Shown: piece by piece, positions 1 to 37,126 of the stretch
Layout: every line of letters begins with the position of its first letter
Position numbering within the stretch: the stretch's first letter is position 1
Virus record (IMG/VR): IMGVR_UViG_3300045988_013563
Span: 1-37,126 of that record
DNA from: a virus
DNA: 37,126 bases
Direction: 5' to 3' (one strand)
Program-made: the position numbers and the translations under genes
The notes under the pieces: generated by a model
Seen by the model: the letters and a program-made list of their open reading frames with translations, nothing else
Told to the model about the DNA's origin: nothing
The model's database searches: none

Positions 1-204
1 CCTAAGGGTGATACTGGTCCTCAGGGTGTTAAGGGTGCTACTGGTCCTCAGGGCCCTCAGGGTGTTAAGGGTGCTACTGGTCCTCAGGGCCCTCAGGGTG
101 TTAAGGGTGCTACTGGTCCTCAGGGTCCTCAGGGTGTTAAGGGTGCTACTGGTCCTCAGGGCCCTCAGGGTGTTAAGGGTGCTACTGGGGCACGCGGCAA
201 CAGG
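1..204 (+). repeat. Tandem 36-nt coding repeat (unit [12 protein letters not shown]), four full copies at 25..168 plus partial copies
   Basis: 25..60, 61..96 and 133..168 are identical. 97..132 differs by one synonymous base (ggc to ggt at 126). Gly-X-Y periodicity runs to about 201. Confidence 0.95.
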
Positions 205-1245
205 GTATACCTAACGCTCTCTGAGGTCAAACCGTCCAGTACATTACACTTGTGGAGTGATCTGATTCCAACCGTATCCGTGGAAGACCCTCCTATCATA
301 GGGGATTTTGCCATCACACCTGCTGGCAATCTCATGTCTATCACTGGTGTAACCACCGATAGCTCAGCTGGCGGCGGTGGCACGTATGCTGTCGGTCGCA
401 TTCTCACCAACCTGAAAGGGCAGAAAGGCGACAAGGGCGATGCCGGTCGGTGCGACTACACGCTTCCCGCAGCCACGAACACCACTCTCGGCGGTGTCAA
501 GGTCAGCCACGGTCTGAGAGTCGACTCTGATGGAGTGCTTAGTTCGGCCACATTTGGCGTTTTCAAAGATAATGACCCGCGGGTCGCCATCGCGGTCAGT
601 GCCGCGGGTGCGCTGTGCCTTGGCATCGACGTGAGATCATTCTTAGCGAAGAGAACTGATAAGAACGATGGGGGGTGGAATCTCACGCTTAAGCCAGCGA
701 CCGCATCTACTGTTGGTGGTGTCAAGATTGGCGCGGGAATCAACGTGTCGACCGACGGCACCATCGACGTGCGGGAACTGGTCGACCGCATCAGTCAGAT
801 GCAATCGAAGTACGATGCTCTCATCAGCTCCGCCACTTACGAGGTCGGCAGTGTTCTCACAAAGGGCACTTGGTATGATGACTATACTTGGAAGTTTTGC
901 CGGTTGCGAGTGGTCGGCGGTGTCTGCACACTGTCATTCTCTGCGACCCGCAAGACTGGCGCGTGGAATGCCAAGGCGTGGGATCAGGCGCATGTCCTTA
1001 CTCTCCCCGATGGTCTTGGCTCTCTCGGCGATCTTAATACGCCGATTGTGACTAACGCTAACGCTGAGCCGAATAACAACACGGCTTTGCAGATCGACGG
1101 CAACAAGGTGTTGTTCCGTCCTACCGTCAATGTCACTTACAACACCGGGACGTGGCTTCAAGGTAATGTCTCTTGGGTTGCAGCTGGCTCGCATGTGTCT
1201 GATGATGTCTCGCAGATGCCTGATGAGATCATCAGTGTCAAGTGA
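1..1245 (+). CDS. Tail fibre, C-terminal portion (5' part is 35875..37126 across the contig junction): collagen-like tract, fibre-repeat shaft, C-terminal head domain
   Basis: Frame 1 is open from base 1 ([20 protein letters not shown]...GARGNR) and runs into listed ORF 250..1245. Two shaft motifs are present: [20 protein letters not shown] and [21 protein letters not shown]. The stop TGA at 1243..1245 is followed by a second TGA. Confidence 0.85.
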
Positions 1246-1250
1246 TGAGG

Positions 1251-1299
1251 CATCGATGTGCAGGCGTTGATTGACCGCATCAGTCAGATGCAATCGAAG
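1251..1299 (+). repeat. Degenerate direct duplicate of fibre-gene segment 762..810, located just after the fibre stop codons
   Basis: The 27-nt block gaccgcatcagtcagatgcaatcgaag is identical at 784..810 and 1273..1299. The preceding 22 nt have 7 mismatches. The copy is in the same frame as the fibre ORF and encodes [18 protein letters not shown]-stop, compared with [16 protein letters not shown] in the gene. Confidence 0.9.
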
Positions 1300-1329
1300 G
1301 TAAAATAACAATCCAAGGAGGTAATTAAA

Positions 1330-1356
1330 ATGACAATGCAGGGAATCGTGGTGTAG
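1330..1356 (+). other. 8-codon mini-ORF (MTMQGIVV) behind a strong RBS; possibly the decapitated start of a lost gene
   Basis: AAGGAGG at 1315..1321, ATG at 1330, TAG at 1354..1356. It sits between the fibre gene and the homing endonuclease gene. Confidence 0.3.
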
Positions 1357-1369
1357 TGCTAGACTTGTA

Positions 1370-1429
1370 TAAGTACCGGCTAGGGTAGCTCCTGAAAAGG
1401 CGTTAATTCCCACGCTCTGCCGGTACTTA
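1370..1429 (+). other. Hairpin with 11-bp stem (taagtaccggc / gccggtactta) and 38-nt loop upstream of the HNH gene
   Basis: Perfect complementarity between 1370..1380 and 1419..1429. No T-run follows, so it is not a canonical terminator. Confidence 0.5.
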
Positions 1430-1467
1430 CACACTATGGGAATCGGTCACTTGGGAAGGTGATTGAC

Positions 1468-2070
1468 ATGACTATTGAAGTATGGCGTGACGTTCAAGGC
1501 TATGAAGGCTTGTACCAAGTCAGCGACATGGGAAACGTCAAGGGTTGTGAAAGAACAATCAAGCACCTAAATAAGTACGGCTTTATCGAAGAGCAGCACC
1601 GTAGTGAGCACCTGCTGAAACAGTATCCTAATGGCAGCAAAGGATACATGCACGTTGTCCTGTGCAAAGACGGTAAGACTAGGACGTTTCAAGTTCATAG
1701 GCTGGTAGCAACTGCGTTCTGCGATAACCAGAATAAATACGAGATAGTAGACCACATAGACGGGAATAAGCTCAACAACAACGCTTTAAACCTAAGGTGG
1801 TGTACTCGTTCGCAGAACACCGTATATGCTATCGAGCTTGGGCTTATCAACGGGGTAGAATCAGTGAAGGACATGTACACAGAGGAAGCTCGGAAACGTT
1901 GGGCAGATACCTGCTGCGTGAAGGTAATCAGAGACGATGGAGTTATATACCAATCAATGAGCGAAGCGGCTAGGGGAAACGGGCGGTGTTTGCATACTGT
2001 TCAAGCTAATATTAAAGGTGAAACGCATTTATGCAATGGACATAAGTTCAGAATATATAAGGAGGAATAA
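1468..2070 (+). CDS. Free-standing HNH homing endonuclease (NUMOD4-like N-terminus, HNH_3 core, C-terminal DNA-binding region)
   Basis: [19 protein letters not shown] (NUMOD4-type motif) and HRLVATAF...[18 protein letters not shown] (HNH). ATG 1468 lies 9 nt after GGAAGG and is preferred over GTG 1459. The gene is paralogous to 10039..10599. Confidence 0.85.
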
Positions 2071-2072
2071 TC

Positions 2073-3173
2073 ATGGCATTGCGAGGAGTTGATTGTAGTT
2101 CTTGGAACACTGGCATTGATTTCAATCAGGTTCCTGCGGATTTTGTTGTCGAAAAGGCTACCCAAGGTACGAATTATGTTAATCCTGATTGTGACAGGGT
2201 GGTTCAGCAGTGTATCCAGCTCGGCAAGTGCTGGGGCACGTATCACTATGTCGATGGTAGCGGCGCTATCGCGGAAGCTGACTATTATGTGAAGAATATC
2301 CAAGGCTATGTTGGCAAAGGTATTCTCGCGATCGACTGGGAGAGCGCGCAGAATAGGGCGTGGGGCAATTACGCATATCTTGAGGCGCTTGTTGCTCGCG
2401 TGATCGAACGCACGGGGGTGCGCCCGCTTATCTACGCTCAGGCTAGCGTCTACAATCAGGTCGCTGCGGTAGCCAAGAAGTATAATTTGGGACTCTGGAT
2501 CGCCCAATACGCCGATATGAGCGCGACAGGCTACCAAGACTCCCCTTGGAATGAGGGAGCCTATACGTGTGCTATTCGTCAGTATTCCTCTGCTGGGCGG
2601 CTTCCCGGCTGGAATGGCAATCTCGACTTGAACAAGTTCTATGGTGACGCTACCGCTTGGCGTAAGTACGCTGGTGCTTCCGGCACGGCTACTCCGGCAC
2701 CTAAGCCGGTTGACCCGCTCGCTGGCAAGAGTGATGCTCAGCTTGCCGACGATGTAATCGCCGGTAAATTCGGTGATGGTGATAATCGCAAGCGTGCGCT
2801 CGGCAATCGCTATGCCGCCGTGCAGGCTGTCGTGAATCAGAAGCTCGGCGCTTCCAATACGCCTGCCGCCCAGACATACACGGTCAAGCCCGGGGACACT
2901 CTCAGCGGTATCGCGGCGAAGTATGGGACTACGTGGCAGGCTCTCCAGCAGCTCAACGGCATCGCTGACGCTAACAGGATTTATCCGGGACAGGTGCTGA
3001 AGGTTACTGGCTCTGCTGCGGCCCCAGCTGCCAAGACCTACACTGTACGCTCCGGCGATACCCTCAGCGGTATCGCGGCCAAGTACGGCACGACTTGGCA
3101 ACACCTCCAGCAGATTAACGGCATCGCTGACGCTAACAAAATCTATCCGGGACAGGTGTTGAAGGTCGGCTGA
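2073..3173 (+). CDS. Endolysin: GH25 muramidase + CW_7-like repeat + 2 LysM domains
   Basis: N-terminus [35 protein letters not shown]...YHYV (GH25 pattern). The middle segment [38 protein letters not shown] is CW_7-like. Two 43-aa LysM copies, YTV(K/R)(P/S)[16 protein letters not shown]..., lie at 2877..3005 and 3039..3167. RBS is AGGAGG. Confidence 0.95.
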
Positions 3174-3182
3174 GGTATAAGA

Positions 3183-3232
3183 AAAGCCGTCGCGTGGGAG
3201 GAGAGGTAAGACCACGCGACGGCTTTCTTGTT
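3183..3232. terminator. Bidirectional intrinsic terminator between the endolysin and the convergent small gene
   Basis: 15-bp stem aaagccgtcgcgtgg (3183..3197) / ccacgcgacggcttt (3212..3226), with T-rich tracts on both strands. Confidence 0.8.
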
Positions 3233-3279
3233 CCATCATCACATCGTGCAGGTTCACCACTCCGGCACTTCCCAGCTTA

Positions 3280-3438
3280 TCACGCGTCCTTGCCGGTGAT
3301 ACGCAGTATCAGCATGCCCAAGATTGCAAGACCCGCGCCGATAAAGTTGATGTACATCGTGCTGGCATTTTCATTCATCGCCAATAGTAAGCCGATGAAG
3401 ATTAGTGCGGCGCTGAGGTTTTCGAGCTTGTCTTTCAT
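3280..3438 (-). CDS. 52-aa two-TM membrane protein (moron-like; not in the ORF track because it is under 60 aa)
   Basis: The reverse-strand ORF translates to MKDKLENLSAALIFIGLLLAMNENASTMYINFIGAGLAILGMLILRITGKDA. RBS AAGGAAAGGA precedes the ATG (3438). The gene has its own promoter upstream and a terminator downstream. Confidence 0.65.
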   Translation of the reverse strand: MKDKLENLSAALIFIGLLLAMNENASTMYINFIGAGLAILGMLILRITGKDA

Positions 3439-3466
3439 GGTGTCCTTTCCTTGATCGGTAATTACT

Positions 3467-3494
3467 ACTATACACCTATCGCATTGGGAAGCAA
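3467..3494 (-). promoter_or_regulatory. Sigma-70-type promoter for the small membrane gene, carrying the conserved block GATAGGTGTATAGT
   Basis: The minus strand reads TTGCTT, a 16-nt spacer, then TATAGT (-10 at 3467..3472, -35 at 3489..3494). The 13-nt block ATAGGTGTATAGT is shared with the promoters at 16193 and 18167. Confidence 0.65.
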
Positions 3495-3544
3495 ATTCGG
3501 TGTGTCGTTTTTCACCAATATCATTGAATACAGGAGGTGCAGAA

Positions 3545-5218
3545 ATGCTCAGAATCTTCAGCCCTACAGACAGGGACTATAAATCGAATGGCGACAAGGT
3601 AATTCAGCCGCTAAAAGCGACAGTAAAAAAGGAAGATAACGACGCTTATTATCTCGATTTATCGTGCGGCACTGAATATCTACCGTGGATTAAGTCAGGC
3701 AATATTATTGTCGCGGATACGCCGCAAGGTGCGCAACCTTTCCGCATACTTAACCCTGAGATTACGCATACTAAGATCACTTGCAAATGCGACCACGTTT
3801 TTTTCGATAGCGCGAATTATTTGATTGCCGATTCATACGTGGTCGATTCCACGTGCAATCAGGCGCTAGACCATCTCAATACCGCTACGGAGCCAAAATC
3901 GCCATTCAAGACGGTTTCCGACATTAACACGATTAATTCCTTCAGGTGCGTGCGTAAATCGCTCTATGAGGCGATTCAGACGGTTCTGGAGCGATGGGGC
4001 GGACATCTGGTGCGCGACGGCTGGACTATCGGCATCCGGCAGAATATCGGCGCTGATAATGGCGTGGTCGTGCGCTATGGCAAAAACCTTAAGACTATCA
4101 CGGCGACTTACGACTGGAGCGATGTTTGCACTAAATTGCTGCCCGAAGGCTCTGACGGTATCCTGCTCAATGCTCTCGATAGCAAGCAGTCGATTTACAT
4201 GGAATCTGAAAAACAATACGATTTACCATATGTGAAAACCGTGCAATTTTCTCAGTCTGATATCAAGCAGGAGAATTACAAGACGCCAGACGGAAAACAT
4301 GACGATGAAACAGCGTATAAGAAGGCGCTAATCGCTGATTTACGTCAGCAGGCGCAGAAGTATTTGGAAGAGAATTGCGTGCCAAAAGTCAATTACAAGA
4401 TGAGTGCGAATCTTGAGAAAATCACGGATATTGGCGACACCATCGAAGTGATCGACGAGCGAATGGGTCTTGACATGCTCACGAACGTTATCAGCTTTGA
4501 ATATGACTGTATCCAGCGGCGCTACACATCCATCGAGTTCGGCACTTTCAGGCAGACTTTGGGCGGCTTGATGGGGTCGGTTCAGCAGACGGCTGCGGAC
4601 GCGGCGCAGGCGGTCAATTCCTCGATCGTGACCACGGTTAATGACCGATTGGATGAATCGGAATCGAAGATTAACAACATCTTCGGCGGCTCATACGTCA
4701 TTTATGACGGTGAGCAGATTCTGGTCGTGGATAGTCTGCCGAAGGAATCGGCGCATAATGTTCTGCGGATTAATAGTGCTGGAATCGGCTTCAGTTCTAG
4801 CGGGATTAATGGTAGTTTTACGAGCGCTTGGACGATTGACGGCACTCTTAATATGCAGAGTATCAATGTCATCAATCTGGTGGCTGACCTTATCAAGGGC
4901 GGCACGCTGACGCTCGGCGGACAGGACAACGGCAATGGCCTGATGCTTGTCAAGTCGGCGGCTGGAGCGACATTGGGGCGCTTGGATAATTCGGGCTTGA
5001 CGATGTGGGCGCAGGACGGCTCGCACATCGTGATCAGCGCGGCTAACGGCTTGACTGGCTATGATTCGGCTAACAAGATTACGTACACGGCTCGCAATGG
5101 CGTTTTCTCGATGCGCAACGGTTACGTTGAGGAAGGTTTGGCGGTTGGCGGCAAGCTCAAAATCGTACCGGTGACCAGTGGCGACAATACTGGCGTTGCC
5201 TTCGTGGCATTGTCTTAA
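3545..5218 (+). CDS. Tail-associated protein Tal (prophage-tail / minor structural protein N-terminal family)
   Basis: MLRIFSPTDRDYKSNGDKVIQPLKATVKKEDNDAYYLDLSC...ADTPQGAQPFRI matches the typical siphovirus Tal N-terminal pattern. ATG 3545 follows AGGAGG. The upstream extension of ORF 3500 lacks an RBS. Confidence 0.8.
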   Translation: MLRIFSPTDRDYKSNGDKVIQPLKATVKKEDNDAYYLDLSCGTEYLPWIKSGNIIVADTPQGAQPFRILNPEITHTKITCKCDHVFFDSANYLIADSYVVDSTCNQALDHLNTATEPKSPFKTVSDINTINSFRCVRKSLYEAIQTVLERWGGHLVRDGWTIGIRQNIGADNGVVVRYGKNLKTITATYDWSDVCTKLLPEGSDGILLNALDSKQSIYMESEKQYDLPYVKTVQFSQSDIKQENYKTPDGKHDDETAYKKALIADLRQQAQKYLEENCVPKVNYKMSANLEKITDIGDTIEVIDERMGLDMLTNVISFEYDCIQRRYTSIEFGTFRQTLGGLMGSVQQTAADAAQAVNSSIVTTVNDRLDESESKINNIFGGSYVIYDGEQILVVDSLPKESAHNVLRINSAGIGFSSSGINGSFTSAWTIDGTLNMQSINVINLVADLIKGGTLTLGGQDNGNGLMLVKSAAGATLGRLDNSGLTMWAQDGSHIVISAANGLTGYDSANKITYTARNGVFSMRNGYVEEGLAVGGKLKIVPVTSGDNTGVAFVALS

Positions 5219-5233
5219 TTAGGAGGATAAATC

Positions 5234-7051
5234 ATGGCTTTATCGGGACAAATTACAGGTGTTTATCGTGGATATACTCTGCAAGCTAATTGGACGGCTG
5301 CGCAGAATATCAGCGGCAATTACTCCGATATTACGATCCATCATGTACTCGTAATCGGCTCAGCGTATTCGCTCAAGATTTCCAGCCGCTCGAACACTTG
5401 CTCGGTCGATGGCGCGGCTCAAAATTACACGTCACCGGCAATCAATCAAAAGGGCGGCTCGGTCACACTCGGCACGACCACACATCGCGTCGACCATAAT
5501 GCAGACGGCTCGAAGACATGCACAATCAACGATATCTTTAACGTCAATGCGACGATTGACGGCTCGCAGATATCCAGCATCACAGCAAGCGGCAGCATTA
5601 CGCTTGACAATATCCCGCGACAGGCGACAATCACCAGCGCCAATGACTTTACGGATACTGGCACGCCATCTCTTGCATACAGCAATGCCGGGGGTTTCAC
5701 GGCTGACGCATATCTGGAGTTCGCTCCAGTCGGCTCAGGCACTCAGATCATGCGCAAGAACGCCATCACAGGCAAGAGTGGCACGTATACGTTTGTCCTC
5801 ACGGATGCCGAGCGTGAGACACTGAGGGCGGCGTGTACCGGCGTGTCGATGCCGGTGCGGTATGCGCTGCGTACCTTTATCGGCGGCAAAGAGTATTACA
5901 GTACGCTTGATCGCACCATGAGCATGAGCGATTCCGCGCCTATCCTCGGAGCAGTGTCTTACAAGGACGCTAACGCTGCCACGGTGGCTGTGACTGGTGA
6001 TAATCAGGTGATTGTCCAGCGTCAATCTGACTTGCAAGTGTCTTTCGGCGCGGCTACAGGACAGAAGGGCGCGACAATCGCAAGATACGAGGCGACTTTC
6101 GCTGGAGTGACCAAGACGGCTACCAGCGTCGCCACGCTTGATTTCGGTGCTGTGGACGTATCCTCAGACATGCCGCTAGTCTTTAGCGCGATTGATTCGC
6201 GCGGGTTTAAAACGTCCACAATCATCAATGTCAAGACTGAAGCATGGTGGGAGCCGACATCGAGTATCGACTTGCAGCGCAAGAATAATTTCGAGCCTGA
6301 AACGCACATTACCGCGAACGCATGGTATGCGAGCCTAGACGCTAAAAACGAGGTCACGATCACGGCGAAATATCGCAAGGCTGGGAGCAGTGACGCATGG
6401 GCTACCGTGGCGCTCGCTAATGGCGTGGAATCTACTGTTACGTGCGAGAGAGATTATGCGTATGAGTGGGAAGTCACGACGGCTGACAAGCTCGGGAGCA
6501 CTACACAGTCGCTGACACTTGGTCGCGGTATCCCAACCTTCTTCATCGATACTGCTAAATCCAGTGTCGGCGTTAATTGCTTCCCAGCTTCGAGTGGCGT
6601 ACTCCAGCTTGGCGAGAGTGCGTTTCTCACGGCTCAGGGAGCATACCCGGTCGGCTCGATTTATTTGAGCGTCAATGACACTGATCCGGCTACGCTTTTC
6701 GGCGGCACTTGGGAGCGAATATCGCAAGGTCGATTCCTGTTAGGCGCAGGATCTAATGTGGCTAACAGCACCGACTACTGGGGGAGCTACGCCGCAGGTG
6801 CCGAGAATTTCCCGGCAGGAGAGATGGGTGGCGAAGTCACACACACTCTCACAGTGGCCGAGATGCCGTCGCACACTCACCCCGAGAGGCTTGAGTGGAG
6901 TAACACCGCGGGGTGGGGAGTCACAGGCACTGGCACTGGCTCCAATGCCGTCGTGGATCAAGGAAGTGTGACTGGAGCGACTGGTGGAGGCAAGCCCCAC
7001 AATAATATGCCGCCATATTTGGTCTGCTACATGTGGGCTAGAATAGGCTAG
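5234..7051 (+). CDS. Receptor-binding / tail protein with C-terminal tail-collar domain
   Basis: The C-terminus has YPVGSIYLS...LFGGTWERI...GEVTHTLTVAEMPSHTH...GGGKPHNNMPPYLVCYMWARIG (tail-collar motif set). The N-terminus resembles siphovirus structural proteins (HNADGSK). RBS is AGGAGG. Confidence 0.8.
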   Translation: MALSGQITGVYRGYTLQANWTAAQNISGNYSDITIHHVLVIGSAYSLKISSRSNTCSVDGAAQNYTSPAINQKGGSVTLGTTTHRVDHNADGSKTCTINDIFNVNATIDGSQISSITASGSITLDNIPRQATITSANDFTDTGTPSLAYSNAGGFTADAYLEFAPVGSGTQIMRKNAITGKSGTYTFVLTDAERETLRAACTGVSMPVRYALRTFIGGKEYYSTLDRTMSMSDSAPILGAVSYKDANAATVAVTGDNQVIVQRQSDLQVSFGAATGQKGATIARYEATFAGVTKTATSVATLDFGAVDVSSDMPLVFSAIDSRGFKTSTIINVKTEAWWEPTSSIDLQRKNNFEPETHITANAWYASLDAKNEVTITAKYRKAGSSDAWATVALANGVESTVTCERDYAYEWEVTTADKLGSTTQSLTLGRGIPTFFIDTAKSSVGVNCFPASSGVLQLGESAFLTAQGAYPVGSIYLSVNDTDPATLFGGTWERISQGRFLLGAGSNVANSTDYWGSYAAGAENFPAGEMGGEVTHTLTVAEMPSHTHPERLEWSNTAGWGVTGTGTGSNAVVDQGSVTGATGGGKPHNNMPPYLVCYMWARIG

Positions 7052-7075
7052 CAGCGGGCGGAATGACGCGAAAAA

Positions 7076-7110
7076 GGGGAACCCGTTTGTCTTGCAGGTT
7101 CCCCGTTTTT
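7076..7110. terminator. Bidirectional intrinsic terminator (end of the tail operon and of the integrase transcript)
   Basis: Stem ggggaacc (7076..7083) / ggttcccc (7097..7104), with an A-run before and a T-run after. Confidence 0.8.
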
Positions 7111-7136
7111 ATACCATTTATAAGTTTTGTAAGGCT

Positions 7137-7180
7137 GTTTATCATCGCGTGCCCTATAAATCGGGCACAAGATGATAAAC
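7137..7180. other. Candidate attP core: 44-bp imperfect palindrome abutting the 3' end of the integrase gene
   Basis: gtttatcatcgcgtgccc-tataaatc-gggcacaagatgataaac. The arms are 18 bp with a 2-nt mismatch. No T-run follows on either strand, and a separate terminator exists at 7076. Confidence 0.45.
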
Positions 7181-7182
7181 AT

Positions 7183-8661
7183 TTAGATTTTGAGAGTCAC
7201 GCGCAGGCGTGGGTTCAATCCCGTGCCGCGCTCGGTCTTTTCATATTCTATTCTTTCCGCCATGCCTTTCAGCAGGCGGTTGCGGTTTTCACTGTCGAGT
7301 GTCCAGTATTCGTCCAATGCCTTCGATAGTACCGGGATCTGTTTCAGGTCGTGTCCCGGTTCGGAGTCTTGAAGGGTTTCGAGCCGTGCAAGTAGTTCCG
7401 CCTTTTCCGCGTTGACCTTTTGCACCCTTTGCAAATATGTGGACCTGTCATATACGCCCGTTTCGTAGGCTTCGCAGGCGCGTTCGAGCATTTTCTGCCG
7501 TTTGTCTATCTCTGCCTCTAGGACTTGCAGTTCGTTGGTGTTGTCATTCGCTTTTGTTTCGTATCCCGCCCACACGTAGGTCAGGCGTTCCAATTCCGCT
7601 TGTATGGCGTCCACCGTCAGCCTTTCCACTATGTCGAGTTTCGTGCTTTTGGTCGTGCAGCCGAACGTCTTGCATATGAGGTATTCCGCTTGCGCGCCGT
7701 TTGTGCGTTGCATGGTCTTGCCGCATTGGGAGCATACGACCAATGATGCTAAAGGATTGCGGTTGGTGTGTGCGTGGCGTGTGCGTGTCTCCATCGTCTT
7801 TAGCCGCGCGGCGCATTGGTCGAATATGTCGGCGCTGACTATCGGCTCGTGTCTGCCTTGCACGTACTCCATACCGCTGTTTCTAACGTATGTTTCTTTT
7901 ATTTCACCGTCGATTATCCGGCGGTTTTTTATTTTTCGTTTGGTTTGCAGTTCCCCGAGGTATGTGCGGTTTCGCAGTATTTCGCCGATTCGTGTGCGGG
8001 TGAAGTCGTTGCCCGTGCGTTGCTTGACTCCGGACGCTTGCAGTTCGCGCAATATGTCGTTGATCCTTGCGCCTTGCGCGTATCGGTCGAATATGAGGCG
8101 CACGACTTGTGCCTCGCTGGGATCCGGGCATAACGACCACCCTTTGCCATCCTTGCGTTTCCCGTAGCCGTATGGCGGTACGCTGCCGATGAAATACCCT
8201 TCTTGCTGTGCTTGCATCCGTCCCCTGTGCAATCTGCGTTTAATCATCTTGTATTCGCGTCGGCTCATGAACAAGCCAAATTCAAAGAATTCCTCGTCGA
8301 AGGAATCATCGCCAGCAAGGTCGTAGGTCTTTGTGAGCGTGATTATTTTCGTATCACTGAATTGGAAGGATTTGAGTATGCGCGCTTGGTCTGCGCCATT
8401 CCCGCGACTCAATCGCTCAAGCTCGATGCAGAGTACACCTGTGTACATTCCGGCTTCGACGGCTTTAAGCAGTCTCTGCATCTGGGGGCGTGCCTCGATG
8501 CTCTCTCCTGACACGATCTCGCGGTATATGTGTGCCTCGTCCACATATATGTTGTTCCTATCTGCTAAGTCGCGCAGCATTTCTTCGTGTCGTGCCAAGG
8601 TGTTCTCGTGCCCCAGTTCTTCGTCTGCACGTGATTTTCGTAAATATAGTGCGTATGCCAT
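7183..8661 (-). CDS. int: Large serine recombinase (integrase)
   Basis: N-terminal resolvase fold YALYLRKSRADEE with the catalytic Ser, a central recombinase domain, and a zinc-ribbon CSQCGKTMQR...ICKTFGC followed by a coiled coil. 492 aa. Confidence 0.95.
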   Translation of the reverse strand: MAYALYLRKSRADEELGHENTLARHEEMLRDLADRNNIYVDEAHIYREIVSGESIEARPQMQRLLKAVEAGMYTGVLCIELERLSRGNGADQARILKSFQFSDTKIITLTKTYDLAGDDSFDEEFFEFGLFMSRREYKMIKRRLHRGRMQAQQEGYFIGSVPPYGYGKRKDGKGWSLCPDPSEAQVVRLIFDRYAQGARINDILRELQASGVKQRTGNDFTRTRIGEILRNRTYLGELQTKRKIKNRRIIDGEIKETYVRNSGMEYVQGRHEPIVSADIFDQCAARLKTMETRTRHAHTNRNPLASLVVCSQCGKTMQRTNGAQAEYLICKTFGCTTKSTKLDIVERLTVDAIQAELERLTYVWAGYETKANDNTNELQVLEAEIDKRQKMLERACEAYETGVYDRSTYLQRVQKVNAEKAELLARLETLQDSEPGHDLKQIPVLSKALDEYWTLDSENRNRLLKGMAERIEYEKTERGTGLNPRLRVTLKI

Positions 8662-8668
8662 TCATCAT

Positions 8669-8968
8669 CTAGTCCTTTCTTCGATGCAGTAAAAATTGTG
8701 CGAAGAGCTGTATTTCCTCTAGCTCTTTGTCTGTGTAAATCCGGTTTGAAAAGGTTATTTCACGTTGTGGGGTTCCGTGTACTAATTCCTCGATTGATAC
8801 TCCGAAATATTCAGATAATTTCAACAGTGTAGGTAAGCTGATATTCTCAGCACTCCGGTTGAACCATGAATTAACCGCACTTGGGCTTATCCCGGTGTCT
8901 GCCGCCATTTTTCGACGGGATACGCCTTTTGCGCACATTAGCGCTCGAAGATTGTCACAAAATGCCAT
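8669..8968 (-). CDS. XRE-family HTH repressor (CI-like)
   Basis: NLRALMCAKGVSRRKMAADTGISPSAVNSWFN... is an HTH_3 pattern. Strong RBS GGGAGGTGA. The gene is directly upstream of int and divergent from the early operon. Confidence 0.85.
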   Translation of the reverse strand: MAFCDNLRALMCAKGVSRRKMAADTGISPSAVNSWFNRSAENISLPTLLKLSEYFGVSIEELVHGTPQREITFSNRIYTDKELEEIQLFAQFLLHRRKD

Positions 8969-9024
8969 GCCGAATCACCTCCCTTCTTGTCGAAACGTCG
9001 TCGTTCCGTGCCTCCCGCTTCTTT

Positions 9025-9053
9025 AATATATCATGTGCGATTTGCATTGTAAA
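9025..9053 (-). promoter_or_regulatory. Repressor promoter (minus strand TTTACA-17-TATATT)
   Basis: -10 at 9025..9030 and -35 at 9048..9053 on the minus strand. It overlaps the palindrome attgt-aaac-acaat (9046..9059). Confidence 0.55.
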
Positions 9054-9105
9054 CACAATCGTGCGCAAAATTGACGGCAATTTTTGCAAATCTGACTAAA
9101 TTGTG

Positions 9106-9134
9106 TTGCAATTTGAAATTTATGGGTGTATAGT
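9106..9134 (+). promoter_or_regulatory. Early rightward promoter (TTGCAA-17-TATAGT) with conserved GGTGTATAGTGG block
   Basis: -35 at 9106..9111 and -10 at 9129..9134. It overlaps the palindrome aaattg-tgttg-caattt (9099..9115). Confidence 0.65.
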
Positions 9135-9195
9135 GGAGCAATACGAGATGCACACGAATGTGCGCATCGTGAACACATATGAGGAGGTGCAATGG

Positions 9196-9417
9196 ATGTA
9201 TCGGAATCTGAAAGCGGAGATAGCTCGCACAGGCATGACCACTTGCGAGTGTGCGGAAGCCGCAGGAGTAAGCCTTGGGACTTTCTACCGGCTGCTAAAT
9301 GGCTCTAGCGAGTGGAGGCTTGACGAAATGCTCAAGCTGTCGCAGGCAATCGCCATGAAAAACGGCCATGCCGGTCTTGACTATCTCTTCGGGGGTGATT
9401 CAGACGGAACGACATAA
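9196..9417 (+). CDS. Cro-like small HTH protein
   Basis: MYRNLKAEIARTGMTTCECAEAAGVSLGTFYRLLNG. GAGGAGG lies 8 nt upstream of ATG 9196. The longer ORF from 9103 would start upstream of the predicted transcription start. Confidence 0.7.
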   Translation: MYRNLKAEIARTGMTTCECAEAAGVSLGTFYRLLNGSSEWRLDEMLKLSQAIAMKNGHAGLDYLFGGDSDGTT

Positions 9418-9433
9418 ACCAACGAAGGAACAC

Positions 9434-9544
9434 TTGACAGCACTCTACGATTTGATTAACGAGCTGCTACCGGACGCCGACGTGTACTATACGCCGGAAC
9501 AACTAAAAGAACTAGCCAATAAGGAAGGAATACAACTATTATGA
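9434..9544 (+). CDS. Possible 36-aa ORF (TTG start), translationally coupled to the next gene
   Basis: GAAGGAA RBS and TTG at 9434. Product is MTALYDLINELLPDADVYYTPEQLKELANKEGIQLL. Its stop overlaps ATG 9541 (ATGA). Confidence 0.35.
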   Translation: MTALYDLINELLPDADVYYTPEQLKELANKEGIQLL

Positions 9545-10026
9545 GCATGTCAATCTACGATATCGATTCGGCAATTACCGCGCTGATCGACAATGAGACT
9601 GGTGAAGTGACCGACGAAGAAGCCTTCGATGCGCTCCAGATGGAGCGTGATGTGAAGGTCGAGAACATCGGGCTTTACTTCAAGGACTTGACCGCCGAAG
9701 CCAAGGCAATCAAGGAAGAGGAAGCAAGCCTAGCGGCACGACGCAAGGCAGTGGAGAATAAGGCGGAGCGTTTGAAGCACCTGCTGGATTATGCGCTTAA
9801 CGGCGACAAATTCAGTACGCCACGCCTGAAGGTGTCCTATCGTAAATCGTCTACCGTCGAATTGTCTGCCGGCTTTACTGAGTGGGCTGAAATCAATGCG
9901 GACGATCTGCTGACATATTCGGAGCCGAAGCCCAATAAGACAGCGATCAAGGCGGCTATCAAGGATGGCCGAGTGCCTGAAAATCTCGCCACTATCGAAA
10001 CACATGAGAATATCTCGATCAAGTGA
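9541..10026 (+). CDS. Siphovirus Gp157-like protein
   Basis: Layout and motifs (DALQMERDVKVENIGLYFKDLTAEAKAIKEEEASLAARRKAVENKAERLKHLL...KVSYRKS) are typical of the Gp157 family, which sits upstream of phage recombinases. Confidence 0.7.
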   Translation: MSMSIYDIDSAITALIDNETGEVTDEEAFDALQMERDVKVENIGLYFKDLTAEAKAIKEEEASLAARRKAVENKAERLKHLLDYALNGDKFSTPRLKVSYRKSSTVELSAGFTEWAEINADDLLTYSEPKPNKTAIKAAIKDGRVPENLATIETHENISIK

Positions 10027-10038
10027 GGTGGAACAGCA

Positions 10039-10599
10039 ATGGAAGAGTGGCGAGACATAGAAGGCTACGAGGGGTATTACCAAGTCAGCAATCTTGGGAA
10101 TGTCCGAAGCCTTGACAGGACACTGCGAGGCAGAGACGGAGTCTTGTACCCGCATAGAGGCGTGGTGATGAAGCCGACAACCAACAAAAACGGCTACAAG
10201 TATGTCGTGCTGAAGAAAGATGGTAAGTTCAAAGGATTTACCATCCACGGGTTGGTCGCGCGGGCATTCCTTGAACGTGACCCACTGCGCACTGAAATAA
10301 ACCACAAAGATGGCATCAAGACCAACAACAACGTCTCTAATCTTGAATGGGTGACGCACAGTGAAAATGAAAAACACGCTATTGCAACAGGTCTGATGGA
10401 CATGGCAAAAATCCAGCGGATTTCTGCTGAGAAGCGCAGAAAACCTGTGAAACAGATGGGAGAAGATGGAAATGTGATTGCCGTATTCGGGAGTGCAACT
10501 GAAGCATCTAAGGTACTTGGAATATACAGGCGCAGCATCGCAAGGTGCTGCGAAGGCGAGTATAAACATGCTGGCGGATACCGTTGGCAATTCGCGTAG
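10039..10599 (+). CDS. Free-standing HNH homing endonuclease (NUMOD4 + HNH_3 + C-terminal HTH)
   Basis: WRDIEGYEGYYQVSNLGNVRS; HGLVARAF...INHKDGIKTNNNVSNLEWV; C-terminal SATEASKVLGIYRRSIARCC...GGYRWQF. It is inserted between Gp157 and ERF. Confidence 0.85.
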   Translation: MEEWRDIEGYEGYYQVSNLGNVRSLDRTLRGRDGVLYPHRGVVMKPTTNKNGYKYVVLKKDGKFKGFTIHGLVARAFLERDPLRTEINHKDGIKTNNNVSNLEWVTHSENEKHAIATGLMDMAKIQRISAEKRRKPVKQMGEDGNVIAVFGSATEASKVLGIYRRSIARCCEGEYKHAGGYRWQFA

Positions 10600-10610
10600 A
10601 GGAGTGAATC

Positions 10611-11222
10611 ATGGCAGAAGACAAAAGCCTTGCAAATAAGCTGTGCGATATCCAGATGCGGCTCAAGTCGCCAAAAGACCAGCACAATGGATTCGGCAAC
10701 TACAACTACAGGAGTCTTGAGAATATATTGGAGTCGGTGAAACCTCTGCTCCATGAGTACGGTTTGATTCTTACTCTCAGCGATGACATTGCGGAAGTCG
10801 GTGGACGTGTGTATGTGAAGTCTACTGCAGTCATCTCAGACGGCACTGACTCTATCAGCACCACGGCTTTCGCTCGCGAGGATGAATCGAAGAAAGGAAT
10901 GAGCGATCCACAAATCACTGGTGCATGTTCGTCATACGCGAGGAAGTATTGTGCCCAAGGTTTATTTGCTATCGATGATAGCAAAGACCCGGACAGTGAA
11001 TCATATCAGCGTAGAGGTGGCAAAGAATCAGGCTCAGCGCCGATTATGTGTGATCTGTGTCATAAGCCTATCAAGCCGATGGCTAAGCGTGGCGGCGGTG
11101 AGATGCCGCCGGAAGCGGTAGCCAAGTGGACTAGAGCAAAGACTGGAATGGCCGTGTGCGGTGACTGCTACCGGAAACGTGAAGCACAACAATCACAACC
11201 AACTGAGGGAGGAAACGAGTAA
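10611..11222 (+). CDS. ERF-family single-strand annealing protein with C-terminal zinc ribbon
   Basis: PKDQHNGFGNYNYRSLENILESVKPLLHEYGL...KKGMSDPQITGACSSYARKYCAQGLFAIDD is the ERF pattern. C-terminus has CDLCHK...CGDCYRK. Confidence 0.8.
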   Translation: MAEDKSLANKLCDIQMRLKSPKDQHNGFGNYNYRSLENILESVKPLLHEYGLILTLSDDIAEVGGRVYVKSTAVISDGTDSISTTAFAREDESKKGMSDPQITGACSSYARKYCAQGLFAIDDSKDPDSESYQRRGGKESGSAPIMCDLCHKPIKPMAKRGGGEMPPEAVAKWTRAKTGMAVCGDCYRKREAQQSQPTEGGNE

Positions 11223-11461
11223 TGGAAGATACAGTGTTAGATCAATTCGTAACGATACCGCAGAAAGAGTATGCGGGACTATTGGAAACCAAGGCAGACA
11301 ATGCGATGCTGAAGGATATGCTGAAGGCATCAGCAACGTTAAGCTTTGACGGTACGCGGCTGATGATCGACGTGGGAACCGCAGATACACTACTCAAGTA
11401 CATTTTGAAAGATGGTTATGGCGCTACACTCGAAGCGCTGAAGAGTGAAAGGACTAAATGA
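11222..11461 (+). CDS. Hypothetical protein (79 aa)
   Basis: The ORF is coupled at both ends (TAATG at 11220..11224, ATGATG at 11458). No recognisable motif. Confidence 0.6.
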   Translation: MEDTVLDQFVTIPQKEYAGLLETKADNAMLKDMLKASATLSFDGTRLMIDVGTADTLLKYILKDGYGATLEALKSERTK

Positions 11462-11859
11462 TGGCTGATATCAATACTTGCACTTTTACCGGGCGGCTCG
11501 CAGCTGACCCGGAAGTGAAGCAGACGCAGAGCGGGAAGACGGTAGCTCGCTTCCGTCTCGCTGTCGGCGGATTCCGCAAGGACGAGACTTACTGGCTTGA
11601 TTTTGAAGCGTGGGGCAAGACCGCCGAAGCGCTCGCCAATTACCGGCATAAGGGTGATCCGGTGGGCGTAGTCGCTCACGCTGTCGTTGACCAGTGGGAG
11701 AAGGATGGGCAGAAGCACTCGCGTGTGAAGTTCATCGTTGATAATCTTCCGCTTAACGCAGGTAGTTGCAAGCATCAACAGGCTACGCAATCCCAAGGCG
11801 GTTCATATGGCGGATCGTATGGTGCTGTAGATGACCAGTTGGGAGAACCGGAATTCTAA
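11458..11859 (+). CDS. ssb: Single-stranded DNA-binding protein
   Basis: OB-fold pattern TFTGRLAADPEVKQTQSGKTVARFRLAV...WLDFEAWGKTAE, a Gly/Ser-rich linker, and an acidic tail DDQLGEPEF. Confidence 0.9.
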   Translation: MMADINTCTFTGRLAADPEVKQTQSGKTVARFRLAVGGFRKDETYWLDFEAWGKTAEALANYRHKGDPVGVVAHAVVDQWEKDGQKHSRVKFIVDNLPLNAGSCKHQQATQSQGGSYGGSYGAVDDQLGEPEF

Positions 11860-11871
11860 GTGGACGGCATT

Positions 11872-11914
11872 AAATGGCGGCAGTGGTGACTGATCAAAGC
11901 CACTGCCGCCATTT
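11872..11914 (+). terminator. Hairpin with 15-bp stem after ssb (terminator-like, weak T tract)
   Basis: aaatggcggcagtgg (11872..11886) / ccactgccgccattt (11900..11914). Confidence 0.5.
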
Positions 11915-11949
11915 GCCAAATTCAACACAGTAGCACAGGAGGTATACAG

Positions 11950-12360
11950 ATGAAGATCACACTCGATAAAGGCGCTCACATGCCGGAGCGTGCCCACGAT
12001 ACCGACGCTGGAATCGACTTACGCACACCGAAAAAGGTTACTGTGCCTGCACACGGTAGCACGGTAATCGACACTGGGGTGCATGTCGAGCTTCCACACG
12101 GTTGTGCTGGTCTACTCGTATCCAAGAGTGGTCTCAACGTGAACCACTCAATCCTGACTGACGGGCTGATCGATGAGGGATATTCGGGTTCCGTCAAAGT
12201 CAAGATTTATAATCATGGTTCCAATGATTGGACTTTCGAGGCTGGTGATAAGGTGACCCAGCTGGTCGTGGTGCCCGTGCGATACCCCGATGTGCAAGTC
12301 GTGCAGTCGATTGATGGCGGTGAGCGCGGCAATGACGGCTTTGGAAGCACAGGTCGATAG
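11950..12360 (+). CDS. dut: dUTPase (trimeric type)
   Basis: Motifs AGIDLRT, GLIDEGYSG and ERGNDGFGSTG. RBS is AGGAGG. Confidence 0.95.
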   Translation: MKITLDKGAHMPERAHDTDAGIDLRTPKKVTVPAHGSTVIDTGVHVELPHGCAGLLVSKSGLNVNHSILTDGLIDEGYSGSVKVKIYNHGSNDWTFEAGDKVTQLVVVPVRYPDVQVVQSIDGGERGNDGFGSTGR

Positions 12361-12390
12361 TCTCACCGTAGGATTAAACTAGAGTAAATA

Positions 12391-12429
12391 AATTGGCGGG
12401 TAGTTTTTCGTAGCTACTACCCGCCAATT
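12391..12429 (+). terminator. Hairpin with 14-bp stem between dut and the GIY-YIG gene
   Basis: aattggcgggtagt (12391..12404) / actacccgccaatt (12416..12429), with a T-rich loop. Confidence 0.5.
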
Positions 12430-12460
12430 GCATATTATCAAGAGCATACAAGGAGTGACC

Positions 12461-13249
12461 ATGTATACGGTTTATAAGCATACCACACCCAGCGGAAAGC
12501 GATATATCGGGATCACAAGCCAAGAGCCTGAGAGACGTTGGCAGAACGGCGCTGGGTACAAGGATAATGAACACTTTTACCGTGCGATTCAAAAATATGG
12601 GTGGGAGAATATCAGTCATGAGATTGTGGCTGACGGTTTAAGCAAGGCTCAGGCGTGCGCTTTGGAAATACGGTTAATTGCCGAGTATGACACTACGAAC
12701 CAAGACAAGGGCTATAACCACAGCACAGGCGGTGAATCTGGGAGATTGGGCGTACACCCTAGTGTTGAGACTCGACGGAAGATCAGTGAAGCGCTCAAAG
12801 GGCAATCACCTTGGATTAAGGGTAAGCATATGAGTGCTGGAGCGCGGATGAATCTCAGCAAAGCGCACAAAGGTAATCGCCTCAGTATCGAAACTCGGCG
12901 GAAAATAAGCGAAGCTAACAAGGGTAGGCATTTTAGCGTTGAGACACGGCAGAAGATCAGCAAAGCGAACAAAGGTAAGCATATGAGTGCCGAGGCACGG
13001 CGGAAGAACAGCGAAGCGAAAAAGGGAGCTAACAACCCGTGGTATGGTAAGCACCTGAGTGTTGAGACTCGACGGAAGATCAGTGAAGCACAAAGTAAAA
13101 GTGTTGTATGTGCTGAGACTGGTAAACAATACGCTTCTACCCGTGAAGCCGCCAAAGCGATTGGGCTAAGAAGTAACGGGTCTATATGCAGTGCCTGCCG
13201 TGATGGACGCAAGACGGCTGGTGGTTATCATTGGGAGTACGCCGGTTAA
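12461..13249 (+). CDS. GIY-YIG homing endonuclease (I-TevI-like) with about 6 NUMOD3 repeats and a C-terminal HTH
   Basis: YTVYKHTTPSGKRYIGIT...RWQNG...YRAIQKYGW...E (GIY-YIG). Repeated H(M/L/F)S(V/A)E(T/A)RRKISEA(N/L)KG units occupy about 12757..13095. The C-terminus ends in GGYHWEY. ATG 12461 follows AAGGAG. Confidence 0.9.
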   Translation: MYTVYKHTTPSGKRYIGITSQEPERRWQNGAGYKDNEHFYRAIQKYGWENISHEIVADGLSKAQACALEIRLIAEYDTTNQDKGYNHSTGGESGRLGVHPSVETRRKISEALKGQSPWIKGKHMSAGARMNLSKAHKGNRLSIETRRKISEANKGRHFSVETRQKISKANKGKHMSAEARRKNSEAKKGANNPWYGKHLSVETRRKISEAQSKSVVCAETGKQYASTREAAKAIGLRSNGSICSACRDGRKTAGGYHWEYAG

Positions 13250-13260
13250 TGGAGGTGAGT

Positions 13261-13593
13261 ATGAGGAGTAAATTTAATGCTAAAAAGACTGTAGTCGATG
13301 GTATTACCTTCGATTCCCGCAAAGAAGCCAAGCGGTACGTCGCACTGCGTGATTTGGAGCGGGCGGGCAAGATTCGATGTCTTCGCCGTCAGGTTCGTTT
13401 TGAACTGCTCCCCGCGTTTGACGTTGACGGCAAGCATTACAGGCCGACAACCTATGTTGCTGATTTTGTCTACACTGACGCTAAGAGCGGCAAGGAGATC
13501 GTAGAAGATGTGAAAGGGGTACGCACGGATGTTTACCGCCTGAAATCTAAGATGTTCGCCCATAAGTTCGGAGTGTCGATCTTGGAGACGTGA
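13261..13593 (+). CDS. DUF1064-like protein (putative PD-(D/E)XK-type resolvase/nuclease)
   Basis: KFNAKKTVVDGITFDSRKEAKRYVALRDLERAGKI...YVADFVY...EDVKG is the typical DUF1064 pattern. ATG 13261 follows GGAGGTGA. Confidence 0.75.
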   Translation: MRSKFNAKKTVVDGITFDSRKEAKRYVALRDLERAGKIRCLRRQVRFELLPAFDVDGKHYRPTTYVADFVYTDAKSGKEIVEDVKGVRTDVYRLKSKMFAHKFGVSILET

Positions 13594-13661
13594 TAGTATA
13601 CAACTAACGCCATGTTGAGTGTTGCCCCACTTACGTGGAGTGATAACTCAACATGCAATAT

Positions 13662-13716
13662 CCCATTGATTGTTACCGGGGGCAAACGGTAATAGTCAGT
13701 GGGATAATTTTTTACC
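13662..13716 (+). terminator. Intrinsic terminator (17-bp RNA stem with 3 G-U pairs, then T6)
   Basis: cccattgattgttaccg (13662..13678) pairs with cggtaatagtcagtggg (13687..13703). T-run at 13709..13714. Confidence 0.7.
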
Positions 13717-13728
13717 TAGGAGGTAATA

Positions 13729-14508
13729 ATGGCAACGCATTTTTTCGACGTTGACATTGCCGTTGAGTACGGTGTCAATGCCGCTATTATCCTGCAAAAC
13801 ATCAAGTACTGGGTAGATCATAACCGCGCCAATGACGCGAACTTCTACGATGGGCGGTACTGGACTTTCAACAGCGTAAAGGCATTCTCCGAGCTTTTCC
13901 CTTATATGTCAGCTAAGTCTGTACGCAACGCGATATCCAAGCTCGAAGAATCTGGACTTATTGTCGAAGGCAACTACAACAAAGTGTCTTATGACAGGAC
14001 TAAGTGGTATGCGCTGACCGATAAGGCAGAAGCATTATTCCAAAAGGGCAATTCCATTTACCCAAAAGGGCAAATGGAAGTACCCGAAAAGGCAAATGGA
14101 AATGCCCTAGAGGGCAAACCTATACCAGATATAAACACAGATTGTAAAACTCAAGATAATAAACACATATATGTTGAGATTGTTGATTATCTCAATGCTA
14201 AAGCCGGTACACGGTATAAGGCATCAACTGCAAGCACTCGCAAGCACATCAAAGCGAGACTAGACGAAGGATTCACGATCGATGACTTCAAGACGGTGAT
14301 CGACAAGAAGTGCAGCGAGTGGCTGAACAATAGCAAGATGGAGCAGTACTTGCGTCCTGAGACGCTGTTCGGTACGAAATTCGAGGGATACCTCAATGCT
14401 AAAAACAAAGTCAATGTCGGCGCTAATGGCGTGGCTATTCGCCCGCCTGAACCCGACGAAGACGATAGCTGGTTCCCAATGGTAAGCACAAGCAATAATG
14501 GAGAGTGA
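13729..14508 (+). CDS. Replisome organiser / replication initiation protein (wHTH N-terminus + conserved phage C-terminus)
   Basis: N-terminus AAIILQNIKYWVDHN...WTFNSVKAFSELFPYMSAKSVRNAISKLEESGLI. C-terminus VDYLNAKAGTRYKASTASTRKHIKARLDEGFTIDDFKTVIDKK...RPETLFGTKFEGYLN. Confidence 0.8.
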   Translation: MATHFFDVDIAVEYGVNAAIILQNIKYWVDHNRANDANFYDGRYWTFNSVKAFSELFPYMSAKSVRNAISKLEESGLIVEGNYNKVSYDRTKWYALTDKAEALFQKGNSIYPKGQMEVPEKANGNALEGKPIPDINTDCKTQDNKHIYVEIVDYLNAKAGTRYKASTASTRKHIKARLDEGFTIDDFKTVIDKKCSEWLNNSKMEQYLRPETLFGTKFEGYLNAKNKVNVGANGVAIRPPEPDEDDSWFPMVSTSNNGE

Positions 14509-14513
14509 TTTGA

Positions 14514-15353
14514 ATGGAAGAGAACATGCTTAAAGCATTGATCGAGAAGGCAAGCAAGGGTGATCATTACGAGGAAGGCGACTACTTCGTGGACGGCCTG
14601 CTCTATTGCGGTAAATGCCATACAGCTAAACAATGCCGATTCGAAGCAGCATGGGGTGGCATCATGGAGCCTTACTTCCTCTGCGAGTGCGGTATGAAGC
14701 GTAGGGAAGAGGAAGAGAAGGCGCGGAAGGCTAGGGAATTCCAGTCTGAAGTGAAGCGGCTCCGCAAGCTGGGATTCCCGGACGCTGAGATGGCTAACTG
14801 GACTTTCGCCAATGATGATGGCGCTGATAGTAAAATCTCCGGTATCGCTCACAAGTATGTGGATAATTTCATGGAGATGAAGAAGCGCGGCAAGGGCTTG
14901 CTGCTGTATGGAACTGTGGGTAGTGGCAAGACGTATATCGCGGCTTGCATCGCCAATGAGCTGATTAATCGTGGCCACCCATGCTTGGTGACGAATTTCG
15001 CGCGGATTACGAACACTTTGCAAGGAATGTTCGAGGGCAAGCAGCGGTATCTCGATGACCTGAATCGGCTGGACTTGCTGGTGATTGACGATTTAAGCGC
15101 CGAACGTGACACGTCATTTATGAATGAGATGGTATTCAACGTGATCGATGCGCGGTATCGCAGCGGCAAGCCGCTGATCGTCACGTCTAATCTCACGTCC
15201 GAGGAATTGATGCGTCCTAACAATATCGACAAGCAGCGTATATATAGTCGTGTGCTGGAAATGTGCTTCCCCGTGGAAGTCAAGGGCGTGGATAGGAGGA
15301 AGAAGAAGTTGCGTGACGATTCGGCGGATATGGCGCGACTTCTAGGGTTGTGA
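14514..15353 (+). CDS. DnaC/IstB-like AAA+ helicase loader
   Basis: Walker A LLLYGTVGSGKTY and Walker B LLVIDDLSAER. N-terminal Cys cluster CGKCH...CECG. Confidence 0.9.
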   Translation: MEENMLKALIEKASKGDHYEEGDYFVDGLLYCGKCHTAKQCRFEAAWGGIMEPYFLCECGMKRREEEEKARKAREFQSEVKRLRKLGFPDAEMANWTFANDDGADSKISGIAHKYVDNFMEMKKRGKGLLLYGTVGSGKTYIAACIANELINRGHPCLVTNFARITNTLQGMFEGKQRYLDDLNRLDLLVIDDLSAERDTSFMNEMVFNVIDARYRSGKPLIVTSNLTSEELMRPNNIDKQRIYSRVLEMCFPVEVKGVDRRKKKLRDDSADMARLLGL

Positions 15354-15652
15354 CGGAGCGTGACTTGGCTCAGGCTCGACACTTGAAAGCAGAGAGTGAG
15401 AGTGTGCGCTCGCTGCTTAGCGTGGAGCTTGAGCCATCATGCCGCCGATTACTAGCCGAGCATCTGGAGCGTGTGGAGCGGCAGCGATTCGACTTGATGG
15501 CGTGGATCATCTCAGTGCCTGATGATCGAGTGCGGCTGATCTGCATCATGCGCTTCTTGGAGGGTAAGTCGTGGGAGACGATAGCAAGGCGATTGCATTA
15601 TGAGCGCACCAGCCCGGCCAAGATACTCAGACGATGGATTAAAGGACTATGA
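15350..15652 (+). CDS. Sigma-70 region-4-like phage transcriptional regulator (DUF1492/ArpU-RinA-like class)
   Basis: VPDDRVRLICIMRFLEGKSWETIARRLHYERTSPAKILRRWIKGL is a region-4-type HTH. The GTG start overlaps the upstream stop (GTGA). Confidence 0.65.
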   Translation: MTERDLAQARHLKAESESVRSLLSVELEPSCRRLLAEHLERVERQRFDLMAWIISVPDDRVRLICIMRFLEGKSWETIARRLHYERTSPAKILRRWIKGL

Positions 15653-15679
15653 TTATCAGTGACAACAAGGAGGATTTGA

Positions 15680-15892
15680 ATGGATTGGCAGGATCGGCTC
15701 AGGGACGAATACAGTGAGCTTAATGAGCGGTACGAGCGGCTTAAAAGCTTCATTGATGACATTAATGAGGGCAAAGTCATCGATGAGTCGGCGGTTTCTC
15801 AGGTTGGGTTGCTTGAAATTCAGACTCATATCATGGCGGCGTATATCAACATCCTTGCGGAGCGTGCCCATCTTGCTGGAATTCGGCTTTAG
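15680..15892 (+). CDS. Hypothetical helical protein (70 aa)
   Basis: AGGAGG-like RBS (aaggagga) upstream. Coiled-coil-like sequence DEYSELNERYERLKSFI...LLEIQTHIMAAYINILAERA. Confidence 0.65.
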   Translation: MDWQDRLRDEYSELNERYERLKSFIDDINEGKVIDESAVSQVGLLEIQTHIMAAYINILAERAHLAGIRL

Positions 15893-15912
15893 CCTGTCAA
15901 AGCGTGTATAAT
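15882..15912 (+). promoter_or_regulatory. Promoter for the tRNA unit (GTGTATAAT -10 block)
   Basis: TATAAT at 15907..15912 is preceded by GTG, as in the other conserved promoters. The -35 region is weak (TTCGGC at 15882..15887, 19-nt spacer). Confidence 0.45.
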
Positions 15913-15985
15913 CGTTCGTGCTAGCCGGTATCCAGTTGTGCGCACAGCGGGATATCGTGTGATAAAGCTGGGCAATGTCCAGTTC

Positions 15986-16056
15986 ATGCCGGTGGTGCAG
16001 TAGTAGCATGGCGGTCTCCAAAACCGCAGGCGCAGGTGCGATTCCTGCCCGGTGTG
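15986..16056 (+). tRNA. trnW: tRNA-Trp (anticodon CCA) with non-canonical D and T loops
   Basis: Hand-folded cloverleaf. The acceptor stem is atgccgg/ccggtgt (A1-U72, 2 G-U pairs) with G73. U8 is present. The D arm is gtgc-agtagta-gcat. The anticodon arm is gcggt-CUCCAAA-accgc. There is a 4-nt variable loop. The T arm is gcagg-tgcgatt-cctgc. CCA is not encoded. Confidence 0.6.
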
Positions 16057-16129
16057 CCGATATGATTGAATGAGATGTACGGGGGATTACTCGACCGGCT
16101 CTTGTGAGTGTGTGGCGGTTTCCTGATTT

Positions 16130-16160
16130 GGCGGCATGTCCTAGGCGTGCCGCCTTTTTC
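16130..16160 (+). terminator. Intrinsic terminator after the tRNA unit
   Basis: ggcggca (16130..16136) / tgccgcc (16148..16154), followed by TTTTT. Confidence 0.75.
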
Positions 16161-16165
16161 GTATC

Positions 16166-16239
16166 CTTGGCGTGTCAAAACGTTGATAGGTGTATAGTTG
16201 ACATTACCCACAGGAAACCACCTGAGAAAGGAACACACA
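16166..16239 (+). promoter_or_regulatory. Promoter + leader cassette A (paralogue of 18140..18212)
   Basis: CTTGGCGTG...GATAGGTGTATAGT (-10 at 16193..16198), then the leader ...CCTGAGAAAGGAACACACA-ATG. It aligns with cassette B over about 75 nt. Confidence 0.6.
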
Positions 16240-17073
16240 ATGAAAATCACCACAGCAAAAGGGATCCTTGAAGGCGAAAGCATCGAGGCAATCCTCGAAA
16301 AACACGGGCGCGACTGCCTACGTGGTGCAAACCTGCACGAGGTTGACTTAAGTAATGCCGACCTACGTGGTGCCAGCCTGCGCAATGCGAACCTGCGCAA
16401 TGCCTACCTGCGTGGTGCCAAACTGAGCGGTGCGTGCCTGCGCAATGCGAACCTGCGCAATGCCTACCTGCGTGGTGCCAAACTGAGCGGTGCGTGCCTG
16501 TACAATGCAAACCTGAGCAATGCCTACCTGTGTTACTCCAACCTGCGTGGTGCGGACCTAACCTTTGCAAATTTGTACCATGCGAACCTGCGTGGTGCAG
16601 ACATGTGTGGTGTATGCCTGTTTGGTGCAGACCTACGTGGTGCAAACCTGTGTTACTCCAACCTGCGTGGTGCAAACCTGCGTGGCGCAAACCTGTGCAA
16701 TGCCAACGGCGCAGACCTTATCGAGGCGCAGTCGCGCATAATACCAGACGAAGGCGACATCATCGGCTGGAAAAAAGCGCAGACAAGAGACGAGAATCCA
16801 GTCATTGTAAAACTGCTTATCCCAGCCGACGCGCAACGCTCCAATACCATGTGGCGTAAATGTCGCGCCAACAAAGCACGAGTGCTTGATCTGCAAGACC
16901 CTGACGGCAACAGTCTCAAGCCTGATACCGTCGCGTACAGCGTACACGATCCGGAATTTACATATAGGCTTGGTGACACGGTGGAATCTAACGGATTTGA
17001 CCCTGACCGGTGGACTGTGTGCGTTCCCGGCATCCACTTCTTCATCACCCGCGCCGAGGCAGCTGCATATTAG
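16240..17073 (+). CDS. Pentapeptide-repeat protein with conserved phage C-terminal domain (DUF5758-like)
   Basis: About 26-27 consecutive A(D/N)LXX-type pentads (ANLHEVDLSNADLRGASLRNANLRNAYLRGAKLSGACL...). The C-terminal ~125 aa end in WTVCVPGIHFFITRAEAAAY. ATG 16240 follows GAAAGGAA. Confidence 0.85.
   Translation: MKITTAKGILEGESIEAILEKHGRDCLRGANLHEVDLSNADLRGASLRNANLRNAYLRGAKLSGACLRNANLRNAYLRGAKLSGACLYNANLSNAYLCYSNLRGADLTFANLYHANLRGADMCGVCLFGADLRGANLCYSNLRGANLRGANLCNANGADLIEAQSRIIPDEGDIIGWKKAQTRDENPVIVKLLIPADAQRSNTMWRKCRANKARVLDLQDPDGNSLKPDTVAYSVHDPEFTYRLGDTVESNGFDPDRWTVCVPGIHFFITRAEAAAY
16381..16500 (+). repeat. Perfect 60-nt tandem duplication inside the pentapeptide-repeat gene
   Basis: 16381..16440 is identical to 16441..16500 (cgcaatgcgaacctgcgcaatgcctacctgcgtggtgccaaactgagcggtgcgtgcctg). 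This equals 20 aa, or 4 pentads. Confidence 0.98.
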
Positions 17074-17142
17074 GGACAGCGTGCGGAGACACCCAAAACC
17101 AAAACAAGGAAACACCCAAGCCACCAAACGAAAGGAACCGCC

Positions 17143-17316
17143 ATGATGCTCACACCAAAGGAAGTGAGAATGGCACAGCTCACCACACACCGATTCCGCG
17201 AAGGCTACGACACAGACGAAGTGGATGACCTGCTGGACGCTTGCGCAGACACTATCGAAACCCTCGCCAAAGTACTCGAATCCATCATAAAAGCGAAAGG
17301 AAACACCAATGAGTAA
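17143..17316 (+). CDS. DivIVA-domain miniprotein (57 aa; missing from the ORF track)
   Basis: MMLTPKEVRMAQLTTHRFREGYDTDEVDDLLDACADTIETLAKVLESIIKAKGNTNE. LTPxEV...F...GYDxxEVDxxLD is the DivIVA N-terminal domain signature. RBS is GAAAGGAA. Confidence 0.75.
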   Translation: MMLTPKEVRMAQLTTHRFREGYDTDEVDDLLDACADTIETLAKVLESIIKAKGNTNE

Positions 17317-17395
17317 GACGGATACTCGGCAAAAGTTGAATAATCTTGCCAAATACATGCAGTTTTTCGGTGATGAGCCATTCTGTTCACGATGA
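17309..17395 (+). CDS. 28-aa ORF (MSKTDTRQKLNNLAKYMQFFGDEPFCSR), possibly the 5' half of a frameshifted gene
   Basis: The ATG overlaps the end of the DivIVA gene. RBS is AAAGGAAA. The ORF terminates 23 nt into the next ORF. Confidence 0.35.
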   Translation: MSKTDTRQKLNNLAKYMQFFGDEPFCSR

Positions 17396-17516
17396 CGAAA
17401 AAGGCGAAATACGACCAACACCACGCTTGTATATCGACATGGATCAAGATCTCTCAGTGGGGCATCATCGCGTCTATGTCATCGAAGTCAACACCAAGAA
17501 TGGGGAAAACAAATGA
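17373..17516 (+). CDS. 47-aa ORF (MSHSVHDDEKGEIRPTPRLYIDMDQDLSVGHHRVYVIEVNTKNGENK)
   Basis: Protein-like composition. Its stop overlaps the start of the next gene (ATGA at 17513). It is in the +1 frame relative to 17309..17395. Confidence 0.45.
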   Translation: MSHSVHDDEKGEIRPTPRLYIDMDQDLSVGHHRVYVIEVNTKNGENK

Positions 17517-17725
17517 ACCAGACACCCAACCCTCCAACACCTCCGACACTCCACGAAACCGGATGCCTGCTGCTCGCATCAAGCGGCTTCTACATCCGCA
17601 TCAATGAGGACGGCAGCGCCAGCCTCGTTGACGGCATCCAAGACGTCACACTCGCGGACTTCACGCCAGCGGAAATTGAAGGCATCGCATACGCGCTCAA
17701 TGAAATGACAGGAAACACAAGATGA
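17513..17725 (+). CDS. Hypothetical protein (70 aa)
   Basis: Coupled at both ends by ATGA overlaps. No recognisable motif. Confidence 0.6.
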   Translation: MNQTPNPPTPPTLHETGCLLLASSGFYIRINEDGSASLVDGIQDVTLADFTPAEIEGIAYALNEMTGNTR

Positions 17726-17871
17726 AAAGGACTGGAGACAGACAAATGACCAGCCATGAAAGCGAATTTCAGCGGCGTGACCACAGCACACACACAGACA
17801 GGAATCCGAAGCAACTGGAAGCGACGCGACGAAGCACGAAAACGCGAAATCGCCAGCTCGAAGGACAATAA
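17722..17871 (+). CDS. Possible 49-aa basic ORF (alternative to 17756..17974)
   Basis: ATGA coupling to the upstream gene. Product is MKRTGDRQMTSHESEFQRRDHSTHTDRNPKQLEATRRSTKTRNRQLEGQ. The frame choice is ambiguous. Confidence 0.3.
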   Translation: MKRTGDRQMTSHESEFQRRDHSTHTDRNPKQLEATRRSTKTRNRQLEGQ

Positions 17872-17974
17872 GCGCATGTCCAGCCTGATCATGAGCGAGA
17901 TGGCAAGTGAAATCGCTGAACTTCGGAAGCCTAAGCCCACGATTGGAAGGCTTGAAAATGGCAAGGAAGCATGA
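17756..17974 (+). CDS. Possible 72-aa ORF (alternative frame; may instead start at ATG 17876)
   Basis: Listed ORF with no RBS at 17756. GAAGGA precedes the internal ATG at 17876 (MSSLIMSEMASEIAELRKPKPTIGRLENGKEA). Confidence 0.3.
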   Translation: MKANFSGVTTAHTQTGIRSNWKRRDEARKREIASSKDNKRMSSLIMSEMASEIAELRKPKPTIGRLENGKEA

Positions 17975-18134
17975 GATACGGGAAACGCCACACGATACGA
18001 AGTCGAGAACCTACCAGCTTACCGTGCATTATCTTGACCTTGGGTATCAGGCTGAGACTGTCGCTGAAATCGTCGCCATGAGCGTGGAGTATGTGCGTGG
18101 TGTAGAAGAGTATGAATCACGGTGTCGTGTTTGA
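17958..18134 (+). CDS. 58-aa HTH-like protein closing the operon
   Basis: MARKHEIRETPHDTKSRTYQLTVHYLDLGYQAETVAEIVAMSVEYVRGVEEYESRCRV has a helix-turn-helix-like core, GYQAETVAEIVAMSVEYVRGV. GGAAGG RBS lies 7 nt upstream. Confidence 0.55.
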   Translation: MARKHEIRETPHDTKSRTYQLTVHYLDLGYQAETVAEIVAMSVEYVRGVEEYESRCRV

Positions 18135-18139
18135 CGATT

Positions 18140-18212
18140 CTTCGGCGTGCCGCTCATATATAGGTGTATAGTGGTAGTTACAGACAAGGAACACCCGAGA
18201 AAGGAACCAGAA
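18140..18212 (+). promoter_or_regulatory. Promoter + leader cassette B (paralogue of 16166..16239)
   Basis: CTTCGGCGTG...TATAGGTGTATAGT (-10 at 18167..18172), then the leader ...CCCGAGAAAGGAACCAGAA-ATG. Confidence 0.6.
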
Positions 18213-18761
18213 ATGACCACGAATGAAACCGAGAGAGACAAGGCCCTGCAAGAAGTCATCGACTTCTGCACTAACTGGGCGAATGCGATTTACGACGATA
18301 AGGAAGGCGATTACTACGCGGACTTCATGCAGATCGATGCTCTGACTCGTGTGATTCGCAAATGCCGTTCCATGCTCGGCAGCGGCTCCATGCCGTCCGA
18401 TGTGCCGAATCAAAGCGAGGATGCGAATGTGAGGGGAGGTAAACCGATAGACAATGATCAGGAGCATGCGGTGTGGCGTGAAAGCATCGAAAAATACGGC
18501 AAGGAGACGCAAAGCATCGTCTGCATGGAGGAATGCTCCGAACTCATCCAAGCCGTCAGCAAGCTTCTTCGCGGCAAGACTGACGCCACCGACAATCTTG
18601 CGGAGGAAATGGCCGACGTGATCATCTGCCTGCACCTGCTCAAGGAAATGTACGACATCACCGACGAGCAGTTAAATGAATGGATCGCACGCAAGACGGC
18701 AAGGCAATCCAAGCGAATGCAGGCTGACGATCTGGAAAAAGCAGCGAAGGACGCGAAATGA
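18213..18761 (+). CDS. MazG-like nucleotide pyrophosphohydrolase with an ~80-aa N-terminal extension
   Basis: C-terminal half CMEECSELIQAVSKLLRGK...LAEEMADVIICLHLL is the MazG EExxE/D helix pattern. ATG 18213 follows GAAAGGAA. Confidence 0.7.
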   Translation: MTTNETERDKALQEVIDFCTNWANAIYDDKEGDYYADFMQIDALTRVIRKCRSMLGSGSMPSDVPNQSEDANVRGGKPIDNDQEHAVWRESIEKYGKETQSIVCMEECSELIQAVSKLLRGKTDATDNLAEEMADVIICLHLLKEMYDITDEQLNEWIARKTARQSKRMQADDLEKAAKDAK

Positions 18762-19039
18762 ACGATGTGCTAGACCTTCTCCCGCATGACATGGCTCTGC
18801 GCGTGGAACTCGATTGCGGTGAAACATATTACCTGAAAAGTGGATGGAAAGAATGCTGTGACGGGATCTATGGGCTTGCTTGCGGATACGCGTCTAGCGG
18901 ATGCGAGTATTACGCAGGAGGCCTTACGTGGTTTAAAGATCCGAGTCTCATCGCGATCATGAAGAGCCACGTGAAGCTAGCGGTCCCATTTGACGAACAC
19001 GAAACCGAAACCACCAAGCAAAGCGAGGATGCGAAATGA
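18758..19039 (+). CDS. Hypothetical Cys-rich protein (93 aa)
   Basis: ATGA coupling to the upstream gene. No recognised motif. Confidence 0.55.
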   Translation: MNDVLDLLPHDMALRVELDCGETYYLKSGWKECCDGIYGLACGYASSGCEYYAGGLTWFKDPSLIAIMKSHVKLAVPFDEHETETTKQSEDAK

Positions 19040-19114
19040 GCGCTCAATACAAGGTTTGCCCGCTGTTTTGGGCTGATCGCGGCAGTGACCGTCACTTAGT
19101 CAATATGGAGGCTA

Positions 19115-19369
19115 ATGATGATTAGTAAATACGACAAGGACATGTGTTGCCTGTATATCGCTGAGGGGATGAGCTACATCTGGCAACAACGAGGGGGCCA
19201 AGAGCTTTCCCGAATGCTTGAATCATTGGCCGATAGGAAGCTCATGAAGCGTGTCCATGGCGGGTATGCGATCACACTCAAGGGCCTGTTGGCAGTCAAG
19301 GCGTGGAGACTTCACCTGTTCCTGTTCCATCACCACGATGAATACAAGTACTTCAGGAGGAAGAAATGA
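19115..19369 (+). CDS. Hypothetical protein (84 aa), possible winged helix
   Basis: GGAGG RBS. ...LADRKLMKRVHGGYAITLKGLLAV resembles a wHTH wing. Confidence 0.55.
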   Translation: MMISKYDKDMCCLYIAEGMSYIWQQRGGQELSRMLESLADRKLMKRVHGGYAITLKGLLAVKAWRLHLFLFHHHDEYKYFRRKK

Positions 19370-19842
19370 GCAGGGCTGAGACCACCGCCATGCTATCCAA
19401 ACTGGTGGAAAAGCGTTTGAAGAATCAGACCGCTTTTTGGGCAAGTGAGGTCAATTTCGACCGGAACACGCCTGACGAGCGGCGAGTGGATTTCGTGGGT
19501 TTCCAACCGTGGAACATCAACGGCGAGCCAGTGCCAGCGAGCGTGGAGAAAGGCTGCTTCGAGTTCTATGAGGTGAAGTCGTGTATGGCTGACTTCACGA
19601 GCGGCAACGGTCTGACTTTCTACGGCGACCATAACTATTTGGTCTGCACGAAGGAACTGTGCGACGAGATCGTATGGCAGAAGATGGTGCCGGAGCGCGT
19701 GAACGCGATCCTGACACCGGATTCGACCGGTTCGAAACTGATTCTCGGCCACGTGCAGTCCAACCACGACCTGTCATACAGGCGGCGTCCGGCAAGCGAA
19801 ATCCTGTGGGCAATGGTCAAAGCGAACGGAAAGAGAAGCTGA
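19366..19842 (+). CDS. PD-(D/E)XK nuclease-fold protein (MmcB-like)
   Basis: ASEVNF...RRVDFVGF...FEFYEVKSCMADFTSGNGLTFYGDHNYLV contains the E...D...E-x-K arrangement. Confidence 0.55.
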   Translation: MSRAETTAMLSKLVEKRLKNQTAFWASEVNFDRNTPDERRVDFVGFQPWNINGEPVPASVEKGCFEFYEVKSCMADFTSGNGLTFYGDHNYLVCTKELCDEIVWQKMVPERVNAILTPDSTGSKLILGHVQSNHDLSYRRRPASEILWAMVKANGKRS

Positions 19843-19851
19843 GGACGATAA

Positions 19852-20541
19852 ATGACAGCCAAGGAAATCCGATTCGCCGGTTCGCCTGAAGAAATCAGCA
19901 AGGCGTGGCATGAGCAGCGTGATAAAGGCGTAGGCGGATCAGACGTGGGCGTGATCATGGGCGTGAACCCCTATAAGGGCCTCGTGACACTATGGCGTGA
20001 GAAAACCGGCAAAACTAAGCCTGAAGACATTAGCCACAAACCGGCGGTAATCCTCGGCAATGCCGTGGAGCCTGCACTACGCGATGAATACGCCTACAGG
20101 CACCCTAACGTCAAGGTCGAAGAACCACAATACATGCTCCAAGACGAGACGAATCCGTGGCGGCAAGCCTCACTAGACGGAGTGCTGACCTACGAGGACG
20201 GCAGGAAGGAAGTGCTGGAAATAAAGACGGTAGGCTGGCCTAGCGCCGAATACTGGGAGCCGGACACCGTGCCGATATCATACGTCTGCCAAGTCATGCA
20301 CTATATGGCGGTAAGCGGATACCGGCAAGCGCAACTAATCGCCATGATAGGCAATAGTCGGATAATCGAACGCTCTGTTGAACGTGACGAACTGCTGATA
20401 GAGATGATCGAGGACGCTGTGGACGAATTCTGGGATCACGTCCAAGCGGATACGCCACCATTGCGACATAACCCCACGATGGAATTCAAAGAACGAGTCA
20501 GTCGCGTATGCTATGACCCGGACAACATTCCACTATTCTAA
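19852..20541 (+). CDS. YqaJ-type (lambda Exo-like) recombination exonuclease
   Basis: GGSDVGVIMGVNPYKGLVTLWREKTGK...LGNAVEPALRDEY...SLDGV...LEIKT...QVMHYMAVSG is the YqaJ pattern. Confidence 0.8.
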   Translation: MTAKEIRFAGSPEEISKAWHEQRDKGVGGSDVGVIMGVNPYKGLVTLWREKTGKTKPEDISHKPAVILGNAVEPALRDEYAYRHPNVKVEEPQYMLQDETNPWRQASLDGVLTYEDGRKEVLEIKTVGWPSAEYWEPDTVPISYVCQVMHYMAVSGYRQAQLIAMIGNSRIIERSVERDELLIEMIEDAVDEFWDHVQADTPPLRHNPTMEFKERVSRVCYDPDNIPLF

Positions 20542-20557
20542 AAGGAAGAAGAACACA

Positions 20558-20701
20558 ATGAAAAAAGTGTTGAAAGACATGATCATCAAATGGCATGAGC
20601 GCGGCTACACGGTGGACGAAATCGCACCACTGGTACCACAAGTCCCACGCATGGAGATCGAAACGCTACTCAAACAATACGAAAAGGACAAGCAAAAATG
20701 A
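20558..20701 (+). CDS. Hypothetical small protein (47 aa)
   Basis: ATG 20558 follows AAAGGAAGAAG. Product is MKKVLKDMIIKWHERGYTVDEIAPLVPQVPRMEIETLLKQYEKDKQK, possibly an HTH. Confidence 0.5.
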   Translation: MKKVLKDMIIKWHERGYTVDEIAPLVPQVPRMEIETLLKQYEKDKQK

Positions 20702-20766
20702 TTGACACAACAATCACATTTTGCCTAATCGCCTTGGCAATCCTGATCGGATACTTGGGAAGGTAA
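20698..20766 (+). CDS. 22-aa single-TM peptide (MIDTTITFCLIALAILIGYLGR)
   Basis: ATGA overlap with the upstream stop. Its 3' end provides the RBS of the next gene. Confidence 0.4.
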   Translation: MIDTTITFCLIALAILIGYLGR

Positions 20767-20769
20767 AAA

Positions 20770-20973
20770 ATGGGCACCAGACACACCAAAGCAGCGAACG
20801 CCTACCACAAACGAGCCTCAAAACAGTACCATCTCGAACTCCACAAGGAAAACGACGCGGACATCATCAACCGACTGGACAGCGTGAAAAACAAGCAAGG
20901 CTTCATCAAGGCGCTGATTAGAGACGATATCAAGCGAGGACACAACAATGAGGAAGCTAGACCAGCCAAGTAG
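20770..20973 (+). CDS. Hypothetical small DNA-binding-like protein (67 aa)
   Basis: AYHKRASKQYHLELHKENDADIINRLDSVKNKQGFIKALIRDDI resembles the Arc/RHH-type small phage regulators seen in Gram-positive phages. Confidence 0.55.
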   Translation: MGTRHTKAANAYHKRASKQYHLELHKENDADIINRLDSVKNKQGFIKALIRDDIKRGHNNEEARPAK

Positions 20974-21310
20974 CGAAACATGCGAAATCGTAGACCAACG
21001 AGACGGTAGAAGTTGCGCAAGATGCGGAAAATCGCTTTATACCGTGTATGGAGCGCGACACCACAGGAAACTACGATCACAAGCATCTAAGGCTGAGAAA
21101 CACACTGCATCAAACCTTATCGACGTGTGCGAAGACTGCCACAGGTGGATTCATGCACACCCAAAAGAAGCGTATGAGCATGGCTGGCTCGTCCACGCTT
21201 GGGACGAACCATACAAGGTGCCAGTAGACCACGCATATTGGGGGAGATGTTTTCTTTGGAACGATGGCACCGCGGCGACTATCCCAGAGCCTGAATTGCA
21301 TCAGAAGTAA
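20948..21310 (+). CDS. HNH endonuclease (small)
   Basis: CARCGK...HHRKLRSQ...NLIDVCEDCHRWIH is an HNH/zinc-finger motif. GAGGA RBS. Confidence 0.75.
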   Translation: MRKLDQPSSETCEIVDQRDGRSCARCGKSLYTVYGARHHRKLRSQASKAEKHTASNLIDVCEDCHRWIHAHPKEAYEHGWLVHAWDEPYKVPVDHAYWGRCFLWNDGTAATIPEPELHQK

Positions 21311-21416
21311 AAGGAAAAGGGCATGGTCAAAAGCCATGCCCTAACTGACAAAGAAAGGAATACCCAAAATGAGTACACGACAAGTATAGCACGCGAAATG
21401 TCCCGCAAATCCCATG

Positions 21417-21458
21417 CTAATCACGATATAATCACAATTAGAAAAAGCGAGTGATTAG
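21417..21458 (+). promoter_or_regulatory. TATAAT box bracketed by an 8-bp inverted repeat (operator-like)
   Basis: ctaatcac (21417..21424) / gtgattag (21451..21458). TATAAT at 21427..21432. A second aatcac lies at 21430..21435. Confidence 0.4.
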
Positions 21459-21470
21459 AGGTCGAAAAAC

Positions 21471-21851
21471 ATGGGACTTAGCACAGAGGTAATCGTCGCC
21501 ATCGTAACAAGCGGATGCGCGGCAGTATCCAGCATATTCGTTGCCATCATCACATACGTCGGCAACAACAGAATGAAGCAGCGAGACATACAAGACACTG
21601 AATACCGCGCACGGCAAGCGCTGATCGACGCGAAACGGGAGCAGCAGCACAAGGAAAGGCAGTACTTGTACGACGCTCTACTGCGGGGGCTTGACGCAAG
21701 CCTAGCCGCAAACGAGATCAGCCTAATCGCACTCAACCACGGGCACTTGAATGGTAATGTTGGAGCTGCAATGGACAAGGTGCAAAAGGCACAAGCCAAT
21801 CTTGACGCTGCAACGAGCAAAGCAATCACACACCTTACAGATGCAGACTAA
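21471..21851 (+). CDS. Membrane-anchored coiled-coil protein (126 aa), possible lysis-related
   Basis: N-terminal TM segment VIVAIVTSGCAAVSSIFVAIITYV followed by a helical domain. First gene of the membrane-protein cluster that ends with the holin. Confidence 0.6.
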   Translation: MGLSTEVIVAIVTSGCAAVSSIFVAIITYVGNNRMKQRDIQDTEYRARQALIDAKREQQHKERQYLYDALLRGLDASLAANEISLIALNHGHLNGNVGAAMDKVQKAQANLDAATSKAITHLTDAD

Positions 21852-21872
21852 TACCGGCAGAAAGGATAAACC

Positions 21873-21947
21873 ATGAATACCGCGATCACGATCACGACAA
21901 TCATCTGCTTGACACTGGTGACCATCACGATAATCAACAAACACTGA
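21873..21947 (+). CDS. 24-aa single-TM peptide (MNTAITITTIICLTLVTITIINKH)
   Basis: GAAAGGA RBS 7 nt upstream of the ATG. Below the ORF-track size cutoff. Confidence 0.45.
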   Translation: MNTAITITTIICLTLVTITIINKH

Positions 21948-21963
21948 AAGCGAGGAAAAACCA

Positions 21964-22194
21964 ATGGACAACAAAACATACCTGCTCAACAATAAAACAT
22001 ACGAAGTATTGAAGTGGGCTGGACTGATCGCATTCCCGGCAATCGCCACCTTCATCGGCGTGATCGGCGCAGTCTGGGGCTGGCATGATACCGACGCAAT
22101 CGTGACGACACTCAACGCCATCGGCGTGCTAATCGGAGCCTTGATCGGCGTAAGCCACGCAACAGCCAAAACCGACAACAAGCAAACACACTGA
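21964..22194 (+). CDS. Holin (Dp-1-like two-TM type)
   Basis: YEVLKWAGLIAFPAIATFIGVIGAVWGW...AIVTTLNAIGVLIGALIGVSHATAK, with two TM helices and a charged C-terminus. The layout resembles the pneumococcal Dp-1 holin family. Confidence 0.6.
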   Translation: MDNKTYLLNNKTYEVLKWAGLIAFPAIATFIGVIGAVWGWHDTDAIVTTLNAIGVLIGALIGVSHATAKTDNKQTH

Positions 22195-22614
22195 ACATAA
22201 AAAATGGCTCCCACCACAACACAATGTGCTATGATGAGAGCCATAACGATTCCAACAAAGCCAGTATATCACACATACTGGGTACGGAGGTACGAAAACT
22301 CCCTAGCAATTCCCCAAGCTCGGATAACGGGGCGACCACTAACACTGGTTGATACACACGTTAGAGGTGCTAGTCCAACCGACCCGACAGGCGGCAGTGG
22401 AATAACCGGGGTGCCGACACTGCCACTCACCACGAGTAACGCGACCTGCTGGGGTATGCCGCACCAGTGTTAGCAATGCAACACTCTTATGACCGAAGCC
22501 GGGCGAACGAACGACCGACGGAAACCGTCAATAAGCCTTAACCTACAAGCAAATGTTTGTAGCTCTTAAGGCTTACTCTCTCCACCAAGCTCACTCACTC
22601 CCTCAAGAAACACT
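22195..22614 (+). other. 420-nt gene-free, structure-rich region upstream of the late operon (candidate leader/ncRNA/packaging region)
   Basis: No ORF with an RBS is present. Local hairpins lie at 22261..22281 and 22517..22529. A bipartite hairpin spans 22532..22575. An 11-nt long-range complement links 22339..22349 with 22463..22473. Confidence 0.5.
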
Positions 22615-22644
22615 ATGATAGTGATAGACATGGAGGTGACTGGA

Positions 22645-23013
22645 ATGCTTAAAGCCTGTGGATACTGCGGCAGGATGCACGACATCAATGCCACATGCCC
22701 AAAGAGACCGGCAAGACACTACCGTAAGACCGACGCAGACAAGCTACGCAACACATATCGGTGGCAGCGCAAACGCGAGCAGATCAGACAGGACGCACAC
22801 TACATGTGCGAGGTATGCAAGGCTAAAGGCATCATCACCACCAAAGGACTGGAAGTACACCACATCATCAAACTCAACACCAATCCAGACCTGCTAACCG
22901 ACGATGACAACCTGATCTGCCTGTGCGTCACCCACCACAAGCAAGCAGACGCAGGACAGATAAACCCAACCTACCTCCGACAACTCGCGCAAAAACGCCA
23001 CACAGAAAACTAA
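22645..23013 (+). CDS. Terminase-associated HNH endonuclease
   Basis: CGYCGR...C...WQRKREQIRQDAHYMCEVC...LEVHHIIKL...NLICLCVTHH. ATG 22645 follows GGAGGTGA. The gene sits at the head of the packaging module. Confidence 0.85.
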   Translation: MLKACGYCGRMHDINATCPKRPARHYRKTDADKLRNTYRWQRKREQIRQDAHYMCEVCKAKGIITTKGLEVHHIIKLNTNPDLLTDDDNLICLCVTHHKQADAGQINPTYLRQLAQKRHTEN

Positions 23014-23223
23014 CAAAGCATCCCCCCGGGTCAGACCACCCATCAAACTCGGCTCAACCAACACCAACACGCCACCTCTGAGTACAAAATATTTGGTTTA
23101 CGTTCTTTTTTTGGAAAAACCCTCGATAATGCGCTGAAAACCGTTGATACACTTGAATAAAGCGTGATAACGGTTGATAAAAATTTAGGTGCCAAGTAAA
23201 CGATATGGAAAGGATTGATATTC

Positions 23224-24438
23224 ATGGGCAAGCTGAAAGTGGAGTACAGGAATGTAGCGGGTTTGATCCCGTATGTGAATAATCCGCGTCTTAATGATGG
23301 GGCGGTGGACGCTGTAGCTGCTAGCATCAAGGAATTCGGTTTTAAAGTCCCGATTGTGGTGGATTCCGATGGTGTGATTGTCGCTGGTCACACTCGGTTG
23401 AAGGCTGCGAAGAAGCTCGGTTTGGATTCCGTACCGGTTATCGTGGCAGATGATTTGTCCCCAGAGCAGGTGAAGGCGTTCCGTCTTGCGGACAATCGTG
23501 TTGGGGAGCTTGCTGAATGGGATCTGGGGAAGCTTGATATTGAGCTTGGGGAGATCCCGGACATTGACATGGGGTCTTTTGGGTTTGAGTTGAGTACCGA
23601 TGACTGGTTCGACCGTGACACGAAGGACGGGGACAGCCACGAGGACGGCAACGATGAATATAACGAGTTCGTTGATAAGTTCAAGCCGAAGAAGACAACG
23701 GATGACTGTTATACGCCTGATAACGTGTATGACGCTGTTGCTTCGTGGGTGTCGCAGGAGTATGGGGTTGATCGCGCGGACATGGTGCGACCGTTTTATC
23801 CGGGCGGTGATTATCGTTCGGAGGATTACGCGCCGGGATGTTGCGTCGTGGATAATCCGCCGTTTTCGATCCTTGCGGAGATCCAGAGGTTCTATCAGGA
23901 GCATGGCGTGCGGTTTTTCCTTTTCGCGCCTACGCTGACACTGTTCAGCCGGGTTGATGGCGTGTGCTACATTCCGTGTGGCGAAAGCGTGACATACGAG
24001 AACGGTGCAGAAGTGGGCACGTCGTTTGTTACGAATCTGGAGCCAGATTTGATTGTGAGGACGGCACCTGCGCTCGCAGCCGCTATGCGGCAGGCGAATG
24101 ACGCGAATCTCCCTGGTGAGAAGAAGCAGCTGCCGAAATACTCGGATCCGCCAGAGGTCATCACTTCCGCCATGGTCGCTCGATGGTGCTCGCGCGGCGT
24201 TGACTTCAGGCTTCGCCGCGAGGACGCGGCACGCATTTCAACTTTGGACGCGCAGCGGCCTGAGGGGAAGGGCATTTACGGCAACGGGTTCCTGCTCTCG
24301 GAGGATGCGGCGCGTGAAGCTGGGATGGCGGCGCGTGAAGCTGAATCTGCCAGCGCGGACGGCACGGAGTACGTCTGGGAGTTGTCGGAACGTGAACGGG
24401 GCATAGTCGCGAACCTCGGAAAGACCGATGAGGATTGA
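23224..24438 (+). CDS. ParB-like N-terminal domain fused to a putative N6-adenine DNA methyltransferase
   Basis: N-terminus PYVNNPRLNDGAVDAVAASIKEFGFKVPIVVDSDGVIVAGHTRLKAAKKLG (ParB/Srx). C-terminus CYTPDNVYDAV and VVDNPPFS (motif IV, (D/N)PP(Y/F)). Confidence 0.75.
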   Translation: MGKLKVEYRNVAGLIPYVNNPRLNDGAVDAVAASIKEFGFKVPIVVDSDGVIVAGHTRLKAAKKLGLDSVPVIVADDLSPEQVKAFRLADNRVGELAEWDLGKLDIELGEIPDIDMGSFGFELSTDDWFDRDTKDGDSHEDGNDEYNEFVDKFKPKKTTDDCYTPDNVYDAVASWVSQEYGVDRADMVRPFYPGGDYRSEDYAPGCCVVDNPPFSILAEIQRFYQEHGVRFFLFAPTLTLFSRVDGVCYIPCGESVTYENGAEVGTSFVTNLEPDLIVRTAPALAAAMRQANDANLPGEKKQLPKYSDPPEVITSAMVARWCSRGVDFRLRREDAARISTLDAQRPEGKGIYGNGFLLSEDAAREAGMAAREAESASADGTEYVWELSERERGIVANLGKTDED

Positions 24439-24501
24439 GTGGAACGCGAGTTCCTATCCGAAGATTCTAAGCGATAGCCACAGAAAACGGAGGTAGCTAA
24501 T

Positions 24502-24888
24502 ATGGCAAAGATGAACCTACAAGAGCAGGCAGTCGAAATCCTGCGCATTGCTGAAGAAACGGGTGTACAGACCAATTTCTTCTTCGTAACGACTTTCAAA
24601 CGCTATCAGGTGCAGATCAAGATCCTCGCTGAGCTTGAAAAGAGCATGGACGAGAGCGGGATGCTTGTCAAGAAGGAATACGTGAAGGGCCGCAAGAATC
24701 TTTACAGTAATCCGGCTGTGACCGAATATAACAAGACCACTGATAGCGCGAACCGTACTGTCACGACGCTTATGCGAATTATCCAAGGTTTCGGCAAGTC
24801 TGACGCTGAGCGTGAAGGCGGGGACGTTGACCCGCTGTTGGCGTTGATCAATGGCGAAACCGAGGACGATGAAGACGATGAAGAATAA
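24502..24888 (+). CDS. terS: Terminase small subunit (P27-like)
   Basis: Position immediately 5' of terL, size 128 aa, pattern FKRYQVQIKILAELEKSM...NPAVTEYNKTTDSANRTVTTLMRII, and an acidic tail. Confidence 0.75.
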   Translation: MAKMNLQEQAVEILRIAEETGVQTNFFFVTTFKRYQVQIKILAELEKSMDESGMLVKKEYVKGRKNLYSNPAVTEYNKTTDSANRTVTTLMRIIQGFGKSDAEREGGDVDPLLALINGETEDDEDDEE

Positions 24889-26557
24889 AGGTTACGAGTT
24901 TTGCACTAAGTGTATTGATGAACCTGCCACGCCTAAGTATGTGCGTAAGCAGATGAAGGCGTGGATGGATATCTGCGGCGGCAAGGACGAGACTTATTTC
25001 GTTAGCCGTCGTAAGGTGAAGCAATTGTATGCGATTATGAAGCTGCTGCGGATGCCGAAGGGTTTGAAGGCCGGACAACCACTCTATGACTGCACTACCG
25101 GATATCAGTGGCTGTTCTATATCGCGACTTTATGCACGGTTCGTAGGGATAACCCGGCGAAACGTAAGTATGAGACGTGCGTGCTGGAGATTGCGCGAAA
25201 GAACTTCAAAACTTACACCATCGCCACGATCTTCATTCTGTTGTTTTTGACTGAACCGCGTTTTAGTAAATTTTACTCGGTGGCTCCAGACGGTACTCTG
25301 TCGCGTGAGGTGCGTGAAGCGATTAGCGAGACTTTGAAGAGTTCGCCTGAAGTGTTCGCGTTCAAGGACGTGGCGCGGTGGAAGATTCTACGGGATTCAA
25401 TCACCTTCAAGCCGCTCAGCACGACATATATCCCGCTCAGCTATTCGACTAGCCGCATGGACGGTAGGCTTCCTAACGCCTTCTGTGCTGACGAAGTTGG
25501 CGCATTGCCAACGTCATACGCGATTGAAGCCATGCGCTCTGGACAGCTGAATATCCTCAATAAGCTGGGCTTCATCATTTCGACCAAGTATCCTACTGTG
25601 GATAACCCGTTCGAGGACGAAGTGGCGTATTCGAAGAAGGTGCTTGACGGTATTATCGATGACCCGTCACGTTTCGCCCTATTGTATGAGCCGGATAATC
25701 CTAAGAACTGGACGGAAGACGATTTGATAATGCGTCAGGCTAACCCAGCGTCCTTGGAGATACAGGAAATCTGGGAAGACCTTAAGAAGAAGCGGGCTTA
25801 CGCTGTCGCGGTGGAATCGGCTCGTGAGAATTTTCTCACGAAGCACTGCAATATCATCTATCAGGGTGCTGGAACCGAGACTTATATCGACGTTAATGAT
25901 GTGCAGGCGTGTAAAGTCTCGCATATCGATTGGGCTGGGCGCACGGTTTACCTTGGGCTTGACTTGTCAGAAACCAACGATAATACCTCGGTCGCTATGG
26001 TCGGTGTTGACGATGACGATAACGTGCTTGCTGACGTTTTCGCATTCGTGCCTGAAGGTCGTATTGACGAAAAGAACGCCTTCGAGAAAATCGACTACCG
26101 GCAGTTTATCAGTGCAGGGAAGTGCATCGCGTGCGGTGACAAGGTTATCGACTACAAGGTTGTCGAGGACTTCATCATGGGCATCGAGGAACGTTTCGGT
26201 GTGAGGGTGCAGGCAATCGGCTATGACCGATGGAACGCTCTTAGTACTGCGCAGAAGCTTGAAGCTGCTGGATACCAGACGGTAGAGATTCGTCAGCATT
26301 CAAGCACACTGCACCCGCCAACGAAACTGCTCAAAGAAAAGATACTCAAAAAGGAATTCGAGTATGAACCGAACCGCCTATTAGAGATTAATTTTCAGAA
26401 CGCTCGATGCACCTACGACACGAACAAGAACATGTATGTCCACAAGAAGAAATCGAAGGGGAAAGTCGATATGGTCGTGAGCTTGATTAACGCTATGTAT
26501 TTGCTTCAGCAGGACGTAGACTTTAATCATATGGACTTCGTAGCACAGGTTATCTAG
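24851..26557 (+). CDS. terL: Terminase large subunit (Terminase_1-like)
   Basis: 568 aa. ATPase region VLEIARKNFKTYT, ...LDLSETNDNTSVAMV and a C-terminal nuclease region. The start is uncertain (ATGs at 24851, 24869 and 24878). Confidence 0.9.
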   Translation: MAKPRTMKTMKNKGYEFCTKCIDEPATPKYVRKQMKAWMDICGGKDETYFVSRRKVKQLYAIMKLLRMPKGLKAGQPLYDCTTGYQWLFYIATLCTVRRDNPAKRKYETCVLEIARKNFKTYTIATIFILLFLTEPRFSKFYSVAPDGTLSREVREAISETLKSSPEVFAFKDVARWKILRDSITFKPLSTTYIPLSYSTSRMDGRLPNAFCADEVGALPTSYAIEAMRSGQLNILNKLGFIISTKYPTVDNPFEDEVAYSKKVLDGIIDDPSRFALLYEPDNPKNWTEDDLIMRQANPASLEIQEIWEDLKKKRAYAVAVESARENFLTKHCNIIYQGAGTETYIDVNDVQACKVSHIDWAGRTVYLGLDLSETNDNTSVAMVGVDDDDNVLADVFAFVPEGRIDEKNAFEKIDYRQFISAGKCIACGDKVIDYKVVEDFIMGIEERFGVRVQAIGYDRWNALSTAQKLEAAGYQTVEIRQHSSTLHPPTKLLKEKILKKEFEYEPNRLLEINFQNARCTYDTNKNMYVHKKKSKGKVDMVVSLINAMYLLQQDVDFNHMDFVAQVI

Positions 26558-26567
26558 GAGGATTAAT

Positions 26568-27797
26568 ATGGGACTTTTCCATCGGAATAAACGAGACACT
26601 GAAGCACCAGCGCCGGAACCGCAGGCAAGCGATGTGCTGTTACGTGCCTTGCTCAAAGGCGAGCCGATCAATCGGCAGAAGGCTATGATGCTCCCTGCTG
26701 TGTCAGCGGCTGTGGATTTCGTCACGTCCACTATCGCTTGTATGCCGGTGAAGCTCTACAAGGAAACCAAAGGCGTGGTTGCTGAGGTGACGAATGATAA
26801 TCGCGTGACCATGCTCAATGGTGATACCGGCGATACCTTGGACGGCTACCAGCTGAAGAAAGCTATGGTAGAGGATTATCTCATGGGGAAGGGCGGGTAC
26901 TGCTACATTGCACGTTCTCGCAATGATGTTACCGGCCTATACTATGTGTCTACCGATAATGTGACCATCAATATCAATAGCGACCCGATCTATAAGGACT
27001 TTGATATCATCGTCGGAGCGAACACGTATAAGCCTTTCAATTTTGTCAAATTGCTTCGAGACACGAAGGACGGTGCTAGCGGTGTCGGCTTGACTGTGGA
27101 AGTGTCGAAGGCATTGGAGACGGCATATCAGACGCTGATATATCAATTGTCGCTTGTCAAGTCAGGAGGCAACAAGCGCGGCTTCCTCAAAGCCCAGCGT
27201 AAACTGGGGCAGGAGGAAATCAATACGCTTAAGAGTGCTTGGGCGCGACTGTACGCGAATTCAGAAGAGAATGTCGTGGTGCTGAATAATGGTGTTGATT
27301 TTCAGGAAGCGTCCAGCACGTCCACTGAGATGCAGCTGGACGAAAACAAAAAGACGCTGACCGCTGAAATCAACAATATCTTCCACATCAAGGACAATTG
27401 GGAAGAGACTTTCAGGTTCGCTATCTACCCGATTATCCGCGCTTTCGAGACAGCATTGAACCGGGATTTACTCTTGGAATCAGAGAAGAAAAAGTACTTT
27501 TTCGCGTTCGATACCAAGGAGATTATCAAGGCGAATATCAAGGAACGCTTCGAGGTGTACCAGCTGGCGAAACAGTGCGGCATCATGACGATCAACGAAA
27601 TGCGGCAAGCCGAGAACATGAATACCATCGATGGTATGGACATTCTGAATCTTGGGCTTGACAGCGTGCTATACGACACGAATACCGGTGAGATTTACAC
27701 GCCTAACACTGATTCGACCAAGCAGGGGAATAGCCTTGAATTCCCTGCTCTTGGTAGCGGTACACTTGATGCAGGAGGTGCGGCAAATGAAAATTAA
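26568..27797 (+). CDS. Portal protein (HK97 family)
   Basis: Size and position fit. Motifs LPAVSAAVDFVTSTIACMPVKLY and ...INEMRQAENMN are typical of HK97-type portals. Confidence 0.9.
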   Translation: MGLFHRNKRDTEAPAPEPQASDVLLRALLKGEPINRQKAMMLPAVSAAVDFVTSTIACMPVKLYKETKGVVAEVTNDNRVTMLNGDTGDTLDGYQLKKAMVEDYLMGKGGYCYIARSRNDVTGLYYVSTDNVTININSDPIYKDFDIIVGANTYKPFNFVKLLRDTKDGASGVGLTVEVSKALETAYQTLIYQLSLVKSGGNKRGFLKAQRKLGQEEINTLKSAWARLYANSEENVVVLNNGVDFQEASSTSTEMQLDENKKTLTAEINNIFHIKDNWEETFRFAIYPIIRAFETALNRDLLLESEKKKYFFAFDTKEIIKANIKERFEVYQLAKQCGIMTINEMRQAENMNTIDGMDILNLGLDSVLYDTNTGEIYTPNTDSTKQGNSLEFPALGSGTLDAGGAANEN

Positions 27798-28452
27798 CAT
27801 TCGCGAGGATAGCGTGGAGATCGACGGCTATGTGAACGCCGTGGAACGCTTGTCTAAGCCCTTGAATTCGCGTATCGGTAAATTCCGCGAGCGTATCAAG
27901 GCAGGGGCTTTCCAACGTGCTATCGAACGCAACGACGATATCCATGTCCTGCTCAACCATGACGCTAATCGTGACCTTGGTAGCACGAAGCAAGGCAACC
28001 TTGAGCTGCATGAGGATAATATCGGGCTTCGAGCAAAGGCGACGATTACCGACGCTGACGTGATTGCGAAGGCCAAGCATGGCGATTTAGTGGGCTGGAG
28101 CTTTGGCTTTGGCGACAGGGATGTGGATACACGCGACGTTGACGGCATGATGACCCGCGACGTGAAAGACCTTGACTTGTATGAGGTGAGTATCCTTGAT
28201 CGCTCGAAAGTACCGGCATACGACGGTACACTGATTCAGGCTAGGGATACCAATGGTGACGCTGTGAGCCTGAATACCGGTGAGGTGATGACCGACGATA
28301 AGCCGGAAGTCACCGAAGAAAAGCCGGGCGAAAAACCGGCAGATGAGACTGAGGAAGAAGCGTCAGAAAAGCGCGATATTCCGGAAGAAGAAACTAGTAC
28401 AATTGATTACAGCAAGTGGGATAATCTCATTGCTGAACTTAAGGAGGAATAG
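27787..28452 (+). CDS. Prohead protease (HK97 / S78 family)
   Basis: MKINIREDSVEIDGYVNAVE...VLLNHD...LGST...GWSFGF. ATG 27787 overlaps the portal 3' end. Acidic C-terminal tail. Confidence 0.9.
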   Translation: MKINIREDSVEIDGYVNAVERLSKPLNSRIGKFRERIKAGAFQRAIERNDDIHVLLNHDANRDLGSTKQGNLELHEDNIGLRAKATITDADVIAKAKHGDLVGWSFGFGDRDVDTRDVDGMMTRDVKDLDLYEVSILDRSKVPAYDGTLIQARDTNGDAVSLNTGEVMTDDKPEVTEEKPGEKPADETEEEASEKRDIPEEETSTIDYSKWDNLIAELKEE

Positions 28453-28456
28453 AATC

Positions 28457-29617
28457 ATGGCTCAGCTTAAGAACATGATTGAAAAAAAGAATGACCTCAT
28501 TACTCGCGCCGAGACTATCCTCAATGGCGCGGAGTCGGAGAAGCGCGAACTCACGGATGACGAGGCAGCTGAGCTGGCCGAGATTCGTGATGACGTGCGC
28601 AAGATTAAGGCCGCATTGAAGATCAACGACGAACTGGGTGCTGATAAGCAGCCGAAGGAGGAGGCGAAGCCGATGGGCGACAACGGTGGTAAGCCGCAGG
28701 ATGCCGAGGCGCGAGAACTGCGTGCCTTCGAGGCGTATCTTCGTGGCGATAAGGTGATGCAGGAGCGTGCCGGGGAGCTGACTCTTACCGATAATGGTGC
28801 TGTCATTCCAACTTCCATCGCCAACAACATCATCAAGAAGGTCTATGACGTGTCCCCGGTGCTGGAAAAGGCTCAGCGCTACAACACGAAGGGCAAGCTC
28901 CAGCTGCCGTACTACGACACTTCCACTTCTTCCATCAAGGTTGCTTACCAGTCTGAGTTTAGCCCGATTGCGTCCAGCAATGGTAAGTTTGCGAGCATCG
29001 AGCTTGGTGGATTCCTCGCTGGCGCATTGTCCAAGATCAGCAACAGCCTGATCAACAACTCTCAGTTTGATATCGTGTCCTTCGTCACCACTCAGATGGG
29101 TGAGGATATCGCACGATTCATCGAGGGCGAGCTGCTTAACGGCACGGCTTCCAAGGTCACTGGCCTGTCCACTCTTGACAACAAGCTGACTGCCGCTGCC
29201 GCGACTGCCATCACCGCCGACGAGGTTGTGAAGCTGAAGGATGCCGTCAAGGACGTGTACCAGAAGAACGCCATCTTCATCATGTCACCGGCTACCCGCA
29301 CTGCTCTCCGCTTGTTGAAGGGCAGCGATGGTCATTACATGCTTCAGGATGACATCACGGCTCCATTCGGTTCTACGCTGCTTGGCAAGCCTGTCTACGT
29401 GTCCGATAACATGGCTGACATGGCTGGCGATAAGACCGTCATCTACTACGGTGACATGACTGGCCTTGCCGTCAAGTTCAGCGAGGATATTTCTACGCAG
29501 ATTCTGCGCGAAAAGTACGCTGACGAGCACGCGACCGGTGTCGTGGCGTGGTTCGAGTTTGACGCGAAGGTGCAGGACGCTCAGAAGCTGGCGAAGCTGG
29601 TGATGGCAAGTGCATGA
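28457..29617 (+). CDS. Major capsid protein (HK97 fold) with N-terminal delta domain
   Basis: AGGAGG RBS. A coiled delta region (LKNMIEKKNDLITRAETILNGAESEKRELTDDEAAEL) is followed by a capsid core ending ...ATGVVAWFEFDAKV. Confidence 0.9.
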   Translation: MAQLKNMIEKKNDLITRAETILNGAESEKRELTDDEAAELAEIRDDVRKIKAALKINDELGADKQPKEEAKPMGDNGGKPQDAEARELRAFEAYLRGDKVMQERAGELTLTDNGAVIPTSIANNIIKKVYDVSPVLEKAQRYNTKGKLQLPYYDTSTSSIKVAYQSEFSPIASSNGKFASIELGGFLAGALSKISNSLINNSQFDIVSFVTTQMGEDIARFIEGELLNGTASKVTGLSTLDNKLTAAAATAITADEVVKLKDAVKDVYQKNAIFIMSPATRTALRLLKGSDGHYMLQDDITAPFGSTLLGKPVYVSDNMADMAGDKTVIYYGDMTGLAVKFSEDISTQILREKYADEHATGVVAWFEFDAKVQDAQKLAKLVMASA

Positions 29618-29840
29618 GATTAAGGCTCTCACATCCTTTAGCGGCATCATCAGCATGTGTGTTGGCGAGATGCGAAATGTCGATGATGACGCTATCGTAG
29701 CTGACTTGTTGCGGGCTGGCTACGTGGAGGAAATCGGCAAGCCTGCTGAAGTGGTGGAAGCTGAGGAACCGGCTAGCGTTGAGGAAGTCAAGCCGAAGCG
29801 TGGCAGGACTAAGAAAACCGCAACGGAAACCGAAGAATAG
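29610..29840 (+). CDS. Hypothetical head-module protein (76 aa)
   Basis: Conserved position after the capsid gene. IKALTSFSGIISMCVGEMRNVDDDAIVADLLRAGYVEEI followed by a charged tail. Confidence 0.55.
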   Translation: MHEIKALTSFSGIISMCVGEMRNVDDDAIVADLLRAGYVEEIGKPAEVVEAEEPASVEEVKPKRGRTKKTATETEE

Positions 29841-29863
29841 TCTAGATGATGGTGGTGGTTTGA

Positions 29864-30187
29864 ATGGAGATCAGTAAGGTATCGGATATTACGGTACAGG
29901 CGCTCGCCGATTATCTTCGTGTAGCTGACCCGTCCGAAGCTGATAATACTCTGCTTGCCGCCATCATCAAGGCTGTACCGTCGTACATGGCTAAATACAC
30001 TGGGTTGAGCGCGGCGCAACTTGATGAATCACCGGATATGGTGATTGCCGCGCTCTGCTTGGCTCAGGACATGTACGATAACCGCTCTATGTATGTTGAT
30101 TCTACTAAACAGAATCTCACTGTGCAATCAATCCTAGATATGCACAGTATTAATCTTTTACCGTCTGAGGTGAGCAACGATGATTAA
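29864..30187 (+). CDS. Head-tail connector protein (gp6-like)
   Basis: ALADYLRVADPSEADNTLLAAIIKAVPSYMAKYTGLS is the gp6-like connector pattern. Confidence 0.8.
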   Translation: MEISKVSDITVQALADYLRVADPSEADNTLLAAIIKAVPSYMAKYTGLSAAQLDESPDMVIAALCLAQDMYDNRSMYVDSTKQNLTVQSILDMHSINLLPSEVSNDD

Positions 30188-30509
30188 CGCAGGACGGTAC
30201 GGCCACAGAATCAGGATTGTCAAGGACGTGCAGACCACTGATAAAGATGGGTTCCCAACGTCCAGCCGCGAGGTAATCTTGGAGCCTTACGCTCGCGTCA
30301 AGACAACCAGAGGCTTTACACTGATTCAGAATGACAGTGACTTTGAAAAAGCTTTGACGAATTTCACGATCAGGTATCCCGGCAATACGACTATCGACCG
30401 GGATATGCTTATCGAATACAATGGCAAGACCTACACTATCGAATACGTAAATAATGTTAATGAAGCGAATATAGAGATTGAGCTTCAAGCGAAGGCGGTG
30501 ACACACTGA
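30180..30509 (+). CDS. Head closure protein
   Basis: GRYGHRIRIVKDVQTTDKDGFPTSS...YARVKTTRG...FTIRY...IEYNGKTYTIEYV is the head-closure pattern. Confidence 0.8.
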   Translation: MINAGRYGHRIRIVKDVQTTDKDGFPTSSREVILEPYARVKTTRGFTLIQNDSDFEKALTNFTIRYPGNTTIDRDMLIEYNGKTYTIEYVNNVNEANIEIELQAKAVTH

Positions 30510-30928
30510 TGGCTAGATTCGATGTGGCAATGCCTGAAGAGCTGATGAAGACTTTTGAACAGTTGGGCGCTGACACTCAGAAGATGCTTGGCGAGATGAC
30601 GCAGGCTGGTGCTGAAGTCGTGTTGAAGAGCGTGCAGGCGAATGTCCCGGCTAGCTTCCGTGATTCCGATATCATGTCTTGCTTGAAGATAACGCGAGTA
30701 TACAAGACACCTTCCGATGATGGTGTGAATACCAAGGTCGCATTCTACGGCTATTTCACTAACAAGGCTGGCGAGACGGTTCCCGCTCCACTCGTGTGCA
30801 ATGTCATGGAATACGGGCGTAGTACTAGCCCAGTGAAAAAGCACCCGTTCATGCGCAAGAGCTTCAAAAAGCAGGAAATCGAAGCGGCGATGCAAAAAGT
30901 GCAGGACAAATATATCCCGAAGGGGTGA
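30509..30928 (+). CDS. HK97 gp10-family tail completion protein
   Basis: MEYGRSTSPVKKHPFMRKSF motif and position in the module. Confidence 0.75.
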   Translation: MARFDVAMPEELMKTFEQLGADTQKMLGEMTQAGAEVVLKSVQANVPASFRDSDIMSCLKITRVYKTPSDDGVNTKVAFYGYFTNKAGETVPAPLVCNVMEYGRSTSPVKKHPFMRKSFKKQEIEAAMQKVQDKYIPKG

Positions 30929-30932
30929 GAGC

Positions 30933-31280
30933 TTGAATGAAGAGATTCTAAACCTGTTCAAAGGCTTCGCGGTAGGCGGCAAGGTCATCCCTGTGGCGTT
31001 CCAGCATTATGATGGGCATGGTGAGCCTTACGTGGTGTTTTCGCGCGAGGATGATGATAATTCGTATGCCGCCGATGACCGTATCCAAGCATGGGTGACG
31101 TACTATGATTTTGACGTTTATTCAAAGTCAAACTATCTCGCTATCGCGGATGCGGTACGAGATAAACTAAATGAAGCGGGGTGGACGTGGCAACCGTCCC
31201 GTAGCCAATGGGACATGTACGAATCCGATACCGGATACTACCATGTCACGCTTAATTTTGCTCGTGAAAGGAGCTGGTGA
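30933..31280 (+). CDS. Tail terminator-position protein (115 aa, TTG start)
   Basis: Assigned by synteny between the gp10-like protein and the major tail protein. RBS AAGGGGTGA. Confidence 0.55.
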   Translation: MNEEILNLFKGFAVGGKVIPVAFQHYDGHGEPYVVFSREDDDNSYAADDRIQAWVTYYDFDVYSKSNYLAIADAVRDKLNEAGWTWQPSRSQWDMYESDTGYYHVTLNFARERSW

Positions 31281-31282
31281 AA

Positions 31283-31849
31283 ATGGCACAAATCGGATTG
31301 ACAAATCTGTGGTATGGAATCCTTACAGAGGGCCCTGACGGTACCGCATCTTATGCTGGTGCAAAGTCCTTCGGTAAGGCTATCTCGGCCAAGGTTGACG
31401 TGTCCACGAATGACGCGACGCTTTACGCCGATGATGTGCTCGTGGAATCCGATAATAGCTTTCAAAATGCGAAGGTGACGCTTGGTGTCGCTGATGATGA
31501 TATGACAGTCTTCGCTGAGATCCTCGGTCATAAGGTGGCTGAGACTGGCGGCGAAATGGTGCGTTCCGCTGATGATGCAGCGCCTTGGGTCGGTCTTGGG
31601 CGTATCGTGACCAAGATGGTCAACGGCAAGTACGTGTATAAGGGCGAATTCCTTTATAAGGTGCGCTTCGCTGAGCCGTCTCAGGAGGACGACACCAAGG
31701 GCGAATCCATGGAATTCTCCACGCCTGAGATCGAGGGTACTGCCGCAACGCTGGCTAATGGCGCTTGGTCGGCTGCGCAGGTATTTGACACGAAGGCTGC
31801 TGCTGTCACGTGGGTCAAGGGTAAGCTGACACCCTCCAAAGGCAAATAA
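31283..31849 (+). CDS. Major tail protein (phi13/TP901-1-like)
   Basis: MAQIGLTNLWYGILTEGPDGTASYAGAKSFGKAISAKVDVSTNDATLYADDVLVESD. ATG 31283 lies 9 nt after AAGGAG. Confidence 0.85.
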   Translation: MAQIGLTNLWYGILTEGPDGTASYAGAKSFGKAISAKVDVSTNDATLYADDVLVESDNSFQNAKVTLGVADDDMTVFAEILGHKVAETGGEMVRSADDAAPWVGLGRIVTKMVNGKYVYKGEFLYKVRFAEPSQEDDTKGESMEFSTPEIEGTAATLANGAWSAAQVFDTKAAAVTWVKGKLTPSKGK

Positions 31850-31904
31850 GGCTGGGAACGTCACCACTACCGGCTCTCGGGGCTGACCTTTTCGTGAGAT
31901 AATT

Positions 31905-31940
31905 AGGGCATGGCATGGGAATGTCATGCCCTTACTTTTA
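31905..31940 (+). terminator. Hairpin/partial terminator after the major tail gene
   Basis: agggcatg (31905..31912) / catgccct (31925..31932), followed by tactttta. Confidence 0.6.
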
Positions 31941-31950
31941 GGAGGAAATT

Positions 31951-32298
31951 ATGACTAAGAAGAATGATGCGATTATCTACAAGGGGAACGAGTATCACCT
32001 TGCTTTCAACCTCAATGTCATGCAGGCAATCCAAGAGGAGTATGGCTCTCTTGACGAGTGGGGTAAGCAGACAGAAGGAGAGAATGGCGAGCCGAATGCC
32101 AAGGCCGTCATCTTCGGCTTTGCCGCAATGATCAACGAGGGCATCGACATCGACAATGAAGACAATGGTACAGACATTAAGCCGCTCACGCTCAAGCAGG
32201 TCGGTCGACTGATCGGCACTGTCGGTATGGACGCGATTACGAATCAGATGCAGGGGATCGTGGTTAGCTCCACCGAGGATGGCTCAAAAAACGAATAA
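31951..32298 (+). CDS. Tail assembly chaperone (gpG-like)
   Basis: Position between the major tail protein and the tape measure. Acidic 115-aa protein. A slippery site lies near its 3' end. Confidence 0.85.
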   Translation: MTKKNDAIIYKGNEYHLAFNLNVMQAIQEEYGSLDEWGKQTEGENGEPNAKAVIFGFAAMINEGIDIDNEDNGTDIKPLTLKQVGRLIGTVGMDAITNQMQGIVVSSTEDGSKNE

Positions 32299-32543
32299 TC
32301 CACGACGATGACGTGATTTTTGACCAAGACCCGGCCATTGATTTCGCGTGGATATTGTTCATTGGCCGGGCAAGGCTTGGGCTTTCTTCAGATCGTGAGG
32401 TTATGCGTTTGACGCTCAGGGACTTCATGGCACGGTATCAGGCATATCAAAACGTTTTCGACGTGGAGAATATGCTTCGAGTGAACAACACGACCTATGC
32501 GGCTATGAAGGCTAAGCAAGAGCGAGAAGAGGAATGGTTCTAG
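31951..32543 (+). CDS. G-T fusion chaperone produced by the -1 frameshift at 32286..32292
   Basis: The -1 frame after the slip reads R I I H D D D V I F D Q D P A I D F A W I L F I G R... and continues to the stop at 32541..32543. Confidence 0.75.
32286..32292 (+). promoter_or_regulatory. -1 programmed ribosomal frameshift site A_AAA_AAC
   Basis: In the zero frame this reads tc[a aaa aac] gaa taa. The -1 frame is open from 32292 through listed ORF 32313..32543. Confidence 0.8.
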
Positions 32544-32557
32544 GAGGTGTGTATTAA

Positions 32558-35122
32558 ATGAGTGGTGGATTCGGTGGTGCCGTCAAGCTAACCGGTGAAT
32601 CCAGCTATCGCGCGGCGTTGGCGCGTATCTCGCAGAATCTTCGTGAAGTCGGTTCCGAAATGAAGGTTGTCAGCTCCCAGTATGCAAAGAGCGACAATTC
32701 GCAGGCGGCGTTGACGGCACGGACTGAAGCGCTGAATAACAAGATGGCTGTGCAGAAGGAAAAGCTTAGTGCCCTTAATGCGCAGTATCGCGCCATGAGT
32801 GCGCAGTACACTGCGAACAATACGAAGCATAAGGAGCTTGTCGCAAGCTATGATGCTGAGAAGCAGAAGCTGGCGCAGATCGAAGCGACGCTTGGCAAAA
32901 CATCACCTGAGTATCAGGCGCAGGCGAAAGTCGTGGCGAATCTAGCTCGTGATGTGGATAAGTCTTCGGCTGCTGTCAATGCCAATGAGATCGCCATGAG
33001 CAAGATGCGCACGCAGATGAATAATGCTCAGGCGGATATCAACAAGACGGATAGTGAGATCAAGAGCTTGTCGCCTGATATGGATAAGGCGGGCAAGGCT
33101 GCTAGTGAGCTTGGCGGGGAAGCTGCTAAGAGTGGTAGGCAGGCGCAGGAAGCTAGCGGCGGGTATACCGTCTTCAAGAATGTGCTGGCGAATCTTGCGA
33201 CGAGTGCGATTGGTGCCGCCGTCAATGGGCTTAAGCAGCTTGGTTCCGCTGTCCTGAATGTCGGCAAGCAGGCTATCGAGGCTTACTCGCAGAATGAGCA
33301 GCTCGTCGGTGGCGTGCAGACGCTTTTCAAGGATTCCGCTGGGATCGTGCAGGATTACGCGAATAACGCCTATAAGGCGGCTGGCATGAGCGCTAACGAG
33401 TACATGAATACCGTCACGGGCTTTTCAGCGTCGCTGATCCAGTCGCTTGGTGGTGACACGAAGGCGGCTGCTGAGCTTGGTAATACAGCCGTGCAGGATA
33501 TGTCCGATAATGCTAACAAGATGGGCACGGATATTGAGAGTATCCAGCAGACATACCAGAGCTTGGCTCGTGGCAATTACGCTATGCTTGACAATTTGAA
33601 GCTCGGCTATGGTGGTACGAAGTCTGAGATGGAGCGTCTCATGGCGGACGCTGAGAAGCTGACCGGCGAGCACTACACGATAGGTGATTTTGGCGATACG
33701 GTGAAGGCTATCCATGCCGTGCAGACGCAAATGGGCATCACCGGCACGACGGCCAAGGAAGCGTCCACGACCATCGAAGGCTCGATGAACGCCATGAAGG
33801 CTAGCTGGCAGAATCTTCTCGCCGGGATGTCCGATAGTGGCGCGAATATGGACGGCTTAATCAACAATCTTGTTGATTCGGTCAATACTTTCGCGTCGAA
33901 TATCATGCCGCGCATCGCGCCTTTGATTAACGGCATGGTGCAGTCTGCCGTGCAATTGCTGCCACAAGCCGTGAACATGATCACGACGCAATTGTTGCCG
34001 CTTATCACGGCTCAGGTACCGAATATCGTCAATGGCCTGTCTCAGGTGGTGCAGGCGATTGTCGCGGCACTCCCGCAGATCATGAGTGCGTTGACTGCCG
34101 CCTTGCCGCAGATCGTGCAAGCAATCCTCACGCTCTTGCCTCAACTGCTTGATGCTGGTATGCAGATGCTGACGATGCTGATTCAGGGCTTTGCTCAGGC
34201 GCTGCCGCAACTGATTACGATGTTGCCGACGATTGTTCGGCAGATCGTGGACGTGATTTTGCAGAATCTGCCGCTGATATTGCAGGCTGGCATGGAGTTG
34301 CTTATGGGGCTTGCGCAGGGTTTGATTCAGGCGCTGCCAGAGCTTATCCAGATGCTTCCCGGTATCGTCATGCAGATAACGGACACTCTGCTGGATAATC
34401 TGCCTTTGCTTATCACTGCCGGTATTCAGATTCTGGTTGCCTTGATCCAAGGCATTACTCAGGCTATCCCCCAGCTGATTGCGATGCAACCGAAGATTGT
34501 CATGCAGATCGTGAGCACGCTCAGCGCGCATTTGCCTGAGATCATCAGCACAGGCTTGCAGATGATGGTACAGCTTGCTGCTGGAATCATAAGCGGTATC
34601 GGCAATGTCGTGAGCGGTGCTAGAAACGTCGCGCGAAATATCGTCAGCGCGTTGCGTGAAGCTCCCGGCCAAGTGATTAGCATCGGCAAGAATATAGTCA
34701 CTGGCGTTTGGGAAGGCATCAGCAGCTCGATTGGCTGGCTGCGCGATAAGGTCAGCGGCTGGGTCTCCGGGATCATGCAGGACATCAAGGGCTTCTTCGG
34801 AATCCACTCGCCTTCCCGCTTAATGCGCGATGAAGTCGGCAAGTATCTGGCTGAGGGTATCGGGGTCGGCTTCGAGGACGAGATGGGCAATGTGTCTAAG
34901 CAGATGATTGATGCAATGCCTAGCACTGATGCTTTCGCACAGACGTACGATCTGGGTGGTGTTTCAGCGGCTCAGGCGGCTTCCAATGGCTACGGCTACA
35001 ATGCACAGGCTAATATCGTGGACGCTATCGTGGACGCATTGCAAAATGTTCGCGTGGTGCTTGATGACGAAGTCGCGGGACGATTCGTGACCAAGACTGT
35101 CGCAGCCGCTATCTACAGATAG
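32558..35122 (+). CDS. Tape measure protein
   Basis: 854 aa. N-terminal coiled coil, a central domain, hydrophobic 44-aa repeats, and the conserved C-terminal FGIHSPSRLMRDEVGKYLAEGIGVGF. Confidence 0.95.
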   Translation: MSGGFGGAVKLTGESSYRAALARISQNLREVGSEMKVVSSQYAKSDNSQAALTARTEALNNKMAVQKEKLSALNAQYRAMSAQYTANNTKHKELVASYDAEKQKLAQIEATLGKTSPEYQAQAKVVANLARDVDKSSAAVNANEIAMSKMRTQMNNAQADINKTDSEIKSLSPDMDKAGKAASELGGEAAKSGRQAQEASGGYTVFKNVLANLATSAIGAAVNGLKQLGSAVLNVGKQAIEAYSQNEQLVGGVQTLFKDSAGIVQDYANNAYKAAGMSANEYMNTVTGFSASLIQSLGGDTKAAAELGNTAVQDMSDNANKMGTDIESIQQTYQSLARGNYAMLDNLKLGYGGTKSEMERLMADAEKLTGEHYTIGDFGDTVKAIHAVQTQMGITGTTAKEASTTIEGSMNAMKASWQNLLAGMSDSGANMDGLINNLVDSVNTFASNIMPRIAPLINGMVQSAVQLLPQAVNMITTQLLPLITAQVPNIVNGLSQVVQAIVAALPQIMSALTAALPQIVQAILTLLPQLLDAGMQMLTMLIQGFAQALPQLITMLPTIVRQIVDVILQNLPLILQAGMELLMGLAQGLIQALPELIQMLPGIVMQITDTLLDNLPLLITAGIQILVALIQGITQAIPQLIAMQPKIVMQIVSTLSAHLPEIISTGLQMMVQLAAGIISGIGNVVSGARNVARNIVSALREAPGQVISIGKNIVTGVWEGISSSIGWLRDKVSGWVSGIMQDIKGFFGIHSPSRLMRDEVGKYLAEGIGVGFEDEMGNVSKQMIDAMPSTDAFAQTYDLGGVSAAQAASNGYGYNAQANIVDAIVDALQNVRVVLDDEVAGRFVTKTVAAAIYR
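34067..34594 (+). repeat. Four tandem 132-nt (44-aa) degenerate repeats within the tape measure gene
   Basis: Units start at 34067, 34199, 34331 and 34463. Each begins A(L/I)P(Q/E)(I/L)... and ends ...(I/A)QG(F/L/I)xQ. Confidence 0.8.
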
Positions 35123-35140
35123 GTTAGGAGGTTTGAAATT

Positions 35141-35863
35141 ATGAAAAGTTTCGGCTATCAGCGTCCTTGGGTGCTGATCAACGACATGCCTTCGTATGGC
35201 GTGGACGGATTGATTATCACGTCACTGCCGCCGATCACCAAGCCGAAAATGCGGTATTCGAGCGAGGAAATCGACGGGCGCGACGGTGATATCATCACCA
35301 CGCTTGGCTATCAGTCTTACGACAAGACGGTAAGCATCGGTCTACACGGCGACTTCGATATCGATAAGGTGGTGGAGTTCTTCGCCACTAGCGGAACTAT
35401 CACATTCAGCAATGAGCCTGATAAAGTGTACCGATTCCAGCAGCTTGAAAACATTGATTTTGAGCGGCTTGTGCGGTATCGGACGGCTAACGTCAGCCTG
35501 CACGTCCAGCCTTTTAAGACTGGCAGGCTCCAGCGCCCTAAAGTCTTCAGCAGTGCTGACGCTCAAGCGGTTGTGACTAATGCCGGTAATGTGGTGGCGG
35601 CTCCGAAGCTCACGATTAAGGCTAGCGGCAATATCGGGCTGTATCTCGATGGCTCGCAGGTCTTGCAGGTAGCCAACACGGGCGATTACACGCTTGTGAT
35701 CGATGTGGCCAATCTGGAAGCGTCCACACCTGAAGGCGTATTGATGAACCGCCATATTACCGGCGACTATCAGCAGCTGGCGCTTTCGCCGGGCAAACAT
35801 TCGATAAAATGGAGTGGGAGCGTGGAGTCTCTCACCATCGAAGACTATTCACGATGGATTTAG
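35141..35863 (+). CDS. Distal tail protein (Dit)
   Basis: Position right after the tape measure. [28 protein letters not shown]...[15 protein letters not shown] is the siphovirus Dit pattern. Confidence 0.85.
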
Positions 35864-35874
35864 GAGGATTGATT

Positions 35875-37126
35875 ATGGCTGTAATTACCCAAAATTACGA
35901 CATTGATTTGAAGGCTACCGGCGAGCGTCCGGTAGTGAAAATGAGTCAGTTTGATACCGGCTCACGTACTATCGTGTTCACGGTCTATGATGGTCACGAG
36001 TTGGCGCAGATTGACGGCATGGTGGCTCGTGTCGATGGTACTCGGGCTGATGACGTGGGGTTCTCCCGCACTTGCACTGTGGGCACCGGTAGCAAGGTGA
36101 GCTTCACCATCTCGCAGGAGATGACCAATGTCGCGGGCAAACACACGGCGGAATTGGTGATTCTCGACGAGGATGGGAACCCTATCGGCACGCAGAATTT
36201 CATCATTGAGGTGGAAGCGGCCAGTATGCGACGTGATTCGGCGGCTAGCGCTGATGACCGCACGCTTTACGATCAATACACTGACAGCGTGGAGAAGAAG
36301 TTTTCAAAGCTTTCCGCGTCGCTGACCGCCAAGGCTGATGCTATGCACAAAACCGCGGAGGATATCAGCGGGCTTGTCGGCGCGAGCAGCAAACCGACCA
36401 CGATCTACAGCGAGGATGTCACTCTTAACAGCGTGGACACTATCCACGTGCGACTGACATATGACCCGCTGACCGCGCTTGTCCACGCTCACGCATACGG
36501 CTCTCTTACCCTCAGCACCAGAAACGATCAGACATACAGTCTATGCAAAATCGATAAACAATATTGCCCGGACAAGGAACTTTTCGACTATACTTCCGGC
36601 AGCGGCACTGGATACTACAGGATTTCGACGGACAACATGAATGGGGTTGCCTCCGGTGACACGTCGGAAACATCGGATTGCCAGAATTTTTACATCCAGA
36701 GAGAAGACGGCGTGTGCACTCTGCGATTCCATCGCAGCAAGCTACCTGACCATGCGGCTACCTACGAGCTTTCGCTGAATGCCGTCTGGTATGCTAGCGG
36801 CGGCAAGTATATTGGCGTCACGTCTATCGGCACTGGCGGTAATACGCTGAAGATTGGTAAGACCACGACGGGTGCGCCGGGTACGCAGGCTAGCGTCGTG
36901 AATTCCGGGACGGCTAAGGATGTTGTGCTTGCCTTCACTATCCCTAAGGGTGATACTGGTCCTAAGGGTGATACTGGTCCTCAGGGTGCTACTGGTCCTC
37001 AGGGTGCTACTGGTCCTAAGGGTGATACTGGTCCTAAGGGTGATACTGGTCCTCAGGGTGTTAAGGGTGCTACTGGTCCTCAGGGCCCTCAGGGTGTTAA
37101 GGGTGCTACTGGTCCTCAGGGCCCTC
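35875..37126 (+). CDS. Tail fibre, N-terminal portion (BppU_N-like baseplate anchor, central domain, start of collagen tract); 3' partial, continues at base 95/1
   Basis: ATG 35875 follows [48 protein letters not shown]...[28 protein letters not shown] is BppU_N-like. No stop occurs before the window end. Not in the ORF track. Confidence 0.85.
36943..37126 (+). repeat. Collagen-like Gly-X-Y coding repeats (PKGDTG / PQGATG / [12 protein letters not shown] units)
   Basis: 18-nt units cctaagggtgatactggt and cctcagggtgctactggt are each duplicated, and the 36-nt unit seen at the window start then follows. Confidence 0.95.
37033..37126 (+). repeat. Terminal direct overlap: identical to bases 1..94 (circular closure signature)
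   Basis: Base-by-base comparison of 37033..37126 with 1..94 shows no mismatch. The overlap preserves the fibre reading frame. Confidence 0.9.

Follow-up and report, generated by a model that had tools for sequence, protein, structure and literature searches.

We propose that the segment lying directly downstream of the fibre gene in this viral genome is a pseudogenised fibre terminus whose core was secondarily converted, and that the eight-codon open reading frame (ORF) behind it, MTMQGIVV*, is an endolysin start displaced by an HNH cassette; to this reading, which draws on sequence comparison, we assign a probability of roughly 0.8. The window, by which we mean the whole stretch of DNA analysed, has 37,126 nt and corresponds to an entire virus record of IMG/VR. 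The case is a multi-genome example of known modular fibre evolution combined with scarring by a mobile HNH cassette and involves no new mechanism: modular RBP evolution, displaced C-terminal relics and endonuclease-cassette scars are all of already-known kinds.

Gene order and the fibre gene across the window join

The window has a terminal direct repeat of 94 nt that consists of collagen-like GXY repeats and lies inside the fibre gene. When the window ends are joined, a single in-frame fibre ORF of 823 codons is obtained, starting from position 35809; because the terminal repeat is made of collagen GXY repeats within the fibre, it is uncertain how many GXY units span the join. The genes and domains of this region, together with two recombination genes located further downstream, are as follows.

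32558-35122: tape measure protein
35141-35863: Dit
35875 to 1245, plus strand, across the window join: fibre, with BppU_N anchor, collagen, shaft repeats, neck and head
35875-37126, plus strand: 5' portion of the fibre, in which collagen GXY repeats come after the BppU_N anchor (Pfam BppU_N and Collagen)
1-1245, plus strand: 3' part of the fibre, with collagen, GGVK..DGT shaft repeats, neck, head, acidic tail and first stop (Pfam/PHROG, homologues)
1468-2070, plus strand: HNH gene, NUMOD4 and HNH_3 (Pfam)
2073-3173, plus strand: endolysin, GH25, CW_7 and two LysM (Pfam)
3280-3438, minus strand: small membrane ORF
3500-5218: Tal-like protein
5234-7051: DUF859/Gp10_C protein
7183-8661, minus strand: serine integrase
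10611-11222, plus strand: ERF-family single-strand annealing recombinase (Pfam ERF, E = 5e-35)

The BppU_N domain (PF10651) was detected at residues 31-156 of the ORF at 35809-37125 (E = 2.7e-5; 24.4 bits, for a cut-off of 23.1), and precomputed annotation also places it in most fibre homologues. The order fibre-endolysin-Tal is unusual, and it was seen in all related contigs retrieved; therefore it is not a mis-assembly. All relatives compared in this work are metagenomic contigs. Among isolated phages, a megablast search with window positions 1-3300 gave as its sole match 52 nt of the HNH gene, and tblastn with shaft, neck and head gave no matches. Host prophages were also looked for in genome contigs, and neither the fibre N-terminus nor Tal produced a match there.

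A direct repeat around the fibre head

Positions 762-810 and 1251-1299 form a 49-nt direct repeat, 86% identical, with the two copies 489 nt apart. At the codon level the copies correspond to 763-810 and 1252-1299, both in frame 1, which is the frame of the fibre. The 27-mer GACCGCATCAGTCAGATGCAATCGAAG is present exactly twice in the window, at 784-810 and, identically, at 1273-1299, and was absent from all of 100 shuffles even when three mismatches were allowed. Repeat search and shuffles thus agree with the original prediction that such a repeat brackets the head, and show it to be real and non-random. Downstream of the fibre the sequence reads TGA TGA GGC, followed by ATC GAT GTG ... AAG GTA AAA TAA, and is open for 18 residues. 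The following features are referred to below.

762-810, plus strand: repeat copy of the functional neck, which contributes to a helix predicted from ~769 to 825
832-1179, plus strand: head domain proper, beta-sandwich (AlphaFold2, Foldseek)
1192-1248, plus strand: disordered acidic tail, then TGA TGA (pLDDT <50, residues 144-160)
1251-1308, plus strand: putative ghost, an untranslated relic of a former C-terminal neck and coiled coil, collinear with the headless ends of L006, L012 and L013

No fewer than six assemblies, independent of one another and made from different samples, contain the downstream copy (L003/L014, L002/L005, L009, L010, L011 and L015), and for this reason an assembly artefact was ruled out as the source of the duplication. 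Over eight head-bearing loci, window positions 784-810 constitute the most conserved 27-nt stretch of the neck-head module (98%, against 87% overall), which fits the expectation for an exchange linker.

Headless and head-bearing fibres

Relatives were collected by an exact-core scan of IMG/VR, which led to two related phages, and by a protein search with the C-terminal 275 residues of the fibre, which gave 56 homologue clusters whose C-termini were sorted into classes. In the headless class, represented by P0027, P0028, P0029, P0033, P0038, P0039, P0049 and the L013 fibre, the protein stops at the neck, its last element being a short coiled coil (...IDVQALVDRIAALESKVAALEAK; in P0028 the C-terminus is ...GINVSSDGTIDVQALVDRIAALESKVAALEAK). 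In the headed class the same neck (…DRISQMQSK) runs on as YDALIS… into a domain of ~120 residues. A further arrangement is found in P0007/L008, where the head sits inside the protein, with two additional shaft repeats and a coiled coil behind it, and so lies between two translated neck/shaft repeats. The original prediction had proposed to look for other head types after DRISQMQSK; all heads found (26 of 26) belong to one family. Both fibre types, headed and headless, occur on one and the same phage backbone.

The DNA at the end of the headless genes of L006, L012 and L013 reads ...ATCGACGTGCAGG...GACAGGATTGC.GC.CTCGAA.CCAAGGT.GC.GCACTCGAAGCAAAGTAA, and in L006 and L012 the endolysin RBS and an ATGACA(T/C)T... 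start come directly after the headless fibre end. These ends were aligned with window positions 1204-1366. In the MAFFT alignment, positions 1252-1348 match the fibre ends of L006, L012 and L013 all the way from the beginning of the neck to the endolysin ATG, interrupted once by a gap of 18 columns in which part of the last heptad is lost. Because it is collinear with the headless gene ends, the downstream copy is read here as the probable old fibre 3' end that stood before the old endolysin start; as expected of a displaced relic, it shows homology to, and collinearity with, the functional C-terminus found in head-free relatives. The repeat had been interpreted as the scar of a head replacement at a conserved linker. 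Comparison with relatives confirms that the downstream copy is a recombination scar and that the mosaic boundary falls at the conserved neck, the headless relatives being homologous to ~786 and then again from 1315; the alternatives found at this linker are, however, presence and absence of the head, and no swap of one head for another was seen.

The fibre of this phage family thus exists in two forms, headless and head-bearing. In the headless form a short, trimeric coiled coil comes straight after the neck, followed by the endolysin RBS and start; in the head-bearing form a predicted beta-sandwich of receptor-binding type, ~145 residues long, is joined in the neck helix after DRISQMQSK. According to the mechanism that we favour, the old terminus would never have been removed from head-bearing genomes and decays just 3' of the head; in the window it is severed by TGA TGA. 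The change would be the gain of a head and not the loss of a distal segment. Another route could start from a P0007-like ancestor, with the head between two translated necks, from which headless fibres arose by deletion and ghost-bearing ones by truncation.

For a possible upstream extension of the relic into the last fibre codons (~1227-1251), 41 of 2000 shuffles reached the score obtained against L006, which is marginal, and the remaining headless loci gave no significant result in the shuffle test; such an extension is therefore not claimed. An origin of TGA TGA from a frameshifted GAT GAT (Asp-Asp) was considered and dropped, since in the light of L011 a deletion between TGATGA-like strings accounts better for L002. 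Among metagenome contigs the exact ghost-end pattern was found in the L003 contig only, and a related-locus search with the fibre C-terminus yielded no contigs beyond the two already found.

States of the relic and origin of its core

The relic is found in many states among the relatives. In L003 it follows a single stop and is shifted by +1, one base off the fibre frame, and in L010 it is out of frame, contains an internal TAG and has lost the terminal stop. L011 has an ALESK-type core with a 2-nt deletion; L002/L005 combine an ALESK-type core and an internal TGA with a head that ends earlier (…AAGSQS*). In L009 a deletion joins the 3' half of the relic in frame to the head (…SDDPISQVQSKVG; the protein ends ...PISQVQSKVG), and in L015 small indels bring the whole relic into the ORF, giving the fibre end ...QAAIDRIAAPESK (…VVDGQAAIDRIAAPESK). 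The headless-type ALESK core is present in the ghosts of L002/L005, L011 and L015. Given this decay, with stops, frameshifts and loss of the identical core, selection on the relic is not evident. That the downstream copy lies in the reading frame of the fibre, as first described, is true of the window, where it follows TGA TGA; this position is not conserved, the copy being shifted by one base in L003 and L010.

The distribution of differences along the relic is uneven. Its core is identical to the genome's own neck at 27 of 27 positions in the window, L004 (= L003) and L010, and the 5' 21 nt of the relic match the own neck at just 13-16 of 21 positions in the same three loci. All seven mismatches fall within the first 21 of 48 positions, for which we calculate a hypergeometric chance of ~0.002. 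For the L005 relic core, 17 of 27 positions agree with its own neck and 23 of 27 with the headless L012 terminus; between the window and L011 the relic flanks are near-identical and the cores different. The simplest reading of these alignments would be short-patch gene conversion from the functional neck to the relic in the lineage of the window, and the conversion patch would have replaced a headless-type (ALESK) core that two relatives kept. Alternatively, a separate recombination event could have imported the relic core. Rad52-like recombinases of phages work efficiently even where homology is short or diverged (PMC3945230), and the ERF recombinase encoded in the window is a plausible agent of such short-homology exchanges. 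Conversion of this kind would mean that as few as 27 nt of an untranslated relic can be replaced with sequence from its functional paralogue.

The same observations bear on the idea that the two neck copies form an active cassette switch, kept as sites for precise deletion or exchange of the head and toggling the fibre between headed and headless, which we consider unlikely. The identical 27-nt core, probably refreshed by conversion, indicates that the copies interact, and the phage encodes an ERF protein, a type of enzyme that acts on short or diverged homology (PMC3945230); the shared backbone of headed and headless phages, the L008 head situated between two translated repeats and the status of the neck core as the best-conserved DNA of the module also speak for it. 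However, none of the 56 homologue clusters has a fibre ending ...SQMQSKVK*, a scan of IMG/VR with the junction pattern predicted for a deletion gave no matches, the coiled coil of the deletion product would be shorter than that of any natural headless fibre, and the relic decays in relatives without evident selection. Quite improbable, too, is a maintained ERF-driven device in which conversion keeps the untranslated copy in step with the functional neck, rare crossovers shed the head precisely and double crossovers with co-infecting relatives install it; if true, the population would hold a built-in headed/headless host-range polymorphism.

Identity between relic core and neck core in the window, L003 and L010 is also what a recent duplication would leave behind, and the relic could accordingly be explained by local doubling of the neck-head unit and loss of the second head, the ghost never having been a headless end. 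This we regard as very unlikely, given that the 5' part of the ghost matches its own neck at 14 of 21 positions, against 14-17 of 21 for headless necks, that the ghosts of L002/L005, L011 and L015 have a core of the headless ALESK type, and that the ghost end (AAG GTA AAA TAA plus RBS) is collinear with headless termini and not with the neck-head junction.

A still weaker case can be made for translational recoding, by which readthrough or frameshifting would express the ghost as a minor isoform with a C-terminal helix. The ghost of the window is open and in frame, and a homologous segment is translated within the fibre in L015 and L009; nevertheless, two TGA codons in a row precede it, it lies in another frame in L003 and L010, stops interrupt it in L010 and L005, and no recoding signal was seen. 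Since the relic occurs in so many states among relatives, the fact that it is in frame here does not count as evidence of recoding, and we give this possibility hardly any credence.

The HNH cassette and the endolysin start

Directly beyond the pseudogenised fibre terminus the window contains a second set of features.

1315-1348, plus strand: putative relic of the RBS and first six codons of the resident endolysin; ORF MTMQGIVV* at 1330-1356
1353-2058, plus strand: putatively inserted HNH cassette of ~0.7 kb, two hairpins and most of the NUMOD4+HNH_3 gene
2059-3173, plus strand: present-day endolysin, with an RBS and start of its own (MALRGVD...) (Pfam)

The RBS with the eight-codon ORF, the long hairpin and the HNH gene are located as the original prediction stated. 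The long hairpin spans 1366-1433 (arms 1366-1380 and 1419-1433), a second hairpin at 1443-1466 covers the HNH RBS, and the RNA upstream of the HNH gene is structured (z = -2.9). The HNH protein matches NUMOD4 (E = 9e-12), HNH_3 (E = 3e-11) and PHROG 59 (E = 4e-44). Its last codons overlap the endolysin RBS carried in by the cassette, positions 2059-2092 being the second copy of a duplication of RBS and endolysin start.

In blastn comparisons, homology to HNH-free relatives ends at 1346-1348 and restarts at 2059 (L011) or at 2139-2154 (others), and the L011 segment that aligns from 2059 overlaps the L011 segment that also aligns to 1315-1346. In L003, L009 and L010 the sequence after the relic, AAGGAGGTAA...ATGACAATGAATGGTATTGAT, is the endolysin N-terminus MTMNGIDISSW, and the endolysin of L006 has the N-terminus MTLQGID. 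Window positions 1330-1348 (ATGACAATGCAGGGAATCG) equal the endolysin start of the relatives and are followed by 4-5 filler bases; together with the RBS before them (from 1315) they match the RBS and ATGACA(A/T)TG... endolysin starts of L003, L006, L009, L010 and L012. From 1353 onwards a block aligns continuously, at 84%, to L013; it comprises the long hairpin, the second hairpin, the NUMOD4/HNH_3 gene and a new RBS with endolysin start (MALRGVD; in L013, MALQGID). In L013 this block lies behind a headless fibre and without the decapitated start. The HNH gene is absent from L002, L003, L006, L009, L010, L011 and L012 and present in L013 at the same fibre-endolysin junction.

Judged from these alignments, the eight-codon ORF MTMQGIVV* is a decapitated endolysin start; it is not the N-terminus of a holin, as had been suggested, and resembles MTMNGID and MTLQGID of the HNH-free relatives. 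Nor does the HNH gene occupy the slot of a holin, because in none of the relatives does a holin separate fibre and endolysin. The further suggestion that the HNH gene remodelled this junction is supported in so far as the insertion is polymorphic among relatives and left a decapitated gene start. The second scar, 20 nt beyond the relic, would have formed when the ~0.7-kb cassette of hairpins and HNH gene arrived with its own endolysin RBS and start and replaced the 5' end of the resident endolysin, whose first 19 nt would remain as MTMQGIVV*. The left cassette junction differs between the window and L013, which points to at least one insertion by illegitimate or short-homology joining and not by clean homing.

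HNH-carrying introns are found in lysin genes of Streptococcus and Staphylococcus phages, and the HNH gene of the window might likewise sit in a group I intron that splits the endolysin, with MTMQGI as exon 1. The structured RNA 5' of the HNH gene (z = -2.9) would agree with this, but over 1200-2200 Rfam gave no intron match even with E values as high as 10, an RBS of its own and a full N-terminus (MALRGVD, equivalent to MSLRGID and MALQGID of intact relatives) are present in the downstream endolysin, and L013 carries the same cassette without an upstream exon-like fragment, which leaves the intron with a negligible probability. A switch based on a DGR or an invertase was discarded, as the repeats are direct and their seven mismatches are not limited to adenines of either copy; no reverse transcriptase or invertase is annotated within ~6 kb of the repeats, and the sole site-specific recombinase found is the serine integrase at 7183-8661.

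The head domain

An AlphaFold2 model of the neck-head region was obtained with 24 homologues (pLDDT 80.7, pTM 0.70). It contains a helix at residues 3-21, which spans the boundary at position 810, and a beta-sandwich at residues 24-139 with pLDDT >90 over most of its length. The best Foldseek matches in the PDB are the heads of Listeria phage PSA gp15, TP901-1 ORF49 and bIL170, with marginal E values of 2e-3 to 1e-2 and TM scores of 0.43-0.55 (TMt 0.75 to 2fsd); PDB 3d8m is also among the matches. Against BFVD, annotated RBPs were matched to E ~6e-6, the best unnamed match had E ~1e-7, and predicted viral RBPs ranged from 1e-7 to 1e-4. It is reasonable, at the level of the predicted fold, to consider the domain a head of receptor-binding type. 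The head is also found on other shafts and with other boundaries (P0022, P0023 and P0024), and is therefore a mobile module. The length of the tail and its junction differ among relatives.

Relation to known systems

The loci compared here provide a natural series on head gain or loss within a helical neck, which leads from headless fibres, via a head between two necks, to a head with a translated relic and a head with a dead relic. The series marks safe RBP domain boundaries for uncultured gut-type phages; for annotation, neither the eight-codon ORF nor the in-frame 'extension' of the fibre should be called a gene.

The nearest comparison is with RBPs of lactococcal siphophages (TP901-1 BppU/BppL, p2 and bIL170), with which the fibre shares the N-terminal BppU_N anchor and, by prediction, a trimeric neck followed by a small beta-sandwich head, the Foldseek likeness being to TP901-1 ORF49 and bIL170. 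With a TP901-1/p2 chimera it was shown experimentally that heads are interchangeable at the neck (PMC3893620). Whereas the lactococcal phages divide these parts between BppU and BppL, a single fibre of ~800 residues here unites anchor, collagen shaft and head; its neck is predicted to form an alpha-helical coiled coil, and its gene is placed between Dit and endolysin, Tal following the lysis gene. Identity to the solved lactococcal-type heads is only 10-15%, with marginal PDB E values (~2e-3).

Adhesin tips are swapped by recombination at conserved linkers in T-even phages, through the gp37/gp38 motifs, and in the RBPs of Streptococcus thermophilus phages collagen-like repeats flank a variable region. 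As in these systems, a short conserved DNA segment, here the neck core, separates mosaic modules and marks the point of exchange. Differently from tip swapping, the head is present or absent, the old terminus appears to have been kept as a relic, and a later conversion patch would have been added to it. Rhs and CdiA toxin genes have displaced orphan C-terminal fragments downstream. There, too, a new C-terminal module is attached at a junction motif and the old piece lies directly 3', with the same motif and without a start codon; the displaced piece described here is, however, an 18-codon coiled coil of no known activity, and it belongs to a phage structural gene instead of a toxin/immunity locus.

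With free-standing phage HNH genes (I-HmuI-like, T4 Mob/Seg) the cassette shares the domain pair, the intergenic site between conserved genes, presence or absence at one locus, the carry-over of a target-gene flank and a structured leader over the RBS. In comparison with the homing of such genes, the left junction differs here between the window and L013.

Gene Order at the Tail Tip and Length of the Fibre

In all relatives examined, the interval between the Dit and Tal genes holds the fibre, the endolysin and a small minus-strand membrane ORF (35141 -> 7051 in the window; related metagenomic contigs L006-L011). This recurrence rules out assembly error as the source of the odd tail-tip gene order, which is therefore a family trait. 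The 'direct terminal repeat' of the record (1-94 and 37033-37126) is a 94-nt collagen-like GXY tandem repeat within the fibre gene, the reading frame of which is kept across the circular join of the record ends; the true count of GXY units, on which the length of the fibre depends, is thus uncertain. In the fibre homologue P0020, the neck, a predicted helix joining shaft to head, lacks 11 residues present in relatives (…DRIS|SATYEV…), and therefore tolerates shortening by this amount. The gap resembles what a deletion would leave if it ran from one short 'IS' codon repeat to a second.

From the Fibre to the Endolysin

Directly 3' of the long hairpin at 1366-1433, a 10-bp hairpin (1443-1466) encloses the Shine-Dalgarno sequence (GGAAGGTGA) of the HNH gene. 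This leader, also conserved in the related contig L013, may exert translational control of the endonuclease. A second type of spacer between fibre and endolysin contains ATGGCATTG... and, after it, a stop; the real start of the endolysin (MSLRGID) lies about 35 nt downstream. This type was found in three relatives:

L007, 5603-5660: second spacer type
L008, 4960-5040: second spacer type
L005, about 4570-4650: second spacer type

A match of only 9 nt gives a weak hint that the ATGGCATTG stretch may be one more start of an endolysin gene, of the MAL.. type, that has been decapitated.

The endolysin gene itself (2073-3173) is a patchwork when compared with L004, L010, L011 and L013. Computed in 60-nt windows, identity is about 50-60% in the first window, varying by relative, and reaches 97-100% in isolated later ones, lying in different segments for different relatives (e.g., L011, 100%; L010, 98%).

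A Paralogous Endonuclease Gene

A paralogous endonuclease gene lies directly upstream of a recombinase gene:

10039-10599: NUMOD4/HNH_3/I-HmuI-like endonuclease
10611-11222: ERF recombinase

What the first reader, a model, noticed from the sequence alone, without database searches (positions are those of the whole stretch)
16166..18134. Promoter-bounded pentapeptide-repeat / DivIVA / micro-ORF / HTH operon: candidate anti-defence or host-takeover module
A self-contained early operon lies between two copies of the same ~75-nt promoter-plus-leader cassette (16166..16239 and 18140..18212).

Its contents are:
- A 278-aa pentapeptide-repeat protein with about 26-27 pentads and a ~125-aa C-terminal domain ending GIHFFITRAEAAAY.
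- A 57-aa DivIVA-domain miniprotein (17143..17316) that the ORF track misses.
- Three to five tiny ORFs chained by ATGA overlaps.
- A terminal 58-aa HTH-like protein.

The layout (early promoter, small unknown genes, closing HTH) mirrors acr-aca-type anti-defence loci. Pentapeptide beta-helices are established DNA mimics (Qnr, MfpA), so this protein could target gyrase or restriction/other DNA-binding defences. The DivIVA domain suggests interference with host division or polar machinery.

The repeat gene also carries a perfect 60-nt tandem duplication (16381..16440 = 16441..16500). That is 20 aa, exactly one four-sided coil, which implies a very recent change in helix length. I can attach no assigned function to this gene combination.
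Basis: partly seen in the sequence, partly recalled or inferred. Interest (0 to 1): 0.72.

Follow-up and report, generated by a model that had tools for sequence, protein, structure and literature searches.

The report
Variable accessory-gene slot in a gut phage
This stretch is the swappable accessory-gene slot of a temperate gut phage; its main gene belongs to a large family of viral pentapeptide-repeat proteins whose function is unknown, and the evidence does not support a dedicated anti-defence operon.

Summary
There are two related promoter/leader cassettes, a 277-aa pentapeptide-repeat protein (PRP), a 57-aa DivIVA-domain miniprotein, a 58-aa three-helix HTH-like protein and a perfect 60-nt duplication.

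Corrections:
- The PRP C-terminus is Pfam DUF5758. PRP+DUF5758 is a very large viral/prophage family, already annotated in about 150 cultured Mycobacterium phages.
- The promoter core occurs four times in this genome. No terminator closes the block.
- Of the "micro-ORFs", two are fragments of a ~79-aa gene broken by a 32-nt deletion, and one is an out-of-frame shadow. Only the 70-aa and 72-aa genes are real.

The gene set is not a conserved unit. Close relatives carry other small genes in the PRP slot. The repeat domain here is basic (net +9), so DNA mimicry is unlikely. Repeat-number changes are recurrent across the family.

The block reads best as a cargo hotspot of independent early accessory genes. 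It lies next to a Sequestin-family anti-Thoeris sponge homologue, so a counter-defence role stays possible but untested.

Verdict: new member of a known kind, moderate-low interest.

The parts
15680..15892 (+). Upstream neighbour (context): 70-aa Sequestin-family (PF21825) protein, the last protein-coding gene of the preceding transcription unit
   Evidence: Pfam PF21825 E=9.5e-18, 64.3 bits against a cutoff of 24.8. The family was shown to be 3'cADPR sponges that inhibit type I Thoeris (bioRxiv 10.1101/2025.07.12.664507). By my reading of the sequence, R6/E10/Q48/R62 correspond to that paper's R8/E12/Q47/R61.
15986..16058 (+). tRNA-Trp (CCA)
   Evidence: Rfam RF00005 56.3 bits; ARAGORN. 94-95% conserved in L003 and L234.
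16130..16160 (+). Intrinsic-terminator-like hairpin (11 pairs, 8 G-C) plus T-run. It ends the early unit that starts at the 9123 promoter.
16166..16239 (+). Promoter/leader cassette 1. It holds GGCGTG (16169-16174), the 12-mer TAGGTGTATAGT (16187-16198, with -10-like TATAGT at 16193-16198), and the RBS-like GAGAAAGGAAC.
   Evidence: The bipartite motif GGCGTGTC-N11-12-ATAGGTGTATAGT is conserved in five cassettes from three related phages. There is no canonical -35 box. Promoter activity is inferred.
16240..17073 (+). PRP-DUF5758 gene, 277 aa. Conserved N-cap is aa 1-22, the 27-pentad beta-helix region is aa 23-157 (16306-16710), and the DUF5758 C-terminal domain is aa 158-277 (16711-17070).
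   Evidence: Pfam PF00805 E=1e-40 and PF19062 E=2.8e-28. More than 7,900 homologues were found. The C-terminal domain matches 3,858 cluster representatives. dN/dS of the C-terminal domain is 0.18-0.27.
16376..16500 (+). Perfect period-60 tandem tract: a duplication of RNANL-RNAYL-RGAKL-SGACL, four pentads or one coil
   Evidence: It is absent from sister contig L002 and is the only difference between the two over 2.2 kb.
17143..17316 (+). 57-aa miniprotein made of the DivIVA N-terminal domain only
   Evidence: TIGR03544 E=7.4e-10. Against L003 there are 8 synonymous and 0 non-synonymous differences. Homologues are annotated in Bifidobacterium phage PMBT6.
17309..17395 (+). 28-aa N-terminal fragment of the disrupted ~79-aa gene X1. 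The 32-nt deletion junction lies between 17388 and 17389.
   Evidence: X1 is intact as 79 aa in L004 and is fused into a 148-aa ORF in L003.
17373..17516 (+). C-terminal remnant frame of X1 (47 aa from the ATG at 17373). It is probably not expressed, or only by re-initiation.
   Evidence: I see no SD-like sequence before 17373.
17513..17725 (+). X2, a 70-aa protein (NPPxPP ... RINE ... GNTR). It is a widespread small phage gene of unknown function.
   Evidence: dN/dS 0.37.
17756..17974 (+). Y, a 72-aa protein of unknown function. The start codon is uncertain because the RBS is weak here. It is 88 aa in L003 and 124 aa in L004.
   Evidence: dN/dS is 0.21-0.30, against 0.8-3.2 for the overlapping 49-aa frame.
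17958..18134 (+). Z, a 58-aa tri-helical HTH-like protein
   Evidence: 37 homologue clusters, nearly all 58 aa. AlphaFold2 pLDDT 82.5. Top Foldseek hits are the Sin recombinase DNA-binding domain, DeoR, sigma-H region 4 and GerE/LuxR. dN/dS 0.32-0.48. DNA binding has not been shown.
18140..18212 (+). Promoter/leader cassette 2 (GGCGTG 18144-18149; 12-mer 18161-18172)
18213..18761 (+). MazG-like nucleoside triphosphate pyrophosphohydrolase, 182 aa. It is the first gene after cassette 2, and nothing separates it transcriptionally from the block.
   Evidence: Pfam MazG E=8e-5 and phrog_2245 E=1e-25.

Best explanation
Region 16166-18134 is the variable cargo end of a second (middle or delayed-early) transcription unit of a ~37-kb temperate siphovirus from the human gut. 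It is not a dedicated, co-inherited operon.

Transcription (inferred). The early unit runs from the cro-side promoter at 9123 through the replication genes, a sigma-region-4-like regulator, a Sequestin-family gene and tRNA-Trp. It ends at the hairpin at 16130-16154. A phage-specific promoter class (GGCGTGTC-N11-12-ATAGGTGTATAGT) then restarts transcription at ~16200 and again at ~18175. No terminator lies between the two, so the block is read together with MazG and the recombination genes.

Contents. The slot behind the first cassette holds interchangeable accessory genes. In this genome they are:
1. A member of the very large viral PRP-DUF5758 family. It has a conserved N-cap and a right-handed beta-helix rod whose length changes in 5-aa steps by repeat slippage; the 60-nt duplication here is the latest such event. 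Its conserved 105-120-aa C-terminal domain carries invariant Lys21, Arg43, Cys51, Arg52, Tyr85 and His109, and near-invariant Cys104. I infer that this C-terminal domain is the functional head and that the helix is a spacer or adaptor, because giant viruses attach the same domain to RING, MORN, HEAT or pentapeptide repeats.
2. A miniprotein made only of the DivIVA N-terminal domain, under strong purifying selection. I infer that it binds host DivIVA/GpsB-type proteins or their partners, or the membrane, and so disturbs division or polar growth.
3. A decaying gene (X1), two small unknown genes (X2, Y) and a small HTH protein (Z), which is a possible regulator.

The products most likely act independently on host processes early in infection (takeover and/or counter-defence).

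Status of the claims. Shown: the anatomy, the family memberships, the lack of co-inheritance, the repeat dynamics and the charge. Inferred: promoter activity, timing and all biochemical roles.
For: Genome layout
- Integrase and cI/cro region, replication module, this block, MazG, exonuclease, terminase, portal and capsid.
- Terminator and promoter copies.

PRP-DUF5758 family
- Pfam domains.
- More than 7,900 homologues, with lengths stepping by 5 aa.
- 3,858 C-terminal-domain representatives, always at the C-terminus.
- Found in 152 Mycobacterium phage records. The one examined in context, phage 244, is a Kostyavirus; there the gene is the third of the operon divergent from the repressor.
- Found across many bacterial phyla.
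- Invariant residues of the C-terminal domain.
- The same fold follows RING, MORN, HEAT or pentapeptide repeats in giant viruses.

Repeat slippage
- Perfect tandem copies occur in 28 of 85 related genes.
- The sister contig differs only by the 60-nt indel.

Cargo slot
- L234, L235 and L236 keep the flanks, and L234/L235 the promoter cassette, but carry other small genes instead of the PRP.
- L003 has an extra 83-aa gene in the slot. L004 has two PRP paralogues.

No unit

Coding status
- dN/dS values are.

DivIVA domain. HTH fold of Z.
Against: - There are no expression data, so promoter strength, timing and read-through are inferred from sequence alone.
- Cassettes 1 and 2 lack a canonical -35 box, so they may need a factor I cannot identify.
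- The C-terminal-domain model is only moderately confident (pLDDT 74), and no solved structure resembles it. 'Functional head' is therefore an argument from conservation and domain architecture only.
- In PRP-anchored loci, the PRP, X2, a DivIVA-domain gene and a Sequestin-like gene recur together in a second phage lineage in a different order (33-71 of 84 loci). This could reflect functional linkage rather than shared ancestry.
- The host is unresolved. The structural genes resemble Lactobacillus delbrueckii phages, while the accessory genes resemble Bifidobacterium phages.
Confidence: 0.5

Rival explanations
1. Anti-defence locus of the acr-aca type. The PRP, and perhaps the small proteins, inhibit a host defence system such as restriction or another DNA-binding system. 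The terminal HTH protein Z would autoregulate the promoter, as Aca proteins do.
For: - The block lies directly downstream of a Sequestin-family gene (bioRxiv 10.1101/2025.07.12.664507), and anti-defence genes tend to cluster.
- A Sequestin-like gene lies within 1-1.4 kb of the PRP in 33 of 84 PRP loci.
- The slot is a variable hotspot of small, often acidic proteins.
- The PRP is among the first genes of the operon divergent from the repressor in Mycobacterium phage 244.
- Z has an HTH fold.
- A 6-bp inverted repeat, TGTCAA/TTGACA, brackets the -10 element of cassette 1.
Against: - No homology to any characterised inhibitor could be tested, because no anti-defence library was available. PHROGs places the PRP only in families of unknown function.
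- The repeat domain is basic (+9, pI 9.5), and charge is not conserved across the family, so a DNA-mimic mechanism is unlikely.
- The same C-terminal domain occurs in giant viruses of amoebae, which do not face bacterial defence systems.
- The inverted repeat is absent from cassette 2.
- Z, Y and X1 persist in relatives that lack the PRP, and the PRP occurs widely without them.
Confidence: 0.17
2. Qnr/MfpA-like topoisomerase modulator. The beta-helix mimics a DNA segment and binds gyrase, either to protect or redirect it for phage replication or to slow host replication.
For: - Pentapeptide repeats are the only fold class shared with the gyrase-binding proteins Qnr and MfpA.
- Phages are known to encode small gyrase inhibitors (review PMC10886550).
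Against: - NCBIfam Qnr scores 44 bits against a cutoff of 240, and MfpA scores 45 bits against a cutoff of 360. The best PDB matches are cyanobacterial or designed repeat proteins, not Qnr or MfpA.
- The net charge of +9 is opposite to DNA-like electrostatics.
- Helix length in the family varies from about 3 to 44 pentads. That is hard to reconcile with a fixed gyrase-fitting geometry.
- The C-terminal helix through which Qnr/MfpA dimerise (PMC10886550) is replaced by DUF5758.
Confidence: 0.07
3. Prophage-expressed 'moron' cargo. The block is transcribed from the lysogen and benefits the host, for example through superinfection exclusion or a change in cell-envelope or division physiology, rather than serving lytic growth.
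For: - The arrangement is a terminator followed by an own promoter.
- The same promoter core also drives an antisense 52-aa two-TM protein between the lysis and tail genes, which is a classic moron position.
- The cargo is variable between relatives.
Against: - The same 12-mer also forms the cro-side early promoter next to the cI-like repressor.
- No terminator lies downstream, so transcription would run into the lytic genes.
- There are no PADLOC hits.
- In phage 244 and the L022 lineage the PRP sits in the rightward lytic operon.
Confidence: 0.13
4. The 60-nt duplication, or its absence in the sister contig, is an assembly artefact rather than a biological polymorphism.
For: - The perfect period-60 tract is 125 nt, comparable to short-read length.
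- All contigs are de Bruijn assemblies; two contig names carry k119 and k141 prefixes.
- Apart from the indel, the two alleles are identical over 2.2 kb.
Against: - Each allele was recovered in several contigs: 3 with the 277-aa product and 2 with the 257-aa product.
- Perfect in-frame tandem copies at multiples of 15 nt occur in 28 of 85 related genes, with different periods.
- Family lengths step by 5 aa.
Confidence: 0.2

Closest known systems
Pfam architecture Pentapeptide (PF00805) + DUF5758 (PF19062), e.g. Mycobacterium phage 244 gp59 and Cjw1 gp59 ('pentapeptide repeat protein')
   Same: Same two-domain architecture, with 45-52% identity in the C-terminal domain. It is likewise an accessory gene in the non-structural arm of a temperate actinophage.
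   Different: The position in the genome differs. Here the gene follows the replication genes behind an internal promoter; in phage 244 it is the third gene after the repressor. The repeat tract here is unusually basic and carries a fresh one-coil duplication. No member of the family has a known function; a literature search for DUF5758 gave 0 papers.
Qnr / MfpA / AlbG gyrase-directed pentapeptide repeat proteins
   Same: Right-handed quadrilateral beta-helix built of A(D/N)LXX pentads.
   Different: Scores fall far below the family cutoffs. The net charge is positive rather than DNA-like. There is no C-terminal dimerisation helix; a DUF5758 domain takes its place. Helix length is highly variable (PMC10886550).
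DivIVA / GpsB N-terminal domain (TIGR03544; PDB 2WUJ)
   Same: It has the LTPxEV...GYDxxEVDxxLD motif. At 57 aa it is the same size as the crystallised B. subtilis DivIVA N-terminal domain.
   Different: It lacks the coiled-coil and tetramerisation part of DivIVA and the C-terminal domain of GpsB. It carries a 2-residue insertion in the loop that inserts into the membrane in B. subtilis DivIVA (the role of that loop is from my own knowledge). It is phage-encoded.
acr-aca anti-CRISPR operons
   Same: Small genes of unknown function behind a strong promoter, with a small HTH protein as the last gene.
   Different: There is no homology to a known Acr or Aca. No conserved operator inverted repeat was found. 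The gene set is not co-inherited, and no terminator closes the unit.
Sequestin (PF21825) anti-Thoeris sponges (upstream neighbour only)
   Same: The 70-aa neighbour at 15680-15892 matches the family at E=9.5e-18 and, by my reading, keeps its four key residues.
   Different: It lies outside the reported interval, in the preceding transcription unit. Activity was not tested for this member.

Membership tests
Pentapeptide repeat proteins (PF00805) | Tandem A(D/N)LXX pentads above the Pfam gathering score | tested here: met
   137.2 bits against a cutoff of 20.2, E=1.1e-40. 27 pentads at aa 23-157.
DUF5758 (PF19062) | C-terminal ~105-aa domain above the gathering score, with the conserved RKCR and GIHFF motifs | tested here: met
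   98.4 bits against a cutoff of 26.9, covering profile positions 5-105 of 105. K21, R43, C51, R52, Y85, G107 and H109 are invariant in 150 representatives, and all are present here.
Qnr / MfpA (gyrase-protecting PRPs) | Score above the NCBIfam family cutoff | tested here: not met
   Qnr scores 44.4 bits against 240. MfpA scores 45.3 bits against 360.
Qnr / MfpA (gyrase-protecting PRPs) | DNA-like (predominantly negative) surface charge on the helix | tested here: not met
   The repeat region has net charge +9 and pI 9.46. Relatives range from -19 to +7. This was computed from sequence, not from a surface model.
Qnr / MfpA (gyrase-protecting PRPs) | Tail-to-tail dimer through a short C-terminal helix (PMC10886550) | tested here: inconclusive
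   The C-terminus is a 120-aa, mostly beta DUF5758 domain with one terminal helix. The oligomeric state could not be predicted with these tools.
Qnr / MfpA (gyrase-protecting PRPs) | Binding to or protection of DNA gyrase | not testable with these tools
   Needs biochemistry.
DivIVA domain (TIGR03544) | N-terminal 34-aa DivIVA domain above the cutoff | tested here: met
   38.3 bits against a cutoff of 22, E=7.4e-10, over aa 3-38.
Full-length DivIVA / Wag31 / GpsB | N-terminal domain plus a coiled-coil (DivIVA) or C-terminal trimerisation domain (GpsB), with a score above the family cutoffs | tested here: not met
   The protein is only 57 aa. Pfam DivIVA gives 23.9 bits against 28, Wag31 gives 14.2 against 260, and GpsB gives 16.7 against 91.
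acr-aca operon | The HTH (Aca) gene belongs to a recognised HTH/Aca family | tested here: inconclusive
   The fold is tri-helical and HTH-like (Foldseek probability up to 0.98, but E=0.56-2). Pfam HTH hits among 26 homologues are non-significant, with a best E of 0.03. No Aca library was available.
acr-aca operon | Operator inverted repeats at the operon promoter | tested here: inconclusive
   Cassette 1 has a 6-bp inverted repeat, TGTCAA/TTGACA, around the -10 element. Cassette 2 does not share it.
acr-aca operon | A proven or homologous anti-defence gene upstream of the aca gene | not testable with these tools
   No anti-defence HMM library was on hand. PHROGs hits are all 'unknown function', and PADLOC gave nothing.
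Conserved gene module (operon-level unit) | The member genes co-occur in relatives, tested in both directions | tested here: not met
   - PRP-anchored loci (84): X1, Y and Z occur in only 5; the DivIVA-domain gene is adjacent to the PRP in only 4.
- X2-anchored loci: DUF5758 occurs in 10 of 80.
- Three of the four closest DivIVA-miniprotein loci lack the PRP.
Sequestin (PF21825), neighbour gene | Score above the gathering threshold and the four ligand-contacting residues | tested here: met
   64.3 bits against a cutoff of 24.8. R6, E10, Q48 and R62 have the same spacing pattern as R8, E12, Q47 and R61 in the paper, by my reading of the sequence.

The most novel reading that the evidence does not exclude
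PRP-DUF5758 proteins could be an unrecognised, pan-viral class of early effectors, found in phages of many phyla and, through the C-terminal domain, in giant viruses. In this reading an orphan Cys/Cys/His-bearing C-terminal domain does the work, and a beta-helical rod presents it. The rod's length and charge are retuned rapidly by in-frame repeat slippage, which would suit an arms race with a host target. The slot behind the GGCGTGTC-N12-TAGGTGTATAGT promoter, next to a Sequestin sponge, would then be a counter-defence/takeover island, and the DivIVA-domain miniprotein would be a second, division-directed effector.
Probability: 0.25. Interest if true: 0.7.

Novelty: new member of a known kind. 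Interest (0 to 1): 0.35.

Why it matters
The specific claim of a self-contained anti-defence operon built around a DNA-mimic helix does not hold, so the block should not be listed as a new system.

Three things remain useful:
1. A very abundant viral protein family (PF00805+PF19062) has no known function. It has thousands of members and occurs in about 150 cultured mycobacteriophages that are easy to manipulate. It shows unusually fast, in-frame length evolution and a strictly conserved orphan domain. That makes it a cheap, well-defined target for functional screens.
2. A phage-encoded miniprotein made only of the DivIVA N-terminal domain is under strong purifying selection. It is a plausible tool-like inhibitor of Gram-positive division or polar-growth machinery.
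3. The variable slot next to a Sequestin-family gene is a reasonable place to look for new counter-defence genes in gut phages.

Tried and rejected
- Megablast of 15000-20000 against cultured phages: no match.
- PADLOC on all ten products: nothing.
- PHROGs: only families of unknown function for the PRP; nothing significant for the small proteins.
- DUF5758 C-terminal domain against solved structures:
  - by sequence, best E=0.33;
  - by a profile of 28 diverse members, no hit at E<=10;
  - by Foldseek against the PDB, best E=1 and TM<0.3.
  The fold could not be linked to any solved structure.
- Literature: 'DUF5758' gave 0 papers. Searches combining pentapeptide repeat with phage anti-defense, Bifidobacterium prophage, mycobacteriophage, actinobacteriophage or DNA mimic found nothing on this family.
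- PRP-X2 as an obligate pair: suggested by 71 of 84 PRP-anchored loci, then rejected because only 10 of 80 X2-anchored loci have DUF5758 nearby.
- PRP-DivIVA as an obligate pair: 33 of 43 DivIVA-anchored loci have the PRP, but these are essentially one lineage with a fixed layout, and 3 of the 4 closest relatives lack it.
- Host assignment: exact-cluster look-ups return only 'Caudoviricetes sp.'. TerL and the capsid protein point to Lactobacillus delbrueckii phages. The PRP and the DivIVA miniprotein point to Bifidobacterium. GC is 51.5%, against ~55.6% for the Bifidobacterium-like loci. The host is left unresolved.
- Faster divergence of the repeat tract than of the C-terminal domain: not seen; the two diverge similarly.
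- Rfam over the whole window: only the tRNA.

Full report
CONTEXT

The window is a nearly complete ~37-kb temperate siphovirus genome from a human gut metagenome (ENA ERZ28657998, contig 37,169 bp). Its layout is as follows:
- serine integrase, 7183-8661 (-);
- cI-like repressor, 8669-8968 (-), facing a cro-side promoter at 9106-9134 (TTGCAA-17-TATAGT);
- recombination and replication genes: Gam/Gp157-like, HNH, Erf, SSB, dUTPase, homing endonuclease, replication initiator, DnaC-like;
- a 100-aa sigma-region-4-like regulator, 15350-15652;
- a 70-aa PF21825 protein, 15680-15892;
- the region in question;
- MazG, a YqaJ/RecE-like exonuclease, HNH genes, a ParB-like protein;
- terminase, portal and capsid.

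No cultured phage is close at the DNA level.

The host is unresolved.
- TerL and the capsid protein are 66-72% identical to those of Lactobacillus delbrueckii phages.
- The accessory genes have their relatives in Bifidobacterium prophages and phages.
- GC is 51.5%.

OBSERVATION CHECK

Promoter cassettes. The two cassettes are real. Regions 16166-16242 and 18140-18215 align at 72% identity, against 48 +/- 3.5% for random windows, and both contain TAGGTGTATAGT. That 12-mer occurs four times in the genome, where 1.3 is expected by chance:
- at the cro-side early promoter (9123, one mismatch);
- on the minus strand at 3467-3478, ahead of a 52-aa two-TM protein that lies antisense between the endolysin and tail genes;
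- at 16187 and 18161, the two copies reported.

The two reported copies lack a canonical -35 box. Instead they share GGCGTG(T/C)C 11-12 nt upstream of ATAGGTGTATAGT. That bipartite pattern is conserved in five cassettes from three related phages.

Terminators. A strong terminator-like hairpin (11 pairs plus a T-run) lies just upstream at 16130-16154, after a tRNA-Trp at 15986-16058. No convincing + strand terminator-like site follows the block before ~31900. The block is therefore not transcriptionally closed.

The PRP. The protein is 277 aa. It has a conserved 22-aa N-cap, 27 pentads and a 120-aa C-terminal domain. Pfam assigns the C-terminal domain to DUF5758 (PF19062, E=2.8e-28).

The duplication. 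It is exact, and the perfect period-60 tract spans 16376-16500. It duplicates RNANL-RNAYL-RGAKL-SGACL, which is one coil. Sister contig L002, from another sample, is identical over 2.2 kb except for this 60-nt indel.

The DivIVA-domain miniprotein. The 57-aa ORF meets the NCBIfam DivIVA-domain model (TIGR03544, 38.3 bits against a cutoff of 22) but not the full-length DivIVA, Wag31 or GpsB models. Public records already name it 'DivIVA domain protein'.

The micro-ORFs. Comparison with relatives L003 and L004 resolves them.
- The window has a 32-nt deletion between 17388 and 17389. It splits a ~79-aa gene (X1) into the 28-aa ORF and a downstream remnant frame.
- The 70-aa ORF (X2, 17513-17725) is a genuine gene. 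It is fused to X1 in L003 and absent in L004.
- The 49-aa ORF at 17722 is an out-of-frame shadow (dN/dS 0.8-3.2). The real gene is the 72-aa ORF Y, 17756-17974 (dN/dS 0.2-0.3).

The terminal protein Z. It has 37 homologue clusters, almost all of 58 aa, and is under purifying selection (dN/dS 0.32-0.48). AlphaFold2 models it as three helices with pLDDT 82.5. All its top Foldseek matches are HTH DNA-binding domains, including Sin recombinase, DeoR, sigma-H region 4 and GerE/LuxR. Probabilities reach 0.98, but E-values are only 0.56-2 because the query is so short. Pfam HTH hits among the homologues are not significant.

Selection on the DivIVA gene. Against L003 it shows 8 synonymous and 0 non-synonymous differences. 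It is clearly a functional gene.

WHAT THE PRP IS

PRP+DUF5758 is a very large family.
- More than 7,900 database proteins match the full-length query, all with the same architecture among those listed.
- The C-terminal domain alone finds 3,858 representatives of 50%-identity clusters, 1,937 of them at E<=1e-10. It is always at the C-terminus, behind an N-terminal part of very variable length.
- It occurs in 474 IMG/VR contigs.
- It occurs in genomes of Saccharibacteria, Rhizobiales, Clostridia, Lachnospiraceae, Eggerthellaceae, Anaerolineae and others.
- It occurs in 152 cultured Mycobacterium phage records (244 gp59, Cjw1 gp59, Kostya and others), where it is already annotated 'pentapeptide repeat protein'. 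In phage 244 it is the third gene of the operon divergent from the repressor.

The C-terminal domain has no known function.
- 'DUF5758' appears in no paper in the library.
- Neither a sequence, nor a profile, nor the AlphaFold2 model (pLDDT 74) matches any solved structure.
- Against predicted viral structures, the same fold appears at the C-terminus of giant-virus proteins whose N-terminal parts are RING, MORN, HEAT or pentapeptide repeats. It also appears in paralogues in a jumbo phage (27 hits at E<=1e-3).
- Across 150 diverse representatives, K21, R43, C51, R52, Y85, G107 and H109 are invariant and C104 is 99% conserved, in C-terminal-domain numbering.

These facts suggest, but do not show, that the C-terminal domain is the conserved working part. 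It may be a metal site or a Cys/His active site. The repeats would then serve as a scaffold or adaptor.

REPEAT DYNAMICS AND CHARGE

Family members differ in length mostly by multiples of 5 aa, for example 172, 177, 182 ... 207.

Of the 85 PRP genes in the collected loci, 28 contain at least one perfect tandem copy at a period that is a multiple of 15 nt. The periods seen are 15, 30, 45, 60, 75 and 90. One case has a 236-nt perfect run at period 90. The window's duplication is thus one instance of recurrent in-frame slippage, and periods other than one full coil are common.

The window's repeat region has net charge +9 (pI 9.46). The duplicated coil alone adds +4. Relatives range from -19 to +7, with medians of -1 to -7 in the three sets examined. 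Only 0-2% of relatives reach +5.

A conserved DNA-like negative surface is therefore absent, and this protein in particular is basic. Qnr and MfpA models score 44-45 bits against cutoffs of 240-360. The DNA-mimic or gyrase reading is therefore unlikely, though sequence-derived charge is not a surface map.

IS IT A UNIT?

PRP-anchored loci (84). X1, Y and Z occur only in the five closest relatives. A DivIVA-domain gene is directly adjacent only in four.

With iterated profiles, a second Bifidobacterium-type lineage shows a fixed layout: PRP, Bro-like gene, X2-like gene, Sequestin-fusion, then a DivIVA-domain gene about 2.3 kb downstream of the PRP. This gives the following counts out of 84:
- X2 in 71 loci;
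- DivIVA domain in 35 loci;
- Sequestin-like in 33 loci.

The reverse tests break the link.
- Only 10 of 80 X2-anchored loci have DUF5758 within 5 kb.
- Of the four loci with the closest DivIVA miniproteins, three lack the PRP. They carry other small, often acidic, genes in its place. L234 and L235 keep the same upstream flank and promoter cassette; L236 shares the more distal flanking genes.
- L003 has an extra 83-aa gene ahead of the PRP. L004 has two PRP paralogues and no DivIVA gene.
- X1 is decaying in this genome.

The position behaves as a cargo hotspot.

INTERPRETATION

The best-supported reading is a variable accessory slot at the head of a second transcription unit, holding independent early genes.

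A counter-defence role for some of them remains possible.
- The immediate upstream neighbour belongs to the Sequestin family. Ten of 13 tested members inhibited type I Thoeris, and a purified member bound 3'cADPR (bioRxiv 10.1101/2025.07.12.664507).
- This copy appears to keep the four key residues, by my reading of the sequence.

That is guilt by association only. PADLOC found nothing, and no anti-defence library was available.

The miniprotein made only of the DivIVA N-terminal domain is the best candidate for a host-takeover function. It is the size of the crystallised DivIVA N-terminal domain (PDB 2WUJ) and lacks the oligomerisation part. It could therefore cap or compete with host DivIVA/GpsB-type proteins. 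This is inference.

The acr-aca analogy rests only on Z's fold. A 6-bp inverted repeat brackets the -10 element of cassette 1 but is absent from cassette 2.

NOVELTY AND SCORE

Every recognisable component belongs to a described family, and the combination is not a system. The finding is a new member of a known kind. The open question that deserves follow-up is the function of PRP-DUF5758. Cultured Mycobacterium phages such as 244, Cjw1 and Kostya offer a direct experimental route to it.

Interest: 0.35.

Noticed in passing
window 15680-15892 (+): A 70-aa protein of the PF21825 'Sequestin' family, whose members are experimentally shown anti-Thoeris 3'cADPR sponges. It lies immediately upstream of the block. 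It appears to keep the four key residues (R6, E10, Q48, R62). A Sequestin-like domain also lies ~1 kb from the PRP in a second phage lineage (33 of 84 loci).
   Followed up: partly
window 15986-16058 (+): A tRNA-Trp (CCA) gene between the Sequestin-family gene and the terminator hairpin at 16130-16154. It is conserved at 94-95% in relatives L003 and L234.
   Followed up: partly
window 16169-16198 and 18144-18172; L003 4600-4629; L004 6228-6257 and 7379-7408: A conserved bipartite motif, GGCGTG(T/C)C-N11-12-ATAGGTGTATAGT, without a canonical -35 box, in five internal cassettes of three related phages. It may mark a promoter class that depends on a phage factor. Candidates are the 100-aa sigma-region-4-like protein at 15350-15652 and the 58-aa HTH protein Z.
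   Followed up: partly
window 3280-3478 (-): A further exact copy of TAGGTGTATAGT, here with a TTGCTT -35 box at 16 nt. It drives a 52-aa two-transmembrane protein that lies antisense between the GH25/LysM endolysin and the tail genes. The position is moron-like and suggests superinfection exclusion or lysogenic conversion.
   Followed up: no
window 17388/17389: A 32-nt deletion relative to L003 and L004 frameshifts a ~79-aa gene. The same lesion is present in the independently assembled sister contig L002, so it is real rather than a sequencing error.
   Followed up: yes
L004 1714-2421 and 5001-5774: A related phage carries two PRP-DUF5758 paralogues (235 and 257 aa; the 235-aa copy is 52% identical to the window's PRP) 2.6 kb apart in the same region.
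   Followed up: no
L234 4246-5004; L235 ~4690-4939; L236 3721-4987: In the closest relatives that lack the PRP, the same slot holds other small genes. Several are strongly acidic, and one is a 131-aa protein that looks XRE/HTH-like by eye (not scanned). This is a typical variable accessory hotspot.
   Followed up: partly
window 10039-10599, 12428-13249, 20948-21310, 22615-23013: Four HNH or GIY-YIG/NUMOD homing-endonuclease-like genes are scattered through a 37-kb genome.
   Followed up: no
window 21300-22250 (-): Two strong minus-strand terminator-like hairpins (22244-22204 with 19 pairs, and 21342-21318) suggest a reverse-oriented gene cassette between the exonuclease and ParB-like genes.
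   Followed up: no
whole window: Host signals are mosaic. TerL and the capsid protein are 66-72% identical to Lactobacillus delbrueckii phages, while the PRP, the DivIVA miniprotein and X2 have relatives in Bifidobacterium (pro)phages. GC is 51.5%.
   Followed up: partly
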